This document shows, piece after piece, positions 1 through 64,000 of a DNA stretch of 64,000 bases. Location of the stretch: positions 99,264-163,263 of the IMG/VR virus record IMGVR_UViG_3300032234_000392. One strand, 5' to 3'. A program made the position numbers and the translations under genes. The notes beneath the pieces are model-generated. The model searched no databases. It was given only the letters and a program-made list of their open reading frames with translations, and was not told the DNA's origin. Origin of the DNA: a virus (lineage: Duplodnaviria > Caudoviricetes). The first letter of the stretch is position 1. The number at the start of each line of letters is the position of its first letter.

Positions 1-75
1 CCAACTGTTAGCAGACTATATAGCTCAGCATGAATCAAAATATAAGGGCTACTTAAACGGAAAAAAAATATTCCC

Positions 76-570
76 ATGCATTACATAGGAAACTACAAAG
101 ACTGGATAAATCCAGACTGGCTAACAGAGATCAACAACCAGCCAGGCTATGGCCGCCCGAGAGATTGGCAGCCTGCGTTTGCTCACGAAGAAGTAGAATA
201 CATCAAGGCCGAACAAGCTGGATATAAATTAAACGATGTGCATTTCTGGTTATACGAAAAAAGCAATCTTTCGTTTGATCTAACACCTCCTTGGACTACT
301 GGAACAGTTCATTGGTGGTTTACTAAAATGTATCCAGGACAGTTTACACCTATGCATCAAGATCCGCATACAGTTGGAGAACAATGTAAACGCTACTGGA
401 TTCCAATGACTAACAGTGAACCCGGGCATGTGTTTTTGTACAAGGACACTGCTCTAACCAAATACAGTGCCGGCGATGTATTTGAGTATATCAACCCCAC
501 CGACCTACATGGGGCTGCTAACATTGGTCATACCGTAAGAATTATTCTACAAGTGACTGAATACTTATAA
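76..570 (+). CDS. 2OG-Fe(II) oxygenase-like (cupin-fold) protein
   Basis: PMHQD (HxD) motif and distal H (LHGAANIG); similar to ORFs at 4579 and 7127. Confidence 0.6.
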   Translation: MHYIGNYKDWINPDWLTEINNQPGYGRPRDWQPAFAHEEVEYIKAEQAGYKLNDVHFWLYEKSNLSFDLTPPWTTGTVHWWFTKMYPGQFTPMHQDPHTVGEQCKRYWIPMTNSEPGHVFLYKDTALTKYSAGDVFEYINPTDLHGAANIGHTVRIILQVTEYL

Positions 571-1827
571 CCAATCTCGATTGGTATGCCAGGTTGGCTT
601 TTTTAATTTAGAAATTTCAGTTAGTTTAATACCTTTAGCCTGCACAACTTCACCGTGCAGAGATTGCAAAGAATGAAATGCTCCGCCCGCTCGCATGTTA
701 ATTGCTACCATCGCATTAGGAGCGATGTCTTTGATATGCGTTAACAATTGATTTTCCTTAAACACACGATAGGCTAGGCTATAAAAACATGCAGTGCCTT
801 CGTATGAAAAAATATTAGACAAGTTGATTATTGTATGATCTAACAAAGACATATCTAAAAATCGTGTGAAGTCTACAGCTTCGCCTAATAGATCAATGTG
901 AACAAAACTATAATCAATGTTAGGCATTTTAGGTGCGTGTATTTTCCAATATTCTAAAGAATTTAGATTGTAATCATAGAACACAACTTTCATCGGTTCG
1001 TTGCTTAATAGAGATTGATGCCACAATCCACTAGCTGGAGTAATTACCTGTTTGATTGCAGTACCGGAAAGTTCCGCCGCCTTTTCAGTATTGTCTGTAT
1101 GTACAAAACTAGTGGCACAAATATTTTGTCGATGATAAATCCAACTGACATTTTTATTAAAGTCGTTTATGTATTCGGGATATAGATGTATTTTTGATTT
1201 TTTTATTTCTTCTGAAAAAGCTGTAATTTTTAAGTCAGCAGATAGATAGCAAGATAAAATATTCCAACCATGACATTTGTGATCGTAGTCTTTGATTACA
1301 GTACCTTTTGATATCCATAAAGGTGTGTAGTTGTCGTGAAAGTTTTCTAGACTTCTTGTAGGCGATATTTGTTGATGTGTGCATCCTAATTGTGTGTTGC
1401 CTATAGATGGACGTCCTTGATGATTGTATATTTCTAGATTAATATAATAACATTGACTATGTAGTTCGTAATAGGCATTGCCTCGATCTAGAATATGACC
1501 AGCTAGTGCAATATCAGTTGAAGTTAGTAATTCTATATGTTGAAAAAAATCATAGCCGTTGATAAATTCGGTGCCGGTAGAAAATACCACAGCAAATTCA
1601 TAACCTAAATCTGCTACATGATTTAATAGATCTTGTTCATCAAGTCCTTGATATAAATCATAGTGTTTGCCCAACACATTGCTTACGGTGTAGTCGGCTT
1701 GATTTTTAACAACTTCTCGTATCCAGTCCGTAGCAGCATCTACTGTTCGATCAACACAGCAAAATGCAATTCTTGATTGCGTGGTTGACTTAAATTCTAT
1801 TATATTGTTTAGCATAACTTCTTGCAA
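565..1827 (-). CDS. hypothetical protein of the modification cluster
   Basis: 420-aa ORF overlapping neighbours; no recognised motif. Confidence 0.6.
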   Translation of the reverse strand: MQEVMLNNIIEFKSTTQSRIAFCCVDRTVDAATDWIREVVKNQADYTVSNVLGKHYDLYQGLDEQDLLNHVADLGYEFAVVFSTGTEFINGYDFFQHIELLTSTDIALAGHILDRGNAYYELHSQCYYINLEIYNHQGRPSIGNTQLGCTHQQISPTRSLENFHDNYTPLWISKGTVIKDYDHKCHGWNILSCYLSADLKITAFSEEIKKSKIHLYPEYINDFNKNVSWIYHRQNICATSFVHTDNTEKAAELSGTAIKQVITPASGLWHQSLLSNEPMKVVFYDYNLNSLEYWKIHAPKMPNIDYSFVHIDLLGEAVDFTRFLDMSLLDHTIINLSNIFSYEGTACFYSLAYRVFKENQLLTHIKDIAPNAMVAINMRAGGAFHSLQSLHGEVVQAKGIKLTEISKLKKPTWHTNRDWL

Positions 1828-2533
1828 CTAACTCTGCAAATTCTTCTTTCTTAGATCCGTAGCCATAACTATGACCAATCACATGTATTCTGGGATCGTT
1901 AGAAAAGTTTATCACACTGTGATAATTTCTAATATTAACAATAAACGCACGACCTTCTTTGAAAGGCACAACTCCGTATCCTTCCAGCACCATGTGGCAG
2001 TCTTTAGGATGTACTACTGCTATGTTAACCGGCACCCCAAATTCTAGTGCATCGAAGTCCTGCTCACCTGGTAATCGACCTGGCATGTCACTGTGCGGAG
2101 TAATAGCACTATTAGATTCTAATTCCATAAATCGTATGCGCCTATAATCATCAGAAGGAAATTGATTCCAAAACTTTTTAATCACTGGTGTCTTATGTGA
2201 TAACTCTGTCCAATGATAAGGCACCGTGGTTTCGTCTGTATAACCGTATCCTGTCCATGCTCCAGTCTTACCAACATCAATGCCATGAATGCAACAACTG
2301 TTCCACCCTTGGCTTTCATCTTCTCTATGCTCAACAAAGTAAGGTATTGCCTGCTGAGCTTCTAACTGCCACCCAGCTAGATCGATGTCAAGGTCTAATT
2401 CTAACCAACCAAAGTTTGATTCGTTCAGCAACCAGCTGGCAATCTCTATAGCTGATCCCTCAGGTGCTTTTTCTAACTGCCAAGTGCAATCTTTATTTTT
2501 ATTGTAAAAATCTAAAGCCTGTTGTGATATCAT
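1790..2533 (-). CDS. aspartyl/asparaginyl beta-hydroxylase-like 2OG oxygenase
   Basis: RIRFMEL..ITPHSD (HxD), YHSVINFS..PRIHV pattern. Confidence 0.7.
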   Translation of the reverse strand: MISQQALDFYNKNKDCTWQLEKAPEGSAIEIASWLLNESNFGWLELDLDIDLAGWQLEAQQAIPYFVEHREDESQGWNSCCIHGIDVGKTGAWTGYGYTDETTVPYHWTELSHKTPVIKKFWNQFPSDDYRRIRFMELESNSAITPHSDMPGRLPGEQDFDALEFGVPVNIAVVHPKDCHMVLEGYGVVPFKEGRAFIVNIRNYHSVINFSNDPRIHVIGHSYGYGSKKEEFAELVARSYAKQYNRI

Positions 2534-3606
2534 GTGAGCAAGGCCTTTACAGTGTCTGCAACATACTTGACCTGTTGATCAGTTAGAGCCGGTCCTGAAG
2601 GCAAGTCGATGCCTCTAGACGAAACCAGTTCTGAGTTAGGCAATGATACATCATTGTTATAAAACGGATGATTGTTCATCAATGTGAAAATTGGTCTGGA
2701 TTCAATACCCTGTGTTTTTAACTGTTCTACCAGTTGAATATTATTATCAACCAACAGTTGGTAGCGCCAATACACACAGGTTTCGTTGGGTCTTTCTTTG
2801 AAAATACCCATACCTGCAAAATGCTGATCGTATAGTTTGGCCACTCTGCGACGACTGGCAATAAGTGTATCAATTTGTTCAAGTTGTGCCAATGCCACGG
2901 CTGCTGCTAAATTACTCATGCGATTGTTAAGTGCAAACACCACCCCACCAGCATTGTCAGGTGGCGGTGTTCTAAGATCAAAACAACGAGCAGCCAGCTG
3001 ATCGTCATTCACAGTGATAGCTCCGCCTTCGCCACTGCCAATAATTTTATTATGAAAACTATGGCAAGCAATAGTTCCCCATCCACCTACAGGTTTTCCT
3101 GCAACGGTCGCACCAAAACTTTCAGCAGCATCTTCAATAACTGGAATGTTTAGCGGATCAGTAATAGCCAGTAATGCAGGCATGTCGACTGCATAGCCAT
3201 ACAAATGCACAGCCATAACAGCTTTGGTTTTTGCAGTTATTTTTTTCTGTACATCGCACACATCCATGGTCAGACTGTTTGGTGCAGTATCACACCACAC
3301 TGGAATTGCCCCTACTGCTGATATTGCAAAGGTACTTGCACTCATAGTCAACGCCGGTACAATCACTTCGTCTCCCTTGCCCACACCTAATGCTTGTAAT
3401 GCTATGATCAGTGCATAGGTACCATTGACCACTGTAATGCCGTGTTTGGTTCCACAATAGGCAGCGATATCAGTTTCTAATTTGGACACAAACTCACCCT
3501 GCCACGATATCCAATTTGTATCAATACATTGATTGAGATATTTTCTTTCGTTGCCGTTGAGTAAAGGGGAATCTAATGGAATCATAATATACGCATATTT
3601 ATTCAC
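2530..3606 (-). CDS. DegT/DnrJ/EryC1/StrS PLP-dependent sugar aminotransferase
   Basis: NGTYAL, GDEVIVP, VHLYG, IEDAAESFG, SFHNKII-GEGG motifs. Confidence 0.92.
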   Translation of the reverse strand: MNKYAYIMIPLDSPLLNGNERKYLNQCIDTNWISWQGEFVSKLETDIAAYCGTKHGITVVNGTYALIIALQALGVGKGDEVIVPALTMSASTFAISAVGAIPVWCDTAPNSLTMDVCDVQKKITAKTKAVMAVHLYGYAVDMPALLAITDPLNIPVIEDAAESFGATVAGKPVGGWGTIACHSFHNKIIGSGEGGAITVNDDQLAARCFDLRTPPPDNAGGVVFALNNRMSNLAAAVALAQLEQIDTLIASRRRVAKLYDQHFAGMGIFKERPNETCVYWRYQLLVDNNIQLVEQLKTQGIESRPIFTLMNNHPFYNNDVSLPNSELVSSRGIDLPSGPALTDQQVKYVADTVKALLT

Positions 3607-3644
3607 TATGCGATGACCGTAAAAAATATAGCGTTAAATATGAT

Positions 3645-4625
3645 ATGAACAAAACAATATGTTCGGCATTTTGGAATCATACAAATATTAGAGGTGGAGA
3701 CCGAGTGTTTCCCTGCTGTAGATTCAAACAGCCCATACAGACCTTTGACGGCGATCTTGCGGCAGTCTTGCACAGTGCTGAGTATGACCGGCTAAGGCAA
3801 GACAGTGCCAACGGTGTGGCCATACCTCAATGCCAAAAGTGTTATATGGAAGAAGACCTTGGCAAGAAAAGTCTAAGGCAAGAATTCAATGAGCAGTATG
3901 GCACAGACACTATAGAGTTAAAATTTTTAGAAATTGGATTTGACAACATCTGCAATCTAACCTGTGATGGTTGTTGGGTTGAGTTCAGCAGTGCGTGGGG
4001 ACACAAGACCAATCCCGATGTTCCCAAAAAATTGCATGTCATGGACACCACTGAAATTACCCAAATTCCCGACTCAATAGAACGAGTGATATTTTTGGGT
4101 GGCGAGCCCTTGATGACCAATCGACATATTACATTCTTGAACAAGATCCAAGACCTCACTGCGGTATCAGTGATGTATTATACCAACGGAACATTTCTCC
4201 TAAAGCCCAACGAAATTCAAACACTCAAACAAACCAAACAAACACACTTTGTAGTCAGCATAGATGGCGTTGGCGAACTAAATGATCGTGTGCGTTCAGG
4301 TTCTAATTGGACAGATATTCTTGCGTTTTTGCAACAGCTACGATCGTTGGATTTCAAAATCAGCATACATTCAGTTATGCATCTAAACAATTGGCACGGA
4401 TTTGCAGAGTTAAGTGAATTTATAAATGCACAAAAGTTAGACTGGACTGTGGGACTATTGACTTATCCTGCTGATTTAAGTATAATAAACTTGAGTGCTG
4501 AGGACAAGCAACAGTTAATCAGCCAATTGAAAAAGTATGAAATACCAAATAAAAATTTCATACTTGAGTATTTAGAACATGAAAATAGATCAGACAGAAA
4601 AGTATATAAACTGGAACAAGTCTAA
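3645..4625 (+). CDS. radical SAM protein with N-terminal SPASM/twitch-like Cys domain
   Basis: CNLTCDGC (CxxxCxxC), GGEPL, YYTNGT, VSIDG; N-terminal PCC and CQKC. Confidence 0.88.
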   Translation: MNKTICSAFWNHTNIRGGDRVFPCCRFKQPIQTFDGDLAAVLHSAEYDRLRQDSANGVAIPQCQKCYMEEDLGKKSLRQEFNEQYGTDTIELKFLEIGFDNICNLTCDGCWVEFSSAWGHKTNPDVPKKLHVMDTTEITQIPDSIERVIFLGGEPLMTNRHITFLNKIQDLTAVSVMYYTNGTFLLKPNEIQTLKQTKQTHFVVSIDGVGELNDRVRSGSNWTDILAFLQQLRSLDFKISIHSVMHLNNWHGFAELSEFINAQKLDWTVGLLTYPADLSIINLSAEDKQQLISQLKKYEIPNKNFILEYLEHENRSDRKVYKLEQV

Positions 4626-5172
4626 AACAACAAGAAGCAGTCTAGTACCGGGTTGGAATCCCGACTTGATCGATGTACCTTGGACTGAAGTTATTCAAAC
4701 TGAAGAAGTTGTTGTAGGGGATCCGTGGGACATCTATACCACTGAACTAAAACATCAGCTGGCTGATCTTCATGCTGAATGGTCGATACCTCGTGAAAGT
4801 GTAAAACATTACATGAGCCTTAGACCACAACTAACTAATGGTCTAGAAACTGCCCTAGCACCTTTTGAAAAATATACGCACAACTACAGTCTGTTAAAGC
4901 TAACAGCTGGGCATATGATTGTGTGGCACTTTGACACCTACGCTACATTTGTCAAACACAACAACATATCGCAACAAGATGCAGATAAAATCAAACGATC
5001 TATTGTGATGCTGACTCCGTGGTCGTTTGGTCATGTACTGCAGATAGGTAGTGAAGTGATCAGTGGATGGAGTGTTGGAGATATAATTACTTGGTCAAGC
5101 GACACCTGGCACGGTGCTTGTAATTTTGGTCGAGACGATTTTACAATCATGCAGGTGACCTACATTGAATAA
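4579..5172 (+). CDS. 2OG-Fe(II) oxygenase-like protein
   Basis: WHFD (HxD), WHGACNFG. Confidence 0.6.
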   Translation: MKIDQTEKYINWNKSKTTRSSLVPGWNPDLIDVPWTEVIQTEEVVVGDPWDIYTTELKHQLADLHAEWSIPRESVKHYMSLRPQLTNGLETALAPFEKYTHNYSLLKLTAGHMIVWHFDTYATFVKHNNISQQDADKIKRSIVMLTPWSFGHVLQIGSEVISGWSVGDIITWSSDTWHGACNFGRDDFTIMQVTYIE

Positions 5173-6067
5173 CGTTAAAACAGTTAGTGCAGATAAAAGT
5201 ACCATGCCCTATGGTAGCTCCGGTGCTATACTAGATCCCCAGGCTATCGATCATCTAGCTAATTATAAACCCAACCTAGTTGAGGTATTAGATGATACTA
5301 ATATTGTAAAAGAATTTTGCAACAAGTATAAAAGTTGGATCGCTTCTACTAAACTCAACACATACATTGGCATTGACGATTTTAAGTTTGCCACATATTC
5401 AAATGCCACTAGCGAATCCTTTGACAAGTTTTATATCAAAAACAATAAACGCAGATTTAGATGCTTGCGTGGTGAATATGTCTATCATCAAGTGGCATGG
5501 CGAAACAGTTGGCCCGATTGGCGATTTATTGATGATGAACCATTAGCCGCAAATGATGCGGTGGTAATCAGCTATCCGTTTTCAGATACTGGATGCCGAC
5601 ATCAACGGCATGATGAAATACTAAAACGTTGTACAGAATTAGGCGTTCCTGTGCTAGTTGATTGTGTGTTTAGTGGAGTCAGCTACGATCTAGTATTTGA
5701 TCTGTCTTATCCCTGTATCACCGATGTGGTATTCAGTCTTTCAAAAATATTTCCAATTGCACACGCTAGGATAGGCATGCGTTTGACCAGAGAAGATGAT
5801 GACGACACCATGTTTGTCTATCAGAAGATATCCTACAACAACAGAATGGGTGCAGCACTGGGTATATATTTTATTGATAAATTTGACGTGGATTATGTAG
5901 TCGATAAATATCGTGCTACGCAATATGAGTTCTGCAAACAACTAAATGTCTGTCCAAGCAACACAGTATTTTTTGGTCTTGGCCTAGAGAACTGGCAAGA
6001 ATATAATCGCGGTAGTGCAACTAATAGATTAAGTTTTCATAAATTTTTACATCGAGGAGTTTTATAA
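5165..6067 (+). CDS. PLP-dependent transferase-like protein
   Basis: VLVDCVF and FSLSK..RIG resemble fold-type I PLP Asp and Lys motifs. Confidence 0.5.
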   Translation: MNNVKTVSADKSTMPYGSSGAILDPQAIDHLANYKPNLVEVLDDTNIVKEFCNKYKSWIASTKLNTYIGIDDFKFATYSNATSESFDKFYIKNNKRRFRCLRGEYVYHQVAWRNSWPDWRFIDDEPLAANDAVVISYPFSDTGCRHQRHDEILKRCTELGVPVLVDCVFSGVSYDLVFDLSYPCITDVVFSLSKIFPIAHARIGMRLTREDDDDTMFVYQKISYNNRMGAALGIYFIDKFDVDYVVDKYRATQYEFCKQLNVCPSNTVFFGLGLENWQEYNRGSATNRLSFHKFLHRGVL

Positions 6068-6068
6068 T

Positions 6069-7127
6069 ATGGCAGTGTGTTCGAATAACGATTGGGATCC
6101 TTTAGAGGAAATTATTGTAGGTATTGCTGAGAACGCACTATTACCTCCACTAAACAAAAGCACACATAGTTTTGTTTATGCTGGCGAGAAGTGGGAAGAC
6201 ATTCAACATCTGCAGGGCAATCACGAACAGTGGGTGTTGGATGAAGGACAGGAAGATCTTGATAGACTAGCAGATACACTAAAAGGACTAGGAGTTAAAG
6301 TTCATCGTCCTAAAGCATTGGATCATACCAAAGAGTTCAGCACACCAGAATGGAAGACCACTGGGTGGTATAACTTTTGTCCACGTGACTTGTTGTTGCC
6401 CTTAGATAATATGATTATCGATTGTCCAAGTCCTATGCGTTCTAGATATTTTGAAACTCGTGCCTACAACGATTATCTCTACGAGCAAATGAAAGACGGC
6501 ACACAATGGATATGTGCTCCTAAGCCCTTGCTAGAAGATAGTAGTTTTCAGTTAGAACATCTAGAAGATGCCACGCTATTGAATAATGAAATTGTATTTG
6601 ACGCACCCAATGTTGTGCGTATTGGTAAAGACCTATTATGTCAGGTCAGCAACAGTGGCAACAAGCTGGGATTTGAATGGCTTAATACTATTCTTGCACC
6701 CAAAGGTTATAGAATTCATCTTGCTGAAAAGATCTATAGTTATGCACATTTTGACTCCACAATCTTGCCATTGCGACCAGGCCTAGTATTGTTCAATGCT
6801 GACAGAGTCACACCAGACAACTATCCTAAGATTTTTGAATCCTGGGATAAAATTTGGTTTACAGGTGATAAACTGTCTGTGCCCACAGCCAACATGGCAG
6901 GCGGCATTGCTCCTTGCAGTCCGTATATCGGCCTAAACTTTTTAAGTGTTAACGAAAAGCTAGTTATCTGCGATATTGAACAAGAAGAACTGCGTCGTGA
7001 ATTAGGTAGATGGGGAATTGAAACTATTGGTCTTCCTTGCCGCCAAGCTCGTACAATGAGCGGTGGATTTCACTGTTCAACTCTAGATGTTAAGCGTACA
7101 GGCACACTACAGGACTATTTTAGCTGA
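6069..7127 (+). CDS. amidinotransferase (glycine/inosamine-phosphate amidinotransferase family)
   Basis: NDWDPLEEIIVG, CPRD, FDAPN, HFDST, GGFHCSTLD (catalytic Cys). Confidence 0.92.
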   Translation: MAVCSNNDWDPLEEIIVGIAENALLPPLNKSTHSFVYAGEKWEDIQHLQGNHEQWVLDEGQEDLDRLADTLKGLGVKVHRPKALDHTKEFSTPEWKTTGWYNFCPRDLLLPLDNMIIDCPSPMRSRYFETRAYNDYLYEQMKDGTQWICAPKPLLEDSSFQLEHLEDATLLNNEIVFDAPNVVRIGKDLLCQVSNSGNKLGFEWLNTILAPKGYRIHLAEKIYSYAHFDSTILPLRPGLVLFNADRVTPDNYPKIFESWDKIWFTGDKLSVPTANMAGGIAPCSPYIGLNFLSVNEKLVICDIEQEELRRELGRWGIETIGLPCRQARTMSGGFHCSTLDVKRTGTLQDYFS

Positions 7128-7624
7128 TGCATGGTCACATTGATCCACAGTGGAATATTCAAGATTATGTTAATTTAAAATATAATCGAGACACTGTCAG
7201 TCATGAATGTCTCACAACGTTTTTGAATGCAGGGCATAGTCGTGATCAAATGTGTTTGTACAATTACTTTGAACCAAACACTATGCCCGACTCAGTTGAT
7301 TATATTAAAAACAAATTTGATTTTTTAAAAAACTTAACTGCTGCAGTTAATCTGGTACTACCTGGACAGTACATGCCAGTGCATCAAGATCTATATCTAA
7401 AGTGGAAAACTGTACACAAAATCATTGATACAAAAAAAATTATGCGTGTTATTGTAATGTTAGAAAATAATGAAAATGGACAATTTTTACAAATTGAAAA
7501 AAACATTTATAATAATTGGCAGGCCGGAGACTGGTATTCATGGATCGGTGAGACCGATCATGCAGTATATAACTTTAGTGTCAAAAATAGATACGCAATA
7601 CAGTTAACAGGTCTGTTGTCATGA
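7127..7624 (+). CDS. 2OG-Fe(II) oxygenase-like protein
   Basis: PVHQD, DHAVYNFS..RYAIQLTG; similar to ORF at 76. Confidence 0.6.
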   Translation: MHGHIDPQWNIQDYVNLKYNRDTVSHECLTTFLNAGHSRDQMCLYNYFEPNTMPDSVDYIKNKFDFLKNLTAAVNLVLPGQYMPVHQDLYLKWKTVHKIIDTKKIMRVIVMLENNENGQFLQIEKNIYNNWQAGDWYSWIGETDHAVYNFSVKNRYAIQLTGLLS

Positions 7625-8805
7625 AAGCAGAATTTGTAAACTTTGAATTATGGTTTACATATGACGAAGAACACGATCAAGATAAGTTAGATCGATTGAA
7701 CATTGATTTAGTAATTGCTGATATCAAAGAAGCAATTGCAATTAAAAATGTTGATTGCATTATAGGACTATTATTAGTTGACGGATTTTTATACAAAGAC
7801 AACGATCGATTTTATTCAATACTAGAAAAAATTCACAATGAAGGTACTAGATTAGGTATTAAAAAGTTTTATCTAATGCCGGGCATGTGTTCAGACTATC
7901 AAAACGAGCTTGACAGTCGAGGATTACAATACAAAATATTAACTTGGGATTTTCCAGTTAATCAAATGTATCAAAGTTATAAAGATAAATTACACCTTGT
8001 ACACGATTGGAATCCAACAGCAGATAAATTTTTGTTTTTAGGAGGGGTACCGTCTAGGCCAAATCGCATAGGACTAATGAGTAAGTATTATGATGCAGGG
8101 TTATTAGAAAGAGCTGAATGGAGTTTTTTTCCGCCTTGGACTGACGAAGATCAAGAATGGTGTAGAGAACATCTTAAACATTATACTGACGAGCAATACA
8201 ATAAATTTTTAGGATACTGCGATCGAGCAGTTGACGACAAATATTCATTGTCAAAAGATTACTCGAGAGTGTCGGGTAAAGAAATGGCTGACAGAAATCT
8301 GCTTGATTCTCCTTGGATGAATGATTGTGGATGGATTGATCCTAATATATTTCATAGTACATCGATTAGTATAATATCAGAAGGCAGTTGTTATCCTCCT
8401 GCTACAGATTTTGAATTTTTAACTGAAAAGATTTGGCGAGCTGTAATCAATAACCATCCGTTTATTGTAGCAGATCATCCAGATAGATTTACCTTTATGA
8501 AACGTAGAGGACTGCGTACCTTTGAACAATATTTGCAAGATCCAGACTATGCGTATATTGAATCTGAAGAAATTAGATTAGATTCTGTTGTTGCAAATAC
8601 TCGCTATTTTTTAAACAACATTGCAGATCATGTAGAAAAAATAAATACTGATATAAATCATAATCGTACCGTAATGTTTGATATTCTTAATCGTGATCAA
8701 AAAATGATCGAATGGTTAAAGGCCGAATTAACTGTTGATCAAACAAGTATTGATCGATGGCTGCTTACGAAAGATTTTAAAACGTATATAAGGATACCAA
8801 AATGA
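7621..8805 (+). CDS. glycosyltransferase-like hypothetical protein
   Basis: RPNR and ISIISE..FLTEKIWR..HPFIV segments seen in phage glycosyltransferase-like proteins. Confidence 0.45.
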   Translation: MKAEFVNFELWFTYDEEHDQDKLDRLNIDLVIADIKEAIAIKNVDCIIGLLLVDGFLYKDNDRFYSILEKIHNEGTRLGIKKFYLMPGMCSDYQNELDSRGLQYKILTWDFPVNQMYQSYKDKLHLVHDWNPTADKFLFLGGVPSRPNRIGLMSKYYDAGLLERAEWSFFPPWTDEDQEWCREHLKHYTDEQYNKFLGYCDRAVDDKYSLSKDYSRVSGKEMADRNLLDSPWMNDCGWIDPNIFHSTSISIISEGSCYPPATDFEFLTEKIWRAVINNHPFIVADHPDRFTFMKRRGLRTFEQYLQDPDYAYIESEEIRLDSVVANTRYFLNNIADHVEKINTDINHNRTVMFDILNRDQKMIEWLKAELTVDQTSIDRWLLTKDFKTYIRIPK

Positions 8806-9359
8806 ACAAACAAATTTTAGAAGATTACAGAACAAAATATAATATCAATGCTGTAATAGATTTATTGTCTCAAAAAGGTCCTACAGTTATAAGTTCTTTC
8901 CCTGCAGAAACAAATTACATCAATAATTCTAATATAGATGTTCCAGTCGAAGCAAACAAAATATGTGATATGCGTACACTAACTATCTATGATGGTGATC
9001 ATCCAATCTCAGATAATTTAACAAGTTTCTTTAAAGAAGAATTAGATATATTAAAATTAATACCTAATTTAAAACGAGCAATTTATGTATTTGTTTCTCC
9101 CTCTAGTGTAGTTCCAAAACACGCAGACGACGACGATCCGTATTTTAGAATAGTATTTGGAGTCTTATCTCCGTCTGAAAATTTTAAAGACGTTGGGCTG
9201 TTAATTGAAAATGATGAGGTACATTTAGGCAACAAGGCTGTAATCGGAGTGAAATCAGATGTTGTGCATTGGGGATGGAATAATACCAATAAGTATTGGA
9301 GTGTACTTACTTTGTGTATAGAGGATGAAAAATTAGATGAATTACGCAAAGTATATTGA
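8802..9359 (+). CDS. aspartyl/asparaginyl beta-hydroxylase-like protein
   Basis: VPKHADD (HxD), VHWGWNNT. Confidence 0.6.
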   Translation: MNKQILEDYRTKYNINAVIDLLSQKGPTVISSFPAETNYINNSNIDVPVEANKICDMRTLTIYDGDHPISDNLTSFFKEELDILKLIPNLKRAIYVFVSPSSVVPKHADDDDPYFRIVFGVLSPSENFKDVGLLIENDEVHLGNKAVIGVKSDVVHWGWNNTNKYWSVLTLCIEDEKLDELRKVY

Positions 9360-9933
9360 TATTCCTCACTGGGAAATTCTTCGAGATCAATTAATTGATT
9401 TCAAGAACAATTATACTCCGTCAGATGCACTATGGTGGTGCCATTTTGAAGATGAAGTCAAAGAACATATCCCAGAGTTAATTACAGTATTTGAGTCTAT
9501 GGGACTACAGCTACACCAACTGATTTTTTTTACTAATCTTAAAAATGATCTAGATATGATTGATCATTCAAATCCGTCTAGTATGTTTATACATACAGAT
9601 AGACAAGATGATCCAGATTCTAAATTTGATGATGTTCCGGTGCTAACTGATTTTCCACCAACTAATGCTATTAATATCCCAATGAAATATTGTGATGGGT
9701 CGTTGACTTTATTTTATGAACTTATAGATAACACTGCAGAAGATGTCTATTACCCAACATACAACTGTGGCGGACACGAACATTCTAATGTCAAAGAAGT
9801 TTTTAGATTTGAGTTAAACAGTCCAGCGGTGTTGAGAATTAATGTGCCACATGCTGTTCATAATCCGCATAATGAACCCCGAGTCGTTGCTACTTTTAGA
9901 TTTTACAACGACATCGAGCATTTACTAAATTAA
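9337..9933 (+). CDS. 2OG-Fe(II)/cupin-like hypothetical protein
   Basis: IHTD, INVPHAVHN..RVVATFRF. Confidence 0.5.
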   Translation: MNYAKYIDIPHWEILRDQLIDFKNNYTPSDALWWCHFEDEVKEHIPELITVFESMGLQLHQLIFFTNLKNDLDMIDHSNPSSMFIHTDRQDDPDSKFDDVPVLTDFPPTNAINIPMKYCDGSLTLFYELIDNTAEDVYYPTYNCGGHEHSNVKEVFRFELNSPAVLRINVPHAVHNPHNEPRVVATFRFYNDIEHLLN

Positions 9934-11069
9934 GGTTGTAACACTACCCAACCACCGTTTTGATACCCTTTGAATTTGTTTGCACCGGAATCATAATACA
10001 TCATACCGTTTACTGGAAACCCGCCAACAGCGGTGTTGGCTGCAGATTCACTGGCATAGGTTGCAAATATAACCATTCCTGTGAATTCGGAAATTCCTTT
10101 TGAATCAATAGATAATCTTTCGACTAGAGCTCCAGAGGAATCTGCAGTACTTATTGCAAGTCTTCCTGGTACAATATTTGAACCAACACTGCCATCTACG
10201 CTAGATTCAATTCTTGAACTAGGCTGAATATCTGCGGTAGATTGTCCTGCAAATACCAAACTAAAAATTTTATCATCGGTATTTAAACTTGTAAGATTAT
10301 TGGCTGTTCCTCGACTTCTAGAGAAAACAGCTCCTGATGGCAATGAATCGTCGTGTGCTGTGATGATATTGAATATATTAGCATCATCTTCTAAAGACGA
10401 TTGTGTCACAATAGTGATGCCACCTTCTGCTAAGTCTTTGTTGACAAGAATATTACCGGTAATAACACTGGTGTTGTCAACATCTCCCCTAATTAAGCCG
10501 TCAACTCCGTCGACAAGCATCATGCTGTCATCACCCACAACAGACCCTTTTACATCTCCGGTATGATATCCAACAGTATTACCTGTGACATTTCCAACAA
10601 CATTACCCGTGACATTTCCTATAACTGGACCTGTATGAATACCTGCTGAATTACCGGTTAAATTTCCTGTTACATTGCCGACTAAGTTTCCGTTAAATGT
10701 TCCACTGATTGCATCAACCAACGGTTGGCTAGCTATTGTTGATCCGTCATCTGCAAATAACGACCCTTTGAATGCGTCTGCTCTAATTGTTCCTGCATAG
10801 TTAGATAAATTAACATTTGCAGTCATTACATTAGTAGCAGTATTATAGGAAAAAGTAATACCGTTATGTGATCCGTCTGTAAAAATCTCTGCTGCTGAAT
10901 CTTTAGCGTCACCGTCAGTATAGCCAGTAATCTGTATACCACCTAGAGTGGAACCATTTCCGACATATAATTTTTGTTCGTTGGTAACATACAATAACTC
11001 ACCCGAAGCGAGTGGTTGTGTCATGGCTAATCTTTCAGCATCGGTGCCTCTGCGAACTTGTAAGGGCAT
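9930..11069 (-). CDS. tail fibre / virion structural protein
   Basis: N-terminal LQVRRGT..GEL..LYVGNG domain, GNVTG repeats, C-terminal GMMYYDS..FKGY. Confidence 0.75.
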   Translation of the reverse strand: MPLQVRRGTDAERLAMTQPLASGELLYVTNEQKLYVGNGSTLGGIQITGYTDGDAKDSAAEIFTDGSHNGITFSYNTATNVMTANVNLSNYAGTIRADAFKGSLFADDGSTIASQPLVDAISGTFNGNLVGNVTGNLTGNSAGIHTGPVIGNVTGNVVGNVTGNTVGYHTGDVKGSVVGDDSMMLVDGVDGLIRGDVDNTSVITGNILVNKDLAEGGITIVTQSSLEDDANIFNIITAHDDSLPSGAVFSRSRGTANNLTSLNTDDKIFSLVFAGQSTADIQPSSRIESSVDGSVGSNIVPGRLAISTADSSGALVERLSIDSKGISEFTGMVIFATYASESAANTAVGGFPVNGMMYYDSGANKFKGYQNGGWVVLQP

Positions 11070-11133
11070 AGTTTAAACTCCTGGAATATTCCTATATCAT
11101 ATATTTATGTCACAAGTATCAGAACCTAGAGCC

Positions 11134-11163
11134 AAAAAAATAGGGCTCCGAAGAACCCTATTT
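11134..11163. terminator. intrinsic terminator hairpin
   Basis: aaaaaaatagggctccgaagaaccctattt; U-tract on the minus strand. Confidence 0.65.
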
Positions 11164-11178
11164 AAACTGCGTAGTTTA

Positions 11179-11784
11179 CTACATTATAGGACCGTTTCCG
11201 TTCCTAAAACCCACTACACCGCCTTCTGCTGTGATACGTTTTAACACATCTTCAAACAGAATAGGTGCAAAGTCTGGAGTCTGTTCTACACATACGCAAT
11301 GGTATCTAGGGTCAATTTCGTCGCTGTACAAAATTTCACCTGTTTTAGCATCAACTCCCCTAGGCTTACGAACGCGGTTAGCGTGTAAATGCCCGTGAAT
11401 GTTAACTCCAAAACGACCTAAACTATCTGCGTGAACAGGGATGTGACTTAGAATCATGCCGTTCATGACATGATAAGCTCGTAATTCACGGAAGTATTCA
11501 CGATACTCGTCATCACGGAAAATATCGTGATTGCCACGAATCAAGACCTTGTCACCATTAAGACGACTTAGAGTTTTTAAAGCCTTGCGGTTAATAACCA
11601 CATCACCTAAGTGGTAAACTTTGTCGTTTGGACGAACACGTTCGTTCCAAGCTGCGATCATAGCTTCGTCCATTTTCGTAGGATCGTCCCAAGGCCGCAA
11701 TTTTGTAACTCCGTCATTTCGAGTGAAGCGGCAGACGCCGGTGTGTCCGAAATGCGTGTCTGATACTAAAAATACACTAGGCAT
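11179..11784 (-). CDS. calcineurin-like metallophosphoesterase
   Basis: SDTHFGH, HLGD, GNHD, HGHLH; start moved to MPSVF (AGGAG upstream) because the longer ORF runs into a tRNA. Confidence 0.9.
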   Translation of the reverse strand: MPSVFLVSDTHFGHTGVCRFTRNDGVTKLRPWDDPTKMDEAMIAAWNERVRPNDKVYHLGDVVINRKALKTLSRLNGDKVLIRGNHDIFRDDEYREYFRELRAYHVMNGMILSHIPVHADSLGRFGVNIHGHLHANRVRKPRGVDAKTGEILYSDEIDPRYHCVCVEQTPDFAPILFEDVLKRITAEGGVVGFRNGNGPIM

Positions 11785-11811
11785 CTTGCCCTCCTTTCTT
11801 TGAAAAATGTT

Positions 11812-11886
11812 TGGCCCGGCTGCCAGGACTCGAACCTGGATCAATAGCTTAGAAGGCTACTGTACTATCCCTTGTACTACAGCCAG
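11812..11886 (-). tRNA. tRNA-Arg(UCU)
   Basis: cloverleaf, loop CTTCTAA, GGTTCGAG, encoded CCA. Confidence 0.93.
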
Positions 11887-11900
11887 TTAATTTTATTATA

Positions 11901-12479
11901 CTATAGAACGTATTCTACGTCAACCGCTAAGATAAATCTATAATCGTGACTTTGCACGATACCCGGACGATGCCATTGGTTGCTAGGATATATTACCCAG
12001 TTGCCGTCTGTGGGTCGAACAAAAAACTTACCATCTCCGTCAACACCGTTTGGTGCCATTTCTGTGCCACAGTAGTCTCGGTCTTTGACATCCTTAGGAA
12101 TGTGCAGATAAAATACTCCGCTCATCATTTTAGCATTAGGATTTTGTGGATGCCAGTGATTATGCCAAAGATTATCACGGTTTTCGGCACCCTCAAGATT
12201 GGTCATAAAACTCCATGCCATCATGTTTGATACTCTAACTTCACGACCTAGATACATAAACACACTCATAAGAAAACTCATACGGTACTTTAACCATACG
12301 GATTCAGTTCTTGCGAAAATATTTTCTTTAGTTTGAAACTTAGGAGAGTTGGTAAAATAATTACCTTCACTGACAATATTACGAATGATTCTGCAGGCTT
12401 CTTGATTGTCTTGTTCTGTAATTACTGAACTAAAATCAAACTTACGAAATACTGCATCTTGATCAATTACTGTTAACAT
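11901..12479 (-). CDS. putative 2OG-Fe(II) oxygenase
   Basis: WHNH, MSGVFYLHIP, IYPSNQWHRP. Confidence 0.55.
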   Translation of the reverse strand: MLTVIDQDAVFRKFDFSSVITEQDNQEACRIIRNIVSEGNYFTNSPKFQTKENIFARTESVWLKYRMSFLMSVFMYLGREVRVSNMMAWSFMTNLEGAENRDNLWHNHWHPQNPNAKMMSGVFYLHIPKDVKDRDYCGTEMAPNGVDGDGKFFVRPTDGNWVIYPSNQWHRPGIVQSHDYRFILAVDVEYVL

Positions 12480-12487
12480 TGTGTCCT

Positions 12488-12561
12488 TGGAGCGGGATAG
12501 GAGAATCGAACTCCTAACCGAAGATTGGAAATCTGCTGTTTTACCATTAAACTAATCCCGC
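12488..12561 (-). tRNA. tRNA-Gly(UCC)
   Basis: GCGGGAT acceptor, loop TTTCCAA, TCCA end. Confidence 0.92.
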
Positions 12562-12571
12562 ATAAAACTAT

Positions 12572-12754
12572 TTACTCATCCTCTTCTGGCGGTACAGCCA
12601 AAGGTGATGTTGAAGGCTTTTTCTTAGACCATTGACTGTAGCTGGCGCCTTCTGCTCGACCACTAACACCATATTCACATTGTGTGATCTTTCCACCGTT
12701 GGCTAAAAACTCTGCCACCGCAGCATCTACTTCAGCTTGATCATTTTTACTCAT
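12572..12754 (-). CDS. small hypothetical phage protein
   Basis: EFLANGGKITQC motif common in small phage proteins. Confidence 0.6.
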   Translation of the reverse strand: MSKNDQAEVDAAVAEFLANGGKITQCEYGVSGRAEGASYSQWSKKKPSTSPLAVPPEEDE

Positions 12755-12773
12755 GTTTACCTTTTGTTATAAT

Positions 12774-12847
12774 TGGTTGCGGGACCCGGAATCGAACCAG
12801 GAACTACAGCTTATGAGACTGTCGAGATACCGTTTCTCTATCCCGCG
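12774..12847 (-). tRNA. tRNA-Met(CAU), initiator-like acceptor stem
   Basis: CGCGGGA...TCCCGCAACCA (C1:A72 mismatch), loop CTCATAA. Confidence 0.88.
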
Positions 12848-12854
12848 ATTGTTC

Positions 12855-13430
12855 TTACAGTAAGCCTTCTGCTGTTAGTGTTGCTACAGTATCATCACCG
12901 AGCGGAATCTCAGTTTTGATATTCAACTCAAGGATTTCGTCGTTGAGTTTTTGTTTCTGCTTCTTGAGATTTAGGATCTCAGTTTTAGCTTGTGCAATCT
13001 GTTCTTTGCTTAAAATACCTGTGCTAACAGTATCACTATAACCGTAAAGACTGCGACGATTATTGTCACCTTTGTCGTTTTTCATCTTTTCCAACTTGCC
13101 TTTGATTACTTCTAGTGAAGTAATTTCTGTGCCTCCGGCCAACTGCTCTAACTGACCAATACGCTTGTCAATAAACGCCGCCTTGGCCAATGCTGTGTCA
13201 ATACCGCTGGCTGCATTAGCAGTGCCTACTAGGGCTCGGATATTGTATAGAGCCATAGTCAAGTTCTGCCTACGGCCATCATTTACAATCAGTTCATTGT
13301 TGGCCTTACTGAGTGTGTCCTCAACATTTTGAAACTCGTTAATCTCAACTGTGAGGTCAACTCGAATATTTTTTACTGTTTCGTTGATGCTGTTTTGTAC
13401 AGCATTTGCTTTACGAAGGGTAATGTTCAT
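12855..13430 (-). CDS. coiled-coil hypothetical protein
   Basis: 191-aa ORF overlapping the rpoZ stop (ATGA). Confidence 0.7.
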   Translation of the reverse strand: MNITLRKANAVQNSINETVKNIRVDLTVEINEFQNVEDTLSKANNELIVNDGRRQNLTMALYNIRALVGTANAASGIDTALAKAAFIDKRIGQLEQLAGGTEITSLEVIKGKLEKMKNDKGDNNRRSLYGYSDTVSTGILSKEQIAQAKTEILNLKKQKQKLNDEILELNIKTEIPLGDDTVATLTAEGLL

Positions 13431-13642
13431 TTACGTTTTCCTACTAGTGTTTTTAGATAATCTTCTTTAGTATAATGTCCGTCTTCTATTTCTTTTAATG
13501 CTGACACTACAGGGCCATGTCCAGGTTCTGCCTTTGTAGGAGAACCACGTCTAATTTCTCTAGCACGTTGACTAGCAACTAATACTAGATCAAATAATCC
13601 ACCTGCTGCGATTGCTGCTTTTTGCGATGTAATCCTGGCCAT
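13427..13642 (-). CDS. rpoZ: RNA polymerase omega subunit
   Basis: MARIT...FDLVLVASQRAREI...ALKEIEDG matches RpoZ. Confidence 0.88.
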   Translation of the reverse strand: MARITSQKAAIAAGGLFDLVLVASQRAREIRRGSPTKAEPGHGPVVSALKEIEDGHYTKEDYLKTLVGKRK

Positions 13643-13662
13643 GTCTAATCCTTTAAGTTATA

Positions 13663-13926
13663 AGTGACGGTTTGGTAAAAGGTCAAGCAATAGACCGGAC
13701 AATGAACAACGAAAGAATTATAGTCTTTCTTTGACAATGTGCAAATAACAATACACAGAGGTTCATATATTTCCGATTAACAAATGACATTCTATTAGGG
13801 ATCGGCTCACATAAACACGGTCCAATTTCAAGTTGGATTGTAAGTTTGGAGTAAGCATGAAGCTTAAACCTGTGTGTCTATCCTCGTCTACCTTTTACTT
13901 CACCGGTTCAGTATTGCTACCGAACA
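13663..13926 (-). ncRNA. candidate ~265-nt structured RNA upstream of rpoZ
   Basis: own consensus promoter; GCAA-tetraloop 5' hairpin; nested long-range helices GTAAAAGGT/ACCTTTTAC, ATAGAC/GTCTAT, ACACAG/CTGTGT. Confidence 0.6.
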
Positions 13927-13931
13927 AAACT

Positions 13932-13960
13932 ATTATAACACTATTTTGCGTCTGTGTCAA
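13932..13960 (-). promoter_or_regulatory. sigma70-type promoter
   Basis: TTGACA-N17-TATAAT. Confidence 0.85.
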
Positions 13961-13976
13961 GACTTTTTGGTATTAT

Positions 13977-14052
13977 TGGCTCCGATTCCTGGATTCGAAC
14001 CAGGCTTCACGGATTAACAGTCCGCCGCCTTCACCTAGATTGCTCAATCGGA
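13977..14052 (-). tRNA. tRNA-Asn(GUU)
   Basis: loop CTGTTAA, GCCA end. Confidence 0.92.
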
Positions 14053-14059
14053 ATTATTT

Positions 14060-14141
14060 TGGTGCCCCCGGGGTGAATCGAACACCCTTTTCTTTCGAGC
14101 CTGATTACAAATCAGGTGCAATCCCACTATGCGACAGGGGC
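14060..14141 (-). tRNA. tRNA-Thr(UGU) with enlarged variable region
   Basis: GCCCCTG acceptor, CCTGA-TTTGTAA-TCAGG, ACCA end. Confidence 0.85.
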
Positions 14142-14149
14142 ATACTTCT

Positions 14150-14347
14150 TTACTCTGCTACTGTTTCTTCTACTACCGCAGGAGCAACATAACCTAATCG
14201 TGTTAGACGACTGTTGATTTTAGCAATAAGTTTTTTCTTACTGGATTTTTCTCGAGCATCTAACAACTGTTTAATATTTAATGAAACTACCTTGATCTCC
14301 CCTGCCTTTGTGAAGCCAGGTTTCTTACGTTGTAAATTTTTTGCCAT
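14150..14347 (-). CDS. small basic hypothetical protein
   Basis: GAGGA RBS, 65 aa, lies between tRNAs. Confidence 0.65.
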   Translation of the reverse strand: MAKNLQRKKPGFTKAGEIKVVSLNIKQLLDAREKSSKKKLIAKINSRLTRLGYVAPAVVEETVAE

Positions 14348-14366
14348 ACTATCCTCTTATGTTATT

Positions 14367-14442
14367 TGGTGGAGGTTAGGAGATTCGAACTCCTCGCCTA
14401 TTGCTTGCAAAGCAATTGCTCTACCAAATGAGCTAAACCCCC
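14367..14442 (-). tRNA. tRNA-Ala(UGC)
   Basis: GGGGGTT acceptor with G3:U70, loop TTTGCAA. Confidence 0.94.
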
Positions 14443-14448
14443 AAATAC

Positions 14449-14622
14449 TTAACCTTTGTTGCTGTCTTTTTGTCGCGGTGCTCTTGACGGTACTGCCGCA
14501 GCTAATTCTGCTTGAATCATTGAGCGACGCCATGAGTCACGTTGATCTTTGTCTTTCCATAGTCCTAGTGCTAGACTGCGTTTTGCCTGTTTACTTAATT
14601 TAAATGTTGCATTTGCTTTCAT
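14449..14622 (-). CDS. 57-aa hypothetical protein (MKANATFKLSKQAKR...), not in the ORF track
   Basis: GAGGA RBS; ORF fills the gap between two tRNAs. Confidence 0.65.
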   Translation of the reverse strand: MKANATFKLSKQAKRSLALGLWKDKDQRDSWRRSMIQAELAAAVPSRAPRQKDSNKG

Positions 14623-14640
14623 AATTTCCTCTCAGTTAAA

Positions 14641-14733
14641 TGGCGGAGCATGTTGGATTCGAACCAACGGTCCAGGTTATCCCCAGACTCTTTCTTAGCA
14701 GGAAAGTGCCTTAAGCCTCTCGGCCAATGCTCC
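14641..14733 (-). tRNA. tRNA-Ser(GCU)
   Basis: GGAG acceptor, loop CTGCTAA, long variable arm, GCCA. Confidence 0.93.
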
Positions 14734-14898
14734 ATTAGTTGATAGTACTCGCCGTCTATGACAACGTGTCTATTTAGGAGTCCTGCGCTAACAGTTCCAA
14801 AGCATCTAACAACAGTTATATCAGACTTCGCACCATGCCAGTGGATGTCGTGTAGCGTATGCGTCCATACGCGATACCTGCCGAGTGCTATCAACTAA
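14734..14898 (-). ncRNA. candidate ~165-nt rod-like RNA between tRNA-Leu and tRNA-Ser
   Basis: 18-bp terminal inverted repeat with one mismatch, abutting both tRNAs; internal hairpins. Confidence 0.6.
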
Positions 14899-14981
14899 TG
14901 GTGCCCCAGGACGGACTCGAACCGTCACGCTTGCGCACTGGCTTCTAAGACCAGCGTGTCTACCAATTCCACCACCAGGGC
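14899..14981 (-). tRNA. tRNA-Leu(UAG)
   Basis: GGTAGACAC D-loop, loop CTTAGAA, variable arm. Confidence 0.94.
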
Positions 14982-15003
14982 ATATTTCTTTCTTACAAAG
15001 TAT

Positions 15004-15032
15004 ATTATATAGCCTTTCATCTACTATGTCAA
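15004..15032 (-). promoter_or_regulatory. sigma70-type promoter inside the tRNA array
   Basis: TTGACA-N17-TATAAT. Confidence 0.85.
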
Positions 15033-15041
15033 CACTTATTT

Positions 15042-15133
15042 TGGTACCAGCGGAGGGAATCGAACCCTCTCAAGAACGCTAATCTGGCGCTAAAAGTCTT
15101 ATAAGGACTCTCTGACTACCAAGTCTCACTGGC
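15042..15133 (-). tRNA. atypical tRNA with UAU anticodon (nominal Ile) and long variable arm
   Basis: loop CTTATAA, T-arm GAGGG-TTCGATT-CCCTC, ACCA; 4-nt D-loop, extended anticodon stem. Confidence 0.8.
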
Positions 15134-15139
15134 ATTGAT

Positions 15140-15214
15140 TGGCCGGTCCGGAGAGATTCGAACTCCCGACAGCTGGTTTCGAAGACCAGAACTCTTCCAC
15201 TGAGCTACGGACCG
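15140..15214 (-). tRNA. tRNA-Arg(UCG)
   Basis: loop CTTCGAA, GCCA end. Confidence 0.92.
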
Positions 15215-15215
15215 A

Positions 15216-15305
15216 TGGCGGAAGCGGTGAGATTCGAACTCACGGTGCCTTGCGACACGACAGTTTTCAAGACTGCTGCCTTAAACCAGACTCAGCCACA
15301 CTTCC
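15216..15305 (-). tRNA. tRNA-Ser(UGA)
   Basis: loop CTTGAAA, long variable arm, GCCA. Confidence 0.94.
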
Positions 15306-15312
15306 TTATTTT

Positions 15313-15395
15313 TGGTACCCCAGACGGGAGTCGAACCCGCAACTAGTCTGTCTCTTGAACAGATGCGTCTACCTAGTATTTTGCGCCACTGGGGC
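15313..15395 (-). tRNA. atypical Leu-like tRNA (anticodon CAA or AAG)
   Basis: GCCCCAG/CTGGGGT-ACCA, GGTAGACGC D-loop; anticodon arm TCTGT-TCAAGAG-ACAGA; no long variable arm. Confidence 0.7.
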
Positions 15396-15401
15396 ATAGC
15401 T

Positions 15402-15475
15402 TGGAGCGGGTAGCGAGAATCGAACTCGCGAATAAACCTTGGCAAGGTTTCAGGTTACCATTACATCATACCCGC
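15402..15475 (-). tRNA. tRNA-Gly(GCC)
   Basis: loop TTGCCAA, TCCA end. Confidence 0.93.
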
Positions 15476-15481
15476 ATTGTT

Positions 15482-15559
15482 TGGAGTGAAGGGTCGGATT
15501 CGAACCGACGGCTTTAGAGTTTTGCAGACTCTTGCATTGGGCCTCTCTGCCACCTTCAC
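15482..15559 (-). tRNA. tRNA-Cys(GCA)
   Basis: loop CTGCAAA, U73-CCA. Confidence 0.92.
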
Positions 15560-15561
15560 GT

Positions 15562-15635
15562 TGGCGAATCTCCAGGGAATCGAACCCCGATCTGCGGTTT
15601 TGGAGACCGATGTAATGCCATTATACCAGAGACTC
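15562..15635 (-). tRNA. tRNA-Trp(CCA)
   Basis: loop CTCCAAA, GCCA end. Confidence 0.92.
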
Positions 15636-15639
15636 ATAT

Positions 15640-15714
15640 TGGTACACCTAAGGAGAATCGAACTCCTCTTCCCGCCGTGAAAGGGCGGTGTCCTAACCGA
15701 TAGACGATAGGTGC
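15640..15714 (-). tRNA. tRNA-Glu(UUC)
   Basis: loop CTTTCAC, GGTTAGGAC D-arm. Confidence 0.94.
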
Positions 15715-15722
15715 ATAAAACT

Positions 15723-15799
15723 TGGCGGAGTAGACGGGACTCGAACCCGCGACCCTCGGCGTGACAGGCCGATATTCTAACCAACTGAACTACCACTCC
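15723..15799 (-). tRNA. tRNA-Asp(GUC)
   Basis: GGAG acceptor, loop CTGTCAC, GCCA. Confidence 0.95.
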
Positions 15800-15807
15800 A
15801 TACAACT

Positions 15808-15836
15808 ATTATAACAGCAAATGACGCTGCTGTCAA
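15808..15836 (-). promoter_or_regulatory. sigma70-type promoter inside the tRNA array
   Basis: TTGACA-N17-TATAAT. Confidence 0.85.
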
Positions 15837-15843
15837 CCTTTTT

Positions 15844-15928
15844 TGGTGCGACTGGCCAGAATCGAACTGGCATGGATTGCTCCGCAAGATTTTAAGTCTT
15901 GTGTGTCTACCGATTTCACCACAGTCGC
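15844..15928 (-). tRNA. tRNA-Leu(UAA)
   Basis: loop CTTAAAA, variable arm, ACCA. Confidence 0.94.
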
Positions 15929-15934
15929 AAATTC

Positions 15935-16019
15935 TGGTGGAGATGATAAGAATCGAACTTATTCACCCGAAGGAACAGATTTACAGTCTGCCGCCACTCT
16001 CCAACTTAGCCGCATCTCC
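15935..16019 (-). tRNA. tRNA-Tyr(GUA)
   Basis: loop CTGTAAA, variable arm, ACCA. Confidence 0.93.
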
Positions 16020-16020
16020 G

Positions 16021-16178
16021 AATCACACTCTTAAGAATGTGTGTATCAAAGCATACTCAAACGAATACGCTTTGGTACGCTGTAATTTTTCACACTACAA
16101 AAAGTGCTTCATCCTACAGGCCGCCCGTTCGTCCATGTTTAGAGTGCAGACTGGGACCTCGTTTCCCTTACACACTTT
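16021..16178 (-). ncRNA. candidate structured RNA immediately 5' of tRNA-Tyr
   Basis: GTGTGTA/TACACAC closing helix, GGGA-AACGAGG-TCCC, CTGTAG/TTACAG, ~16-bp GTACCAAAGCGTATTC hairpin. Confidence 0.5.
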
Positions 16179-16181
16179 GTA

Positions 16182-16346
16182 CTAATTTACGCTAAAGGTT
16201 GGTGATTTTAACACCGCCTTCTGATATATCTTAGCACGATCAAACTTATCTTGAATAAGTTTTTGAAGTTGCTCTTTGGTAAGAACATTTTCATAAGCCT
16301 GCTCAACGACACGTTCATTTAATTTTTCGTAATCTATCTGTTTCAT
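16182..16346 (-). CDS. 54-aa hypothetical protein (MKQIDYEKLNERVVE...), first gene after the attenuator
   Basis: AAAGGA RBS; not in the ORF track. Confidence 0.65.
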   Translation of the reverse strand: MKQIDYEKLNERVVEQAYENVLTKEQLQKLIQDKFDRAKIYQKAVLKSPTFSVN

Positions 16347-16358
16347 TTTGTCCTTTAT

Positions 16359-16393
16359 AAAACAAAAAACCCCAGGTTTTAATCCTAGGGTCC
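16359..16393 (-). terminator. intrinsic terminator (attenuator 3:4 hairpin)
   Basis: GGACCCTAGG-ATTAAAA-CCTGGGG-TTTTTTGTTTT. Confidence 0.85.
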
Positions 16394-16446
16394 TTGAAGT
16401 TTATGTTTAGTTATTTGTTAACTGTACACGATCTCCTTGGACCCTA
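16386..16446 (-). promoter_or_regulatory. putative antiterminator helix
   Basis: TAGGGTCC-AA-GGAG (16433-16446) pairs with CTTC-AA-GGACCCTA (16386-16399), sequestering the terminator 5' arm. Confidence 0.7.
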
Positions 16447-16561
16447 CACGTAGTAAACGATCATTTGTCACACTTGATTCAATCGCATACCAGCAAGAAG
16501 GCATCACGCCGCCTAGCTTGGCTATGGATATTGAATCTTGTGTATGATATGTCGTTTGCAT
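16418..16561 (-). CDS. 47-aa putative attenuator leader peptide MQTTYHTQDSISIAKLGGVMPSCWYAIESSVTNDRLLRVGSKEIVYS
   Basis: AGGA RBS just downstream of a consensus promoter; stop codon lies inside the antiterminator. Confidence 0.7.
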   Translation of the reverse strand: MQTTYHTQDSISIAKLGGVMPSCWYAIESSVTNDRLLRVGSKEIVYS

Positions 16562-16581
16562 CTGTTTCCTAAGTAAGTACA

Positions 16582-16610
16582 ATTATATAGTCTTTTTATT
16601 TAGCTGTCAA
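16582..16610 (-). promoter_or_regulatory. sigma70-type promoter of the leader/tRNA unit
   Basis: TTGACA-N17-TATAAT. Confidence 0.87.
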
Positions 16611-16647
16611 TAGATATATGGTATGATAATGTGGCATTTTTACAACA

Positions 16648-16917
16648 TTATTCCATTTCTACTATGCCAGTCTCTCCAGCGATAAGCAAGTGTTTGCCAA
16701 TTTCAAAAAGTCCAACTCCACCCGGTAGGTCAAGAGCACAAGCATGGATCTGAGTAAGTCCGTCGCTGTCTATACTAGCAGCCACAAACTCTGTAATCTC
16801 TCCGCTCTGGACCATCATACGCATAGAGTCGATGACATCTAGTAAATCTTGTTTGCGTTTAGCTTCAGCTGCTTCTTTACCGCCAAGAACTACTATATTT
16901 GAATCTGTTTTCATCAT
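16648..16917 (-). CDS. hypothetical protein
   Basis: 89-aa ORF directly after the clpP-like gene. Confidence 0.65.
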   Translation of the reverse strand: MMKTDSNIVVLGGKEAAEAKRKQDLLDVIDSMRMMVQSGEITEFVAASIDSDGLTQIHACALDLPGGVGLFEIGKHLLIAGETGIVEME

Positions 16918-16922
16918 TGTCT

Positions 16923-17486
16923 TTATTTTAAAATGTAATCTGCTGCACCATGCTCGACCATTTCCTGTGCTGTCATGTAAACATCAGTTGGCGGCAGTAG
17001 CCTTTTCTTAACATAAGTTGGCGGTTGTTTGGTAGCGGCTGCTAAAACATCAACCATCTTACTATTAAGCAATTCTGTTTCTTTCATTTCAGCTTTGAGA
17101 TCGTGATACTTACCGTCTGTGCCTGAACTGAACTGATGACACATACAGCTGGTATTATGGGCAACATATCGTTCACCACGAGTACCTGCTGCCACGATCA
17201 AAAATGCTGCACTCATCACAGTACCTATACCAATGGTACGAATTTTATGCACACTAGAATTCATGATATCTATTAAGGCAAATGCCTGATATAAATCGCC
17301 GCCTGTAGAATTCACGTATAGCGTTAGTATTTTATCCTGATTAGGATTAAGATCTTCGTAGGCAATCCATTTAATACATTTTTCTACGTTTTCTTCTTCG
17401 ATTTCTCCCGAGAGGAAAAATACTGAATTTTCCAGCAATGCAATATCAATACGTTCTTCTGCATTAAATTCGGTAATATTTTTCAC
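16923..17486 (-). CDS. clpP: ATP-dependent Clp protease proteolytic subunit-like protein
   Basis: LYVNSTGG, GTVMSAA (catalytic Ser), MCHQ, DVYMTAQE..GAAD. Confidence 0.85.
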   Translation of the reverse strand: MKNITEFNAEERIDIALLENSVFFLSGEIEEENVEKCIKWIAYEDLNPNQDKILTLYVNSTGGDLYQAFALIDIMNSSVHKIRTIGIGTVMSAAFLIVAAGTRGERYVAHNTSCMCHQFSSGTDGKYHDLKAEMKETELLNSKMVDVLAAATKQPPTYVKKRLLPPTDVYMTAQEMVEHGAADYILK

Positions 17487-17545
17487 TTGGGCTCCGTTGA
17501 ATTACACTTACTTATCTCTTTGTTAATTATAGCATCAGTTTATAT

Positions 17546-17923
17546 TTAAGCCAACATAATTACGCCAATAATTGCAATATAGGTAAGATAGTGCAGACCC
17601 TGATCTGCGCCAAACCATACCCAAAACATACGATCTGCTGTGGTCAGCCCGCGATTTAACTGTTGTTTTAGCCAATCGACATGATAGTGTACAACTCCAT
17701 CAATTAGACCCAAAACTACTGCGGCAAAGTGTGCGAACGGACCCCACGGTAGTACTATTACCAATACCACAAATGTACCCAAGGCATGAATCAGGGCATG
17801 TTCGAGACCTCCGCGAGCTCCATAAGTTCCTTTTTGTGCTACCATATGAGGATACTGTAATAGGAAATCACAGACAAAATGTTTGACGCCAAACAGGGCT
17901 AATAGTAAGATTACTGTGGTCAT
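17546..17923 (-). CDS. DUF3307-like membrane protein
   Basis: KHFVCDFLLQ, HYHVDWLK, GADQGLH. Confidence 0.75.
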   Translation of the reverse strand: MTTVILLLALFGVKHFVCDFLLQYPHMVAQKGTYGARGGLEHALIHALGTFVVLVIVLPWGPFAHFAAVVLGLIDGVVHYHVDWLKQQLNRGLTTADRMFWVWFGADQGLHYLTYIAIIGVIMLA

Positions 17924-18099
17924 TCTGGTAAAGATCTAAATCTCAGCAAAAAGCTCTCTTCATAACAGCTGAATTCTCGACATTCCTTGCAATTATCTTG
18001 CTCATAATGAATCCATATTTTTCCGTCAAGTTCTACTCTATGAACTACGTGAAATATATTGCCTTCATTACTTACCCACCTTGATCCTTCTTTGACCAT
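17920..18099 (-). CDS. 59-aa hypothetical protein (MVKEGSRW...)
   Basis: GGAG RBS; fills gap, ATGA overlap with next gene. Confidence 0.55.
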   Translation of the reverse strand: MVKEGSRWVSNEGNIFHVVHRVELDGKIWIHYEQDNCKECREFSCYEESFLLRFRSLPE

Positions 18100-18108
18100 A
18101 CGCTCTCC

Positions 18109-18510
18109 TTACTTGAAATTTTCTAATGCATCAGTGTCTACATTCTCTACCATATGTAGCATAAATCGATAGCCGTCCCAGGCTTTCTTTACAGCATCAC
18201 TATCACTATTTACTGTTGGGAACATATCTACCCAAACTGAATTCTCAGGTTGCTTGTGTCTGTGCATACCTTGTCTGCGTGGCTGCAGAATACGATTTGA
18301 ATTCCAAAGAGCCAAAGCCACACGTCGACATTCTTCTTCGTCTAGCATATAAAGGTAATCATCTCGATACAAATAGCTATCAACTACTTGTACTAATTGA
18401 TCTTCTTCGTGAATGTTTGTGGCTGCAATAACAAAGGCCACATCATCAAGAGCAACTTCTCCCTTGACAATATCACGAATACAACGACCAAGACTGAATC
18501 CAATTTTCAT
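18109..18510 (-). CDS. hypothetical phage protein
   Basis: MKIGFSLGRCIRDIV N-terminus; in gene string. Confidence 0.7.
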   Translation of the reverse strand: MKIGFSLGRCIRDIVKGEVALDDVAFVIAATNIHEEDQLVQVVDSYLYRDDYLYMLDEEECRRVALALWNSNRILQPRRQGMHRHKQPENSVWVDMFPTVNSDSDAVKKAWDGYRFMLHMVENVDTDALENFK

Positions 18511-18894
18511 TCTTTGACTCCAAAATGTTCTAACAAATCTCTGCCAGTACGATCAGCATACTCATCCATAAATTCAGCAGATTCCTTAATTAATAACTGG
18601 GCGAATAAATCTAATCCTTCTTGATCAGGATTAAAGTCTATGCCCGCCTGCTGTTTGAGTTCTTGAAGCCGACGAGTCATTTAGGCTCCGTAGTATGTCT
18701 GTGCTTGTTCAGCAGCTCGTTCTCGTAGTTGTTGATCCACTCGTTGAACAGCTTCTTTACGTTCTTGATCAGTAAGTTCATAGCATTTAGGGTTCCCTTT
18801 AGGATCACGCATTAGCGGATAATCTCGTTGTTTCTTTTGAAAAAGTTTGGAAATCATGTGAATGTCTTTCAGTTGATGATATACTATTATAACA

Positions 18895-20403
18895 TCATTT
18901 CCATTTTAAAGCAAACATTATTTTGTCCGCTTCTTCAATAAAATAAAAAGCTGAAACACTGTCATAGTTGTAGTCGACATCGGAGGTATCTACTAATTCT
19001 GCCCAAACGAAACTTTGACAGTGTGCTCGAGCCCATTTTTTCATACGCCACATAGGCTCAACAGGGTCGGAAAGAAGTACCCGATGACATTGATCTAATA
19101 CGTGTTGTGGCGGCGTTAAATCGTAATTGTTAACGTGCATTATGACCATTTCATGGCAAACATAGTAGCATCTTGTTCATTTTGAAAATACCAAACTCGA
19201 TTGCTGCCACGTACAATGTCTCTGAACTTGCCTGCACAATGCTCCATACACCAACATAGTTTATCTTCGTAGTTGTCATGCAACACTAAAGGGACACCGT
19301 GCCATCCTTCCAAAATAGTCATTAATCGTTCGTGTTGTATTAATCCAACATCTTCAGAAATCATGTCTAGTCGAACTGTCATTTGCCGTGCCTCAACAAC
19401 CATTCGGTTAGTGCCGGTCCTGTGAGTTTAGCTCGTATCTCATATTTGTATCCATAACTTATATGATCTGCCATCCTATACCAAGAGGGAGTTTCACAGG
19501 CATGTGTCATAACCCATTGTCCTGTATCACTCTTTTCCCATTCGTGTAATGGTTGGGCAGCATAGAGATCTGGATCTTCCACATCACCCATGGTAAAACT
19601 ATGAACAACTATTTCTTTCATGTGTAATATATTTTAGTGCAAATACTGTTGCTTCGACATCGCTGCTGATATAAACTGTATGCATGGGGTCTCCCGAATT
19701 AAATCGAAATGCATGATCTGCTGTAGGACAATTTGTATTCATCCACCCTATAAAATCATGATCATCGGCAGGATAGACCCAGCAGTACCAACCGCGAGGC
19801 ATAGGATCCGTATTGGTAATTAAAAATGATGAATAATTTGGAATCGTTGCGCCATCTTCAAATCGCCAGTAGTGTACCGATGTTGTTGATCTCATAGCCA
19901 TTTTAGTGTAAACGTCACAGCATCGCCCTGATCTTCAAAAATAAAATGTCTGCCGTTTCTATGAAATTTTCCTTGACAATTATCTGTTAACCAGTAGGTA
20001 ATATCAACAGCATGTTTGTTATCTTGCAACTTTGATAGATCTATGCGGTGCCAACCGCAAGATTTGACTAACACATCAGTAAGGATTTCAAAGTCTATGG
20101 CACTATGCATCTGTGTGCCTAATTCTTCTAGTATTTGATCTTGCATATTCATTTTAATACATTGCCTTTAGCACCGCCCCAACGTAGCATAAACATTGTG
20201 GCATCATAGTCATCTGAAAATTGAAAATAAAGAGCATGTGTGCTTTCACAGCGCCAAATGCCTTTACAGGTTGTTTCACACCATGATTTCATTTCGGGCA
20301 GTGTAGTATAACCTATCTGGTCAAAGTTTACACGATAGGGAAATATAGCCCTTGCTCGAGTGGCTAATAGTTCACCTAGTGTGGCAATCTTAGTTTTTGA
20401 CAT
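18895..20403 (-). repeat. tandem array of ~6 small related ORFs (18895-19149, 19140-19403, 19379-19621, 19599-19901, 19892-20152, 20149-20403)
   Basis: shared W-x3-4-C...F-x-F-x3-DA-x2-F-x-L-(K/R)-W pattern in five; 19379 is more divergent. Confidence 0.7.
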
Positions 20404-20404
20404 C

Positions 20405-20728
20405 TTAGGACCAAGTTCTATGCTCTTCAGCTACCCACTCTGCACCATCGTAGTCCTGCACGATCCACTTAACATCACCCGGCACTTCAACAATTTTTAG
20501 ATTAGAGTGAGGACCGTTTGCACTCATACCTAACTCTCGAACAATCTTAAGCAGGTAAGGATCATCGCGTGGAATATCTCTATCGCAAAAACTAGGATCA
20601 TTGATGCCTGCTAGTTTTTTGTATTCAAGAATAGCACGATCGCTGAGGCCAAAACCTCCGTAGCAGTCGTTGATCACAATATATTGAAGTCCACGCAGTT
20701 GATCAATGAACTTTTCTACTTCACTCAT
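20405..20728 (-). CDS. conserved hypothetical phage protein
   Basis: INDCYGGFGLS, RDDP, YDGAEWVAE. Confidence 0.7.
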   Translation of the reverse strand: MSEVEKFIDQLRGLQYIVINDCYGGFGLSDRAILEYKKLAGINDPSFCDRDIPRDDPYLLKIVRELGMSANGPHSNLKIVEVPGDVKWIVQDYDGAEWVAEEHRTWS

Positions 20729-21357
20729 TTTTTCTTTTTCTTTTTTGGTACAGGAAAATCAATAGGATTGTCTGTGCCTGTTTCATGCAGAGCAATTACA
20801 TTACGCAGAATATCTTCTACTAATTGATTTAAAGTAATATCCTGTTCGTGTGCTCTTTTCATCAATTCAAATAATTGATCATCATCCAAACGCAACGGCA
20901 GGTCGATACGGGTGTCATAATCTTCGCCACTTATAATACTTTGTGCCTTGTCTAAAAAATCTTCGTCTGTTTCTAAATCCACATAGTTAATACCGTCCCA
21001 AGCTTCATTAGATGCCACTTCACGATCGACTGCTTCACTATCGTATTTGTCTTTGTAATCGAAATTAATTAAACGATAAGCACGATTGTGTTTGTAATCA
21101 TGTGCTTGAACTTCATAGACTTCGTGTGTACGAGTATCAAAAATAATGCCTAAACTGTGTCCGTTGTGATCTTGATTCCAGTAGTTCAAACTGTAAGCAT
21201 TAGATCCATAACAGTTCCAACAATAGTCGCTACCTTCGGTGACTCGATAGTCAACAGTCTCCATAAAATCTTTAAACGTAATCATGCTACAATCCTTCCA
21301 ATAGCAGAAACAATAAGATAGACTCCAAAAACTGCACCCAGTAGGCTCATGTACCAA
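20725..21357 (-). CDS. hypothetical phage protein (real start probably MITFKDF near 21285)
   Basis: C-terminal AHEQDITLNQ ribbon-helix-helix-like segment. Confidence 0.6.
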   Translation of the reverse strand: MVHEPTGCSFWSLSYCFCYWKDCSMITFKDFMETVDYRVTEGSDYCWNCYGSNAYSLNYWNQDHNGHSLGIIFDTRTHEVYEVQAHDYKHNRAYRLINFDYKDKYDSEAVDREVASNEAWDGINYVDLETDEDFLDKAQSIISGEDYDTRIDLPLRLDDDQLFELMKRAHEQDITLNQLVEDILRNVIALHETGTDNPIDFPVPKKKKKK

Positions 21358-21498
21358 TCGCGAAAGTTCTTGCTTTCGAGAGCCATGCCAAACGTAGTAC
21401 CTGCAAAGAAAACTGCAAGAATACCTAACACAAGATAAAATAAAATCATAAACCGCCTTTCATATGATACACTATTATAGCATCATTCGACGAAAAAG

Positions 21499-21786
21499 TC
21501 AATCTACGATAGCGTAAATTTCATCTTCACGCAATACCAATAGATCCTCTCCGTCCAATTTAACCGAGACTCCGGTATTTGGATAGTAGGCCACAACATC
21601 ATCAACTTTGACTGTTAGTGGAATTACTGTGCCTCGTTTGGTTGTTCGTCCTTCGCCTACCTTTAATACTTTTCCTTGTAAAGGAGCATCGGTTGGAGTG
21701 GCCAATACCACAATACCGCCAGCAGAAGCCTCATCATTTGATGTTTTTCTAATTAATATACGATCACCTAAAATTTCTACACTCAT
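21499..21786 (-). CDS. groES: co-chaperonin GroES
   Basis: LGDRILI, AGGIV, GKVLKVGEG, VKVDD, LREDEI. Confidence 0.92.
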   Translation of the reverse strand: MSVEILGDRILIRKTSNDEASAGGIVVLATPTDAPLQGKVLKVGEGRTTKRGTVIPLTVKVDDVVAYYPNTGVSVKLDGEDLLVLREDEIYAIVD

Positions 21787-21787
21787 A

Positions 21788-22030
21788 TTATCTCCTGTTA
21801 AGTTCTGCCCACGTTAAAAATTGTTTGAAACCGTTGTACACAGCTTCTGCTTCTTTGTCATCCTGTGCAACTTTTACACCTCGGACCCAAAATCCATCAG
21901 GACCAATCTTCAACATTTCTGTAGCACCTGCATAACAGATAATATTGTTAGGTTCGGGCTCACGAAATTTATATTCAGTTCCCCAATTTTCAGTTGCGGA
22001 TTGTACTGCGTCAAAGTTGTAGTTAGACAT
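21788..22030 (-). CDS. hypothetical protein
   Basis: 80-aa ORF coupled to neighbours. Confidence 0.6.
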   Translation of the reverse strand: MSNYNFDAVQSATENWGTEYKFREPEPNNIICYAGATEMLKIGPDGFWVRGVKVAQDDKEAEAVYNGFKQFLTWAELNRR

Positions 22031-22872
22031 TATACCTCAAATGTAAAGTTAAAATCAAATTGATCGTTTTCGCCAGGGTAGCCATGCGGATTACACATCA
22101 CTCGAGTATCGCCAATTGTATAATCAAAGTTGTTGTGCATATGGCCGTGGGTCCAAGCTCGTATCTGTGGTCGATCGAGTATGAACTCGCTTAGGTCTGA
22201 CGAGTATCCACCATTCATTAGAGTGGCATCTTTGTAGATTTCATGTATGCTCAAATGACTTGGTGCGTGATGACTGCATACTACAATCTTGGCATCCTTA
22301 GGCAAATTTTCAATCACGGTTTTAAAGTAATCACGTGTCTTGGTAAACTCTATAACTGTACGCATTGGTAGAAATTTCTTAAAATTTTCACCGGCAATCC
22401 GAATCACCCGAAAGTCTGTCATACAGTGTTCAAGGTGATACTGAGTCATTGGATCACCCTTATTACAGTCTGTCCACATAGTACCGCCGATAAAGTGAAC
22501 ACCGTCAAGTTCCACGGTATCTCGATCTAGGAGATGTATGTTATGAATGTTTAGGTATCCAAGAGTTTCGCGAATAATACCAGCACTCTTATCAAACTTA
22601 CCATGATAGTGTTCATGGTTGCCCATAACGTAGATCACGTGTTTGAACTGAAAACTTACTCTTTGAAAAAAGTCTCTATAACGCATAGCACGTTTAGCAC
22701 GGCCGTAGCCATTGTCTGGAAGATCGCCCCAAGCAAGATTTACAGGCTGATTACGCAAATCGTCTGCCACAAGAATATCGCCAGACAATATAAGAACGTC
22801 TGCACCTGTGTCGTTTTTGATGTTGACATCTGCAAACTCTAGATGCAGATCAGACGCTAATTGGATTTTCAT
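22030..22872 (-). CDS. metallophosphoesterase
   Basis: SDLHLEF, GD, GNHE, HHAP, HGHMH, NPHGY. Confidence 0.9.
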   Translation of the reverse strand: MKIQLASDLHLEFADVNIKNDTGADVLILSGDILVADDLRNQPVNLAWGDLPDNGYGRAKRAMRYRDFFQRVSFQFKHVIYVMGNHEHYHGKFDKSAGIIRETLGYLNIHNIHLLDRDTVELDGVHFIGGTMWTDCNKGDPMTQYHLEHCMTDFRVIRIAGENFKKFLPMRTVIEFTKTRDYFKTVIENLPKDAKIVVCSHHAPSHLSIHEIYKDATLMNGGYSSDLSEFILDRPQIRAWTHGHMHNNFDYTIGDTRVMCNPHGYPGENDQFDFNFTFEV

Positions 22873-22898
22873 AAGACAGCTTTTAATAATATGTATAT

Positions 22899-22927
22899 AT
22901 TATAGCATCGTTTGCTGAGAATGTCAA
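22899..22927 (-). promoter_or_regulatory. sigma70-type promoter
   Basis: TTGACA-N17-TATAAT. Confidence 0.8.
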
Positions 22928-22932
22928 CTGGA

Positions 22933-22940
22933 TATAAATA
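22933..22940 (+). promoter_or_regulatory. T4-type late promoter motif
   Basis: TATAAATA upstream of the plus-strand membrane-protein genes; TAAATA recurs before many genes. Confidence 0.6.
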
Positions 22941-22964
22941 CACATATAATAGGAGCGGAGCGAA

Positions 22965-23246
22965 ATGGGCGAAATTTTCAAATTAATCGGCGAAGTAGGC
23001 TTTCCGATGGCTGCAGCATTGTGCGGTGGCTACTTTGTATATCTAACACTTAAATTGGTTTTGGGCTCTGTAATGAGTGCTGTGAAATCAATGGCTGGTA
23101 TTATTACCATGTTAGATAACCGTGTCAAAACCATGAACCACGATGTTATACGTATTGATGCTATTGTCAGCAACGCACTAGGACTAAAACCCGATGTAGA
23201 TCGTATTGCTCGTGCAGATGGCAAGAACGATGCAAGAAGGGATTAA
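22965..23246 (+). CDS. small membrane protein (N-terminal TM plus coiled coil)
   Basis: EVGFPMAAA TM segment; similar to ORF at 23818. Confidence 0.7.
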   Translation: MGEIFKLIGEVGFPMAAALCGGYFVYLTLKLVLGSVMSAVKSMAGIITMLDNRVKTMNHDVIRIDAIVSNALGLKPDVDRIARADGKNDARRD

Positions 23247-23248
23247 AA

Positions 23249-23440
23249 ATGTTATACTATGACTATACCTGGGATTTGAGTTCAAGGGGTATAATTTTAG
23301 ATGCAGAACTTAACACTGATAAACTAGGGTGGAGAGGTGGAGACTATTTTAAGTTCATCAATGTCAACGGTCAACAAATGTTGGTCAAAATAGACCCATT
23401 GGAAAAATTTATCATAGACGGAGCAGCTAAAAATGAGTAA
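23249..23440 (+). CDS. hypothetical protein
   Basis: 63-aa ORF in operon. Confidence 0.6.
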   Translation: MLYYDYTWDLSSRGIILDAELNTDKLGWRGGDYFKFINVNGQQMLVKIDPLEKFIIDGAAKNE

Positions 23441-23603
23441 ATGGAAGCCAGGCAAGTTGCCTAACAGCATTAGCGAGTACGGATTCAATCATCAAATTTG
23501 GTCAGATAAAGATCTAGCATTGATGGTTAGTATTGCACTTGCGGTTGGATTCTTTTTTGGATATATTTGTAGTTAAGCAGTAATACATTGTGGGAGCGAA
23601 AAA

Positions 23604-23807
23604 ATGTATGTAGATGGATACATGTTGTTTGCAATTTATTTTATTGCGGTGTTAGCATTAGCTGTTAGTGCGTATGCCCTTTGGTCTTTGGAAGAAATTA
23701 GACAGTATTATGCAAGAAAAAACAGTAAAAAAAATCCCAATGCTTGGGAACAGTATAACAGTAAACCACCAGTAATACCGACTCGCGGTAAAGGACACTG
23801 GGACTAA
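23604..23807 (+). CDS. small membrane protein
   Basis: hydrophobic N-terminus, GGGAGCGAA upstream. Confidence 0.6.
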   Translation: MYVDGYMLFAIYFIAVLALAVSAYALWSLEEIRQYYARKNSKKNPNAWEQYNSKPPVIPTRGKGHWD

Positions 23808-23817
23808 GGAGAAAGAT

Positions 23818-24117
23818 ATGGACGTAGTATCAATGATTAACAAATATGGCTTTCCAATTGTATCAGCAGTTGGTATGGGCTATATGATTTATTATGTATG
23901 GACTTGGGCCACAAAAGAAATTAAACCTGTGCTTAACGATGCTAACACAGTTCTTATCGCTCTTATCGATCGTATTCGTATGCTAGATAACGATCTAATT
24001 CGATTAACACAAAAGGTCAATGTTGTTCTTCACTTACGTGGCAAGACCATTGAGCGTGAGCGTGTTCATGCCGAGGAACAGATCAACGAACTCAAAGAAG
24101 AAACTAAGAAAAAATAA
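23818..24117 (+). CDS. small membrane protein related to ORF 22965
   Basis: KYGFPIVSA TM segment; shared MLDN/DxIR words. Confidence 0.7.
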   Translation: MDVVSMINKYGFPIVSAVGMGYMIYYVWTWATKEIKPVLNDANTVLIALIDRIRMLDNDLIRLTQKVNVVLHLRGKTIERERVHAEEQINELKEETKKK

Positions 24118-24277
24118 TTACTTAGTAGGACACATTGTAAACGGTTTAATACCGTTTAGACTAAAGTGGGAGATGAATTTGTCCATTTCATCTCCTTTAC
24201 TTATGAGTGTCATTGGCATGTAGTACCACTGTAAAAACATCCAGACATAATAGTCCATAATGTTTTCAAAAACGATA

Positions 24278-26320
24278 TTATTTTTCATGAGCTACGAATT
24301 CTCCATTCCAGTTATCTGGTAAATCTTGCTGTTTCATAAACTCGCAGCGTTCAATCCAAATTTTGTAATACTTGTCCATTTGTCCACCAAATGTGCCTTT
24401 CATCTTAGCGCACACAGCAGCAGCTTCATCAAACTTCTTGGCTTTGTATAGGGCATGCATCTTTAGGTGTTGTTCTCGATCTTTACTATAATCTTCACCA
24501 CGTGTTCGTATTACAGTATAAATTAAATCTGCCACAGTCTTGCCCTTAGGCTGTAAGTTATCTAACAACAAGTAGAAGAAATCATCCTTAGTACGGTTGT
24601 ATGTTTCAGCACCGATAATGGCTAGTACGCCATAGGCCTTACAACGTGCTTCTAAACGTGCCGCAGTACTAACCATGTCACCTAAGATGTCATAGCTGTG
24701 TCTATCAGTGCTTCCCATTTCACCAATAAAACCGATACCAGTGTTGCAACCCCAACCCATAGCCGCAGGTGGTAATCCTTGTGCTTCCATTAGTTTAGTA
24801 TATTCATCTACAGCATCTAGCATTTCTAAACCGACTTGAACAATAGTGCGAGCGTGATTAGGATCATCAATAGGAGCACCGTGTATGTGCATACTTGCAT
24901 CGCCCACGTACTTAATAACCATACCGTTGTTGTCCATGATAGGCTTTGAGATAGCATCCATATAGCCGTTCATGTACTTGCCTAGTCCGGCAACGTCATC
25001 TCCATAGTGTTCACCGATAGGAGTAAAGCCACGTAGGTCACTGAACATTACACTAACGTCTTTGCGTACACCACGCTTGATTAGGTCTGGATCTTTCTGT
25101 AGCATCTCTACTACTTCTTTAGAACAATATCCAGCAAACTGTTTCTTGATTGCTTGTTTTTGTAAGAACTCACTTACAAACTTAACGCCATAAGCATGAA
25201 GCATGACCAGAACAAGGCCGACCACAAGAGCAGTTGAGTCAAAGAGCCAACTAAACTGTGAGTAAGCATACGAGCCAGCGAATACACTAGACCCAATAAT
25301 AACAACACCTGAAATAATGCCAACATAGGTCCACCTTGTTAAAAATAATAGTAAGATGCCTGCAACTAAGAGTGCGGCAATTTCTGCATAGTCAGCATAC
25401 CATGGTCGCTCAATGTTGACATTGTTAAACATTGTGCCTAGAACTGCTGCCTGCACTTCATGAGGGAATACTGCACCTTTAGCTGTTGGTACAGGATTGC
25501 TAATACCAGCGGCAGTAGGTCCTACAATAACTACTGCACCTTCAAGTTTTTTTGGAAGATCTATCATAGACATAGATATAGATTGTTGACTCCAATCAAT
25601 CCACACTCTGCCTAGACTGTCTGTGGTAATTGGACCAAATGCAGGAATACGCATTTTGTCAACGCCAAGTTCATTCAGTTTAATCTGTGTAGTTGAATCT
25701 CCTGCTGCAAGTCTAAGAGCTTCCATAGCCAGACTTGGATACACAGTTCCATCTGCAGCTACTACTAGAGGCATACGACGGACAACACCGTCAACTTCTG
25801 GCATGGTATTAACAATGCCTACGCCCGCAGCACGATTTTCTAACAAAGGCACGTTGGAAATAACTCCGCCGTAGTTGACAATTTGATCTGAGAATTCAGA
25901 CTGTATTACTGCCGTGCTAGGTTTACGTGGTGAGTTTTTATTCTTATCAAAAGGTTGACTAGGCAATACTACAGGAAACTCGTTCATAGTCGCTGCTAGA
26001 GCACCATCGCCGCCTGTGCGATCTGTTTCAGCCATAAACACGTTAAGCACTACTAGTCCAGCACCACGTTTGTATAGATTTTCTACAAGATCAGCATAGA
26101 CATTTCTAGGCAATGGCCACTGACCATATTTGTCTAGACTGGCTTCATCTATGTTAAGTGTAATGATGTTGTTTTCTTGGGCTGCTTTGCTGGTAATAAG
26201 TGTGTCAAAATATCGCAATCTTACACTTTCTACAAAGCTAGGATCGGCAATTCTTATACCTGTTATAAGTGCCAATGTAATTAGGGCAGTCCACGGACTG
26301 AGTAATATTTTCTTTAGCAT
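24278..26320 (-). CDS. CHASE2-domain class III adenylate/guanylate cyclase
   Basis: IDEASL..GQWPLPR CHASE2, TM helices, FSDLRGFT, KYVGDA, GDMVSTAARLE. Confidence 0.93.
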   Translation of the reverse strand: MLKKILLSPWTALITLALITGIRIADPSFVESVRLRYFDTLITSKAAQENNIITLNIDEASLDKYGQWPLPRNVYADLVENLYKRGAGLVVLNVFMAETDRTGGDGALAATMNEFPVVLPSQPFDKNKNSPRKPSTAVIQSEFSDQIVNYGGVISNVPLLENRAAGVGIVNTMPEVDGVVRRMPLVVAADGTVYPSLAMEALRLAAGDSTTQIKLNELGVDKMRIPAFGPITTDSLGRVWIDWSQQSISMSMIDLPKKLEGAVVIVGPTAAGISNPVPTAKGAVFPHEVQAAVLGTMFNNVNIERPWYADYAEIAALLVAGILLLFLTRWTYVGIISGVVIIGSSVFAGSYAYSQFSWLFDSTALVVGLVLVMLHAYGVKFVSEFLQKQAIKKQFAGYCSKEVVEMLQKDPDLIKRGVRKDVSVMFSDLRGFTPIGEHYGDDVAGLGKYMNGYMDAISKPIMDNNGMVIKYVGDASMHIHGAPIDDPNHARTIVQVGLEMLDAVDEYTKLMEAQGLPPAAMGWGCNTGIGFIGEMGSTDRHSYDILGDMVSTAARLEARCKAYGVLAIIGAETYNRTKDDFFYLLLDNLQPKGKTVADLIYTVIRTRGEDYSKDREQHLKMHALYKAKKFDEAAAVCAKMKGTFGGQMDKYYKIWIERCEFMKQQDLPDNWNGEFVAHEK

Positions 26321-26334
26321 AAAGTATTTACCGT

Positions 26335-26358
26335 AAAAAAGCCCGCCGAAGCGGGCTT
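26335..26358 (-). terminator. intrinsic terminator between autotransporter and cyclase
   Basis: AAGCCCGC-TTCG-GCGGGC-TTTTTT. Confidence 0.8.
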
Positions 26359-26377
26359 ATACTAGTACTAAGTTTTG

Positions 26378-29257
26378 TTAAAAACCAACTGTATAGTTTA
26401 CGCCAACTGATGATATATTACCAAGCTGGTTTTGTTGTACTCCTACATTAGCACCAATACGTTGATTTTTAGTAACAGCGTACGATACACCTGTTCCTAC
26501 ACTTGCTGAAGTTTTCTTGTTAATCATCAATGGTGCTGAATAATTACCCATGTCGCTGGTAGAATTTAAAGAACCTGCTGATGAATCAACTTGTTGTATA
26601 ACTCCTAAACTTAGTGTTCCTGTTATTTTGTCAGTAAGTTTTTTAGTTAAATTTGCACCTGCTAATAGATCAGTTGATGTTTGTGTAGTCGAAGAATATG
26701 TTAAAGGAAACAATTCATTTTGCTCAGTGTATCCGTTGACCGTAAATGATGACTTTCGAACTCCAATATAAGGAGCAACACTAGTTGTACCATTTATTGG
26801 CAAAGTATATGATGTTTTAATCTGTGCTGCTTCACCTTTGACTCCTGTGTTGTCGCCACTGATATCATAATTTCCTCTACCTTGAATTGCAGATGCTGTG
26901 ATGCCTAAGCCAGTGCCATCGGAATTTTTATTCCATCCGACAAATCCACCAACTGCTGGATTGCCACTTTCGTATTTGACAGCGCCAACAGATGTTTGAT
27001 TTAATTGTTGACCTAAGAATAATCCAGCTCTCCAATTAGTATCAATACGTTTAGCTACAGTAACACCTGCAGTCTGTAGGTCACCTGTGCCTGCTTTGCT
27101 TTGTCCGTAGTTAACTCCAATACATCCGCCCTTCTCACCAAACAATGTGCAATCACTACCTAGACTATTAATCATCGATCCAGTAGCTAAAGAATTCATG
27201 CTAGATAAATTGTTAGCTAGATTGTTAACATTAGCCTGTACAATTGTGCCATCAGGCATTACCCAAATTTGAACACCAGTCGGTGTATAACGTAATACTC
27301 CTACACCGTTATAACTGCTAAATGTTCCAGACACACCGTTGCCTGTTAGAACATTATATTTTCCTGTAGTATACGGATTTCCAACCATTGTTAATGTACC
27401 ATCAATTGTAGCAGGACCTGTTGATGTAATTACATTGCCGTATGGTAATGTTGTCGCCCCTGTACCGGTTTGTGTATATGATCCTACGGTTATTGAATTT
27501 GTAGCAAACGTACCAGAGTTAGTTAAACTACCGATTGTTCCTGTGTTTGTAAATGTACCAGTATTGTTAACTGTACCAACAGTGCCGTCGTTAACAAATG
27601 TTCCATTGTTTGTACCGTTAGCCATTGTGCCTACGTTGTTAACAGTACTGTTGTTTAACCAATCATTAGTAGTACCAACGTTGTTCAGTATACCATTGTT
27701 TGTATATAGACCGCTCACAACTCCAGTACTGTAGTTGTTAAATGTGCTGGTAGTATTTACTGCTCCTAACACTGTTCCGTGGTTTTGAAAAGTACCGTGT
27801 GCTTCTTCATTGTTGATGCTACCAATAGTGCCGTTGTTGTTTACAATACCGCCATTGTAGGTAACACTAGTAATTGTGCCGTTGTTGTTAATAATGTGAT
27901 TGTTATAGGCCAATTGGCTAACTGTACCGCCAGCATTGTTATTAAACGTACCCATGTTACTTAGAGCACCGGTGTTGCCTGCGTTGTTAAATGTTCCAAC
28001 GTTAGATACTGTACCAACAGTTGCACCTGTGCTGTTATTAAATGTACCATAGTTAGTACCATTGCCCATTATACCAGCATTGTTTAGAACTGCGGTATTA
28101 CCGTCGCCGTTAAAGCCGTTGATCCAATTACCTGTTCTGCCTGTTGCTGAATTGGTAAGTGTACCTAAGTTTGTTAATTGATTTGATGAGCTGATGTTGC
28201 TGTTGTTGATAACTGTAGCACCATTATTAATAGTTGTAGGACCTGTGTAGGTATATGTACCGTTTAATGATGTGCTACCGCCCGAACCAGTGTTAGCAAA
28301 CGTCCAACCACCTGCTCCGCTCACTGAACCAGTTAGGCTTAGTGTTTGACCGTTGTTGTCAACTGTCATACCTAGGGCATTCAACACCATATTGTTGCTA
28401 ATTTCTGTTGTCCCTGTGGCAGCCTGTAGTGTACCACCGTTGCCAGTGAATGTTCCTGCAGCCATTGTATCACTAACCACAACTTGATTAGTGTTAGTTG
28501 CGCTGAATGTAGTTGGTGCCGGGGGAGGTGGAGGAGTTGAGTTGCCGCCGCCTGCTGCGCCAACACCGTTGTCACTAATAGTACCACCTACAGTTCCAGC
28601 AACAATACCACGAATTATCTGTTCTAAGAAATCTTCGTTGTTGGCATCATAGCTCCAACCTTGGGTCCAGTTAATATCAGCAACAACAATAACAGTACCG
28701 TTGTAATCAACTCCTAGATCGCCTGCATTACCAATCCACATTTTAGCAGTTGCCGCACCGTTAGCATCTTGTGAAAGTGTTCTTCCGCCTGCACTAGTAA
28801 TAATTGCCGCTGCAGCATAGTCTACGGTTGCACCGCCAGTGAAATAGGTAGCATTACCAGTTTGACCGTTTGCAGCAAACCCACCAACTGAAATTGTGCC
28901 GCCGCCTAACGAACTAGTAAATGCACTAATACTATTATTTCTTATAGCAAAGCCACCGTGCTCGCCTGATAGATATAAGTAGCCTTGGTTCTTCAAAAAG
29001 GTATCATACAAGGCCATGTCGTTGGCGGATAGTGCTATGTTATAACGCATATCCCAAACTTGTTGATATCCTGTTAGGCTTGTGGGACCCGCTGATCCAG
29101 CCTGATATGTCACGGTGTGCCCCGCAGCCTCTAATTCTGTTTTAACAGAAACATGGGAATCCCCTTCTCCGCCAATGATTAATACGTTGTCTGCCCATGC
29201 GGCAGAGGATAATATTGATGCCGCAATAGTGGCAAGGATTTTCTTTTTAAAGTTCAT
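26378..29257 (-). CDS. autotransporter-like outer-membrane protein with Asn/Gly-rich beta-helix passenger
   Basis: signal peptide, PPPPP linker, TYTGPTTINNG repeat, NNxGT repeats, beta-barrel-like C-terminus ending in F. Confidence 0.75.
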   Translation of the reverse strand: MNFKKKILATIAASILSSAAWADNVLIIGGEGDSHVSVKTELEAAGHTVTYQAGSAGPTSLTGYQQVWDMRYNIALSANDMALYDTFLKNQGYLYLSGEHGGFAIRNNSISAFTSSLGGGTISVGGFAANGQTGNATYFTGGATVDYAAAAIITSAGGRTLSQDANGAATAKMWIGNAGDLGVDYNGTVIVVADINWTQGWSYDANNEDFLEQIIRGIVAGTVGGTISDNGVGAAGGGNSTPPPPPAPTTFSATNTNQVVVSDTMAAGTFTGNGGTLQAATGTTEISNNMVLNALGMTVDNNGQTLSLTGSVSGAGGWTFANTGSGGSTSLNGTYTYTGPTTINNGATVINNSNISSSNQLTNLGTLTNSATGRTGNWINGFNGDGNTAVLNNAGIMGNGTNYGTFNNSTGATVGTVSNVGTFNNAGNTGALSNMGTFNNNAGGTVSQLAYNNHIINNNGTITSVTYNGGIVNNNGTIGSINNEEAHGTFQNHGTVLGAVNTTSTFNNYSTGVVSGLYTNNGILNNVGTTNDWLNNSTVNNVGTMANGTNNGTFVNDGTVGTVNNTGTFTNTGTIGSLTNSGTFATNSITVGSYTQTGTGATTLPYGNVITSTGPATIDGTLTMVGNPYTTGKYNVLTGNGVSGTFSSYNGVGVLRYTPTGVQIWVMPDGTIVQANVNNLANNLSSMNSLATGSMINSLGSDCTLFGEKGGCIGVNYGQSKAGTGDLQTAGVTVAKRIDTNWRAGLFLGQQLNQTSVGAVKYESGNPAVGGFVGWNKNSDGTGLGITASAIQGRGNYDISGDNTGVKGEAAQIKTSYTLPINGTTSVAPYIGVRKSSFTVNGYTEQNELFPLTYSSTTQTSTDLLAGANLTKKLTDKITGTLSLGVIQQVDSSAGSLNSTSDMGNYSAPLMINKKTSASVGTGVSYAVTKNQRIGANVGVQQNQLGNISSVGVNYTVGF

Positions 29258-29325
29258 ACCGATTTCGCTCCCGGTTATTATGATACAGTATTTAGAGAGT
29301 ATTTGCTCTAAGTTTAATACTCAGA

Positions 29326-30474
29326 TTACTGCCCTTGTTGAACAGTAATAGTACCGCAGCCGCCTGCAGTAGAACAGGTGTGATTAATAGAATAGAACTG
29401 CTGTGCAGATCCGCTTTGCGTAAGATTTAATCCTGTTTGATTTCCACTCAATGAAATGTTAGCCATATGGTTAGCAGAACCTTGTTGTAAAACATCTACA
29501 GTTTTATTGCCGCCGCTGACCGCAAGATTTAGATAATGATTACCCGAATCTCTCTGCCGTACCGTAATTGCGTTATTATTGTCATTGACCGTGGCAAAAA
29601 TTCCTTTACCTCCACCTGTACTCTGCTGTGTAAGATTTACTGTATTACTGTTACCTGTAATATCAAGTTCGATATAATTTACCTGGGTTGAATTATTACC
29701 AGATTGATTAACCGTAACAGCATTATTACTGCCGTTGCCTATGTACTGTAGATAGTTTTGATGTGTTCCACTCTGATTAACGATAATGGTATTTGCATTG
29801 CCTATCTGTTCGATGCTGACCTGACTATCACTAGTAGTCCTACTAGTAAATGTCTGTACTCGAGAGGTGTGAGCAGGGTTGGCATTAAACGAACTACTGC
29901 TACCTCCACAACATAATACTGGTGCTGGTGGTGCAAAGAATGAAGCAGCAGTAGCCAGTGCAGTACTAGGAACAATCTGCCACGAACCATTTATAAACCA
30001 CCAAAAGTTTACCATCTGTCCGCCCCCGTTTTCGTAATACATTATTTCTACAGGCACAGGACCTGCGGATAGTGTAATAGGACCACTTTGTCTAAAATCG
30101 CCGCCACTTTCAATCCAACTGTTGACTACGGATACATTATTAATTTTAATACGAATACCATCATCGGCTTGTCCGCCAAAGTGGTATGTGCCAGCTGTGG
30201 GTATGTTGATAAAACCGTGGAAGCGAATTATAAATCCATCACTACGAGTAGGAACACTTCCTCCGCTGCTAGTAGTTAATCCTACAGTACTTACGGTTCC
30301 AGTACTTAATAGTGTGCGATTAGTAATATTGCCATTGGCATCTTGTGTGTATGTTGGCATAGCGCCACCGGCAAGATAATTTTGATAGTTAAGCCCTGCT
30401 GTTTGTGCTTCGATGTCTTGACTATGCACACTCAAACAAAGAGTTAATAAAAATAAGGCAAATAGTCTTTTCAT
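29326..30474 (-). CDS. secreted PA14-domain protein with C-terminal curlin-like repeats
   Basis: signal peptide, ADDGIRIKIN..YYENGGG (PA14), then IEQIGNAN/QSGNN/QQGSAN repeats. Confidence 0.75.
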   Translation of the reverse strand: MKRLFALFLLTLCLSVHSQDIEAQTAGLNYQNYLAGGAMPTYTQDANGNITNRTLLSTGTVSTVGLTTSSGGSVPTRSDGFIIRFHGFINIPTAGTYHFGGQADDGIRIKINNVSVVNSWIESGGDFRQSGPITLSAGPVPVEIMYYENGGGQMVNFWWFINGSWQIVPSTALATAASFFAPPAPVLCCGGSSSSFNANPAHTSRVQTFTSRTTSDSQVSIEQIGNANTIIVNQSGTHQNYLQYIGNGSNNAVTVNQSGNNSTQVNYIELDITGNSNTVNLTQQSTGGGKGIFATVNDNNNAITVRQRDSGNHYLNLAVSGGNKTVDVLQQGSANHMANISLSGNQTGLNLTQSGSAQQFYSINHTCSTAGGCGTITVQQGQ

Positions 30475-31571
30475 TGCGGTCTCTTCAGCACACCTGAATT
30501 TTGTTTGATAGTCACAACATTACCGTTAGGATCGCCACTGCCAATTATAATTGTATCTGTTTGATCGTCGTGTGTGATTGAAATAGAAGTATTTGATGCA
30601 TACCCTAGAGTTTTAACTTCGGCATAGTGGTCTTCGTTCTTGCGAAACGCCACTCCTCGTCCGCGACTCTGTATATCAGCACCTGAGGGATTTTCCCAGT
30701 TAACACAGATATTGGTTGCAGGATTACAGCCTTTGGCACCCGTGGCAAAAGTAAAAGGTAGAACTTCTGCTGGTTTTTGTTCTTCTCTGGCTTTTTCTAT
30801 ACGCTGCGCCATCTGACGCTGCGCTTCTGCTTCTAGTTCTTCTAGTTCTTGTTCTCTTTTACTTTTGCCTGCGGCAGCTATGGCACGCTGTACCTCAGGA
30901 GGACGAACTAGAATTAAATTGTTGTTGATTTTACTTTCAATAGTATTCATAATCACAGGGGGAGTAGGCATTATCGAATTACTCATTACATAGGTAGCTT
31001 CAAATGCCTTGTCTAACTCTACCGTACCTGCATTAGTAGTGACTTCGATTTTTCCAACCTTGCAGCGTTGTTCATCCATTTCAAATTGCTTTTGTTCACT
31101 TTCTTCTTTGCAACTCGGTATTAGCACAATAAGACTCTGCCCAGCTTCGTCAACAGTCATGGTAAAATCAGTGCCTCGCACTGCTATACTGGCAGTAGGT
31201 GTTTTAACATTTACTCTCTGTGGATTGTTTTTGGCAATTTGCCCAGAGGTATATCTCACGGTACCCATGGCTGCTTTGATAGCCAGCTTGCCTGCATCTG
31301 ATTTTTTAGGATCAAAGACAAAATCGTCGATTAATAATTTCGAGTTTTCAGTGATACGGACTTTGGTGTCGTCTTTGAACTTGATATTACTTACGCATGA
31401 GCCGGTAACGTAGGTATCCATAGATTCAACAGTCGCACCTTTTTGTCCATTCAGCTTGGTCTTGCCTCTCTGTATTTCACAGGCCGAGCCTCGATTATCC
31501 AACACTACACCAATGCTAGCAGAAGCCGTTAATGTCCAAAACATTAATGCTACCGCAAGTATTGTTTTCAT
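30471..31571 (-). CDS. FecR-domain protein
   Basis: IKFKDDTKVRITENSKL, VKTPTASIAVRGTDF. Confidence 0.85.
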   Translation of the reverse strand: MKTILAVALMFWTLTASASIGVVLDNRGSACEIQRGKTKLNGQKGATVESMDTYVTGSCVSNIKFKDDTKVRITENSKLLIDDFVFDPKKSDAGKLAIKAAMGTVRYTSGQIAKNNPQRVNVKTPTASIAVRGTDFTMTVDEAGQSLIVLIPSCKEESEQKQFEMDEQRCKVGKIEVTTNAGTVELDKAFEATYVMSNSIMPTPPVIMNTIESKINNNLILVRPPEVQRAIAAAGKSKREQELEELEAEAQRQMAQRIEKAREEQKPAEVLPFTFATGAKGCNPATNICVNWENPSGADIQSRGRGVAFRKNEDHYAEVKTLGYASNTSISITHDDQTDTIIIGSGDPNGNVVTIKQNSGVLKRPQ

Positions 31572-31574
31572 CGT

Positions 31575-32396
31575 TTACCTTGCGATAGCTGTTATAGGAT
31601 TAACAATACTGCCACTGTTAGTACTGCGAACAGTAATGGTATTATTATTTCCATCTGTATTAATGTTAATGGTATTATTGTTAGAACCCTGTTGCTGTGT
31701 AGTAATACTGTTAAAATCACCTGCAGTGTTTAACACCAATGTCTGTCTACCTGTATCAGCTTGCTGAATATTAATTACGTTGTTGCTACCGTCGATAGTG
31801 TTATTAATACTGCTTAGAGCACCGGTAGTAGTAGTATCTGCTGTTACTTGGTTGCTGTTTCCTGTGATAGTAGTTGTAGAAGTAAACTGTGTTGAATTTA
31901 CATTCTGTATGATCATATTACTGTCACCGGTGATAGTTTCTGTGATATTAACGTTAGTTCCACTATTAACCGCAGTACTATTATTCACAGTCAATCTTGT
32001 TTGATTGTTGTCACCTGTAACTGTGCTGGTATAGGCATTTCTATTTCCGGTGATACTATACTGAGCAGAATTACTATTACCTGTCTGCTGTATATTCACA
32101 GTATTGCTATTACCGGACACTGTTCCATAGTTTGATGCACTTGGGGCTGCCGGAGTCAATGTGGTAATGCCCGATGCATCAACAGTCGTTGCCGATTGAT
32201 TAGTAATACCTCCAACCGAGTTTGTTCCGCCTACCTGCTGAATAGAAATAGTATTACTACTACCGATCTGTTCAATGTAGACTTTGTTTTCGCCTGTGCT
32301 CTGAGCATAGGTTCCCGATAATGGCATTGCAGCCATTACCAGAATTGTGAGTAATTTTCTCGACAACTCACCAGCGCCTTTGTTTCTTTTGATCAT
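31575..32396 (-). CDS. curlin-like repeat protein (CsgA/CsgB-like)
   Basis: signal peptide, IEQIGSSNTISIQQ, QQTGNSNSA, QQQGSNN repeats. Confidence 0.75.
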   Translation of the reverse strand: MIKRNKGAGELSRKLLTILVMAAMPLSGTYAQSTGENKVYIEQIGSSNTISIQQVGGTNSVGGITNQSATTVDASGITTLTPAAPSASNYGTVSGNSNTVNIQQTGNSNSAQYSITGNRNAYTSTVTGDNNQTRLTVNNSTAVNSGTNVNITETITGDSNMIIQNVNSTQFTSTTTITGNSNQVTADTTTTGALSSINNTIDGSNNVINIQQADTGRQTLVLNTAGDFNSITTQQQGSNNNTININTDGNNNTITVRSTNSGSIVNPITAIAR

Positions 32397-32428
32397 ATGA
32401 TCGCTCCCTGGTACATATATTATTGTTA

Positions 32429-33751
32429 TTATTGTACCTTAATATTTTTCTTTGCTATCCATCCATCCTTTCCGTCAACCCTGACGAAATAGTATTCTCC
32501 ACTGGCGTTTAGTATTTCTACTCTCGTGCCTGGTTTAACACTTGCTACTTTATTACTGCTTAAATCTTTACCGGTTCTAATATTACTCCACTCTGTAATT
32601 GTTGCTGTCCCTTGTTTTTCCGCTGGTCCCTCTTGAATTACAGTTGGTCTTACCCAGCCGCCTCTGCCTTGAAGGTCTTTGACTAACACCCAATCGTCTT
32701 CACGATTATGTATGGTTAATTCTGTGCCTGCTACAAACTGCCAAGTTTTTTGACTGCGTTCATCTTTTTCTCGATAAATGAAACTAGTTTCCTTTAGATA
32801 GAATTTTTTAGATTCTACTACTTGTGGTGCTTGTTTTTTAGATACTGGTACATTAGATTGTGTGTTCTCTTTGGGCGATTGCTCTGCTGGTTTTGCTGCC
32901 GGCGGCGGAACAATCGCTGGAATAGGTCTAATATCATTTTTAACATCCTCCTTAAAACTCCAATGTCCTTTGCGGGCACCTTCATTTATAGTTGCTACTA
33001 CTGCTGCCTGTATGGCCATACTAACAGCTTTGTTGATACTTTCATTTATGCTAGCGCCAGTTTCTGCTTCAACTGCTTGTGTGCCGCTGTCAACAAATTT
33101 TAACACACCTAACTTGTCCATGTAGCTTAAGACAGTTTTTGTAATAGTTACAGAAGTTAATATTTCACCTGATGCTACACTCACTGTTCTTAAACTGACT
33201 GTCACTGTATCACTTTGATATTGTGTCTGTGCACCGATACCAAATATTCTCATACCTGATCCGCCTGTGAGTGTGTTGGAATCATAGCCAACAATACCGC
33301 CTTCGATAATCATACCTGCAAACAATAACGGCGGCAACGGCTTAGCATCACGTCCTTGATATTGTTCGCGCATTTGACGAATCATTTGACGCTCTTTGAT
33401 TAGGTTCTCTAATCCTACACGTTCTATTACTGTGAACCACCGCGCATCTCCTACATCCTGTAATGACTTAACCAAGTAGGCATCTGCACCTTGTGTTACC
33501 GCTGAACTCAATGATGCAATTAGTGGTACTGACTTACGTTGTCCAGTTAGATCTTTGAACCCATAGACTGCTACTGTAATGGGACCACCTGCTGGAGGTC
33601 TAATTGTTTCACTTTGTTTCTTTAGATAGACATTTTGTTCAACCTTAGGCTCGTCAAACTGATTGCCAGTTAATTTTTCACGGATTGCTGAGCTGGTTGC
33701 GCATCCTGTTAGCACTGTTATTGCTGCCAAGGACACTAATGTTTTTATCAT
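32429..33751 (-). CDS. csgG: curli secretion channel CsgG with C-terminal SH3-like domains
   Basis: lipobox LTGC, VAVYGFKDLTGQRK, AVTQGA, VIERVGLENLIKERQ, IIEGGIVGYDSN. Confidence 0.9.
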   Translation of the reverse strand: MIKTLVSLAAITVLTGCATSSAIREKLTGNQFDEPKVEQNVYLKKQSETIRPPAGGPITVAVYGFKDLTGQRKSVPLIASLSSAVTQGADAYLVKSLQDVGDARWFTVIERVGLENLIKERQMIRQMREQYQGRDAKPLPPLLFAGMIIEGGIVGYDSNTLTGGSGMRIFGIGAQTQYQSDTVTVSLRTVSVASGEILTSVTITKTVLSYMDKLGVLKFVDSGTQAVEAETGASINESINKAVSMAIQAAVVATINEGARKGHWSFKEDVKNDIRPIPAIVPPPAAKPAEQSPKENTQSNVPVSKKQAPQVVESKKFYLKETSFIYREKDERSQKTWQFVAGTELTIHNREDDWVLVKDLQGRGGWVRPTVIQEGPAEKQGTATITEWSNIRTGKDLSSNKVASVKPGTRVEILNASGEYYFVRVDGKDGWIAKKNIKVQ

Positions 33752-33760
33752 TTGATGTCC

Positions 33761-34240
33761 TTAAAAGTAAAATGACCCGGCAGGCACCTTCATTGTTGTA
33801 ATTTGAGTAGGATTACTAAGATTCTGTATGTTGATAATAATCATACCAGAATCGCTGCCGCCGCCTAACGACCACTCTATTTTGTTGCCGCCTATATCTG
33901 GAATACTGCCACATACTATGCCTGCAGTAGTACAGGTAGCACCTTCACCAAACATACTGTCAGTTAACTGTTTGGCCAACTGCGAATATATTCTTGATTC
34001 TAAATTGGCTATAAATCTTGCTGTGGGAGTATTGGCAGCATCACGCTCTGCTTGAGCTTTTAATGCGTCTGCTGCTGCTTTGTTTTTTTCTTTTTGTTGA
34101 TCTTCTAACTGTTTGATTGTTAGAACGTGAGAGCTAAATCCAATGCCTGAAAAGGACGGACTATTAAAATTATGTGTTAACTCTGCACTATTCACTCCAG
34201 AGCTAACCAAGATGGTGCATATTAATAATGCATACTTCAT
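33761..34240 (-). CDS. csgF: curli assembly protein CsgF-like
   Basis: signal peptide then ELTHNFNSPSFSG; FIANLESRIYSQL; adjacent to csgG. Confidence 0.8.
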   Translation of the reverse strand: MKYALLICTILVSSGVNSAELTHNFNSPSFSGIGFSSHVLTIKQLEDQQKEKNKAAADALKAQAERDAANTPTARFIANLESRIYSQLAKQLTDSMFGEGATCTTAGIVCGSIPDIGGNKIEWSLGGGSDSGMIIINIQNLSNPTQITTMKVPAGSFYF

Positions 34241-34332
34241 ACTATTCGCTCCCGGTAATCGGTATTAGTATTTAACCAAGGAAAGAATTAGTTATATGAC
34301 AGTATTAATTTGTTCTAGATTAAAAGAGCAGT

Positions 34333-35817
34333 TTACTTAATTGCAAAACTCAAAGGTGCAATAGGCATTCTTGTAGCCATGTAGTTATTGTCTGCTACCA
34401 TTTGGAATGTGCCGGTAAACATTGGAGGATAAATTACTTCAAATTTAGAAAATGCTGCAGCTTCTCCAGAAGACTTCACTGTAGTTTTTACCTGAATCAT
34501 ATTTGATCTTTCAAGTATTGATCTAAATAAATCTCCTACATTTTTATCTTGATTTACTGTGTTAGCAATTTTTTTAGCAACACAGGCCATCATATGAAAA
34601 CCTAAATTATAAGCAGGGTCTTCAAACTTAGCCCCTTTAACTTCACTTAGTGTATAAAGATTAGGAGTTATCAATCCTTTCTTTACTGCTTGATTAGGAG
34701 GAATACGGATACTCTTCCCCATAAGATCAGCAATCATTCGAGCTTCACTATCAGATATAAATTTAAAACGATCAACACCAAGAATTAATGGCCCGTTCAC
34801 CCCTTTATTTTTACGTTTCCAATATCGATTTTCAGGATTTGCTATTACTTTAAGTATTTCAAAAATAGGTACAAATTTTTTATTTTCAAAAAGGTCTTGA
34901 TACTTTTCTGGAGTTTTATTAACTGCATCAACTAATCCTGTAATACTAGCTGCTGCTCCTCCTTTTTTATCCTTTGAACTAACTCTCAAACTGTTGTTTT
35001 TATCTAATCTAATATAACTGTCATACAGTTTTTCATCTCCGGCACTAGGATATAAAACTTGAGATAAACTCTTCCAGGTAAGACCTAATGGCTTTAATAA
35101 ATTTTCTTCTGCGGATGCATAATCTCCGCTAACTAAGTTGCCTGTAATTAGTGCTATAGGTGCTGCTGTTTCACCAAAATCAATTTCTAGACTAGATTCG
35201 TACTTTGCCATTCCTTGTACTGGTGTTGCTGCTCCAGCGGCTATATTTTTGATTAGCTCAACCAGTCCGGTTTTTAATTCTTCGTCAAGATCTGTTCTAC
35301 CATTAATTTTTGTCTGTACTGAATTTGGAATTTGTCTAAAGTTTAACCAGCTATCCGGAGTTATTACATCTTTTGGTTTAAGTTTTAGTGTAGCTCGTTG
35401 TGCAGTTTTTCCTTGGGCACCATAACCAAATGTTTTTTTAAATTCAGCGTTTGTTTGTTTTACAGGAGCAGCACCTTCTCCTGGTTTTTTAACTAATTTA
35501 ACAAAAGAAATAAGAGAATTTGTTTCAAGGTCTTTCCATACACTAACTAATGCTGCTTTAGCAGTTTTTGGATTTCCGGTAAATTGTACATTTTTTAAAT
35601 CGACACCGTTTTGAGACATATATTGCTGTAAACTTTTATCTAATTCTTCTTCGGTTTCAAAAGTACCAGCCGACGGCAACATAACCGCACTTTTCAGACT
35701 AATTTCTTTATTAGTTTCAGCATTTTTAAATTTAACTTCGGCGCCTTGACTAACTTCCTGGGCCCTTCGAAAAATTCCGCCTTGCGATTCGTTAATGTTA
35801 AATTCGTAAAATCTCAT
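34333..35817 (-). CDS. large hypothetical protein, probably virion-associated
   Basis: MRFYEF..NES leader; YD..RVSSK segment is PD-(D/E)xK-like. Confidence 0.55.
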   Translation of the reverse strand: MRFYEFNINESQGGIFRRAQEVSQGAEVKFKNAETNKEISLKSAVMLPSAGTFETEEELDKSLQQYMSQNGVDLKNVQFTGNPKTAKAALVSVWKDLETNSLISFVKLVKKPGEGAAPVKQTNAEFKKTFGYGAQGKTAQRATLKLKPKDVITPDSWLNFRQIPNSVQTKINGRTDLDEELKTGLVELIKNIAAGAATPVQGMAKYESSLEIDFGETAAPIALITGNLVSGDYASAEENLLKPLGLTWKSLSQVLYPSAGDEKLYDSYIRLDKNNSLRVSSKDKKGGAAASITGLVDAVNKTPEKYQDLFENKKFVPIFEILKVIANPENRYWKRKNKGVNGPLILGVDRFKFISDSEARMIADLMGKSIRIPPNQAVKKGLITPNLYTLSEVKGAKFEDPAYNLGFHMMACVAKKIANTVNQDKNVGDLFRSILERSNMIQVKTTVKSSGEAAAFSKFEVIYPPMFTGTFQMVADNNYMATRMPIAPLSFAIK

Positions 35818-35825
35818 ACGATTAT

Positions 35826-36521
35826 TTATCGGATTTCAGGGAACAGGCACTCTTGTATAAAATGCTGTACATCGTCCTCAGATAGCCCTAAACTAACCAT
35901 TACACGCGGTGTATGCGGATTACACTTTTGATTCTGTGCGTAGTAGTTTTGATCCCAAGTAGTATCTGCGGTAGTATTATTAGTTTCAGCAACTGTGTTT
36001 AGATAGTGTTCTATGGTGGTTTTTGCTAGATCCGTAATCTGCTGTAGTTCTTCTGGATCTTGTACATTACCCGCAGCAACCATACTAGGACTAAAAATAT
36101 TAGTAGCCCATTCCGGAAGAGCACGTTCTTTACGCCATTCTAATTTGCTGACTTCTTCAGCGAACCACTGCATCATAGGATGATCGGGATCGCCTGCTTT
36201 TGAATAATCGTGAAAACAGCCAGTGATCTTATTCTTACCAGCTATAACATCAAATCCGTAAATTGGAGCAGGATTATGTGTGTGAGGGAAGATGCAACAG
36301 TGCATCATCCACAATCCTTTGGTTAGCCTAGCATCAACGACATCAACGTGGGCCCGACGATACTTATCGCTAGACCATACACGATTAACCCAACCAGGTT
36401 GATTAAAACGATCCATCCCAGGCTCGAAGACTTCGACTCCTGTTTTTTCAAAGGATTCCTCAAGTAGAGTTTGGATCTCAATTAGAGTGTCCCATACTTT
36501 ACTCTCCTGCATAGAGGTCAC
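35826..36521 (-). CDS. pcyX: ferredoxin-dependent bilin reductase (PcyX/PcyA-like)
   Basis: RRAHVDVVD, WMMHCCIFP, PIYGFDVIAG, FHDYS, LPEWA..IFS, QKCNPHT. Confidence 0.82.
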   Translation of the reverse strand: MTSMQESKVWDTLIEIQTLLEESFEKTGVEVFEPGMDRFNQPGWVNRVWSSDKYRRAHVDVVDARLTKGLWMMHCCIFPHTHNPAPIYGFDVIAGKNKITGCFHDYSKAGDPDHPMMQWFAEEVSKLEWRKERALPEWATNIFSPSMVAAGNVQDPEELQQITDLAKTTIEHYLNTVAETNNTTADTTWDQNYYAQNQKCNPHTPRVMVSLGLSEDDVQHFIQECLFPEIR

Positions 36522-37044
36522 GCATCATTTTAATAGCGAACTCAAATGCCACTCGAGCTTCGTCGCCTAGATCGTCTGTGAGTGTTTCACGAATAGCCAT
36601 CTTCATAGCGTCAGCATTATCAAAATCGTAGAACTTGCCACTGCTAATATGTGCTACCTGTTTCTTAATGATTTGGCCACCGAATAAGTCGCCCATATGA
36701 CGGCAGTATAGGTGCGCCTTAACCAAATGTTTGCGTTCTGGATCATTGCCTAATTTGTGTAAGTATGCTTGATATTCTAACGCAGCCTGTGTTAGATAGC
36801 AGTACGTGCCATCATCTAATTCTAAGAAGTCTGCATGGATAGCATGCAGTCGTGGCAATGTGGGCATTGTGTCAAGAAAACCCTGACGTTTACAATACCA
36901 CTCAATAGGATCGTACACTGCCATTAGATTGTACAGGTAATTTCTGTAATCTTCTTTGCCAATCTTACCACTGAGCAACATCTTAGCAAATTTAGTTGTT
37001 TCTGCCTCGTGGTGAAGGTCTTTGGTAATTTCTCTTAGACTCAT
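36499..37044 (-). CDS. hemO: heme oxygenase
   Basis: TKDLHHEAE (proximal His), AHLYCRHMGDLFGGQII. Confidence 0.9.
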   Translation of the reverse strand: MSLREITKDLHHEAETTKFAKMLLSGKIGKEDYRNYLYNLMAVYDPIEWYCKRQGFLDTMPTLPRLHAIHADFLELDDGTYCYLTQAALEYQAYLHKLGNDPERKHLVKAHLYCRHMGDLFGGQIIKKQVAHISSGKFYDFDNADAMKMAIRETLTDDLGDEARVAFEFAIKMMRDLYAGE

Positions 37045-37340
37045 TCTTCCTCTACCTGTATGCGTAACGGGCTACCGTTTGATCGAGCAATGCCTGTAGC
37101 TTCGATGCCTTTTTGTTCGGCAATTTCATAAGGATACACACCAGCAATACCACTGCCTGTTTCGTGTATTTCTAATGTAATATCCTTGGCTGTAGATTCG
37201 GTATGTTTAAAGATGCCTGTTAACAGTTCGATAACCAATTCCATAGGAGTTTGATCGTCGTTTAAAAATATTACTTTCCATAATTTAGGTGGCTGTAGAG
37301 CAACTACTACTTTCTCTTCAACGCTGGTTGCTGTGGACAT
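37041..37340 (-). CDS. clpS: Clp protease adaptor ClpS
   Basis: WKVIFLNDDQTPMELV, IHETG.GIAG, PLRI. Confidence 0.9.
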   Translation of the reverse strand: MSTATSVEEKVVVALQPPKLWKVIFLNDDQTPMELVIELLTGIFKHTESTAKDITLEIHETGSGIAGVYPYEIAEQKGIEATGIARSNGSPLRIQVEEE

Positions 37341-37390
37341 CTGCTCTCCTGTTATGTTGGGGGAGTTTCCTCCCCCAGTACTATATTATA

Positions 37391-37825
37391 TTACTTAATT
37401 TCTACAATGTCAATCACTTTAGGTTTAGCTGACTCTGGAATGTTGCGAATTAGTTTAACAACCAACATGCCATTTTTGATCTCAGCCCCAACCACTTCAA
37501 TGTGCTCCGCCAAAGGAAATTCACGATTAAAGTCACGTGATGCTAGCCCGCGGTGTAGATATTGAACGGTTAGATCTTCTTCAGTTTGGCTTTCGCCTCT
37601 AACAACTAACACATTGTTTTCTACAGTCACAGCAATTTCATTCTTTTCAAATCCTGTTACAGCAACTTCAATCTCGTAGGTATTTTCACCTGTTTTGATT
37701 ATGTTGTGTGGAGGATAGTTGTTGGACACTTGGTTGGCAAATCTGCGTTCCATTGTGTCAAACATAGTATCAAAGCCAATTAGGGCTCTGTTTAATGCGT
37801 CTAGTCTAGTTAATGCGTTGTTCAT
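37391..37825 (-). CDS. small heat-shock protein (Hsp20/IbpA-like)
   Basis: IGFD, NYPPHNI, YLHRGLASRDF, NGML; start at MNNAL after AAGGAG. Confidence 0.92.
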   Translation of the reverse strand: MNNALTRLDALNRALIGFDTMFDTMERRFANQVSNNYPPHNIIKTGENTYEIEVAVTGFEKNEIAVTVENNVLVVRGESQTEEDLTVQYLHRGLASRDFNREFPLAEHIEVVGAEIKNGMLVVKLIRNIPESAKPKVIDIVEIK

Positions 37826-37881
37826 AAAAGTCTCCTTATAAAGTAAGAACAATGGGGGCCTCGAAAGTACCCCCTATATGA

Positions 37882-39786
37882 TTAGTCTGCTTTCTTCTCT
37901 GTGAAGGTAGCGTCAACTACATCATCTTGCGCAGGCTGTTGTGGAGCTTCGGCTTGTGCCTTGGCCTGTTCAGCTGCCTGTTTTTTATCTAACAATGTTT
38001 TCATTGCTGGATAAACCTTGTTGAGCTCTTCTGTGATTTTTTCAGCATCGTCACCTTTGGTAGCTTCTTCAACTGATTTGATCACCGATTCTAGCTCTGT
38101 AATTTCTGTTTCAGTTAGTTCAGATCTAAACTCTTCAAGATCCTTTTTAACTTCATGCATCTGTGCTTCTGCTGAATTACGTGTTTCAATAAGAGTACGT
38201 GCTTTCTTATCTGCTTCTGCATTTTCTTCAGCTTCGCGAATCATCTGCTGAATTTCTTCATCGCTTAGACCTGAGTTAGATTTGATTGTAATTTTGTTCT
38301 CTTTGCCTGTGGTCTTGTCCTTGGCACTAACATGCATGATTCCGTTAGCATCAATGTCAAGAGTGACTTCAATCTGTGGTTGGCCACGACGTTGTGGCTG
38401 AATACCTTCTAGATTAAATTCACCTAGCAATTTGTTATACTGAACAAGCTCACGCTCACCCTGGAATACCTTAATGGTCACCGCAGGCTGATTGTCTTCG
38501 GCAGTACTAAATGTTTGACTAGCTTTGGTAGGAATAGTTGTGTTCTTCTGTACCAACTTGCTCATTACACCGCCCATAGTTTCAATACCTAGACTTAATG
38601 GTGTAACATCAAGTAGTAGAACGTCTTTACGATCACCACCTAATACGTCGCCTTGAATAGCAGCACCGACAGCTACTGACTCATCTGGGTTAACGTCTTT
38701 ACGTGGTGCTTTGCCAAACAATTTTTCAACTGCTTCTTGTACCTTAGGCATACGTGTCATTCCGCCAACAAGGATAATTTCGTCAATGTCGGAGGCACTT
38801 ACGCCTGCATCTTTTAGTGCTGTCTTGCAGGGTGCGATTGAACGCTGAATTAACTCGTCAACTAGACTTTCTAGTTTTGAACGAGTAAGTTTGATGTTCA
38901 TATGCTTAGGACCACTAGCGTCAGCAGTAATGTAAGGCAAGTTGACATCTGTCTGTGCAGAACTTGAAAGTTCAATCTTAGCCTTTTCTGCTGAATCTTT
39001 TAGACGTTGTAGAGCCAGCATGTCTTTTGAAAGATCAACACCTGCTTCTTTCTTAAATTCCTCAACCAAATAATCCATAATGCGTTGGTCAAAGTCTTCA
39101 CCGCCTAAGAATGTATCGCCATTAGTGCTTAATACTTCGATTTGTTTCTCGCCGTCTACATTCGCGATTTCGATGATCGAAACATCGAAAGTACCGCCAC
39201 CAAGGTCGTAAACAGCCACTTTCCTGTCAGCTTTATCATCTTTATCAACACCATAAGCAAGAGCTGCCGCAGTAGGCTCGTTAATAATACGCAGTACTTC
39301 CAAGCCTGCGATCTGTCCCGCATCTTTAGTAGCTTGTCTTTGGCTGTCGTTAAAGTACGCAGGAACTGTGATAACGGCTTGAGTAACTTCATGTCCTAAA
39401 TAGTCCTCTGCTGTTTTCTTCATCTTGCGAAGAACTTCAGCTGAAATTTGTGGTGGTGCTAGTTCTTTGTCTACTGCCTTGACCCAAGCATCGCCATTCT
39501 TTGCTTCGAAGATTTTATATGGCATTAGGTCTAGGTCTTTCTGTACTGCTTCTTCTTTGAATTTACGACCAATTAGTCGCTTGGCAGCATAGATAGTGTT
39601 TGTTGGATTTGTCACTGCTTGGCGCTTGGCGCTAGCACCTACTAGAATTTCATCGTTAGCATAGGCAACGATTGATGGTGTAGTACGAGCACCTTCTGAG
39701 TTTTCAATTACTTTGGATTTGCCATTTTCAATAACGGCTACGCATGAGTTTGTTGTACCGAGGTCGATACCGATGATCTTAGACAT
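37882..39786 (-). CDS. dnaK: chaperone DnaK (Hsp70)
   Basis: [25 protein letters not shown], full-length canonical sequence. Confidence 0.98.
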
Positions 39787-39865
39787 TGTCTATCTCCTTA
39801 TAAAGTAAGATCTTGCTGAGCACTATGCTCTATAAACTGCCCACTAATTGGTGCAATTTACGTTT

Positions 39866-40432
39866 TTATTTATCACACTGATCTATAAGATCTTGAAAAT
39901 AAGATAAAAATTTATGATATGAATCAATACTGGTCATTGGTTCACGAAATTCTTGTAGTTTAGTAAAACTTACATCCGGTAAATTCCAGTCCTTGCCTCT
40001 TGAATACATAAAATTGTATGCTTCAACTGCCTGCTGCGTTTTATCAGCAATTTTAACTAGAGCTTCTTCTTGCTCAGTTGGGTACTTGATTTTTAATGCT
40101 GTGTAGATAGCTGTCATTAGACTATCTTCTAGTTTTTTAATCACAGCATGAATTTCTGGAATATGTTTTACAGGACTGGGTAAGTCGTTGATGTATGCTT
40201 CGGCAGCATCGTGAAGCAATCCGTACAGTTGTATGCTTGGGCCGTAATCTTTTAAATCTTCTGCAACTTGAATACAATGCTGTGCTACAGAGTACGGAGT
40301 GTACGGAATACTGTGTCCTGAAAATCTAGGCATACGACTTAGAGCCCAAGCAATATCTTCTATTACAATATCTGCAGGATTTGGATTTGAAACATCAATT
40401 TTACGACCAGATACTGTTTCTAGTGTAGCCAT
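39866..40432 (-). CDS. HD-domain phosphohydrolase (YfbR-like)
   Basis: RFSGH, YSVAQHC, LLHDAAEAY.D; start probably MATLE. Confidence 0.85.
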   Translation of the reverse strand: MATLETVSGRKIDVSNPNPADIVIEDIAWALSRMPRFSGHSIPYTPYSVAQHCIQVAEDLKDYGPSIQLYGLLHDAAEAYINDLPSPVKHIPEIHAVIKKLEDSLMTAIYTALKIKYPTEQEEALVKIADKTQQAVEAYNFMYSRGKDWNLPDVSFTKLQEFREPMTSIDSYHKFLSYFQDLIDQCDK

Positions 40433-40433
40433 A

Positions 40434-41015
40434 TTACCTCGTACTAGCAAACGGTGCAATATACTTTCCGTCGCCCATTGTTGATCCACGTAAAGCCCGA
40501 TATACGTTTTGTACACCTACTGCTTGATTCCATGCATCTTCTAAAGCATGGTGAGCTAATACTGGAGGACGATTAGGATTAATGCCAATATCAAATAATG
40601 TACGGGTGTCACGAACTTCCCAGAACTGCCAAGGAATAGCCTTGCCTACTTTGCGGAAAATATGCTCTAGAATAATAACGTCAAAGCCAGCACCGTGACT
40701 CCACACACGTTTTGCACCCCAACAAAATTTATATAGTTTTTGTACTGCTTCTTCAATGCTAATTCTATCTGTAGGATCAAAGGCAGCTTCTTGTGCTGCC
40801 TGGCTTTGATTGGCCCACCAGTCTAGGGTGCTCTGACTAACTGTGCAACCAATACGATCGCAACTGTCAACATCTACTTTTACATAAAACTTTTCGCAAG
40901 TAGGCTCATTTACATCATCGCCAAATGGATCAAACTTAACAGCACCGATTGTAAGGATAGTGGCTGATGGAAGAACATCGAGTGTCTCGAGGTCAATCAT
41001 TACATCTGAATTCAT
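40434..41015 (-). CDS. 3'-5' exonuclease (DEDDh, Rv2179c-like)
   Basis: MIDLETL, GAGFD, RDTRT, HHALEDA. Confidence 0.88.
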   Translation of the reverse strand: MNSDVMIDLETLDVLPSATILTIGAVKFDPFGDDVNEPTCEKFYVKVDVDSCDRIGCTVSQSTLDWWANQSQAAQEAAFDPTDRISIEEAVQKLYKFCWGAKRVWSHGAGFDVIILEHIFRKVGKAIPWQFWEVRDTRTLFDIGINPNRPPVLAHHALEDAWNQAVGVQNVYRALRGSTMGDGKYIAPFASTR

Positions 41016-41069
41016 TTTTAATCTTTCTGTAGTGTTTATATTACATTATAGCATAAAACTACTAATTTG

Positions 41070-41309
41070 TCAATACATTTTTTTAGGAAGTTGCTGATCT
41101 CGTAGTTTCTTACGCCACCGTGCTTTGGCAGCACCTTTGGCACGTTTACGAGCGGTAGTAGGCTTTTCGTAAAACTCTTTTTGCCGTAGAGTATCAAGTA
41201 GTCCGCTCTCCTCTACTTTCTTTTTAAAGCGTCTAAGGGCTTGATTGATATTTTCGTTTTCTTTAAGGGTCACGGTGCTGCCCTTAATTTTGTTATCCAA
41301 TTTACTCAT
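41070..41309 (-). CDS. rpsU: ribosomal protein bS21
   Basis: ALRRFKKKVE, KEFYEKPT..RKR. Confidence 0.9.
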   Translation of the reverse strand: MSKLDNKIKGSTVTLKENENINQALRRFKKKVEESGLLDTLRQKEFYEKPTTARKRAKGAAKARWRKKLRDQQLPKKMY

Positions 41310-41688
41310 GTTTTTTTACCATAGTCTCCAACAATGTTAAAACATCTTCAGTACTGTATATAGCACGATCATTGGCCAAATGCAGATCTTTTAGTGTACC
41401 AAAATAATAAGATTTGGCCTGAGCTGACAAATATCCAGTAATTGTATTATCTTCTGCATCTGCATTGAAAATAATCACGTCACTTTTAATTTTCTTATCT
41501 AATAACCAAGCAACACTGTCGCCGGTTCTCCAAACATAGTTGAGTATGTTGATACTGAAATTGTCAAACTGTAGTAGAGCATTAGAAATAATCTGTCCTT
41601 GCTCTTGTGTGAGATTGACTGCTAGTATTCTAATGCCATCTAAGGGTGCATCGTCTGGGGTAGTAATTACTAGGATTTTATCTGTCAT
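41302..41688 (-). CDS. hypothetical protein
   Basis: 128-aa ORF coupled to neighbours. Confidence 0.65.
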   Translation of the reverse strand: MTDKILVITTPDDAPLDGIRILAVNLTQEQGQIISNALLQFDNFSINILNYVWRTGDSVAWLLDKKIKSDVIIFNADAEDNTITGYLSAQAKSYYFGTLKDLHLANDRAIYSTEDVLTLLETMVKKHE

Positions 41689-43067
41689 TTCTTAGCGTCT
41701 TGAATTCGTTGCCAAATTGTTCGCTCGCTTTGTTCAGCATTTTGTTCGTATCCATCTAGTGTTTTTTTAATCTGATGTCCGTCTTTATTTTCCATCCATG
41801 CTATTTCGTTTTTTTTAGATTCGTTATCTGATAGATAATCGCCCGGACGTTCTTCTAGTTGTTCTTGCGCCCATTTGGCAGCTTCTAAGGCAGCTTCCCT
41901 ATCTGTAAAATCTGCTTGAGGTTTGAGATAGTCTTCCCAAGGCAAGTGATCGATGATACCACGTTCGAATAGTCTGCGTTGTGCCTTTAATGAACTATCT
42001 GGATGATCATGTTTCCATGCAGTCATAGCTGCTTTTTCTGATATAGTTGCTGTTTCTAATATTTCGTTATCTTCTTTTTCTTCAGTTTCTTTAAGGTCAG
42101 CAATAGGTTCATCATTAACATCTTCGGCTACTAGGTACTGAGTGCCTAAAGGCATTGCTGGCACATAGTCGCTGTGACGTTTTTCTGCTTCGGGTAAGGT
42201 ATCTTCAGGAGCGGGTTCATCGGTTGTGACAGTAGGTGTGTCCTCAGACTCACTGCTTGTAGGGCTGTCACCCTCCGTAGTTTCTTCTTCTTTTCTAAAC
42301 CAAGCAAAACTGTATTGGCTAGCTAACAACAGGATAACTGCTAATGGATCAAAAACAAAAACAATAATTATAATAACCCATGTCACTGCTTTTTCTAAAA
42401 CATTGGCATCTGGGTTTTCGCCGTAGATTAGCGAGGCAATGTATTTGATAGGGCCAACTTCTGCTTCTACTGCTCTTAGGTCTTTGGCAATAGGTGCTCG
42501 TTCTTCATTGTAGGCAGCAATTTTCTTTTGGGCTGCGGCAATTTCGTTTTGTAAAACAGTTCTTTCTCTCTGCTGACTACGGCGCAAAGCCACAGCTTTA
42601 TCGGCACCCTTTTCATCTGAACTTCGAGCAATAGTTTGATCAACAGTGGCATCCATCTGTGTTAGAGATTTACGAGCCGCTTCAATATTGTCACGTTCAG
42701 TTTTGATCTTTTCATCAATAATGGCTACTTTGGCTGCAATGTCGCCGGTGGGCACTGCTTGATCTAAATGTGCCTTTGATAGGAATCCAAAAATACCCAT
42801 TGAAGTGATCAGCATCAATACTGCTATGGCCGTGAGCAAATATGCTCGCATCAGCTTTGGTGCTCGACTCCAATTCATCTTGAGCCAAACAGTAGCAACT
42901 AGCTTGCTGATTTCTAGAGTCACGCCCATGATGATAATAGGAATCGCTGCAGCCGCAAAGATAGCCACGAGACCTGCTACCGAATACCAAACGGCAACAG
43001 CGGATATAGTTAATCCGCTGATTAATGCAAGATAGGCAATGGCCCGATCACTTGAATATATTTTCAT
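41685..43067 (-). CDS. multi-TM coiled-coil membrane protein
   Basis: N-terminal TMs, ITSMGIFGFLSKAH, VFDPLAV. Confidence 0.7.
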   Translation of the reverse strand: MKIYSSDRAIAYLALISGLTISAVAVWYSVAGLVAIFAAAAIPIIIMGVTLEISKLVATVWLKMNWSRAPKLMRAYLLTAIAVLMLITSMGIFGFLSKAHLDQAVPTGDIAAKVAIIDEKIKTERDNIEAARKSLTQMDATVDQTIARSSDEKGADKAVALRRSQQRERTVLQNEIAAAQKKIAAYNEERAPIAKDLRAVEAEVGPIKYIASLIYGENPDANVLEKAVTWVIIIIVFVFDPLAVILLLASQYSFAWFRKEEETTEGDSPTSSESEDTPTVTTDEPAPEDTLPEAEKRHSDYVPAMPLGTQYLVAEDVNDEPIADLKETEEKEDNEILETATISEKAAMTAWKHDHPDSSLKAQRRLFERGIIDHLPWEDYLKPQADFTDREAALEAAKWAQEQLEERPGDYLSDNESKKNEIAWMENKDGHQIKKTLDGYEQNAEQSERTIWQRIQDAKK

Positions 43068-43077
43068 GAAATAGTAT

Positions 43078-43548
43078 TTATTCCCTTACCCATCGCCAAT
43101 TTGTGTGTGCATTATCATAACAGGCAGTGGCAGCCATGGTTTTTTCTACACCATAGGCAATGGTTTGAATATGCACACGTCTACAGTAGCCATTACCGGT
43201 AGGCCATGTCATCACAGGCACTGCTATACCACTGGCGTCATTTTTATACCAAGTGACTCTCTGACCATTTTCTGCCATCATAACTGCATGATGAATAGTA
43301 CTATGATACGCTTCTTTCTGCTCACTGTCAAGTGTTCTAAACCAACCAAATGTAAAGTCTACTAATCTATTAGCAAACTCGCCTGATCGATATTCAAAAA
43401 ACTTTGGATTAGAAACAGTATTAGCCTGTGCTGGACTAATAGCCACCAGCATTAACAATTTCCCAACTACCATCAGGTTTCTGACAGCTGATACCTTTAC
43501 GTTGAACATCACGTCCTCCAATCTGCATCCAATAAGTAAATTCTCCAC
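43078..43548 (-). CDS. 17-kDa surface-antigen-like protein (start probably further downstream)
   Basis: VTWY..ASG, YCRR..ATAC..W pattern. Confidence 0.55.
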   Translation of the reverse strand: MENLLIGCRLEDVMFNVKVSAVRNLMVVGKLLMLVAISPAQANTVSNPKFFEYRSGEFANRLVDFTFGWFRTLDSEQKEAYHSTIHHAVMMAENGQRVTWYKNDASGIAVPVMTWPTGNGYCRRVHIQTIAYGVEKTMAATACYDNAHTNWRWVRE

Positions 43549-43789
43549 AATTTGGTGCCATGCCGGACCTTACTTGGAAGAGCTTTTTAATTTGATCGTC
43601 TGTACATTCGACCACAGTTTCGCTGTTTACACGTTCGCCATTTTGTGTTTTAATAGTTTGGCTAGTGTGGCAGTACTGTGGTTTCTGAGCAACCTTTTTG
43701 GGAGCCGATGAACAGCCAGACAATACTACCAACATACCTGCTAGAATAATAAACACCCAAAGGGCGTTCTTAGCTCGGTAAGCGTTCAT
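43436..43789 (-). CDS. lipoprotein
   Basis: lipobox LSGC; CQKPDGSWEI. Confidence 0.7.
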   Translation of the reverse strand: MNAYRAKNALWVFIILAGMLVVLSGCSSAPKKVAQKPQYCHTSQTIKTQNGERVNSETVVECTDDQIKKLFQVRSGMAPNCGEFTYWMQIGGRDVQRKGISCQKPDGSWEIVNAGGY

Positions 43790-44265
43790 TATTGTGCTTT
43801 CTGTTTGGCTTCTGCCATCAACTGTTCAAAGGTACTCTTTTTCATTTCAAGACGAACATAAGTGTAATGACGTCCGTTCATAGTGAAATGACCTTTTTCA
43901 CTCTTAACATGTTTGCGGATAGCAGTATCCTGAACTTTGTAAGAAATCATAGTACGAGTAGATTTCTTGTCATTAACAATGTCAATTACAGTTTCTGAAT
44001 TCACTGTGCCGTTGATACGTTTGGCAAAGTTATTCATTGCAATAGCATCCATTTGTTCTTCAGCGGCTTGTGCGTATGCTGATTCACCTGCACCACAAGC
44101 ATAGACCATATCTTCTTTCCACCAGAACCAGCCCTTAACACCTTCTTGGGCACAGTCTTTGTACCACGATGGTTGTGCGTAAGTTTTACGCTCTGGAATA
44201 TCTTTCATTGACGAACAGCCAGTAATAGCCACTGCCAACATGCCTACCAAAATTGCCTTTTTCAT
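43789..44265 (-). CDS. LPP20-like lipoprotein
   Basis: MKKAIL..ITGC lipobox, QPSWY. Confidence 0.7.
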   Translation of the reverse strand: MKKAILVGMLAVAITGCSSMKDIPERKTYAQPSWYKDCAQEGVKGWFWWKEDMVYACGAGESAYAQAAEEQMDAIAMNNFAKRINGTVNSETVIDIVNDKKSTRTMISYKVQDTAIRKHVKSEKGHFTMNGRHYTYVRLEMKKSTFEQLMAEAKQKAQ

Positions 44266-44355
44266 ATTTGCCTCTTTCTGTGTGTGAAAACATTTACTAC
44301 AATACATAGTATAACAGGATCCGAAGATCCTGTCAATCAATCATTTACCAAAATG

Positions 44356-44661
44356 TTATTTGAAGAATATCAGTGCCATCATTACTGATTGTACGATAAA
44401 TCCAAAACCAATCGTGACCACATTCAACATGTCCTTTTGAACGGCCGCTTTGATAAACAACAATGTAAGTCCTGCCCAAACTAACAATACCAAATCAACC
44501 CCTGGCAATCTGTCAGTGAGGCCAGCCATTACTGCCAATAGGCTAGGAATAGTTGATGCGTGTAAAACTACTACTGCTAGCCAACCAAATGTTTCAGATG
44601 AGATTGCTGTAAATTTGGTTGTGACAAATGTCTTAAAAGTTTGAATATTAAAGTTTAGCAT
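44356..44661 (-). CDS. small multi-TM membrane protein
   Basis: hydrophobic helices; start probably MLNFN. Confidence 0.65.
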   Translation of the reverse strand: MLNFNIQTFKTFVTTKFTAISSETFGWLAVVVLHASTIPSLLAVMAGLTDRLPGVDLVLLVWAGLTLLFIKAAVQKDMLNVVTIGFGFIVQSVMMALIFFK

Positions 44662-45217
44662 AGTTGTTGCCTTTCGATTTTGGTTTGTAGAAAATGTGTT
44701 GTCCAATTTGTCCTATCTTTTGTAAAGGCCATTGGGGATTTACATAGTTGGCATGATAGTAGAGGGCTTCTTTAAGCACACTCAATTCAAAACCTTCTAG
44801 TAAAACTTTTTTGGCAACCTCATAACTTTCATTATAGGCTGCTTTGTTAATAGGTCTATTTTTGTGTACAGAGTCACATGCCCATGAGAATTGACATACA
44901 ACTCTTTCCATAACAACATTCTTTTGATAGACCACACCACAGACGTCTTTACCGAAACGTCCATCTTTAACACGATTCATAGTGACCTGTGCTACTGCTA
45001 CTTTACCTTCGAATGGCTCATGGCCTGCTTCGCGATAGATATTGATTGCTAGGCAATCTAATTGTTGTTCGCGAACTTTGATCGAAACAACATCGGGTGA
45101 ATAATACCCGCTTTTTTCTTTTAGAGTTGAAAACTTAGTAGCGGTAATAGTTTGCACCAAAACAGCCACGGCTAAAAATCCCACAAGGTAGGATACTAAT
45201 TTAATTGACTTTTCCAT
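44648..45217 (-). CDS. cell wall hydrolase (SleB / Hydrolase_2)
   Basis: CLAINIYREAGHE, VAQVTMNRV, CQFSW, YYHANYVNP, IGQHIFY. Confidence 0.9.
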   Translation of the reverse strand: MEKSIKLVSYLVGFLAVAVLVQTITATKFSTLKEKSGYYSPDVVSIKVREQQLDCLAINIYREAGHEPFEGKVAVAQVTMNRVKDGRFGKDVCGVVYQKNVVMERVVCQFSWACDSVHKNRPINKAAYNESYEVAKKVLLEGFELSVLKEALYYHANYVNPQWPLQKIGQIGQHIFYKPKSKGNNYAKL

Positions 45218-45234
45218 AAGTCCTCCTTTCATTT

Positions 45235-45465
45235 GGTGTAGTTAAAAAACACTACATTACATTAAGGGAGTAACTTCACGAGGCTCAAAAAAGAACCCTG
45301 ACATACGTGTAGTTGTCTCCATTGGACGCATGATCTCATAACTCATGTGCCTTTGGAGCCTTGACCGCCCGAATCTCACGGGTTTCTCATTGGCCAAGAC
45401 TCGCGGATTTGAACTGTACTGCATCGCTCCGTTCAAACCTACTATCTTGTTTCTTTGCGAAACGT
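45235..45465 (-). ncRNA. candidate structured RNA/leader upstream of the cell wall hydrolase
   Basis: helices GTTTGAAC/GTTCAAAT, CTTGGCC/GGTCAAG, CCCG/CGGG, CATGA/TCATG, GGGTTC/GAGCCT. Confidence 0.5.
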
Positions 45466-45510
45466 ATATTATATAGTTCATATACAGTATTATACACTCT
45501 AAATTGGCGA

Positions 45511-45897
45511 TTATCGACGCATTTTGGAGATCTCAACAGCTTCTTCGTCCGAAAAGATAGGAACCGCATTTGATTTGTGCATAGTACCAATACCTTTGAT
45601 TTTGTCTCCGGTATAGACTTTGTCTGGTGCTTTTACACAAGGACCACCAGTAAATGGCAGACTAGCAATGTGTGGAGTTTCTCTACGATAAGGTTCTGAT
45701 TTTGGCTTCCATGTATCGGCAGCAAGTCCACGCTTACGCTTACGTTCTTCTGCTTCAATTCCCCATCTTTTTTGCAGGTCTTTCCAAGATTCTTCCAAAA
45801 ACTCCGCCTTTCTTTTTGCTTCGGCACTGGCCCATTTTTTCTTGCCTTTCTTTTTGCCTGTGGTACTGAGCCACGGGCCTTCCAAATGCATAGTCAA
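45511..45897 (-). CDS. conserved hypothetical phage protein
   Basis: YTG..IKGIGTMHKSNAVP motif; TTGACT-N17-TATAAT promoter at 45928-45956. Confidence 0.75.
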   Translation of the reverse strand: MTMHLEGPWLSTTGKKKGKKKWASAEAKRKAEFLEESWKDLQKRWGIEAEERKRKRGLAADTWKPKSEPYRRETPHIASLPFTGGPCVKAPDKVYTGDKIKGIGTMHKSNAVPIFSDEEAVEISKMRR

Positions 45898-45957
45898 AAT
45901 AAACTCCTAAGTGTTAATACAAATACTATTATACACTCTACAGAGATTAAAGTCAAG

Positions 45958-45980
45958 AAAAAGCCCACCGAAGCGGGCTA
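45958..45980 (-). terminator. intrinsic terminator after pqqA
   Basis: AGCCCGC-TTCG-GTGGGC-TTTTT. Confidence 0.75.
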
Positions 45981-46024
45981 ATCTTAATAACAGTCTCCTG
46001 TTTCCAAAAGACGTCTCATTATAC

Positions 46025-46096
46025 TTACTTGTTCATCACATACATTGTGACTTCGAAGCCAAAACGCATTTCTGTTGCTGCTGGTGTTGTCCACAT
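46025..46096 (-). CDS. pqqA: coenzyme PQQ precursor peptide (MWTTPAATEMRFGFEVTMYVMNK)
   Basis: W-x-x-P...R-x-G-F-E-V-T-x-Y PqqA signature with E-x3-Y; AAGGAGG RBS; own terminator. Confidence 0.93.
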   Translation of the reverse strand: MWTTPAATEMRFGFEVTMYVMNK

Positions 46097-46205
46097 AGTA
46101 GTCCTCCTTGTTAATAAAGATTAAGTACCGGTGTTGCCTTAGTACTTAGTATTATTATACTGAAGATCTACCATGTTTCACATACTGAAAATCATTAAAA
46201 TGATA

Positions 46206-46712
46206 TCACCCATTTAACACTTTAGCAACACTATTCATGACGCTGGCAATACGTCCAATATCACGAAGATTCTCTACTGTGTAGCCTTCTTGTTTCAATG
46301 TGTCATAGTGTGCCTTAACACAGAAGTGACACTTGCCAACAATACTTGCAGCCAAACTAAATGCTTCGAAGTTTGCCTTAGTAGTTCCGCCGTGTGATGC
46401 AATAGCATTCATTCGAAGCTGTGCTGGTAATCCTTTTAGTGCAGGATCTTCAGCCATCTCAACAAATGGATACCACACATTGTTCTGTGCCATAATGCTT
46501 GCGGCTGTCATTGCAGAATCTGCGTGAACTGGTGCGTCTGCCAACATTACCGATAATACTTTGCCGTTGCCTGTGGCAGCCAGTGCGGCCACAGCACAAC
46601 CCATGGCCACATCTGCATCCAAGGTGCTACGCAAAAGAACAGCGTCAAGATTTAACTTGGTGTCCTTGGCGTAGTCTGGCAACGCTTCTTTAATAGCGTC
46701 AATGAATGCCAT
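46206..46712 (-). CDS. ahpD: alkyl hydroperoxide reductase AhpD
   Basis: LPDYAKDTKLNL, MAQNNVWY, KCHFCVKAH. Confidence 0.9.
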   Translation of the reverse strand: MAFIDAIKEALPDYAKDTKLNLDAVLLRSTLDADVAMGCAVAALAATGNGKVLSVMLADAPVHADSAMTAASIMAQNNVWYPFVEMAEDPALKGLPAQLRMNAIASHGGTTKANFEAFSLAASIVGKCHFCVKAHYDTLKQEGYTVENLRDIGRIASVMNSVAKVLNG

Positions 46713-47251
46713 TATAGTGTTTCTCCGCCTACTGTACGGTTACATGCACATAACTCGCCAGTTTGTAGAGCGTCTAATACACGCAAAGTTTCTTCTGGGC
46801 TACGACCAACGTTCAAGTTGTTGACTGTGACATGTTGAATTTCATTGTTTGGATCAACAATAAATGTAGCACGAAGTGCGGCACCTGCTGGAGCATAGAA
46901 CACACCAAGCTGTTCAATCAAACTTAACTCACCACGCTGTGTGTCAGCAAATTGTGTGTGAGTAATTTTCTTTAGATCAGCATGGGCATTTTGCCAGCTA
47001 ACTTTACAAAACTCGTTGTCTGTGCTACCTGTGAGCAATACAGCATCACGATCAGCAAAGTCATTGGCTAGTTTATCGTAGGCTACAATTTCTGTAGGGC
47101 ATACAAATGTAAAGTCTTTTGGATAGTAAACAATTACTTTCCACTTGCCTTCGAATGACTTTTCTGTAATGTCAAAGAATGCATCTTCTGGTTGTCCAGG
47201 CTTAACACCTGTAATTGTAAATGGGGCCAATTTATCGCCAACTGTTTTCAT
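46712..47251 (-). CDS. ahpC: peroxiredoxin AhpC
   Basis: YPKDFTFVCPTEI, LRATFIVDP, VGRS, LCAC. Confidence 0.95.
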   Translation of the reverse strand: MKTVGDKLAPFTITGVKPGQPEDAFFDITEKSFEGKWKVIVYYPKDFTFVCPTEIVAYDKLANDFADRDAVLLTGSTDNEFCKVSWQNAHADLKKITHTQFADTQRGELSLIEQLGVFYAPAGAALRATFIVDPNNEIQHVTVNNLNVGRSPEETLRVLDALQTGELCACNRTVGGETL

Positions 47252-47403
47252 AAAATCTCCTTGTGTGTGTTTGAAAACTTCTCTCAGCGTTTTCACTGAG
47301 TATGTGTATATTATATATCCTAAAGAAACCTATTGTCAAGCAATTTTAATAGGTTTTTTCTATTGTATTTTTTAATATCGAATATTAAAAAAATCTATAT
47401 GAT

Positions 47404-47426
47404 AAAAAAGCGGCCGAAGCCGCTTT
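47404..47426 (-). terminator. terminator after tmRNA
   Basis: AAAGCGGC-TTCG-GCCGC-TTTTTT. Confidence 0.8.
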
Positions 47427-47800
47427 GGTTGTTTGGATGACAAGGTAAGTCCTACCTCGCGAGTGCAGTTTCTTAGGCTGCTACTGCTACTCCACCTTTT
47501 ACAGTATTACCTGTGAAAGAGAAAGTACCAATCTCGAATGTATCTGCGTTTGCATTTACGAGTTTTGCTTGATTAACGGTCATCGCCTACCGTGTTGCCT
47601 CTTTCGCTATCTCGCCATGTCGAAACTGATTCATCCCCATCAAAAAGACTTTTAACAATCCAAAACAGATAATTTAGTGCTACTGCTATGCCCCAAAGAT
47701 AAACCCATTGCCAATTATCAAACATAAAATCCTTTTGGTGGAGATGCCGGGCTCTGCCCCCGGGTCCACAACGCCTTTACTACGAAGGAATTACAACAAT
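47427..47800 (-). ncRNA. ssrA: circularly permuted (two-piece) tmRNA; tag (A)ANADTFEIGTFSFTGNTVKGGVAVAA
   Basis: acceptor piece ending CATCTCCACCA at 47736 precedes coding piece starting GGGGATG at 47638 (G3:U70); TTCGAC; resume context TAAAT-GCA; tag 47473-47553 ends in AA. Confidence 0.88.
47573..47725 (-). CDS. putative 50-aa single-TM peptide starting in the tmRNA intervening segment
   Basis: AAAGGA RBS; MFDNWQWVYLWGIAVALNYLFWIVKSLF... Confidence 0.4.
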   Translation of the reverse strand: MFDNWQWVYLWGIAVALNYLFWIVKSLFDGDESVSTWRDSERGNTVGDDR

Positions 47801-47803
47801 TCT

Positions 47804-47875
47804 TTAAAAGAGGACTAAAAAGAATACCGCTACTACTATCACGATCCCAATTGCGAAATTGTAATCTGGTTCCAT
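47804..47875 (-). CDS. putative 23-aa membrane micropeptide MEPDYNFAIGIVIVVAVFFLVLF
   Basis: AGGGG RBS, hydrophobic run, directly after the cold-shock gene. Confidence 0.4.
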   Translation of the reverse strand: MEPDYNFAIGIVIVVAVFFLVLF

Positions 47876-47890
47876 AAGTCCCCCTGTTTA

Positions 47891-48094
47891 TTAAGCTGGC
47901 TGAATATTACTAGCCTGTGCGCCTTTCATGCCTTGAGTTACTTCAAACCTTACACTCTGTCCTTCTTGTAAGCTCTTGAAGCCACTCGAATTAATCTGTG
48001 AAAAGTGTGCGAATAAATCTGCGCCACCGTCGTCTGGAGTAATAAAACCAAAACCTTTGGCGTCATTAAACCACTTTACTTTACCTGTTACCAT
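47891..48094 (-). CDS. cspA: cold-shock protein
   Basis: [23 protein letters not shown]. Confidence 0.95.
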
Positions 48095-48148
48095 TATATT
48101 ACTTTACCTTTTATGTTATATACCACGTGTCTGTGTGTATGTTAGTAT

Positions 48149-48406
48149 TTAAGCATCTTTTTGACTATTTGTCAAGAGCTTTGAGTGAAGAATCATGTTT
48201 TCTGTAGTCAATTTAGTAATTGTTGCTAACATGATCAGCTTTTCCTCCGGTGTGTAAGAATCTTTATCAAACATTTCTAGTACACTTGCGCCAATCATTT
48301 TCATTGCTTCTTCTTGACCTTTTTTAAAAACTCCCCAATCAAACGGGTCGCCTTCTTCTACTGCAAATGCAATATCACATAATTCTTCTAAGGTTATTTT
48401 AGCCAT
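48149..48406 (-). CDS. hypothetical protein
   Basis: 85-aa ORF in gene string. Confidence 0.6.
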   Translation of the reverse strand: MAKITLEELCDIAFAVEEGDPFDWGVFKKGQEEAMKMIGASVLEMFDKDSYTPEEKLIMLATITKLTTENMILHSKLLTNSQKDA

Positions 48407-48810
48407 CCAATCCTCTTGTTGTTATCTACTCTATGTTGCCATTCTTCAACACTTCCAGGAAAGCGCCATGCCCATACAGCTACTATGGCCATAAAGACTG
48501 CAGTACTTAATATGCCTATTGGCTTTACTCCTGTAAACCACATGATGATCAAACTTGAAGTCATCATGGCCAGCATGAAGTATTTCATCTTAGTTGGGAA
48601 CACACGTTTCTGCCCCCAGTTGGTTAAGAACGGACCAAACAATTTGTGATTATAAATCCAACGATGCATGCGTTCACTGCCCTTGCTAAAACAATAAGCA
48701 GCAAATACCACAAAGATTGAGTAAGGCATACCCGGAGTAATCACTCCTACATAGGCCAATCCTAAACTAATGAATCCAGCGGTATTCCAAAATAGTTTTT
48801 TAATGTTCAT
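48394..48810 (-). CDS. YbaN/DUF454 family membrane protein
   Basis: GVITPGMP..F..AAYCFSKGSERMHRWI..H..FGP. Confidence 0.8.
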   Translation of the reverse strand: MNIKKLFWNTAGFISLGLAYVGVITPGMPYSIFVVFAAYCFSKGSERMHRWIYNHKLFGPFLTNWGQKRVFPTKMKYFMLAMMTSSLIIMWFTGVKPIGILSTAVFMAIVAVWAWRFPGSVEEWQHRVDNNKRIGWLK

Positions 48811-49805
48811 GCTGCTACTACCCTATTAGGTACTGCACTGACAATAATGTCAGAGTGCAAATTTGGTGTAAACTTTCCTCCAGCAGCACCATTTAGTGTT
48901 GCTAATTTATTCTGTGGTTTATTTTGTCTTATACTAGTGCCGCCATAAGGCAATCCCGGTGCAGCAAAACTTAGATGTATCCACACAGTCTTGCCTGGTA
49001 GATATTCTAACAACAATTGATCGTAGGGAATATTTTTACTGATCCACACAGCAATGTCAAAGTAGTCGTGTGCGCCTACTCCTCTAAACTGCAGATCCAT
49101 AGCTTGTCCAGTACCGTGTTGACTTTTAGGATCGTTATGTCTAAAACTATTAGTTACAGTCACATTTGGATATTTGGCCTTGATCGGTTCATAGACATTT
49201 AATGCCAATGCCGCTAGATTGTTAACTACTGCCTGTGGTCCACTAACTGAAGGTGCACATTGTGATAGTTGAGCTATAGTTCTAGGAAAGGTGACATTTT
49301 TAATCATAGTTCCTAGAGTAGTGCCATTAGGAGTTAGTACTGTGGCAAAACTAATATCTCCTGTGACTGCAGCAGATTCGCGAGCTGCTGGAGGCGCTAC
49401 AGGCGCTACTCCTTGAGTCTTTGGAGTTGGAGTAGTCGTCAGTTCTGTGTGTTCTTGTTTGGTGATACGACCTTCTGCTAAGAACTTATCAGCTTCTACT
49501 TTTCCTGCAGTGTTGTCGTCATCACCCTCAACGTTTTGAACAGCCTGTACCACAGTAACTCGAGGAACTGTGACTGCTGAAAATGATCCTTCTGTACTGG
49601 CTGCATTGTATAGTGCAATTATCTGCCCGTTGGCAAAAACGTTAGCAGCATCATAAACCGGTTCAACCCTACCGTTGGTACCAAACCTAAGCCCTGTGAT
49701 TGCAGTAAACGGATGTGTATGCGATACTGGAATTCTAGCCGAAGGCCCGTCAGCAGGTGTATTAGCTGGCGCCGAGCTTGGGTTGATTGTTGGGGTAGTT
49801 GCCAT
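48807..49805 (-). CDS. peptidase M15-type (Zn) protein, probably virion/lysis associated
   Basis: NSFR..SQHGTGQAMD, DQLLLEY, WIHLS. Confidence 0.8.
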   Translation of the reverse strand: MATTPTINPSSAPANTPADGPSARIPVSHTHPFTAITGLRFGTNGRVEPVYDAANVFANGQIIALYNAASTEGSFSAVTVPRVTVVQAVQNVEGDDDNTAGKVEADKFLAEGRITKQEHTELTTTPTPKTQGVAPVAPPAARESAAVTGDISFATVLTPNGTTLGTMIKNVTFPRTIAQLSQCAPSVSGPQAVVNNLAALALNVYEPIKAKYPNVTVTNSFRHNDPKSQHGTGQAMDLQFRGVGAHDYFDIAVWISKNIPYDQLLLEYLPGKTVWIHLSFAAPGLPYGGTSIRQNKPQNKLATLNGAAGGKFTPNLHSDIIVSAVPNRVVAA

Positions 49806-49813
49806 ACTACTAT

Positions 49814-50104
49814 TTAAGCCAGCGCGATCCCAGTAGTTGACTGTACAAACTGTTTGGCAAATACTTCATCAGTTGCTTCAGCTACTGTCACTGTAGTTTT
49901 TAACAGTTTAACTTCTTTTTCTGGATTAACTGTAAACAAGTAAGGCATTAGCCCTGGACCGCGTTCGCCCATGCCAATAACCATCGGACGATTCAATTTA
50001 TAATGTGTTGCTGTTTCTTCCACTAGTTTGGCTACGATTTCTTCACCACTAGTTAGTTTAAGAGTAATTACTTCTCCTGATGATACACCTTTATCTATTA
50101 ACAT
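49814..50104 (-). CDS. small Sm-like-fold hypothetical protein
   Basis: TLKLTSGEEIVAK motif of T4-like phage proteins. Confidence 0.6.
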   Translation of the reverse strand: MLIDKGVSSGEVITLKLTSGEEIVAKLVEETATHYKLNRPMVIGMGERGPGLMPYLFTVNPEKEVKLLKTTVTVAEATDEVFAKQFVQSTTGIALA

Positions 50105-50105
50105 A

Positions 50106-50330
50106 CTATCCTTGTAAATGTTTCTTTAATTCTGTAAAACCGCCAATCAAATTTCCATCTAGAAAAATCTGTGGCACTGTTCTTGCTGTGGGTACTGCTT
50201 CTAGTAAATCTTCTTTAGTATACCCATCGCCCACTTTACGCTCTTCAAACTCAATACCTTTTTGTTTCAGTAGTGCTTTTGCTTGATCGCAGTAGGGGCA
50301 ATGGTGCTTGCTCCATACGATTGCTTTCAT
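50106..50330 (-). CDS. glutaredoxin
   Basis: CPYC, TVPQIF, IGGF. Confidence 0.95.
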   Translation of the reverse strand: MKAIVWSKHHCPYCDQAKALLKQKGIEFEERKVGDGYTKEDLLEAVPTARTVPQIFLDGNLIGGFTELKKHLQG

Positions 50331-50345
50331 TATATTTCCTTAAGT

Positions 50346-50513
50346 TTAACCGGTGTAAACAACCCCGCCACTCTTGTCAGTGACTCGAACCATCAGCATG
50401 CCTTTGTTTTTATACTGTAAAGCCGCAGCCATAGCTGATTGTTCATTACCATAGTGTCCTATGGTTGTCCAACTTTCGTAGGGGTTGCTTCTTTTGAATT
50501 GTGCTTTGTACAT
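50346..50513 (-). CDS. 55-aa hypothetical protein (MYKAQFKR...)
   Basis: fills the gap between nrdB and glutaredoxin; not in the ORF track. Confidence 0.5.
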   Translation of the reverse strand: MYKAQFKRSNPYESWTTIGHYGNEQSAMAAALQYKNKGMLMVRVTDKSGGVVYTG

Positions 50514-50519
50514 AGTTTA

Positions 50520-51620
50520 TTATATAGCCGGAAGAGCATCATAGTCAAGATTTTCTCCCATCACACCTATGACGTAGTTTGTTGACTCTGATTCTTGTAG
50601 TGCTGTTTGTTTCTTGCTAGTATCTGAATGCTTGTTAAACCAAGGAATCGGAGTTGATTTTGGATGAGGATGTGTGTACTTAATACCAATATCTTTTAAA
50701 GCTGCGGCCGCGGTGTAATCTACAAAATCTTTAAGTATGTTAGCATTAAGACCAATTACAGGACCGCGATTAAACAAATACTCAGCCCATGCTTTTTCTT
50801 CACGAATAACATCCATATACAATGCATACACTTCTGTTTCACACTCTGCCTTAGCAGCTAGGAATCGGTCGTCTTCTTTGATCACTTGATTGATCATATA
50901 AGCAGTCCAGCCTTTGTGTAGTAGTTCGTCTTGTAGGATTAGGCTGATAATGTTGCCATTGCCAATAAAGATTTTATTCTCAACCATTGCTAAACTTGTG
51001 GCAAACGATACCATAAAGCGGAATGCCTCCAATGCGTAAGACGCATGAAGAGCCATCCACACTGCTCGGATATGTTCTTTTTCTGAAACTTTTTCGCCTA
51101 GTTCTTTACGGCAGTTGATAACATGCAATTCGTCATAGTACTTGCCAACTGAACTGGCCATGTCTACAATTTCTTTAGTGTCGTGAATGGTGTTAAACAC
51201 ATCTTTAGGTACGTTATAGATGTTGCGAATAATGTGACTGTATGATTTACTGTGAATGTTAGTTTCAAAGAATCCCCAGTTATACATTAGTGCTTCTACT
51301 TCTGGTAATGAACACACAGGGGTGAATACTTGTGTTGGTCCACGACCTTGCAAACTATCTAGTGCAGTCTGACGCAGCAAATTACTGGTAAAGATATGTT
51401 TAACTGCATCACTGGCTTCTTTAAAATCGTTAGCATCTTTGGTAAGACTAATCTCTTCTGGTTGCCAAAAGAATCCACGTGCAGTACTGTCAAAATCTGC
51501 AATCTTCTTGTATTTGACTTCTTCAAATCGCTGAATAGTCACTGGACCTGCTGGGTCAAGAAACATCTTGCGTCCAAGGTAGTCTGTCTTTGTGTTTAAA
51601 TTATATTGTGCTTTGCTCAT
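50520..51620 (-). CDS. nrdB: ribonucleotide reductase class Ia beta subunit
   Basis: FFWQPEE, ETNIHSKSY, EAFRFMVSF, DELLH. Confidence 0.95.
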   Translation of the reverse strand: MSKAQYNLNTKTDYLGRKMFLDPAGPVTIQRFEEVKYKKIADFDSTARGFFWQPEEISLTKDANDFKEASDAVKHIFTSNLLRQTALDSLQGRGPTQVFTPVCSLPEVEALMYNWGFFETNIHSKSYSHIIRNIYNVPKDVFNTIHDTKEIVDMASSVGKYYDELHVINCRKELGEKVSEKEHIRAVWMALHASYALEAFRFMVSFATSLAMVENKIFIGNGNIISLILQDELLHKGWTAYMINQVIKEDDRFLAAKAECETEVYALYMDVIREEKAWAEYLFNRGPVIGLNANILKDFVDYTAAAALKDIGIKYTHPHPKSTPIPWFNKHSDTSKKQTALQESESTNYVIGVMGENLDYDALPAI

Positions 51621-51628
51621 AGTATCTC

Positions 51629-53950
51629 TTAAAGTTTACAACTTTCGCAATCGGCTTCTTCATCAAAGTCAATTGGAGCTAGTCCCATCGGTGGCGTTTC
51701 TTCTGCTGCTGCCTTACTACCTGCTTTGTTAATCAAACTGTAGTAGAATGTTTTCAATCCCCATACATGTGCCTGCATCAAATTACGAGCAATTAATGTA
51801 GTCGGCACTTTACGATCTGCAAAGTGTGCAGGATTGTAGAATGTATTGGTACTAATACTCTGATCAACATAGGCCGCTAACACAGCCGCAGTCTTTAGGT
51901 AGCCATCACAGTCTTTCTGTTCCCACATCAGTTGATACTTGTTTTTTAATCTATTGTATTCAGGAGCAACTTGTGTAAACGATCCTGCTTTAGATTCTTT
52001 AGTAGTAATCAGACTCATTGGCATTTCAATGCCGTTAGTCGAGTTAATAACAACACTACTAGACTCCACTGGAGCAATAGCCATTAGGGTAGCATTACGA
52101 ACTCCGTACTGCTTCATTTGTTCGCGGAGAGGTTCCCAGTCAAGTTCGGGGGCAAAGTCGGCGAGTTGGTTGACTCCTGCGGCTCTTCTTTCCCAGGGGA
52201 AGATACCCTGACCATATCGAGTTTTATGGGAGTCCACGCAGGGTCCTCTTTCTCGGGCCAGTTCGACTGTGGCTTCTGTGAGGTAGAATGCCTGATGCTC
52301 CATCCATGATTTAACTTCTGCCAATGCGTCTTTGTCGCCATATTTTAAGCTCCTTTTAGCATGCCAATAGGCAAGGTTAGTAATACCAATACCAAGAGGC
52401 TGTATCTCATCATTTGAAAGTTTACTTTGAATTGATAAAAAGTCTTGATAGTCTAGGATATTACATAAACTGCGTTGTAATATGCGACAGGCTCTACGCA
52501 TGTCTTCTGGGTTTCGGAACGCACCCCAGTTGATGGATCCCAGTGTGCATAACGCTATGCGTCCCTCCTCGTCGTCTAATCTCTTAAATGGACGGGTTGG
52601 CAATAAGATCTCACAGCACAAGTTACTTTGATAGATAGTATGGTACTCAGGATCAAAAGGACCCTGATTCATAACATTATCAATAAACACCAAATAGATG
52701 CGACCTGTATCTGTACGCTCCTTAAGAATGCCGCTTTTAAATACTTCTTCAGCACTCATTGTTTTCTTGCGTAAGTCTTTACGCTTTTCATACTTTACAT
52801 ATAATTCTTCAAACTTTTCTACATTACTGTAAAATGCTTCATATAGTTCTGGCACTTCATTAGGATCGAAGAATGTAATATCTTCTTTGTTCTTAAAGCG
52901 TCTCCAGAAGAATGCCGAAAGGACAACACCGTAGTCCATGTGACGAACACGGGTTTCTTCTGTGCCTTGATTGTTTTTAAGAACAATAAGGTCGTCAAAC
53001 TGATGATGCCAAATAGGATAGAATACTGTGGCACTGGCATTGCGGATACCGCCCTGCGAGCATGAACGTAGATCACCAAACCATTTTTTTAGGAATGGTA
53101 TCATACCTGTGTGCATGATTTCGCCACCTCTAATGGGACTACCTAATGGGCGTAAACGACCAATCTCTAAACCAATGCCAGCACGTTTGCTGGCATACTT
53201 GGCCATCATCTCACCAGAAGCAAATATGCTATCCAGATCGTCGTCACTGCGGATAAGCACACAACTAGAAAACTGCTTAGTTGGAGTGCCAAGACCAGCC
53301 AACACAGGTGTAGCAAGAGTAAACAAACCATCGGATGCCGCGTTATAGTATTCTTTAATATAACGCATTCTTGCACTATTCGGTTCTTCTTTATGGAACA
53401 CAGTCGCGGCTGCAACCATGTATCTAATTTGTGGAGTTTCATAAGTTTCCTTAGTGGCACGATTGCGAACAAGATACTTTTCAATTAACTGTTCAATGGC
53501 TGCGTAAGAATATTCTTCGTCTTTAGCATGCTCTAGCATGTCGTTCATCTTGTTCCAGTCATCTTCAGTGTACCACTCAAGTAATTCTGGTGTATACAGT
53601 CCAACCGATACGTTCTTTTTTATAATATCATATAGGTGAGGAACATCATATGATCCATAAACATCTTTACGCAACATTGACAGTCGTTGCTTACCTGCTA
53701 CATATTGATAATTGGTATGACCTACATCTGGATTATGTTCAACATCGATAAGATCAACTATAGCACGTAGCGTAATGCCATCAATATCTTCAGTGGTGAT
53801 TCCATCATAAAAATGTAGTTGAGCTTTAATTTCTATCATCGACTGACTAACGTCAGCAATACCTTTACATACTTTTGCTACTTGGGCTTGCCACTTTTCG
53901 ATCATTAGCGGTTCTTTCTGCCCATTCCTTTTAATTACTGTTATGCTCAT
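51629..53950 (-). CDS. nrdA: ribonucleotide reductase class Ia alpha subunit
   Basis: ATP cone, QFSSC, SNLCCEI, CTLGS, C-terminal CESC; no intein or intron seen. Confidence 0.97.
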   Translation of the reverse strand: MSITVIKRNGQKEPLMIEKWQAQVAKVCKGIADVSQSMIEIKAQLHFYDGITTEDIDGITLRAIVDLIDVEHNPDVGHTNYQYVAGKQRLSMLRKDVYGSYDVPHLYDIIKKNVSVGLYTPELLEWYTEDDWNKMNDMLEHAKDEEYSYAAIEQLIEKYLVRNRATKETYETPQIRYMVAAATVFHKEEPNSARMRYIKEYYNAASDGLFTLATPVLAGLGTPTKQFSSCVLIRSDDDLDSIFASGEMMAKYASKRAGIGLEIGRLRPLGSPIRGGEIMHTGMIPFLKKWFGDLRSCSQGGIRNASATVFYPIWHHQFDDLIVLKNNQGTEETRVRHMDYGVVLSAFFWRRFKNKEDITFFDPNEVPELYEAFYSNVEKFEELYVKYEKRKDLRKKTMSAEEVFKSGILKERTDTGRIYLVFIDNVMNQGPFDPEYHTIYQSNLCCEILLPTRPFKRLDDEEGRIALCTLGSINWGAFRNPEDMRRACRILQRSLCNILDYQDFLSIQSKLSNDEIQPLGIGITNLAYWHAKRSLKYGDKDALAEVKSWMEHQAFYLTEATVELARERGPCVDSHKTRYGQGIFPWERRAAGVNQLADFAPELDWEPLREQMKQYGVRNATLMAIAPVESSSVVINSTNGIEMPMSLITTKESKAGSFTQVAPEYNRLKNKYQLMWEQKDCDGYLKTAAVLAAYVDQSISTNTFYNPAHFADRKVPTTLIARNLMQAHVWGLKTFYYSLINKAGSKAAAEETPPMGLAPIDFDEEADCESCKL

Positions 53951-53990
53951 CTATGTCTCTATTTTAATAATTTTTCTAATGTGGTATTTA

Positions 53991-54458
53991 TTATATCTTA
54001 GATTTAGACCATATCATGCTGGTGTTAAATCTTTTTAATTCTTCAACATCTACTACTGTTTTATATTCTAAATTAAGTACGTGTTTATTGTCTACAATCA
54101 ATAGGTAAGCAGCTTCTTTTTTATTAAGAAGTGTAGATGTATGTATCTCACAATGAATATCCATAAAACGACGTGTTAATTTAATAGTGTACAGCATTCC
54201 TAACACAATTGCAAGTTCATCTAGTCGTGAATCTAGAATTAAATGCCAAGGGTCGGGCCATTCTGAGGAATTTTGGGGATCTAGATACGGACTAACAAAA
54301 GGAGCATGACTCCACAGTTCGGCAACATCTTCTAAGGGAGTCGCACTTGTTTCTAAACTATCTCTAAACTGCTTCCATTTTGTTAATCTATCTGTGCCGT
54401 AGCTATCAAACACCGTAGGCGACATCAAAAGAGATGTTACCTGTTGCGCCTGTGGCAA
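53991..54458 (-). CDS. hypothetical protein (start probably GTG near 54413)
   Basis: WPDPWHLI motif; overlaps the upstream gene. Confidence 0.6.
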   Translation of the reverse strand: MPQAQQVTSLLMSPTVFDSYGTDRLTKWKQFRDSLETSATPLEDVAELWSHAPFVSPYLDPQNSSEWPDPWHLILDSRLDELAIVLGMLYTIKLTRRFMDIHCEIHTSTLLNKKEAAYLLIVDNKHVLNLEYKTVVDVEELKRFNTSMIWSKSKI

Positions 54459-56004
54459 GAGGATTCTTATACGCCAACACTATTGTGTCAAGGTTAGGTC
54501 CTAAAGTTGAATCATCGCCAGTCCTGTTGCTAGATAACGATGCTGTAAATTCAAAATTGGTCATAAGAGCTCCTCCAGTGGAATTAATAAAATTAGGTGA
54601 ATACGTGTAGCTGTCTGTGATAGTAATTGGATTGTCTACAGCGCCTATGTCGTCGCTGACTGCCATATGCAACGAACCAAATCGTGTGTGGACCCCAAGT
54701 CTTAAGCAGTAGTTAATCACTGTAAATTTATTCAATGCAGAAAATACCGCCAGTGGTCTAAAACTGTCTGACAGATAAATCAATGAGTAATTTTTATCTA
54801 TAAAATCAACACCAACTGCATTGTACGCTTCAGTATATGAGGTCACATTGTTAGTTGCTGTCATATTGGCTAATTGTTGTCTATCGCTGCTGCATGATAC
54901 CAACACATTGCCAATCTTTTCTCCAAAATATACCATAACATCGTCTGGGCTAGAAGCAGTTGATGTATTATTACCTACATTTTTAAATTTAGATTGCTGA
55001 ATTATAGTGCCTTGCCCAAATGTTGACCGAAAGGCCTGATTGGCTACTTCTTCAAACTCGCATTGTGAAATTGTCCATTTGTTGCCTTGTGTTTCAACAC
55101 CTTGAATATAGATTGCGGTGTCGCTGACAAAAAATTTACACTGATCGAATTTTATCTCAGTATTATATACTGAGGATTGTAAACACTTAATAGAGACACT
55201 GTTGCCTTGGAATAGGCAATTTTTAAACTGAAGGTTTGTGACTCGTGTGCCTATTAGACCGTTTTCCCAAAATACAGCAGCAGGTTCCGATGCCAAAGAA
55301 TTAACGGTGTTGCCAAGAATATATTCTCCAAGCACAGTAACATTTTCAAAAGAGGAATTTGCTATACCGGATAGGGTAATTTGACCTGTAGTCCGTTGTA
55401 TGGTAAGATTAGAAATATTAATATTTTGAGGTCTATTAGTGCTGGCAAAGTCTGCTAGTTCTAAACCTGTACTGGTAATAAGTCTAATATTGTTATTGCC
55501 AATATTGAGCACAGCGCCTCTCTGTGTTTCGCCTTGAATTATAGCATTAGATGGAACAGTCAAGTCGCTGGTAAAAAGATATTCACCATTGGGTATCACT
55601 AGTACTTTTCTATAATTTAAATTAACATTGCGGAACAGTTGTGTGAAAGCTGTCTCAAAAGCTAATACGCAATCTGTAGATCCGTCGCCTATTGCGCCAA
55701 AGTCTGTAACTGACACATACTCGTCTAATTTTGATTGTAGACTTCTTGACACGCTAAGTGTTATAGAAGTGTCATTACTAGCGTATTGGTATCCGCGAGC
55801 TAGGTCTAGGATATTATCATGTTCTGTGATAATCTTAGTGTTGCCTACGTAAGGAGCACCTTCTAGCACACTGCCGTTGCCAATAAACAATTCTTGGCTA
55901 TCAACAGCCCAAGCAAATTCAGCCGAACTTAATTGTGGTACTCCACTGTTGGAGTTTTTCTGCCCTCTGCGGACTTGGATTTTTGAGATTTGGACAACGG
56001 CCAC
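54406..56004 (-). CDS. virion tail/baseplate protein with pectate-lyase-like beta-helix
   Basis: IQVRRG..ELFIGNG N-domain; VSVTDFGAIGDGSTD. Confidence 0.75.
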   Translation of the reverse strand: MAVVQISKIQVRRGQKNSNSGVPQLSSAEFAWAVDSQELFIGNGSVLEGAPYVGNTKIITEHDNILDLARGYQYASNDTSITLSVSRSLQSKLDEYVSVTDFGAIGDGSTDCVLAFETAFTQLFRNVNLNYRKVLVIPNGEYLFTSDLTVPSNAIIQGETQRGAVLNIGNNNIRLITSTGLELADFASTNRPQNINISNLTIQRTTGQITLSGIANSSFENVTVLGEYILGNTVNSLASEPAAVFWENGLIGTRVTNLQFKNCLFQGNSVSIKCLQSSVYNTEIKFDQCKFFVSDTAIYIQGVETQGNKWTISQCEFEEVANQAFRSTFGQGTIIQQSKFKNVGNNTSTASSPDDVMVYFGEKIGNVLVSCSSDRQQLANMTATNNVTSYTEAYNAVGVDFIDKNYSLIYLSDSFRPLAVFSALNKFTVINYCLRLGVHTRFGSLHMAVSDDIGAVDNPITITDSYTYSPNFINSTGGALMTNFEFTASLSSNRTGDDSTLGPNLDTIVLAYKNPLATGATGNISFDVAYGV

Positions 56005-56033
56005 TTTGATATCCTCTATGCGTTATAGAGTAT

Positions 56034-56738
56034 TTATCTGCCTAGGTTGTAATATTCTTCTACCTTGTTGAGCCAAGCATCCTGCCATTTATTAAAGTCT
56101 TTGGGTTCTAGCGTAAACTGTTGATATTGAAAGTCTCTTGAACACATAAAAATAACACCTTTTTTAATGTCTGTGCCGTAGACTTCATTATGTGCTAATA
56201 TATAGGCCATTAGCTGTAGATAATAATCTTCTACCCACTCTGCTTTCTTGGGTTTATTTGTTTGTTTATGATCGGCAACAACAGGTTCGCCCTCATGCAC
56301 ACCTACTAAGTCAGTAGTACCTGAATACAGCCCTGGGAAGTATAGGCTTTGTTCCATAGCCCATACTTCGTTCATTTTACTTAGACCGTTTTCAATAATA
56401 ACGTCAGCCATTTTATTAGCCTGTACATGAACTGGATTATTTCCTGGTTGCCGCTGTTCGCCAATTAGGAAACGTTCTAAGTTGGCGTGCATGGCTGTGC
56501 CCACTCCACTTGCCTCAGTCACGATCTGCTGTGCTTTAGCTTCACCTATGCGTTTTTTCCATTCGTTCAGGTGTGTCATGTCTTTGGTAGCAGATAGGAT
56601 AGTAGTTACCGATGGAAGACTTTCACCGTCTGGAGTTAGGTAAACTCGTTTGCGTGTCACAGGGTCATTGACCTGTTTGCAATTTTTGTATTGATAACGC
56701 TCAATAAAAGGCGGAGGTGCAATTATATTTTCAGTCAT
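56034..56738 (-). CDS. PD-(D/E)XK exonuclease
   Basis: PSVTTIL, GTAMH, E, GTTDL, DHK, QLMAY. Confidence 0.85.
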   Translation of the reverse strand: MTENIIAPPPFIERYQYKNCKQVNDPVTRKRVYLTPDGESLPSVTTILSATKDMTHLNEWKKRIGEAKAQQIVTEASGVGTAMHANLERFLIGEQRQPGNNPVHVQANKMADVIIENGLSKMNEVWAMEQSLYFPGLYSGTTDLVGVHEGEPVVADHKQTNKPKKAEWVEDYYLQLMAYILAHNEVYGTDIKKGVIFMCSRDFQYQQFTLEPKDFNKWQDAWLNKVEEYYNLGR

Positions 56739-56770
56739 AGTGTATATATTACACTAAAAAATTGGAAAGG

Positions 56771-57142
56771 TCAAGCCTGGGCTAGTTGTTGAGGAGCCGC
56801 AGACGCTGCTATTTTATCTACGGCCGCTTGGCTGTCTTGAGGAGTTTGGGTACCGTCACCTTTGGGTTCAGCATCGGGTGCTCCAGGAACATTGAGCTCA
56901 ACCCCGCGATCGTTAAAGTTTTTAACTAGATTTTGGATAGCTGGGCTCGAATCATAGATTGATTTAAATGTCTCGTAGTCAGCGGCAAATTCAAATCCGC
57001 TGTCTTGAGCAATTTTCTGTAGTGATGCCCAATTCATACTAGCTGGCGCATTTTTACTTGCAGCTCTGCCTACAAAGTTTCTAAGTATCATTACAAACTT
57101 GTCTAGGCCTGTATCTGAGTCAGCAAATTCAAAAAATCTCAT
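56771..57142 (-). CDS. hypothetical virion-region protein
   Basis: MRFFEF N-terminus. Confidence 0.6.
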   Translation of the reverse strand: MRFFEFADSDTGLDKFVMILRNFVGRAASKNAPASMNWASLQKIAQDSGFEFAADYETFKSIYDSSPAIQNLVKNFNDRGVELNVPGAPDAEPKGDGTQTPQDSQAAVDKIAASAAPQQLAQA

Positions 57143-57402
57143 CGTATCTGTGCCAGTTGTTTTTGTAAGTCTTGCAGTTCTTTTTGTTTTTGACTAATAG
57201 CATCTTGAATTTGTTTCTTTTGATTAGCTCTGTCTAGGGCCTGCTGTGCCTGCATTTTAGCCTGTGCCTGTGGATCAGCAGCTACCTGTTGTCCAGGAGC
57301 CATTGTAGTAGCACCTGCTGCAGGAGCAGCGCCAAGCATAGGAGCATCAAGCTCCTGTAGCCTGGCAAACTCTGTTTCTGAAACAATAGCAGAAAGTTTC
57401 AT
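57139..57402 (-). CDS. Gln/Ala-rich coiled-coil protein
   Basis: 87-aa ORF coupled to neighbours. Confidence 0.6.
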   Translation of the reverse strand: MKLSAIVSETEFARLQELDAPMLGAAPAAGATTMAPGQQVAADPQAQAKMQAQQALDRANQKKQIQDAISQKQKELQDLQKQLAQIR

Positions 57403-58670
57403 TAGCCTGCCAACACTCTTAGTAGACTATTTTGACGGTCAATGCTTTCACGTTGAGCACGTCCTGAATCACCTAGTCCGCCTGCTGCTGGTTCTGCTGC
57501 GGCAAATTCATCATCTGCTGGTTCTGCATTCATCATATCTGGCTCTGCTGGGGCTTCTAAGTCGGCACCCAGATCTGCTTCTGGTTCAGCACCAAGCATA
57601 CCTGCTGCTTGTTCTTCACCTGTAAGCTGACGAACACCAGTTGATAATGTTTCACGTGTAGCTTTAAGATTTTCTAGAGCAGCTTGAATTGCTGGAGCAC
57701 AAGCTGAGATAAAATTCTTGGCCTGCTCTGCACCCATCTCGTCACGGATAGAATCACCTAACTGTAATAGAGTATCATTCTCCATACCAGAAAGTTCTTC
57801 AATCCAACGACCTACTCTGTCAACCATTGTTTTAGCTGTGACAATCGCAGACGCTTGCTGGATTTCACCTTCTTGTAATTTAGTCATGTCTTCTCCTGTT
57901 TCGACTGATTCATTTTTTTCTTTGTTGTGTTGCTTCCATGCTGTTGCATAGGCAATACCTTTTTCTTTCTTAGTTAGCTTGCCATCATCAGCATAGCCTT
58001 TCTTGATGTGTTTGACCATGCGTTCAGCTTTGGCTCCTGGAGGTGCCTTTTCTTCAATGCTTTCTGGAAAGGTTCCGTAGTCTTCGTCTGACCCAAAGCC
58101 TGCTGATGCCATAGCATAGTCGTCGTCTGTTTCGCCGCCTTCGTCATCGCTCTGACCACCAAACTCTTGTTGCACAATATCCATTAACATCGGTTCAATT
58201 TGTTCAAAATCGTCTTTAGGGTGAAGACCTGTTTCGCCAGTGATTTCTTCGATCTTATCTTGCAGATACTGACCCACTGGTCCTGGATCACTTAACAGGT
58301 CATACAGTTTATCGTAATCTTCGTCGTCGGCAACTTGAGCTAGCTCAATTGCAATTTCACTCATAGCACCTTCATCTGTACTGACTTCTGCTGGACCAGC
58401 ATCTACAACAAACTCTTCACGCTCTGCAATTTCTGCATTGATAGCATCTAGCATCCATTGTGCCTGTGTTAGTGCTTCGTTTTCAATGTTTTCATTGAAT
58501 CCGCTCTGACTACGTGCATCATGAATCTGTGTGCGTAGTTTGTTTCGGGCATCTTCTAACTTAGGCAGATCAAACGACTCTAAGTTTAAACGTTTGCCGA
58601 ATGTTTTTTCAATAGATTCGTTAATACGTTTAGCGGATCTTGTATTTTTAAAAAGGTCTGTTGTTTTCAT
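57402..58670 (-). CDS. acidic head-associated/scaffold-like protein
   Basis: very acidic; repeated NES/EE words; GIAYATAWK motif. Confidence 0.55.
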   Translation of the reverse strand: MKTTDLFKNTRSAKRINESIEKTFGKRLNLESFDLPKLEDARNKLRTQIHDARSQSGFNENIENEALTQAQWMLDAINAEIAEREEFVVDAGPAEVSTDEGAMSEIAIELAQVADDEDYDKLYDLLSDPGPVGQYLQDKIEEITGETGLHPKDDFEQIEPMLMDIVQQEFGGQSDDEGGETDDDYAMASAGFGSDEDYGTFPESIEEKAPPGAKAERMVKHIKKGYADDGKLTKKEKGIAYATAWKQHNKEKNESVETGEDMTKLQEGEIQQASAIVTAKTMVDRVGRWIEELSGMENDTLLQLGDSIRDEMGAEQAKNFISACAPAIQAALENLKATRETLSTGVRQLTGEEQAAGMLGAEPEADLGADLEAPAEPDMMNAEPADDEFAAAEPAAGGLGDSGRAQRESIDRQNSLLRVLAG

Positions 58671-58704
58671 ATTTTCAATGTGTCCAGATTGATACTATAT
58701 TTAT

Positions 58705-59133
58705 TCAGATGTTAGCCAAACTCTCTGTGCGTTTTTTTGCTGCAACTGCTCGATCTCTACTTTCGCTGTACTTGGCCCATAACATATCTGCTCGTTCATT
58801 ATCATGATTATTAACAGCTTTTTGATACTGTGATCGCAACAACTGACTGTCAACGAACCAACGTCCATACTCCTGATCAGCTGTATATATCTGATCTGCA
58901 AGTATGATAGAGCTTCGCCTGGCCAGCAGATTCGCTATGCGTATGGCTGCACAATTTAGGCTAATCTCTCTATACTTGAATTCGCCGTTTTGTTTTAGGT
59001 GTTTTACAGTGCCTTCATTTACGATCAACACGTCGCCCACTAGAATACCCTCCGCTACTTTAACAGGCAGAATAGGGGTTTTCTGGATTGCTGAGCGTAA
59101 TGTCTGCTCAAGGCGTCGTGATATATTAGTCAT
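58705..59133 (-). CDS. hypothetical protein
   Basis: 142-aa ORF in gene string. Confidence 0.6.
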   Translation of the reverse strand: MTNISRRLEQTLRSAIQKTPILPVKVAEGILVGDVLIVNEGTVKHLKQNGEFKYREISLNCAAIRIANLLARRSSIILADQIYTADQEYGRWFVDSQLLRSQYQKAVNNHDNERADMLWAKYSESRDRAVAAKKRTESLANI

Positions 59134-59173
59134 AAAAAAAGGACCTATGGCCCTTATTTAAGTGTGTATATTT

Positions 59174-59491
59174 CTAATGAAATATTTTTACAATGGCGGA
59201 AAAGTGTCCGGATACGAATCCTAGTACTGCTAGTCCACCTAGGATCATATACATCCATTTTTGTTTGAATTGTTGTAGCTCAGATATCTTTGCATCTAAT
59301 TCTGTGTGAGTACTTTTGATTGAACTGGCTAATTCGGCATGCTGAGTGCAAGATGCATCATACATTTGATCTAGACGCTGAGTTATACCAGCTCCAAGCT
59401 GATTAACATCAAGTTTAATATCATCTATTTTTTCGTCTAGGTTAGCTACCTGTACTTCTACAACGCTAACACGTTCCGCTACTGTCGGCAT
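59174..59491 (-). CDS. coiled-coil protein with C-terminal TM
   Basis: heptad repeats, WMYMILGGLAVLGFV. Confidence 0.6.
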   Translation of the reverse strand: MPTVAERVSVVEVQVANLDEKIDDIKLDVNQLGAGITQRLDQMYDASCTQHAELASSIKSTHTELDAKISELQQFKQKWMYMILGGLAVLGFVSGHFSAIVKIFH

Positions 59492-59587
59492 CTAGCCATC
59501 TCCTTGGTTAAGTCAAGTTCCCGCAAGGGACATGTGCCTAATAATGAAATGCCTTGTTTGTTTGCCTGTTAAGTTTATTTATCCAAC

Positions 59588-59983
59588 TTAGAGCGATTCA
59601 CTTACCCAGATGTTGGTATTCGGACCTTGTGTTTGAAACACCGCCGGATCAAGGTCTATACTATTATTTAGTTGTCCAATGACTGGAACACCGTGTAGGT
59701 CGTCTAACAGTAGTCCTACCGAATTTCCATCTTTAGTGAATACCTGATCACGCTCTACTTCAAATGTCCATGTCCAATAATTGGCCTTGCCTTTTAAAGG
59801 ATAGGGCAAACTGCCTGAAGACTCCACAGGATCAACTGCCCACTCAACGTTAGATCTAAGTCCGATCGATTGCAACAATGTATTAAAATTGGCCTGTTGG
59901 GCCAATAGGTATTGATCAGTTTCGGCTCTTGAGGGATTGGTCCGAGTAATGTCAACTAAAGTTACAATTTGGTAGCGTGGCAT
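59588..59983 (-). CDS. hypothetical protein
   Basis: TLVDITRT..QQANFNT motif; TAAATA upstream. Confidence 0.65.
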   Translation of the reverse strand: MPRYQIVTLVDITRTNPSRAETDQYLLAQQANFNTLLQSIGLRSNVEWAVDPVESSGSLPYPLKGKANYWTWTFEVERDQVFTKDGNSVGLLLDDLHGVPVIGQLNNSIDLDPAVFQTQGPNTNIWVSESL

Positions 59984-60025
59984 AATGTGCTACTATTTAT
60001 GGTCAATTCATACTCAAAAATAAAT

Positions 60026-60676
60026 TTAAGTCATAGTAAACAATAATAGATGTCCGCATTGGCTTTCTATGTTGCAAGGTCCTGTAATTTCTAGGCTATC
60101 ACCTTCACTTAGGGTATATCCTGCACACTGACTAGATCCTTCTAGCTGCAGAAGATAACTCAGTCCTGCAACTGTGTATTCGCCTGTTAATATTCCTGCA
60201 CGAATATCCAATCGTGTGTTTTTTAACTCCAAAGGCAATAACTCAAACTCAGAGTTTCGATCTACTAAAGTATATTTGGGTTCCCATCCTACCATCAATT
60301 GATTGCTGGCTATCCATATCTGTAGGTATCGGTTATCCTCTGGGCCAGGGTTGGATTCTGTGTGCCATATGCTCGTGCCGCAGCTCATGTGTTGTACCTG
60401 CCCTGCTTGTGCTACAACATCATTGCCTAGGTTGTCATGATGTTTGACTTTACCTTTAACCACATAGCTGAGTATGTCTAGATTCTTATGTTCATGATAG
60501 GCAGTCTCAAACCCAGATTTAGTAGTATCATCGTTAATTGTGACAATGGGACCCCAGTTCAAGTATATGCCTGATTGATAACCTTCAAAGTCAAAACTAC
60601 GACGGCTAGTATAGTTGTCTTCACCTAATCGACTACAGCCTATGTAGCCTCGTTCTGCATTAGTTCTATATTTCAT
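60026..60676 (-). CDS. pirin-family (YhhW-like) protein
   Basis: INDD, HEHKNLDILSYV, HHDNLGN, MSCGTSIWHTE, LQIWI. Confidence 0.85.
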   Translation of the reverse strand: MKYRTNAERGYIGCSRLGEDNYTSRRSFDFEGYQSGIYLNWGPIVTINDDTTKSGFETAYHEHKNLDILSYVVKGKVKHHDNLGNDVVAQAGQVQHMSCGTSIWHTESNPGPEDNRYLQIWIASNQLMVGWEPKYTLVDRNSEFELLPLELKNTRLDIRAGILTGEYTVAGLSYLLQLEGSSQCAGYTLSEGDSLEITGPCNIESQCGHLLLFTMT

Positions 60677-60742
60677 ACAGTTATTTACAGAGGTAAAAAA
60701 AGCCCAGGGTTTAATCTGGGCTCGCATTACCAAGTAAAACTA

Positions 60743-61159
60743 TTAGCAGTCGTGACTGACGCTAGAACCTTGAATTTTACCGTACCATACACGACAAGTA
60801 ATGCCCAATCGTGAGTTGATTTCATCGGTAAGTAAATCAACGTCGCTGGTGTCATCTGGTTCCTGCTCGTCACCGTCATCCTTGGGTGTTTTTTCCCAGT
60901 TAACCAAAATAGTTACTGTGTTGCCGCTGACCTGTCCTACACCGTAGATCTCAACTCCACGACCTTGTAGATAATTGAGGACCTTAAATAAGTCACTGTT
61001 TGCATTTGCGTGTCCGCTCCAGTTAGTACCGTGTACTAGAACTAATGGATACACACGTGGTGTACCATAGTTAAATGTATCGTGTCTTACTTTTCGGTTG
61101 TTAGCACCTAATGTTGTTGCTACTTCACCACTAATTGTTTGACTATATGCGTCTGCCAT
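60743..61159 (-). CDS. putative virion structural protein
   Basis: MAD start and N-terminal similarity to ORF 61237; terminator downstream. Confidence 0.5.
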   Translation of the reverse strand: MADAYSQTISGEVATTLGANNRKVRHDTFNYGTPRVYPLVLVHGTNWSGHANANSDLFKVLNYLQGRGVEIYGVGQVSGNTVTILVNWEKTPKDDGDEQEPDDTSDVDLLTDEINSRLGITCRVWYGKIQGSSVSHDC

Positions 61160-61236
61160 AGTAATCTCCTTAAATGTTTATATTAAAAAAGGACGGCAGC
61201 TTTAACTGACCGCCCTTAGTTCCCATCCCTAGGAAA

Positions 61237-61635
61237 TTATAGTGCTGGTGTAAAGATTGCTTCAACAGTAACAGTTGCGCCTGTACCTGCTGCTGCGTCT
61301 GTTGTGTTGAATGTACCAGTACCTTGAACACGCATGAATAGTACGTCTGTTACGCCGCTTTGGAAAGCTGCGCCGTTAGCTGTACCGATAGCTGCTACAG
61401 TGAATGCATCACCTGTGTCTGCTGGTAGAGCACCTGCTGCTCCGCCTGCTAGTGTGATTGCGTTACGGATTGCTGTAACGTTTGCGTCTGTCATGTTTGT
61501 CAAAGCAACTTTAACGATAAGCTCACGTCCAACGTCAGCTTGGTTAATTACGTGCTTGCCAAAGTTAGCACCGAATGTTGCTACTGTTGAGCCTGAGTTA
61601 GATACTGTTTCTACTCTTGATAATACGTCTGCCAT
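61237..61635 (-). CDS. putative highly expressed virion structural protein
   Basis: TATAAATA upstream, AGGAG RBS, Ala/Thr-rich, terminator downstream. Confidence 0.55.
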   Translation of the reverse strand: MADVLSRVETVSNSGSTVATFGANFGKHVINQADVGRELIVKVALTNMTDANVTAIRNAITLAGGAAGALPADTGDAFTVAAIGTANGAAFQSGVTDVLFMRVQGTGTFNTTDAAAGTGATVTVEAIFTPAL

Positions 61636-61746
61636 GATATGTTCTCCTAATCAATAAGTCCCGCTCAGGGACCGGCTATTTTAAGAATCACCTTGATTCT
61701 TATGTAAGTATTTATATCTTTTGGAAAAAACCGTGGTTTTAAGCTG

Positions 61747-62856
61747 TTAATCGGCTTTAAATGGAGTCCAACGATCTCTAGGAACTAGTTTTACGCTGTC
61801 TTTGCCTTTGACATATCCTTCGCCGCCCGCTTTACCACCTGTGTTAGCAGTAATATCGCCTTCAGCACTGTCTAGCTCACGTATAACTTCGTCTTTGGCT
61901 TTCATTAGCTCACGTACTAGTAGGAACATGTTATCCATGGCTCCTGCGTTGGCTTTGGATAATTCAGAGATCTTCTGTTGTTTAGGTACACTTACTTTGC
62001 TAGTCTGTAGCCAATTAAAGAAAGACTCAGTGTCTAGTTTATCTAATGCCTTGGCACGACTCTGTTGATTAACAAAAGTATAGATAACCGTTTGTAGATC
62101 GCTGAGACCAGCTTGTGGTGCTAGTAATCTGTCTATGGCTGCTGAACTAGTGTTGGCAGTTTTTTCGATCACTGCTAGATTGTCTGCGTTAACTGCTGGA
62201 CGATGACTAACATAGGTTTGCCCAAATACCAGTAGCTCTGGATTAGCATCAAATATTTCTGGGTTAGTAAATGGTTCGCCGCTTTTATCTCCAAAATAAC
62301 TATACTGTTGATGTGCCGCCACAGCCACTTTAGCTTTGGCAACTTTACGTCCAACTTCGGAATTGCCTTTGACAGCATAGGTAGTTTGATTAGGAGTAAA
62401 TGTTATACGTCCATCTGCACCCTGATAAGGTTTGCCTGGATGAAAAAGGATATCTCCATAGACATAACCCTTAAAGTCTTTAGGAGTAGCACGCTCGAAT
62501 ACCGACCACATTGAAGCCATGTCGCTAGCAAACTTTTCACGCCAATCTTCGCCCTTGCCGCGACTCATGATAAACTGTTTGAGTTCTTCTGGGCTAGATG
62601 ATTTACCTTCTTCACGTCCCCAGTTATTCTTACCAACCATACGGAAGGTACCGTCTTCGTCACGTCCCCAATACACAGTAGGATTGCCGTCCCATTTGAT
62701 AGCAACGTCTGATGCATCTTGTGCTAAACTCTTTAGGATTTGCACAGCACGGATTGCACCCTTGGGCTCTGTGAATACCAGATCCTCTAGGTGATTGAAT
62801 TCTCTACCTACCTTTTTAGGAGCAGCATCTTCTAATAATAGTTCCCAAGCTCTCAC
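61747..62856 (-). CDS. ATP-dependent ligase-fold (RNA-ligase-like) protein
   Basis: motif I KWDG, YGDILF, EGYV, VKLV. Confidence 0.6.
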   Translation of the reverse strand: MRAWELLLEDAAPKKVGREFNHLEDLVFTEPKGAIRAVQILKSLAQDASDVAIKWDGNPTVYWGRDEDGTFRMVGKNNWGREEGKSSSPEELKQFIMSRGKGEDWREKFASDMASMWSVFERATPKDFKGYVYGDILFHPGKPYQGADGRITFTPNQTTYAVKGNSEVGRKVAKAKVAVAAHQQYSYFGDKSGEPFTNPEIFDANPELLVFGQTYVSHRPAVNADNLAVIEKTANTSSAAIDRLLAPQAGLSDLQTVIYTFVNQQSRAKALDKLDTESFFNWLQTSKVSVPKQQKISELSKANAGAMDNMFLLVRELMKAKDEVIRELDSAEGDITANTGGKAGGEGYVKGKDSVKLVPRDRWTPFKAD

Positions 62857-63662
62857 TTTACAATCTCAATCATCTGGCGCATCCAGCCAATGGTGCCGGG
62901 CTGATAACTTTCAACTTGATTGGCTTTGGGCAGTTCAATTCCCTGACGGCCTAGTGTTTCTCTAGCACCTGCAACCAGTTCTTCGTAGTTGGGTAATTTT
63001 TTAATGTAGTTTAGAATAGCATCAACACTCTTGATGTTTTTAACTGTAGCAGTTTGTCCTAATAACTCTTTGGCAATCTGATTCCAGTCATTGCCGTTAG
63101 GCAGTAGTTCATCTGTTGTGGCATTTAGTAGTCCGTGTTTAGGACTGTATTTCATACCACGGGCACGAGCAATTGAGCTCAACACTATATGGCGATGCTC
63201 ACCACGGTAAGCACCCTGACCGCCAATCATTGAGCCCTGTTGAAACAAAGGATTAGCAGAGAACATAAAGTCAGCTTGCACAAAGCCGTTATCTGGACTG
63301 CCTTTAATAGGTACCTTCCAGTGTACGTTGTCACCACTTAGTTTGATATTGTCTTTGCCAAACTGTGCAATCAGTTTGTCTGCAAATTCTTTTTTGTTTA
63401 CTTCGTTAGCATCTACGCTTAGATCTAAGTCGCCTGAGCTATTCTTTTCAAATGTACCGTCTGGGTCTTCTTTACGTCCAGTAGTACCTAACCATTTAAC
63501 GGGCTTTTTATCGTCTAGATCTTTTTCTTTGGTAAAGTCTAGACCTGTGATCTTTTCAATGTAAAGGATAGTTTCTTCTACATCTGCTGTAGCGATACGC
63601 TGTGTCAGTGGTTGTTTATCGGGGCCCTTAAAAACATTGCCGCCTTCAAATAAATTACTCAT
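62853..63662 (-). CDS. Pol-beta superfamily nucleotidyltransferase-like protein
   Basis: LGTTG...SGDLDL and VQADFM third Asp. Confidence 0.6.
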   Translation of the reverse strand: MSNLFEGGNVFKGPDKQPLTQRIATADVEETILYIEKITGLDFTKEKDLDDKKPVKWLGTTGRKEDPDGTFEKNSSGDLDLSVDANEVNKKEFADKLIAQFGKDNIKLSGDNVHWKVPIKGSPDNGFVQADFMFSANPLFQQGSMIGGQGAYRGEHRHIVLSSIARARGMKYSPKHGLLNATTDELLPNGNDWNQIAKELLGQTATVKNIKSVDAILNYIKKLPNYEELVAGARETLGRQGIELPKANQVESYQPGTIGWMRQMIEIVK

Positions 63663-63945
63663 CTTTATCTTTGCTTTCCAATAGCTTTTGTTGTTTTCTA
63701 GATTCTGCTATTCTGCGCACGCCGCGAGTAAATTTGGCTGAATCTTGGCCGCGGATAGCATTGATAAATCTACGCTCTAGCTCGTCGGCCTGTTCTGGAG
63801 TATAGTGTTTGTGAAGACTTTCCAGTAGATTGATAGCGGAATTTATGATGTTTGTGGCACGGCTTTCATAGAGCGCATCCATATTGCGCACTTCAGCCAG
63901 CTCATTTAATTCCTGTAGTATTGATCTTGTTCTAAGTTTCATCAT
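63655..63945 (-). CDS. hypothetical protein
   Basis: 96-aa ORF, TAAATA upstream. Confidence 0.6.
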   Translation of the reverse strand: MMKLRTRSILQELNELAEVRNMDALYESRATNIINSAINLLESLHKHYTPEQADELERRFINAIRGQDSAKFTRGVRRIAESRKQQKLLESKDKDE

Positions 63946-64000
63946 TATTCCAGTTGATACTATATTTAACTCAAATTAAAACTATTGTACAGTAAATTTG

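Follow-up and report, generated by a model that had tools for sequence, protein, structure and literature searches.

The 64,000-nt stretch of phage DNA analyzed here (hereafter the window) carries on its minus strand, ahead of a tRNA array, what is likely to be a ribosome-mediated leader-peptide transcription attenuator, which would serve as a gauge of all aminoacyl-tRNAs and would gate a gene for a 54-amino-acid protein, a non-coding spacer and the array itself. An attenuator had been proposed at this place in a preliminary description made from the letters of the window, and this interpretation gained support from related phages: 77 distinct relatives preserve the anatomy of the element, and its helices covary. 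In this 77-member family, both the architecture of the module and the diversity of its leader are far beyond chance. Judging from sequence, the phage, an uncultured giant from a lake, and no fewer than 76 distinct relatives probably transcribe their tRNAs more when the leader is read slowly.

The element opens with a predicted sigma-70 promoter (16582-16610, minus strand, like all features described below) in which TTGACA (16610-16605) and TATAAT (16587-16582) are separated by a 17-nt spacer. All 12 of its 12 positions match, and it is one of four such perfect promoters in 8 kb. The predicted 5' UTR of the leader mRNA measures just ~13 nt and includes an AGGA Shine-Dalgarno sequence (16567-16570) placed 5 nt 5' of the leader ATG. 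The leader ORF (16418-16561) comprises 47 codons from the ATG at 16561 and ends with TAA at 16420-16418. The promoter, the AGGA motif and a strong intrinsic terminator had all been claimed in the preliminary description, and all three were found on the minus strand; the 47-codon ORF, said there to be missing from the list of open reading frames, is present, and the list contains solely a 54-aa version of it extended to a TTG. The leader encodes 19 of the 20 amino acids and no Phe, as had been correctly observed, and samples 25 of 32 codon classes. Its single codon that is invariant throughout the family besides the start, the TGG of Trp24, lies at 16490-16492.

Two competing folds can be drawn for the end of the leader. 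The antiterminator 5' arm (TAGGGTCC, AA, GGAG; 16433-16446) lies within leader codons 39-43 and faces a 3' arm (CTTC, AA, GGACCCTA; 16386-16399) situated beyond the stop codon. TAGGGTCC (16446-16439) is the exact reverse complement of GGACCCTA (16393-16386), and GGAG (16436-16433) pairs with CTTC (16399-16396) with one G-U pair among them, which bears out the complementarity previously noticed between the 3' end of the ORF and the 5' arm of the terminator. The whole antiterminator hairpin (16386-16446) is interrupted and has 21 pairs, with an energy of -27.3 kcal/mol (RNAfold) and with the stop codon inside its apical stem; the same hairpin is present when the whole leader is folded to minimum energy (-65.8 kcal/mol; z = -4.8 relative to shuffled sequences). 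The intrinsic terminator (16359-16391) consists of an 8-bp core stem (16391-16384 paired with 16376-16369), a 7-nt loop and a T6-G-T4 tail, the T-run spanning 16369-16359; a terminator scan lengthens the stem to 12 pairs, and the folded energy is -14.0 kcal/mol. Since 6 nt (16391-16386) serve both as the end of the antiterminator 3' arm and as the terminator 5' arm, the two folds are mutually exclusive, so that folding agrees with the earlier claim of an exclusive antiterminator enclosing the stop codon. No second copy of the element was detected in the phage's own 163-kb record, where a covariance model of the family matches a single place.

The gene for the 54-aa protein (16182-16346) follows immediately, its Shine-Dalgarno sequence beginning 3 nt past the T-run. 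The protein is predicted to form a two-helix hairpin (mean pLDDT 76), a generic fold; it has no family match in Pfam or PHROGs, and the ESM Atlas returned no usable match. The gene is promoterless and lies past the terminator, and it would be expressible only from read-through transcripts. A non-coding spacer of ~160 nt (16020-16181), for which Rfam gave no match, separates it from tRNA-Tyr, the first gene of an array (11812-16019) that comprises 18 tRNA genes for 14 amino acids. No terminator-like site was found in the window between the attenuator and the array. A tRNA array lies downstream of the module in all 27 relatives' loci scanned for it, and in the two relatives whose arrays were read from end to end, every one of the 20 amino acids has a tRNA. 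The preliminary description had cautioned that promoters inside the array, at 15808 and 15004, might drive distal tRNAs. Both are real (15808-15836 and 15004-15032, each with 12/12 matches), and a third perfect one lies at 13932-13960. These three predicted promoters can drive most of the array of the window independently of the attenuator; among the relatives, a promoter with at least 11/12 matches is absent from the 3 kb downstream in 13 of 28 loci.

Relatives were collected by means of the 54-aa protein, which yielded 40 viral and 80 metagenome loci, and the family was defined as the 77 distinct regions upstream of the conserved 54-aa gene, which together contribute 66 distinct leader peptides. 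A promoter, an ORF of 34-51 codons, the hairpin and the terminator are found in all 77 regions. The promoters have 10-12 of 12 matches and a 17-nt spacer and occupy an equivalent position in every case. In ten relatives the mRNA is predicted to be leaderless, the ATG standing 6-10 nt past the -10 box, at the predicted transcription start. A comparable leader ORF was obtained in just 9.3% of shuffled sequences as against 77/77 real ones, and the other two frames of the leader region are never open, with 3.9 stops on average. The placement of the ORF end is constrained as well: the ORF always passes the antiterminator 5' arm, by 2-52 nt (median 17), whatever frame the arm is in, and its stop always lies at least 22 nt upstream of the 3' arm, inside the hairpin, and 48-57 nt from the T-run.

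Conservation at the nucleotide level is confined to the hairpin and terminator parts, and a covariance model built from the 77 sequences realigns all of them. A distant blastn search of GenBank phages yielded tRNA-Tyr matches alone and no close relative; Rfam 15, searched over 11000-17500 with E up to 1, returned the tRNAs and chance matches and no other family; and neither the leader peptide nor the 89-aa protein encoded upstream matched anything in Pfam or PHROGs. RNA sequencing runs contain small shares of the stretch in the form of contigs of relatives. These metatranscriptome contigs fall on the tRNAs, the spacer and part of the terminator region; they are uninformative as to transcript ends, strand or level, and the absence of cover elsewhere, the leader ORF included, carries no evidential weight.

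The preliminary description had called for alternative folding and for a search for compensatory changes in related leaders, and both exercises gave positive results. In the family terminator, 99.8% of alignment cells are paired, compensatory changes occur in 5 of 8 pairs and none of 500 shuffles matched the observed value. In the basal helix of the antiterminator, an A-U pair is replaced by G-C in 17 sequences and a C-G pair by U-A in 9, and the covariation exceeds that of all 500 shuffles and of all slid controls. Per-sequence folds were used for this helix in place of MAFFT or covariance-model alignments, as these misregister a subfamily with one inserted base pair in the helix and their 'unpaired' cells therefore understate the pairing. 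The apical stems are made of many unrelated sequences, each of which is self-complementary. Hairpin energies across the family run from -17.5 to -37.7 kcal/mol, the median being -27.8, and the segment shared with the terminator has a median length of 7 nt. When the full leaders were folded without constraint, the antiterminator was present in the minimum-energy fold of 65 of the 77 sequences and the terminator in that of 11. Competition between the folds was judged on such unconstrained folds only, and a comparison of constrained energies was dropped because forbidding pairing of the 3' arm removed unrelated pairs too. The antiterminator 5' arm is decoded in differing frames among relatives, as Gly-Ser or as Arg-Val-Arg, which indicates that the constraint on the arm acts on the RNA and not on the peptide. 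The consensus fold of the family contains no conserved helix upstream of the antiterminator, whether of the pause or 1:2 type, although small hairpins after the Trp codon do fold in individual sequences.

The leader peptide itself is weakly constrained. Its pN/pS is 0.81 as compared to 0.34 for the adjacent 54-aa gene, with similar pS; its C-terminal quarter is read in differing frames among relatives, and both its length and its sequence change fast while the neighboring gene stays near constant. Besides the start, the TGG codon is the sole one conserved in all 66 distinct peptides, at residue 19-26. An Asp follows 6-11 residues after the Trp in most leaders, and in the commonest subfamily a Pro is found 12 residues after it; the Pro is missing from the window leader and from several families, and the distance from Trp to stop varies between 12 and 27 residues. 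The fixed position of the Trp and the nearby Asn-Asp(-Arg) motif are conserved beyond the needs of a pure sampling role. This pattern of constraint suggests that translation of the leader matters and that the peptide sequence mostly does not.

What is maintained is the composition. All 20 amino acids are present in 57 of the 66 distinct peptides, whereas this is expected for 2-4% of windows of phage proteins, for 6% of open shuffles of the same nucleotides and for at most 19% under uniform composition. When the peptides are clustered at 60% identity, 8 of the 12 clusters consist mostly of peptides with all 20, and the portion of the leader 5' of the antiterminator arm already holds all 20 in 50 of 59 cases, for example within merely 31 and 34 codons. 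Runs of one codon are not seen, and rare residues are present in about one copy each: Cys occurs in 63 of the 66 leaders at a mean of 1.0 copy, yet in 11 alignment columns, and His, Tyr, Lys and internal Met behave in the same way, with about one copy and a shifting position. Permutation of the alignment columns produced 10.4 +/- 2.7 peptides with all 20 amino acids as compared to the 57 observed. These data show selection on the leader family for the presence of every amino acid, the rare ones about once each. Codon diversity among the relatives, another point that the preliminary description had wished to see examined, is also conserved, with an average of 29.0 of 32 codon classes (NNY/NNR) per leader, where phage genes reach 21.7 and synonymously resampled leaders 26.6; sampling of codon classes beyond what the amino-acid content brings is moderate (median P = 0.06, with P < 0.05 in 42% of the leaders). 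The codon classes of a leader show no one-to-one match with the tRNA set of the relative concerned.

Taken by itself, the leader of the window stands closer to chance. Over the whole ORF, P is 0.11 for its 19 amino acids, 0.22 for its 31 distinct codons and 0.11 for its 25 codon classes, values that uphold the earlier caveat that a short ORF may be diverse by chance; in the part before the hairpin arm they are 0.034 for 19 amino acids and 0.054 for 24 codon classes. The idea that the leader senses many tRNAs is therefore not demonstrable from the window alone and draws its strong support from the family counts. The preliminary description had also singled out leader codons corresponding to the downstream tRNAs; there is no enrichment for codons of the phage's 18 tRNAs (P = 0.39 with Watson-Crick pairing, 0.28 with wobble). 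The codon adaptation of the window leader to the usage of the phage is low (P = 0.017), partly because codons constrained by the structure are rare. A reading in terms of rare host codons was rejected, as ATA, AGA, CTA, TCA, AGT and ACA are ordinary in this phage. The window copy, with no Phe codon and with internal promoters downstream, is probably a weak, slightly degraded member of the family.

These features suggest a mechanism in which the promoter would be strong and of constitutive type, and read-through of the terminator would be the controlled step. A first ribosome that keeps up with the polymerase would unwind or cover the 5' arm; with this arm unavailable, the 3' arm would pair with the downstream arm of the terminator and transcription would stop after ~200 nt. 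If the ribosome were absent, or slow anywhere in the first 31-43 codons, the antiterminator hairpin would form first, no terminator could arise and the polymerase would enter the 54-aa gene and the tRNAs. This direction of the switch, with absent or slow translation leading to read-through, is deduced from the geometry of the folds and agrees with the whiB7 uORF switch discussed below. A shortage of charged tRNA of any kind, or a general slow-down of translation, would then increase transcription of the tRNA array; that any such shortage should do so follows from the presence, upstream of the arm, of every one of the 20 amino acids and of the majority of codon classes. The shortage could arise if host tRNAs decay or are cleaved in the infected cell, or through a mismatch with the codon usage of the phage, and the net effect would be feedback driven by demand. 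As extra tRNA would not relieve amino-acid starvation, the selective advantage has to assume that tRNA is lost. We tentatively put forward, as possible rather than probable, the further proposal of a universal aminoacyl-tRNA gauge in which depletion of any single tRNA, through anticodon nucleases of the host, tRNA decay brought on by infection or a mismatch in codon usage, would call up the phage's complete tRNA set together with the 54-aa protein and the adjacent non-coding RNA. Such a gauge would act as an inducible counter-measure to tRNA loss and would have no known forerunner among attenuators in regulating tRNA genes.

The fold geometry demands merely a ribosome arriving in time, and the element might report ribosome availability, initiation capacity or global elongation only, the presence of all 20 amino acids having no sensing role. 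The leaderless variants point to initiation as a control point, and the leader of the window has kept the switch without a Phe codon. We nevertheless regard this explanation as unlikely, because it does not account for complete peptides in 57 of 66 cases where 2-6% are expected, nor for rare residues kept at about one copy while their position moves. It is distinctly improbable that the ORF is an independent small gene, producing a functional 47-aa protein from its own promoter and terminator, with leaky read-through and with a hairpin that acts as an mRNA stabilizer or an RNase III site. Conservation of the ORF, of the Trp and of the Asp-Arg motif would agree with such a gene, and RNase III can take long interrupted hairpins as substrates, but a pN/pS of ~0.8, a C-terminal quarter in varying frames, the rapid turnover of length and sequence beside a near-constant neighbor and the lack of a protein-family match for the peptide all argue against it. 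Moreover, a stabilizing hairpin has no reason to use up the 5' arm of the terminator in 77 of 77 cases, and the conserved, promoterless 54-aa gene depends on passage of this same terminator.

The invariance of the Trp at residue 19-26 in 66/66 peptides, the Asp 6-11 residues further on in most of them and the Pro 12 residues past it in the commonest subfamily could alternatively belong to an arrest peptide, in which Trp and a downstream Asp-Arg-x-Pro stall the ribosome through the exit tunnel, perhaps in response to a small molecule as in TnaC, so that read-through is set by this stall and not by tRNA supply. We consider this very improbable: the spacing of Trp, Asp and Pro varies, and the Trp-stop distance is too variable for the fixed spacing of TnaC- or SecM-type peptides; the window leader and several families do without the Pro; and the all-20 property receives no explanation. 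Lastly, the main output might be a trans-acting product, either the ~200-nt terminated leader RNA or its peptide, with control of the tRNAs being secondary. The strong promoter and the stable, structured terminated RNA (z = -4.8) are in line with this, and attenuator-derived sRNAs have precedent in the rnTrpL RNA and peTrpL peptide of Sinorhizobium, which are described as acting in trans (PMC6614838, PMC7298713). With nucleotide conservation limited to the hairpin and terminator and with the composition again unexplained, such an output as the main function is the reading that we would least expect, and attenuation would remain compatible with it.

The attenuator that we favor can be set beside several known systems. 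Classical leader-peptide attenuators (trpL, hisL, pheL) belong to amino-acid operons and have 14-32 codons with runs of the regulatory codon; multivalent leaders such as those of thrL and ilvGMEDA sense two or three amino acids. They control biosynthetic enzymes, and their 1:2 pause or anti-antiterminator hairpin ensures that absence of translation leads to termination. The phage element shares with them a promoter-proximal short ORF, an intrinsic terminator, an exclusive antiterminator and, as predicted, selection of the fold by ribosome position. It differs in having no codon runs, about one copy per rare residue and no 1:2 hairpin in the consensus fold; it is predicted to read through when translation is absent, and its regulated product would be tRNA genes. 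T-box riboswitches also sense tRNA status by way of an antiterminator and a terminator that compete, but each recognizes a single specific uncharged tRNA by direct binding, contains no ORF and controls genes for synthetases, biosynthesis or transporters; the T-box covariance model has no match here (Rfam 15, E up to 1).

In the whiB7/wblC attenuator of Actinobacteria, stalling on a uORF leads to read-through (Poulton et al., bioRxiv 10.1101/2023.06.02.543512). Of the 20 amino acids, 19 are encoded in the M. smegmatis whiB7 uORF, and a shortage of many of these triggers a response, one Trp codon being sufficient for Trp sensing. Without the start codon, basal expression and read-through are higher; the content of the uORF differs by species, with an enrichment in Ala, and that of M. 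tuberculosis lacks several amino acids (bioRxiv 10.1101/2023.06.02.543512). The phage leaders likewise present a long uORF followed by competing antiterminator and terminator folds, and by analogy their composition and geometry would fit a response to stalling. However, whiB7 is bacterial and controls a transcription-factor gene, whereas the phage element heads tRNA genes and has no sequence relation to it; completeness itself appears to be selected in the phage leaders, some of which are leaderless. The vmlR leader of B. subtilis is reported to be an antibiotic-responsive ribosome-mediated attenuator of a resistance gene (PMC9226507). Attenuators of this type resemble the phage element in reporting general translation stress through a uORF and terminator/antiterminator folds, and differ in that drugs stall ribosomes at particular uORF positions and resistance factors are regulated. 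Our literature search brought up no description of an attenuator ahead of phage tRNA genes, nor of leaders containing all amino acids. We know of no antibiotic-responsive attenuator with selection for complete amino-acid content.

Phage tRNA arrays have been connected with codon-usage adaptation as well as with escape from host defenses that cleave tRNA, and to our knowledge their regulation is essentially unknown. The proposed mechanism, if true, would adjust the supply of tRNA to decoding demand by simple feedback, and would extend leader-peptide attenuation from one or a few amino acids and biosynthetic enzymes to all amino acids and tRNA genes. It may also be of use where a compact sensor of translation capacity, taken from nature, is wanted. 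The design makes a sharp prediction, namely that omission of Phe would induce the leaders of relatives and not the Phe-less leader of the window. Among sequencing runs, parts of the stretch occur in lake or freshwater metagenomes only.

The module lies on the minus strand, where a perfect (12/12) sigma-70 promoter (TTGACA 16610-16605, 17-nt spacer, TATAAT 16587-16582) is followed by an AGGA ribosome-binding site (16570-16567), a 47-codon leader ORF running from an ATG at 16561 to a TAA at 16420-16418, and an intrinsic terminator (core stem 16391-16384 with 16376-16369, tail T6-G-T4, -14.0 kcal/mol). Every detail of this arrangement in the preliminary description, made from the sequence alone, proved correct. 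Just after the terminator comes the gene of a 54-aa protein (16182-16346, ATG at 16346), with its own Shine-Dalgarno sequence and no promoter of its own, then a roughly 160-nt non-coding spacer (16020-16181) and, beginning with tRNA-Tyr, an array of 18 tRNA genes for 14 amino acids (16019-11812). There is no terminator-like site between the putative attenuator and this array. Leader codons 39-43 contain TAGGGTCC-AA-GGAG, the 5' arm of the antiterminator, whose partner, CTTC-AA-GGACCCTA, is located 3' of the leader stop codon. The complementarity of the 3' end of the ORF to the terminator 5' arm, enclosing the stop codon, had also been noticed and was borne out by RNAfold: the pairing grows to an interrupted hairpin of 21 pairs (-27.3 kcal/mol) whose apical stem contains the stop codon. 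This hairpin also appears when the entire leader is folded to minimum energy (-65.8 kcal/mol, z = -4.8). Since six nucleotides (16391-16386) belong both to the 3' arm of the hairpin and to the 5' arm of the terminator, the two structures are mutually exclusive.

Family retrieval anchored on the 54-aa protein yielded 40 viral-contig and 80 metagenome loci, giving 77 distinct upstream regions. All 77 carry the promoter (10-12/12 with a 17-nt spacer), an ATG ORF of 34-51 codons, a T-run 48-57 nt past the leader stop codon and a long hairpin (median -27.8 kcal/mol) whose 3' arm shares a median of 7 nt with the terminator 5' arm. Such an ORF occurs in only 9.3% of dinucleotide shuffles, and the remaining two frames across the leader contain a mean of 3.9 stops and are open in none. 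A covariance model of hairpin plus terminator, built on the 77 sequences, realigns all of them at 45-114 bits and matches one place only in the phage's own 163-kb record. The tRNA array begins 190-470 nt past the 54-aa gene in 27/27 loci scanned, most often with tRNA-Tyr, and the two relatives' arrays that were fully read hold 27 and 34 tRNAs, with all 20 amino acids covered.

Covariation indicates that the antiterminator and terminator folds are both under selection. In the terminator, 99.8% of cells are paired and compensatory changes occur at five of eight pairs, values reached by none of 500 shuffles. In the basal antiterminator helix, as chosen by the family consensus fold, the first general pair is A-U (40), G-C (17) or G-U (9) and another is C-G (60) versus U-A (9); double changes and covariation score exceed those of all 500 shuffles and all slid controls. 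The alignment counts understate this pairing because an extra inserted pair in one subfamily (GGGTTCC with GGAACCC) falls out of register; that subfamily is fully paired in per-sequence folds. The apical stems comprise many unrelated sequences that are still self-complementary. As the preliminary description had anticipated, folding returned two exclusive structures: when complete leaders were folded without constraints, the antiterminator had the lowest energy in 65 of the 77 and the terminator in 11. Across the family neither structure is ruled out, consistent with a switch whose outcome is set while the RNA is being transcribed. The family consensus fold showed no conserved pause hairpin.

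Sequence comparison further indicates that the leader ORF is selected for translation and not for its peptide sequence. Its pN/pS is 0.81 versus 0.34 in the adjacent 54-aa gene at the same pS, and its third codon positions are not more variable than the first. The GGGTCC arm reads Gly-Ser in some relatives and lies inside Arg-Val-Arg in close relatives of those; by an automated count, all three frames are used at the predicted start of the outer helix. The ORF invariably extends beyond the 5' arm, by 2-52 nt with a median of 17, and its end is never closer than 22 nt to the 3' arm. In ten relatives the mRNA is leaderless, its ATG lying 6-10 nt beyond the -10 box; that an ATG is conserved at this site would be difficult to account for if it were not used. 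This distance is 6-7 nt in loci L066, L081, L092, L112 and L151 and 9-10 nt in L069, L071, L076, L077 and L154; their ATG is at or a few nucleotides from the predicted transcription start, without a Shine-Dalgarno sequence, and they have shorter ORFs, of 34-47 codons. In the remaining relatives, a 5' UTR of 30-60 nt contains a small hairpin.

Comparison with chance expectations argues for selection that keeps every amino acid represented in the leaders upstream of the arm. All 20 amino acids occur in 57 of 66 distinct leader peptides (19 in four, 18 in four, 17 in one), against expectations of 2-4% from same-length windows of this phage's proteins, 6% from open shuffles of the leaders' own nucleotides and at most 19% even under uniform amino-acid composition. 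Eight of 12 single-linkage clusters at 60% identity are mostly complete, for which we estimate from the cluster figures a binomial probability of about 1e-7 at p=0.06. In 50 of the 59 distinct stretches upstream of the arm (31-43 codons) no amino acid is missing, and the very diverged leaderless members L112 and L066 achieve this in 31 and 34 codons. Cys occurs in 63/66 leaders, averaging exactly 1.0 copy and spread over 11 alignment columns, and His, Tyr, Lys, Phe and internal Met are similarly kept but moving; permutation of residues within columns gave 10.4 +/- 2.7 complete peptides (maximum 23, 2000 trials) versus the 57 observed. Codons are sampled broadly as well, with 29.0 of the 32 NNY/NNR classes per leader (up to 32) versus 21.7 in phage-gene windows; synonymous resampling of the leader peptides gives 26.6 (median P=0.06, 42% of leaders <0.05). 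ATA, AGR, CGY, TCR, TCY, TGY, CAY and others are found in 86-100% of leaders versus 33-57% of background windows, and no one-to-one mapping emerged between a leader's sampled classes and that relative's tRNA set. The codon diversity pointed out in the preliminary description stands for the family; the window's own leader is a weak member of it. Its codons supply 19 amino acids, Phe being absent, and fall into 25 classes, with P about 0.1 over the whole ORF, and P=0.034 (amino acids) and P=0.054 (classes) before the arm. To the extent that the incomplete record reveals it, the window's array of 18 tRNAs for 14 amino acids likewise has no tRNA-Phe.

Ribosome-mediated attenuation is a textbook mechanism. 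Here, a ribosome keeping pace with the polymerase would melt or cover the 5' arm; the 3' arm, at least 22 nt past the stop, would remain outside the ribosome footprint and pair with the downstream arm, and transcription would end at the T-run. If no ribosome came, or if it lagged at any point within the first 31-43 codons, the hairpin would form before the terminator, and the polymerase would continue through the 54-aa gene and the spacer into the tRNA genes. With at least one codon per amino acid in the sensing stretch, scarcity of any one charged tRNA, or translation stress in general, would increase transcription of the tRNAs, candidate triggers being host tRNases, tRNA decay or codon mismatch. 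A close functional analogue, with the same read-through logic, is the mycobacterial whiB7 uORF attenuator, for which both read-through upon start-codon loss and sensing through a single Trp codon were shown experimentally (bioRxiv 10.1101/2023.06.02.543512). Full-text literature searches found no attenuator ahead of phage tRNA genes, nor any leader under selection to contain every amino acid. The family-level evidence supports the earlier interpretation of an attenuator sensing many tRNAs, and we regard one that senses all amino acids as reasonably probable.

Sampling of all amino acids does not account for every feature of the leader. A Trp (residue 19-26; 16490-16492, minus strand, in the window) is invariant at one alignment column in 66/66 distinct leader peptides, unlike other single-copy residues, which shift position, and Asn-Asp(-Arg) follows 6-11 residues past it in most families. 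This conservation exceeds what sampling alone requires. The variable spacing of these residues disfavours an arrest motif like that of TnaC, but the nascent chain may still play some role.

Four perfect 12/12 TTGACA-N17-TATAAT promoters occur on the minus strand within 8 kb (11000-19000), at 16610, 15836, 15032 and 13960. Their placement, all in the tRNA region, suggests strong transcription of this region by host sigma-70 holoenzyme. The caveat that internal promoters might serve distal tRNAs independently was well placed, as those predicted at 15836, 15032 and 13960 can feed most of the window's array. No promoter of 11/12 or better was found within 3 kb downstream in 13 of 28 relatives' loci. 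In some relatives the corresponding spacer contains a consensus promoter, at locus positions of about 3376-3387. The window's spacer has no Rfam match; metatranscriptome contigs of relatives map on it at notable depth, although, being contigs, they give neither RNA ends nor levels.

The 54-aa protein, with no match in Pfam, PHROGs or the Atlas, is much better conserved than the leader (23 invariant residues across 15 diverse copies; pN/pS 0.34) and is predicted to form a hairpin of two helices (pLDDT 76). Since read-through always yields this protein first, it may function together with the tRNAs. A ClpP-family protease (E=5e-33; 16923-17486, minus strand) is encoded directly upstream of the module and an RpoZ-like protein (Pfam RNA_pol_Rpb6, E=3e-9; 13427-13642, minus strand) inside the tRNA region.

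The window is the final 64 kb of a 163-kb IMG/VR record with an estimated completeness of 46%, so the genome is likely about 350 kb. No close relative of the window was found among GenBank phages, and near-identical words are restricted to lake or freshwater metagenomes. The tRNA-Ile(UAU) at 15042-15134 (minus strand) spans 92 nt and has a long variable arm, and the arrays of many relatives contain the same 92-nt tRNA-Ile(UAU); the best Rfam model for the window's gene is tRNA-Sec, at 31.9 bits, below that model's cut-off. ARAGORN called a permuted (two-piece type) tmRNA at 47382-47828 (minus strand) and others in many relatives, often 1-3 kb upstream of the module or within the tRNA array (L047 902-1318, L067 1565-1981, L074 49-447, L056 630-1061, L076 2232-2658 and L161 5049-5454).

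What the first reader, a model, noticed from the sequence alone, without database searches (positions are those of the whole stretch)
24278..34240. Phage trans-envelope module: CsgF-CsgG-curlin-FecR-PA14/curlin-autotransporter-CHASE2 cyclase
Seen: seven co-oriented genes covering an outer-membrane secretion pore, two amyloid-like curlin-repeat proteins (one with a PA14 domain), a FecR protein, a beta-barrel adhesin-like protein and an inner-membrane class III cyclase. Known: CsgG/CsgF secrete and anchor curli; FecR domains relay outer-membrane signals; PA14 often binds sugars; csgF/G homologs are reported in some aquatic T4-like phages without a defined function. Inference: the infected cell displays a fibre or receptor whose engagement is relayed to cAMP synthesis. 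Possible roles include sensing superinfection or cell contact, lysis timing, or aggregating new hosts. The Lys in KYVGD suggests ATP as substrate.
Basis: partly seen in the sequence, partly recalled or inferred. Interest (0 to 1): 0.82.

Follow-up and report, generated by a model that had tools for sequence, protein, structure and literature searches.

The report
Phage curli pore plus cyclase module
A giant lake phage carries a published type of gene set, known from marine phages, that joins a curli-type outer-membrane secretion pore and sticky fibre proteins to a membrane sensor likely to make cyclic AMP; this copy adds some new parts, and its function is still untested.

Summary
Seven co-oriented minus-strand genes at 24278-34240 encode:
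- CsgF
- a CsgG lipoprotein
- a curlin-repeat protein
- a secreted FecR-domain protein
- a PA14-head/curlin-tail protein
- an autotransporter
- a CHASE2/class III cyclase

The module is real and strongly conserved. All 53 related loci with at least 8 kb on both sides of the cyclase carry the core.

It is not new as a kind. The CsgF-CsgG-CsgA/B-FecR-CsgA/B-adenylate cyclase module was described in marine pelagiphages (PMC9599517). It is also annotated in Melnitz and HTVC008M. This scan has flagged it 276 times.

What this copy adds:
- It sits in a freshwater giant-phage lineage.
- An autotransporter occupies the variable slot.
- CsgG carries two SH3b domains.
- A cyclase subclade has Asp and Ser in place of Thr/Ser and Asn.

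What I add beyond the papers:
- FecR with a CHASE2 cyclase is a pre-existing bacterial signalling pair (the S. meliloti NsrA/CyaK system works alike).
- Two small "GFPI" membrane proteins are universal members of the module.
- The secretion block and the cyclase block have separate histories.
- One bacterial copy is followed by a Pycsar-type membrane effector.

The parts
33761..34240 (-). CsgF homologue, 159 aa, with a signal peptide. The mature N-terminus reads FNSPSFSG, which resembles the E. coli CsgF plug motif as I recall it; this was not aligned here.
   Evidence: Pfam CsgF E 3.3e-08. phrog_35372. Sequence.
32429..33751 (-). CsgG outer-membrane lipoprotein (lipobox LTGC) with a Pro-rich linker and two C-terminal SH3b domains. 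Opposite the E. coli segment KPYPASNF, which on my recollection holds the constriction residues Tyr/Asn/Phe, this protein reads Val/Ser/Leu.
   Evidence: Pfam CsgG 1.9e-48, SH3_3 and SH3_4. Aligns to solved E. coli CsgG at E 9e-49. An SH3b tail is present in 28 of 62 freshwater-type loci and 0 of 36 metagenome loci.
31575..32396 (-). Curlin-repeat protein 1 (CsgA/B-like), 273 aa, with a signal peptide and an 11/22-residue period.
   Evidence: Pfam Curlin_rpt 22.3 bits against a cut-off of 20.7. Periodicity. Conserved position in relatives.
30471..31571 (-). Secreted FecR-domain protein, 366 aa, with a signal peptide and neither a TM segment nor a lipobox. It has an N-terminal FecR beta-sandwich, a long helix of about 50 residues and a small C-terminal beta domain.
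   Evidence: Pfam FecR 1.8e-10. AlphaFold model pLDDT 84.7. Foldseek to the PupR cell-surface signalling domain 6ovk at E 2e-4. Residues 22-92 resemble the MpIBP retention domain 5ix9.
29326..30474 (-). PA14 head plus C-terminal curlin-type beta-solenoid, 382 aa, with a signal peptide. In relatives the head varies and the tail is conserved.
   Evidence: Pfam PA14 2.3e-11. Model residues 215-382 at pLDDT above 90. VIA Z 15.0 to CsgA 8c50 and 14.0 to CsgA fibril 8enq. Head/tail survey.
26378..29257 (-). Type Va autotransporter-like protein, 959 aa: signal peptide, N-terminal domain, Pro linker, Asn/Gly/Thr-rich passenger, C-terminal barrel ending in Phe.
   Evidence: Relatives carry PF03797. Atlas structural match TM 0.69 to an autotransporter beta-domain cluster. 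It occupies the same slot in a 369-kb phage record, LR796187.1.
26335..26356 (-). GC-rich hairpin followed by a T-run between the autotransporter and the cyclase, then TAAATAC 3 nt before the cyclase start codon.
   Evidence: Read from the sequence. TAAATAC positions. The consensus scan did not list it, so it remains a candidate.
24278..26320 (-). Inner-membrane CHASE2 / 3-TM / class III nucleotide cyclase, 680 aa. The residues are Asp428, Lys470, Asp474, Asp544 and Arg555, with Ser551 in place of the usual Asn.
   Evidence: Pfam CHASE2 3.2e-40 and Guanylate_cyc 6.1e-14. Aligned to solved cyclases. Motif census. The catalytic domain has a median 94% identity across 61 loci.
23818..24117 (+). 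'GFPI' small membrane protein, subfamily A, 99 aa: one TM segment plus a coiled coil.
   Evidence: phrog_18771 E 2.4e-31. Alignment A2. Present in 53 of 53 loci with full flanks. Lies directly upstream of csgF in marine contigs.
22965..23246 (+). 'GFPI' small membrane protein, subfamily B, 93 aa. It is a paralogue of the former and is preceded by ATAAATAC and GGAGCGA.
   Evidence: phrog_18771 E 2.4e-29. Alignment A2. Upstream motifs.

Best explanation
This is a freshwater giant-phage copy of the published phage 'type VIII secretion plus FecR plus adenylate cyclase' module.

**Shown here**
- The phage encodes a CsgG/CsgF outer-membrane pore.
- It encodes two Sec-exported curlin-type beta-solenoid proteins. 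One carries a variable lectin-like head, here PA14.
- It encodes a self-exporting autotransporter.
- It encodes a soluble periplasmic FecR-domain protein with a long helix.
- It encodes an inner-membrane CHASE2 class III cyclase whose catalytic domain is under very strong conservation.
- Two small membrane proteins always accompany these genes.

**Inferred**
- Late in infection the cell exports curlin subunits through CsgG/CsgF.
- They form a short surface fibre or patch that displays sugar-binding heads. The autotransporter adds a second displayed head.
- The periplasmic FecR protein acts as co-sensor for the CHASE2 domain, as FecR-type partners do for bacterial CHASE2 proteins.
- Some state of the envelope or the secretion apparatus (load, contact or damage) then sets the rate of cAMP synthesis in the cytoplasm.
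- The cAMP would act on host receptors or on the small membrane proteins, because the phage genomes searched encode no canonical cNMP-binding domain.

My confidence in what the parts are is about 0.9. My confidence in the sensing-relay mechanism as stated is about 0.4.
For: **Domain identities:**

**Conservation of the whole set**
- 250 viral and 593 metagenome relatives of the cyclase were found.
- All 53 loci with at least 8 kb on both sides carry CsgG, CsgF, FecR, a curlin protein and a GFPI protein.
- The same order occurs in Melnitz and HTVC008M.
- The published description is PMC9599517, which also reports metatranscriptome expression.

**FecR with CHASE2 as a bacterial pair**
- In the 72 loci from L092 on, a FecR-domain sequence lies within about 3 kb of the cyclase in 39, and a same-strand upstream FecR-family ORF cluster holds 33. 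None has csgG.
- Papers: PMC9239204, PMC5192318 and PMC13001267.

**Variable heads on a conserved curlin tail:**. Lectin-type heads are PA14 and F5/8 type C on a related autotransporter.

**Selection on the cyclase**
- The catalytic domain has a median 94% identity, against 32-55% for the secretion block.
- Both metal Asp residues, the Lys/Asp pair and the Arg are kept.

**No phage-encoded receptor:** no cNMP_binding domain was found in this record, in two complete relatives of 364 and 372 kb, or in Melnitz and HTVC008M.
Against: - No experiment shows fibres. Buchholz et al. saw no clumping of Melnitz-infected cells (PMC9004378).
- The CsgG residues opposite the E. coli constriction segment differ (V/S/L). 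No CsgE was found in this record. Secretion may therefore differ from curli.
- The transition-state Asn is Ser in this clade. By my recollection, the equivalent change lowers activity in mammalian cyclase; this was not checked here.
- FecR co-varies with the csg block (rho 0.7-0.84) and not with the CHASE2 domain (rho 0.05). This fits linkage across a recombination hot spot, but it gives no support to a co-adapted FecR-CHASE2 interface.
- One relative (L249) has the cyclase split into three ORFs.
- The signal, the product and the receptor are all unknown.
Confidence: 0.5

Rival explanations
1. The module is chiefly a fibre factory. Infected cells make curli-like amyloid that glues neighbouring host cells ('sibling capture') or forms a barrier against competing phages. 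FecR and the cyclase only regulate secretion.
For: Proposed in PMC7029224 and PMC9599517. The set of pore, CsgF and two curlin-type subunits is complete. The lectin-like heads could bind neighbouring cells.
Against: No clumping was seen in Melnitz cultures (PMC9004378). The cyclase is the best-conserved part, at a median 94% in the catalytic domain, which is odd for a mere accessory regulator. No transcription factor of the CsgD kind was seen among the module genes.
Confidence: 0.2
2. CsgG/CsgF is a re-purposed gated pore (pinholin- or secretin-like) that times lysis. The curlin-like proteins are plugs or gates rather than fibres.
For: Proposed for Melnitz (PMC9004378). The residues opposite the E. 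coli constriction segment differ. Two small single-TM proteins of holin-like size always accompany the module. Late-promoter-like motifs lie upstream.
Against: An outer-membrane pore does not depolarise the inner membrane. The curlin tails are conserved, secreted beta-solenoids with variable heads, which is a display architecture. That paper states csgA/B are absent, whereas they are present.
Confidence: 0.12
3. The module remodels or masks the cell surface to exclude superinfecting phages or to stop progeny sticking to debris. The lectin heads bind the host's own receptor glycans.
For: The slot between FecR and the cyclase also holds glycosyltransferase and other envelope-related genes in relatives. 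The heads are hypervariable, like receptor-binding proteins. The module lies in the hypervariable island that PMC7029224 links to host recognition.
Against: It does not explain the need for a highly conserved cyclase. There is no direct evidence of glycan binding.
Confidence: 0.1
4. The cyclase interferes with host cyclic-nucleotide immunity or metabolism (a counter-defence or takeover function). Its link to the csg genes reflects shared ancestry only.
For: The catalytic domain matches a Pycsar cyclase model at E 1.6e-13. A bacterial homologue sits next to a PycTM effector. No phage-encoded receptor was found.
Against: Any class III cyclase matches those models. The sensor domain and the 53-of-53 linkage to exported proteins argue for regulated rather than constitutive output.
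Confidence: 0.06

Closest known systems
Viral T8SS (curli) module of marine pelagiphages: 'HK'-CsgF-CsgG-CsgA/B-FecR-CsgA/B-adenylate cyclase (PMC9599517). It is also annotated in Pelagibacter phage HTVC008M gp014-019 and Methylophilales phage Melnitz gp99-104.
   Same: The genes and their order are the same. Identities to Melnitz (tblastn best stretch) are cyclase 46%, CsgG 45% and FecR 44%. The two small upstream genes that the paper calls HK correspond in position to the GFPI pair found here.
   Different: - The host phage is a freshwater giant phage; related contigs are 270-372 kb.
- An autotransporter sits in the slot.
- CsgG carries two SH3b domains.
- The second curlin protein has a PA14 head.
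- The GFPI genes lie downstream of the cyclase on the other strand.
- The cyclase is K/D/S rather than K/S/N.
- The HK label is not supported by my searches.
Bacterial FecR-partner plus CHASE2 receptor cassettes: S. meliloti NsrA with CyaK/CyaD1/CyaD2; the Campylobacterota FecR outer-membrane protein with a CHASE2 cyclase; the Burkholderiales LysM-FecR protein with a CHASE2 histidine kinase.
   Same: A FecR-domain gene lies directly upstream of a gene with the layout TM-CHASE2-3TM-output. In S. meliloti the CHASE2 cyclases raise cAMP on sensing a plant protein through the outer-membrane barrel NsrA (PMC13001267). The Campylobacterota and Burkholderiales clusters are genomic associations (PMC9239204, PMC5192318).
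   Different: - The phage FecR protein is soluble and has no barrel.
- The outer-membrane partner would be CsgG/CsgF, which none of the bacterial loci from L092 on carries.
- The bacterial cyclases are only 25-30% identical and are K/T/N or K/S/N.
E. coli curli system (CsgA/B/E/F/G)
   Same: There is a CsgG lipoprotein (E 9e-49 to solved CsgG), a CsgF, and secreted subunits of roughly 22-23-residue Gln/Asn-rich repeats that model as a CsgA-like solenoid.
   Different: - No CsgE was found in this record, and no CsgC or CsgD was seen among the module genes.
- The residues opposite the E. coli constriction segment differ.
- One subunit carries a large folded head.
- The system is coupled to a cyclase.
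Pycsar / 'Pucsar' cyclase-effector defence pairs
   Same: There is a class III cyclase fold. In the one bacterial copy (L086), a PycTM-type effector follows the cyclase (Pfam 8.8e-25, PADLOC 9.6e-18).
   Different: The phage record has no PycTM. Pycsar cyclases as I know them are cytoplasmic and lack CHASE2. The adjacency was seen only once.

Membership tests
Phage T8SS-FecR-adenylate cyclase module (PMC9599517) | Co-located CsgF, CsgG, CsgA/B-like, FecR, second CsgA/B-like and adenylate cyclase genes in a phage genome | tested here: met
   The same order occurs in Melnitz and HTVC008M and in 53 of 53 full-flank loci.
Phage T8SS-FecR-adenylate cyclase module (PMC9599517) | One or two small genes (called HK in the paper) adjacent to the module | tested here: met
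   The GFPI A and B genes lie at 23818-24117 and 22965-23246. Here they are downstream of the cyclase on the other strand. A kinase identity is not supported.
Curli type VIII secretion system | CsgG-family outer-membrane lipoprotein | tested here: met
   Pfam 165 bits. Lipobox LTGC. Aligns to solved CsgG.
Curli type VIII secretion system | CsgG constriction residues Tyr51/Asn55/Phe56 (numbering from my recollection of the E. coli protein) | tested here: not met
   The alignment to 6lqh shows Val/Ser/Leu opposite the Tyr, Asn and Phe of the E. coli segment KPYPASNF, with a one-residue insertion.
Curli type VIII secretion system | CsgF | tested here: met
   Pfam 34.2 bits against a cut-off of 25.8.
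Curli type VIII secretion system | Secreted curlin-repeat subunits | tested here: met
   Curlin_rpt is above the cut-off for curlin-1. For the PA14 protein the tail has a 23-residue period, a solenoid model and Z 14-15 to solved CsgA. Amyloid formation itself was not tested.
Curli type VIII secretion system | Periplasmic adaptor CsgE | tested here: not met
   No PF10627 match in the 163-kb record, which is only 46% complete. None was seen among the module genes.
FecR-partner / CHASE2 receptor cassette | FecR-domain gene next to a gene with TM-CHASE2-TM-output architecture | tested here: met
.
FecR-partner / CHASE2 receptor cassette | The FecR partner is itself an outer-membrane protein (Campylobacterota type; NsrA is an outer-membrane barrel) | tested here: not met
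   The 366-aa protein has a signal peptide, a beta-sandwich, a long helix and a small beta domain, with no barrel.
FecR-partner / CHASE2 receptor cassette | Signal-dependent cAMP synthesis | not testable with these tools
   This needs enzyme and infection assays.
Class III adenylate cyclase | Two metal-binding Asp residues, the substrate pair Lys + Asp/Thr/Ser, and the transition-state Arg | tested here: met
   FSDLRGFT, KYVGD, YDILG and AAR were aligned to solved cyclases.
Class III adenylate cyclase | Transition-state Asn | tested here: not met
   It is Ser in GDMVSTAAR. This holds in all 80 IMG/VR loci and in Melnitz, whereas Asn is kept in HTVC008M, in every other-marine and bacterial homologue where the motif could be read.
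Type Va autotransporter | C-terminal beta-barrel translocator (PF03797) | tested here: inconclusive
   The protein itself gives no Pfam hit. Relatives at 33-96% identity carry PF03797. The Atlas structural match is TM 0.69. The protein ends in Phe.
Pycsar-type cyclase-effector system | Effector gene (PycTM or PycTIR) next to the cyclase | tested here: not met
   No PycTM match above the cut-off in the record. It is present only in the bacterial locus L086.

The most novel reading that the evidence does not exclude
The module may be a surface-coupled cyclic-nucleotide switch whose output acts on membrane effectors.

In the one bacterial copy (L086), the CsgF-CsgG-curlin-FecR-CHASE2 cyclase set is followed by a Pycsar-type PycTM effector. 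That would make it an envelope-sensing cell-death or defence device.

In phages the PycTM position is taken functionally by the two ever-present 'GFPI' single-TM proteins. One of them co-varies weakly with the cyclase membrane region. Contact or damage at the surface, such as superinfection, would then tune membrane permeabilisation and hence lysis timing, through a cNMP made by an unusual Asp/Ser-type cyclase.
Probability: 0.1. Interest if true: 0.85.

Novelty: new variant of a known kind. Interest (0 to 1): 0.45.

Why it matters
This module is among the most widespread unexplained gene sets in aquatic phages. It was found at all 65 GOV2.0 ocean stations (PMC9599517), and here it appears in hundreds of lake-phage contigs as well. 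The known pelagiphage hosts lack curli genes.

Recognising FecR plus a CHASE2 cyclase as a bacterial outside-in signalling pair turns 'curli genes of unknown use' into a concrete hypothesis: the infected cell senses something at its envelope and answers with a second messenger.

The hypothesis is testable. Two cultured phage-host pairs exist, HTVC008M with SAR11 and Melnitz with OM43. They differ in the cyclase signature (K/S/N against K/D/S).

Tried and rejected
- A megablast of the region against the phage collection found nothing. Only protein-level searches worked.
- I looked for support for the published 'histidine kinase' label of the small upstream genes. Pfam, NCBIfam, PADLOC and a profile search of the PDB gave only coiled-coil noise.
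- I looked for a phage-encoded cNMP receptor (PF00027) in this record, in two complete relatives and in the two cultured phages. None was found.
- I looked for a recurrent effector downstream of bacterial CHASE2 cyclases. Nothing was conserved: patatin occurred in 3 loci and PycTM in 1.
- I searched 301 genomes of the order of the L086 MAG for its FecR protein. Only L086 itself matched closely.
- Apparent exceptions to the linkage turned out to be a convergent layout or contig ends. L042 shows the convergent layout. In L045, L046 and L078 the flank simply ends. L061-L063 stay unresolved, with no csg genes within 6 kb upstream or 10 kb downstream.
- I first noted HTVC008M as carrying the Asn-to-Ser change. 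One search shows that it keeps Asn.
- Foldseek on the PA14-curlin model gave no significant hit. The wide VIA search was needed.
- Sigma-70-type promoter and terminator scans were at the level expected by chance.
- TAAATAC is not enriched overall, with 14 sites against about 18 expected. It does sit 3-72 nt before starts in 10 of the 14 cases, so expression timing stays unproven.

Full report
**What is there**

The window is the last 64 kb of a 163-kb IMG/VR virus record that CheckV rates 46% complete. Its neighbours are phage-type genes: ribonucleotide reductase, tail-fibre-like proteins and a full-length match to phrog_22485.

At 24278-34240, seven minus-strand ORFs follow one another with short gaps or overlaps. 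Six match Pfam above the curated cut-offs:
- CsgF.
- CsgG, with two extra C-terminal SH3b domains.
- A curlin-repeat protein.
- A FecR-domain protein.
- A PA14 protein.
- A CHASE2 plus class III cyclase protein.

The sequences show Sec signal peptides on all the exported parts. CsgG has the lipobox LTGC. The cyclase has one TM segment, a periplasmic CHASE2 domain, three TM segments and then the catalytic domain.

**The two parts that Pfam did not settle**

*The tail of the PA14 protein.* Several lines support a curlin-type fold:
- It has a 23-residue period.
- It has invariant Gln/Gly/Asn columns in 61 relatives.
- It weakly matches the NCBIfam CsgA model.
- It models with pLDDT above 90 as a regular strand-turn-strand solenoid.
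- A search of 48,161 PDB representatives puts Pontibacter CsgA (Z 15.0) and the E. coli CsgA fibril (Z 14.0) among the five best hits, with the highest sequence identities of the top rows. Generic beta-helices score similarly, so this is support and not proof.

*The 959-aa protein.* It has no profile hit of its own. It does have 126 relatives, many of which carry PF03797. Two are named autotransporter beta-domain proteins of uncultured phages. The ESM Atlas model aligns to an autotransporter beta-domain cluster at TM 0.69.

**How conserved the module is**

The cyclase has 250 relatives in IMG/VR and 593 in JGI metagenomes. Among the loci fetched, all 53 with at least 8 kb on both sides of the cyclase also carry CsgG, CsgF, FecR, a curlin protein and a small membrane protein.

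Apparent exceptions are loci with a convergent layout or loci cut by a contig end. One small lineage (L061-L063) stays unresolved.

Melnitz (gp99-104) and HTVC008M (gp014-019) have the same order, and it is annotated as such in GenBank.

**What was already known**

- Zaragoza-Solas et al. (PMC7029224) reported csgF and csgG in pelagimyophages. They proposed uptake or 'sibling capture'.
- Buchholz et al. (PMC9004378) modelled the Melnitz pore and proposed a lysis-timing pore. They stated that csgA/B are missing and saw no clumping.
- PMC9599517 (mSystems 2022) describes the whole module in podo- and myo-pelagiphages: one or two 'HK' genes, CsgF, CsgG, CsgA/B, FecR, a second CsgA/B and an adenylate cyclase. 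It includes trees, ocean-wide counts and transcript evidence.

So the kind is known. The same scan has flagged it 276 times in at least 178 genomes.

**What this copy adds**

1. It belongs to a freshwater lineage with contigs of 270-372 kb. PMC7029224 found no curli operon in the freshwater SAR11 myophages.
2. An autotransporter sits between the second curlin gene and the cyclase. It occupies the same slot in the 369-kb record LR796187.1.
3. CsgG carries SH3b domains in 28 of 62 freshwater-type loci and in none of 36 metagenome loci. The SH3b domains could, by inference, bind peptidoglycan.
4. The gene after FecR always has a conserved curlin tail, but its head ranges from 0 to about 650 residues. 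PA14 is the head in 12 of 55 cases. A related autotransporter carries an F5/8 type C head.
5. The slot also collects unrelated genes, such as a glycosyltransferase, a metallophosphoesterase and a RimK-like ligase. It therefore behaves as a hypervariable island.

**The FecR-CHASE2 link**

The published papers read FecR as an iron regulator. They say FecR and the cyclase are not part of bacterial T8SS operons. The CHASE2 domain is not mentioned in them: PMC9599517 was absent from both full-text searches that required the term CHASE2.

A scan of species-representative genomes returned the best 80 of 511 relatives of the cyclase. In the 72 loci from L092 on, a FecR-domain sequence lies within about 3 kb of the cyclase in 39. 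A same-strand upstream FecR-family ORF cluster holds 33. None of these loci has csgG.

The literature agrees:
- Campylobacterota cluster a FecR outer-membrane protein with CHASE2 cyclases (PMC9239204).
- Burkholderiales pair a LysM-FecR protein with a CHASE2 kinase (PMC5192318).
- In S. meliloti the CHASE2 cyclases raise cAMP when a plant protein is sensed through the outer-membrane barrel NsrA (PMC13001267).

The phage FecR protein models as follows:
- A PupR-like signalling beta-sandwich (6ovk, E 2e-4).
- A helix of about 50 residues.
- A small beta domain.

Its first 70 residues also resemble the periplasmic retention domain of the MpIBP adhesin. This architecture fits a periplasm-spanning adaptor, but no interaction was tested.

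**The cyclase**

Both metal Asp residues, Lys470, the Asp of YDILG and the Arg are present. The transition-state Asn is Ser.

The census across homologues:

| Group | Signature |
|---|---|
| All 80 IMG/VR loci and Melnitz | K/D/S |
| HTVC008M and every other marine contig where the motif could be read | K/S/N |
| Bacterial homologues | K/T/N or K/S/N |

In a maximum-likelihood tree the K/D/S sequences form one clade with 100% SH-aLRT support. That clade holds the freshwater phages and Melnitz.

The catalytic domain is far better conserved (median 94% identity to the window) than CHASE2 (68%) or the secretion block (32-55%). This argues for a working enzyme, perhaps with altered kinetics.

**Two blocks with separate histories**

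Across 61 loci, identities of CsgF, CsgG, curlin-1, FecR and the curlin tail rise and fall together (Spearman 0.64-0.84). They do not track any part of the cyclase (-0.25 to 0.21 for the FecR domain and the csg proteins). The small membrane protein A tracks the cyclase TM region weakly (0.41).

The simplest reading is recombination within the variable slot. The measure is crude, because it uses identity to a single reference and the loci are related.

**The small membrane proteins**

Two paralogous families (phrog_18771) share the motif GFP(I/V), one TM segment and a coiled coil. They lie directly upstream of csgF in marine contigs and in the cultured phages. In the freshwater lineage they lie downstream of the cyclase.

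They are probably the 'HK' genes of PMC9599517. I found no kinase similarity, and at 93-99 residues they cannot hold a kinase domain.

**A bacterial copy**

Locus L086 comes from a Caulobacteraceae MAG contig. The relevant stretch has 52-55% GC between 61-67% GC flanks. Its neighbours are glycosyltransferases, an S9 peptidase and a TonB-dependent receptor.

It carries CsgF, CsgG, two curlin-like genes, FecR and a K/T/N CHASE2 cyclase. A protein follows that matches PycTM, the Pycsar membrane effector (Pfam 8.8e-25, PADLOC 9.6e-18).

Its cyclase nests inside the phage clade, so transfer from a phage is likely. The adjacency was seen only once and the contig is from a MAG. I therefore treat it as a lead.

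**Verdict**

The parts are secure.

The most likely working is this. The infected cell exports curlin-type proteins with sugar-binding heads, plus an autotransporter, through or beside a CsgG/CsgF pore. A periplasmic FecR protein couples some envelope state to a CHASE2 cyclase that makes cAMP.

No cNMP-binding domain was found in this record, in two complete relatives or in the two cultured phages. The target is therefore the host's or of a new type.

Expression timing is only hinted at. ATAAATAC lies before GFPI-B, and TAAATAC lies 27-30 nt before csgF and the autotransporter and 3 nt before the cyclase.

Noticed in passing
window 22957-22963, 23593-23599, 29265-29271, 32401-32407, 34246-34252: GGAGCGA occurs 7 times in 64 kb. 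Five of these lie a few bases before start codons of module genes: csgF, curlin-1, the autotransporter, GFPI-B and a 67-aa TM ORF. In 80 relatives, 83 of 171 occurrences sit at such positions. This may be a shared translational control site.
   Followed up: partly
window 22030-22872 (-): A metallophosphoesterase of 280 aa shows a weak partial match to cAMP phosphodiesterase CpdA (E 0.0012, far below the cut-off) and a PADLOC PDC-S10 hit. A homologue lies 2-4 kb downstream of the cyclase in 25 related loci. A different metallophosphoesterase sits inside the slot in 8 loci. It is a candidate cNMP phosphodiesterase.
   Followed up: partly
L086:5998-13090 (Caulobacteraceae MAG contig CANGEH010000001.1): A bacterial copy of the whole module is followed by a PycTM (Pycsar-type) membrane effector. 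It lies in a lower-GC island. Its cyclase nests within the phage clade.
   Followed up: partly
L249:6435-8493: In a close relative (a 354-kb contig whose autotransporter is 78% identical), the cyclase is called as three separate ORFs (CHASE2, a 156-aa piece and Guanylate_cyc). Two unrelated genes are inserted before it. This may be decay or a sequencing error.
   Followed up: no
window 23249-23440 and 23604-23807 (+): Two further small ORFs lie between the GFPI paralogues: a 63-aa soluble one and a 67-aa one with a strong TM segment. They have no family hits. The second has the GGAGCGA motif.
   Followed up: no
window 34333-39786 and L250/L251:1-4711: The upstream synteny is shared with the 369-kb phage record LR796187.1: Hsp70, Hsp20, ClpS, heme oxygenase, bilin reductase and a roughly 500-aa ORF, then csgF. 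The module therefore has a fixed genomic address in this lineage.
   Followed up: no
cyclase tree: The cyclase of the marine OM43 phage Melnitz nests inside the freshwater giant-phage clade. Another first-stage note reports a pqqA gene in this window. Together these hint at a methylotroph (Methylophilaceae-like) host for the lake phages.
   Followed up: no
L094:5452-9991 (Tagaea MAG): Upstream of a bacterial CHASE2 cyclase lies a 1050-aa FecR protein with a weak fHbp-C-like end. Before it is a TPR/Slam-like (surface lipoprotein assembly modifier) gene. In some bacteria a type XI-like translocon may therefore take the place that CsgG/F holds in phages.
   Followed up: no

Follow-up and report, generated by a model that had tools for sequence, protein, structure and literature searches.

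A large lytic-type phage that probably infects Methylophilaceae carries an intact, stand-alone gene for PqqA, the PQQ precursor peptide. We put the probability at about three in four that this gene is independently transcribed and feeds host PQQ synthesis, sustaining methanol oxidation during infection. The gene lies in the window analyzed here, a stretch of 64,000 nucleotides that forms the last 64 kb of a linear 163,263-bp IMG/VR virus record with a CheckV completeness of about 46%. PQQ is the cofactor of methanol dehydrogenases, and one PqqA peptide is consumed per PQQ molecule. The Glu and the Tyr of PqqA, three residues apart, supply the atoms of PQQ, and the biochemistry behind the Glu/Tyr cross-linking steps is reportedly that of Barr et al. 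in 2016. To our knowledge, the 72-bp pqqA is among the shortest auxiliary metabolic genes known.

Gene Identity and Expression Signals

The pqqA coding sequence occupies positions 46025..46096 on the minus strand, with its ATG at 46096-46094, and comprises 23 codons and a stop codon (72 bases). Its translation is the 23-residue peptide that had been picked out in the initial annotation. Both the W..P..R.G leader and the Glu-x3-Tyr cross-link motif are present, the latter as Glu15-Val-Thr-Met-Tyr19. When the profile search proposed in that annotation was run, the peptide matched TIGR02107 over the full length of the model and above the curated cut-off (38.8 bits against 20, E 5.6e-10), and PF08042 likewise (40.3 bits against 21.1, E 3e-10, model full-length). 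PqqA scored 36.4 bits in a six-frame search across the whole genome. Judged by these scores, the match is not a product of chance.

The gene is surrounded by its own predicted signals. A Shine-Dalgarno site, AAGGAGG, is found at 46103..46109 on the minus strand, 6 bases 5' of the ATG, and a sigma-70-like promoter candidate (GTGAAA-16-TATAAT, 10/12 consensus matches) was located by pattern match alone at 46154..46181 on the same strand. Two hairpins 3' of the stop codon were recovered by a terminator scan and by RNA folding, both on the minus strand. The first, at 45993..46012, has 8 bp and a GGAA loop and lacks a T-run; the second is an intrinsic terminator at 45954..45979, with the stem AGCCCGC/GUGGGCU, a UUCG loop and a following T-run. 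The terminator hairpin proper, at 45979-45962, has 7 bp, 5 of them GC, and was reproduced by RNA folding. The earlier description of a 23-residue PqqA reading frame with a strong ribosome-binding site and a terminator is thus borne out by the translation, by AAGGAGG and by the hairpin with its T-run. An Rfam search of the pqqA region returned no family above the gathering score.

Directly past the pqqA terminator, and ahead of the gene for a phrog_27048 member, there is a near-consensus promoter (TTGACT-17-TATAAT, 11/12) at 45928-45956 on the minus strand. Because this promoter comes just after the terminator, pqqA seems to form a self-contained cassette with a separate transcription unit on each side. 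The window pqqA is a genuine gene, predicted to be read as a monocistronic transcript from the candidate promoter.

Relation to Host pqqA Copies

The core EMRFGFEVTMY was scanned in one genome per prokaryote species and was found at no fewer than 120 loci. Nearly all of the loci listed belong to named Methylophilaceae, i.e. Methylotenera, Methylophilus, Methylobacillus, Methylovorus, Ca. Methylopumilus and the OM43 clade, and the remaining ones are labelled only at higher betaproteobacterial ranks. The exact peptide of the window is the commonest variant, accounting for 52 of the 129 copies among the matches listed; 9 copies of it lie within 1.5 kb upstream of pqqB and 26 are orphans, again among the matches listed. 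All 129 copies listed divide into 26 linked to pqqB, 68 orphans and 35 undecided. By sequence, the phage peptide cannot be told apart from the natural substrate that the host pathway uses. The Methylophilaceae-like host proposed in the initial annotation agrees with this identity to the commonest Methylophilaceae variant, and a Methylophilaceae-type pqqA should in general be a good marker of a Methylophilaceae host.

Methylotrophs had also been said to carry extra pqqA copies, and the host genomes examined hold 3-7 each. Whole-genome counts were 7 for Methylobacillus flagellatus, 5 for Methylophilaceae bacterium 11 and 4 for isolate KH-45. Ca. Methylopumilus universalis (NZ_CP040953.1, 1.3 Mb) has 3 copies, at about 416, 457 and 1186 kb, and its pqqE is at 578 kb with no pqqA copy adjoining it; in this bacterium, the genes for the precursor and the operon for the enzymes are completely separate.

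Phage Setting of the Locus

The genes around pqqA are on the minus strand as well. Immediately downstream is the phrog_27048 member (45511-45897, PHROG match), followed at 44648-45232 by a SleB-type cell-wall hydrolase (endolysin). Immediately upstream is an AhpD-family gene (46206-46712), assigned by a TIGR00777 match of 119 bits that falls under the 192-bit cut-off, and next to it an AhpC-family gene for an AhpC-type peroxiredoxin (46712-47296). Farther on are a CspA-type cold-shock protein gene (47891-48094; PF00313, 104 bits), a second endolysin-like gene (48807-49805) and the ribonucleotide reductase large subunit (51629-53950). The cold-shock gene shows 70-80% nucleotide similarity to csp genes of unrelated phage records. 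Tail-spike-like and virion proteins were identified by PHROG matches at greater distance from pqqA.

The peptide's identity to host copies, together with the origin of the record in a metagenome assembly, raises the prospect of an assembly chimera, with pqqA-bearing host DNA fused to phage DNA at the gene. Such an artifact is extremely unlikely. Phage families flank pqqA on either side, and GC content is even (0.37-0.44) from 38 to 54 kb with no break at the gene. In addition, three diverged IMG/VR contigs from other metagenomes have pqqA at the same place with identical junctions, with flanking proteins of about 40-90% identity (tblastx/tblastn). Synteny extends over 41042-47282 in L124 (from a 96-kb contig), where it takes in ahpC, ahpD and pqqA; over 42504-46207 in L015; and over 45134-46112 and 47452-50300 in L112 (from a 61-kb contig), which lacks ahpC and ahpD. 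Neither ahpC/ahpD nor the phage neighbors were found beside host orphan copies. A host-phage chimera, which had been named in advance as one of the results that would undo the annotation, is for practical purposes excluded at pqqA by the synteny in these three relatives and the even GC. The window pqqA sits inside a bona fide phage genome.

Capture of ahpC-ahpD-pqqA as one host block was considered and rejected, given that ahpC/ahpD are missing from the orphan pqqA loci of hosts. A search of five Methylophilaceae genomes recovered no AhpD, and AhpC at only about 35% identity; AhpD and AhpC, unlike pqqA, are therefore not recent host copies. The identity of L124 to the window proteins is 68% for AhpD and 85% for AhpC. 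The ahpD-ahpC pair may constitute a second auxiliary module, one that detoxifies peroxide. A SleB-type endolysin gene also lies within about 1 kb of pqqA in L012, L038, L056, L057, L087, L104 and other loci. These loci belong outside the window's own group, and placement near lysis genes, as seen in the window, recurs among them.

Stand-Alone Status of the Gene

When the 163,263-bp record, about 46% of the genome, was searched in full in all six frames, nothing came near the cut-offs of the PqqB, PqqC, PqqD and PqqE models, nor near that of the PQQ-dependent alcohol dehydrogenase model in the same 163 kb. The absence of pqqB-E noted earlier for the window accordingly holds for the window and for the entire record. 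Two weak PqqE matches were rejected as generic radical-SAM proteins, and a third radical-SAM reading frame, next to one of these, encodes a twitch-domain protein (NF033640, 335 bits); none of the three is PqqE, and all score far below the PqqE cut-off. The three radical-SAM genes are located before the window, at about 77.7-90.3 kb of the record (G000:C1; L002, L003), in the vicinity of sugar-nucleotide genes, and adjoin a gene resembling NAD-dependent sugar epimerases/dehydratases. They may function in the modification of sugars or bases. Linkage to pqqBCDE was not found in the 163 kb. It is not a strict requirement of the PqqA family, since orphans make up at least 68 of the host copies and the copies of Ca. 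Methylopumilus universalis all lie far from pqqE.

The pqqB-E genes or a PQQ enzyme could be encoded in the remaining half of the genome, and the peptide might then serve a phage enzyme of this kind; it might also titrate PqqD/PqqE or act as a regulator or signal. Such a non-boosting role gains some appeal from the completeness of this contig (about 46%) and from the PqqA-bearing Lake Baikal viruses, which also have methanol dehydrogenase (PMC7678222). Nevertheless, it is quite unlikely. The peptide has the same sequence as true substrates of the host and should consequently be processed rather than inhibit; there is no PQQ-dependent dehydrogenase in 163 kb; and complete small phage genomes are without an annotated PQQ enzyme in the regions read.

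Distribution Among Phages

A tblastn search with the peptide against 50,697 phage records matched 12 records. Nine are cultured-phage carriers: P19250A (100% identity), MEP301, Venkman, MEP401, MEP402 and four Melnitz records. A tenth true phage match is the Manatee Spring podovirus, for which no host is recorded. The two remaining matches, labelled "Acinetobacter phage MD-2021a", were rejected as viral, being pieces of bacterial chromosome that include the full pqqBCDE operon. The gene content of one of them, L010 (CAKLQF020000010.1), with fur, ppk and all of pqqBCDE, resembles that of a bacterial chromosome, and matches to it are not to be counted as viral. The count of nine refers to the cultured records that the search reached, with HIM624-A, RSA-MFP1, MEP431-434 and MG-MTP1 outside it; MEP431-434 and MG-MTP1, among others, gave no match and are possibly absent from the collection searched. 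Universality of pqqA among methylotroph phages is not established.

The nine cultured Methylophilales/Methylophilaceae records come from at least four phage types unrelated to one another, the Melnitz phages being T4-like myophages. Every copy examined in these records and in the Manatee Spring podovirus is intact, with 23-24 codons, and pqqA is unannotated in every cultured-phage record examined because gene callers miss it or place a gene on the wrong strand. It falls in an annotation gap in P19250A, Venkman, MEP301 and MEP402, and a wrong-strand "hypothetical protein" overlays the intact gene in Melnitz-1 (L006; MZ577095.1, 2461-2569) and in L007 (MW202481.1, 2067-2195).

A motif scan of IMG/VR, which is not a census, found pqqA in at least 120 contigs, with the Methylophilaceae-type core in about 100 contigs among the matches listed; a second, narrower scan likewise found at least 120 contigs. 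A scan of IMG/VR for the Pseudomonas/Acinetobacter-type pqqA core yielded no viral contig, and the pattern was validated by its recovery of pqqA from the Acinetobacter locus. The PqqB-E proteins of the Acinetobacter operon, used as tblastn queries, detected no pqq enzyme in the flanks of the viral loci listed. Grouping the viral loci among the matches listed by the flanking proteins that they have in common gave about 19 groups. The largest has 65 loci, including P19250A, Venkman, MEP301 and the Manatee phage, and the window's own group and the Melnitz group have 4 loci each. In representatives of the other groups that were checked, pqqA is only a few kb away from portal, terminase, DNA polymerase or tail genes.

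This distribution slightly favors the view that Methylophilaceae phages acquired pqqA convergently and that the gene is a near-universal hallmark of these phages, among them podo-, sipho-, Zobellviridae-, T4-like and giant phages of both freshwater and marine origin.

Selection on the Viral Copies

Codons fixed by the search pattern bias any estimate of conservation, and dN/dS was therefore recomputed on the 13 free codons alone. For the distinct viral copies among the matches listed, dN was 0.19 and dS 1.03 on these codons, a ratio of about 0.18. Entropy at codon positions 1/2/3 was 0.28/0.24/0.86 in the 101 distinct viral coding sequences listed, and the unaligned flanks of viral copies are far more variable than the coding sequence. 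The DNA of copies encoding the same peptide differs from the window pqqA by 6-17%, mostly at synonymous positions in comparison with host copies, and exact matches to host copies extend over 26 nt at most; selection therefore acts on the peptide and not on the DNA/RNA sequence as such. Signals are retained outside the coding sequence as well. A Shine-Dalgarno-like 4-mer precedes pqqA in 101/101 distinct viral copies among the matches listed, and a terminator-like hairpin follows it in 51% of viral and 90% of host copies, compared with 4-5% of random windows from the same loci (matches listed). By these measures, viral pqqA is under purifying selection and has been maintained across phages.

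The same measures bear on two alternative origins. The gene might be a neutral passenger, a scrap of host DNA gained by illegitimate recombination and of no benefit to the phage. It is tiny, multi-copy in hosts and equipped with its own flanking signals, which would make capture easy, and its position varies between phage lineages. This origin is nonetheless quite unlikely: all 119 reading frames from the first IMG/VR scan are intact with 23-25 codons (matches listed), as are the cultured copies, and frameshifted or start-less copies were not found in the present sample. The Shine-Dalgarno-like motif is never missing from the 101 distinct copies listed, dS is about 1 and near saturation against a dN/dS of about 0.18, and the gene has kept its position even where relatives have diverged to only about 40-90% identity in the flanking proteins (translated matches).

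The gene might alternatively be a recombination or integration handle, i.e. a patch of homology to the host (attP-like or an exchange target) in which the peptide is irrelevant. In small phages pqqA adjoins ERF/YqaJ-type recombination genes, and each host would offer 3-7 target copies. This possibility is very unlikely, since conservation tracks codon structure, DNA encoding the same peptide is only 83-94% identical, and exact runs with host copies reach 26 nt at most. A complete reading frame with a ribosome-binding site is always kept, and pqqA is also present in the T4-like Melnitz phages and in this large phage, with no integration genes seen nearby. An attP-like role was rejected on the codon-structured divergence.

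Proposed Role and Significance

The passenger, the handle, the non-boosting role and the chimera each fit the data less well than does an auxiliary metabolic gene. As such a gene, pqqA would be expressed by the phage from its own candidate promoter, and host PqqD would bind the 23-residue phage peptide. Host PqqE would then cross-link Glu15 and Tyr19, and host PqqB and PqqC with peptidases would finish PQQ, which would pass to the periplasmic XoxF/MxaF methanol dehydrogenases and so to the energy supply of the cell. Since one PqqA is used per PQQ and hosts keep 3-7 copies, a phage copy would keep precursor flowing as host transcription falls. PqqA supply can be argued to matter because the peptide is destroyed with each cofactor made and even streamlined hosts hold several copies. 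A benefit of one phage copy on top of the 3-7 host copies is assumed here.

The case for the auxiliary metabolic gene is built from the identity and intactness of pqqA, its expression signals, its phage setting, the host-identical peptide, purifying selection and recurrence. From the last three of these, the recurrence being in unrelated phages, we infer that phage pqqA sustains PQQ supply. Translation during infection, processing by host enzymes and a gain in PQQ or burst size would presumably follow.

Methylophilaceae, including the OM43, LD28 and Methylotenera groups, are major methanol consumers in oceans and lakes. If the phages of Methylophilaceae routinely top up the precursor, PqqA supply would limit the energy of infected cells, and infection would shape C1 carbon flux. 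If pqqA is indeed a near-universal hallmark, PqqA supply would be the first methylotrophic energy step to fail in an infected cell, and the gene would be a simple way to link uncultured phages to methylotroph hosts by sequence. A Methylophilaceae-type pqqA would in any case offer a cheap means of host prediction for uncultured phages. Auxiliary-gene surveys undercount such peptides because standard annotation does not see a gene of 72 bases. Cultured host-phage pairs with pqqA-bearing phages exist (OM43 H5P1 with Venkman or Melnitz, and IMCC19250 with P19250A), so the idea is directly testable.

Comparison with Known Systems

The novelty of a viral pqqA implied by the initial annotation was overstated, as PqqA of methylotroph phages was published in 2020. 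PqqA and a viral methanol dehydrogenase were described in methylotroph viruses of Lake Baikal, and viral PqqA was proposed as an auxiliary metabolic gene aiding methanol oxidation (Coutinho et al., 2020, Microbiome; PMC7678222). In that study PqqA is given only for the representative sequence of viral population VP_266 (PMC7678222). In a reservoir study of 2026, viral pqqA is counted with the viral genes related to phosphorus. Phage pqqA is absent from the papers describing Venkman, MEP301, Melnitz and MEP401/402, in which PQQ figures only as a medium supplement, and a description of its spread over cultured phages and at least 120 contigs was not found in the literature searched. What appears new here, within that literature, is the unannotated pqqA in nine cultured records of at least four phage types and as a stand-alone cassette in at least 120 viral contigs, almost all viral copies being of Methylophilaceae type.

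The closest relatives of the window gene are bacterial PqqA (TIGR02107/PF08042) and specifically the orphan copies of Methylophilaceae, with which it shares length, leader and Glu-x3-Tyr core, at 100% identity to the commonest variant. The phage gene is predicted to be monocistronic with a hairpin terminator, as are 90% of the host copies listed. It differs in being phage-borne, with phage genes on both sides and no pqqB-E in cis. Lake Baikal VP_266 resembles the window phage as a freshwater phage with a predicted methylotroph host and a PqqA precursor peptide; VP_266 encodes a methanol dehydrogenase, however, whereas none is found in the 163 kb of the window phage.

A broader parallel is cyanophage psbA, with which pqqA would share the logic that the phage replaces the fastest-consumed part of the host energy machinery. 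The psbA gene encodes the D1 protein of photosystem II, is nearly identical to host copies, is widespread in unrelated cyanophages and depends on host partners. The two differ in that psbA encodes a 360-residue membrane protein with demonstrated expression during infection, whereas pqqA encodes a 23-residue peptide that is consumed and whose expression is here predicted.
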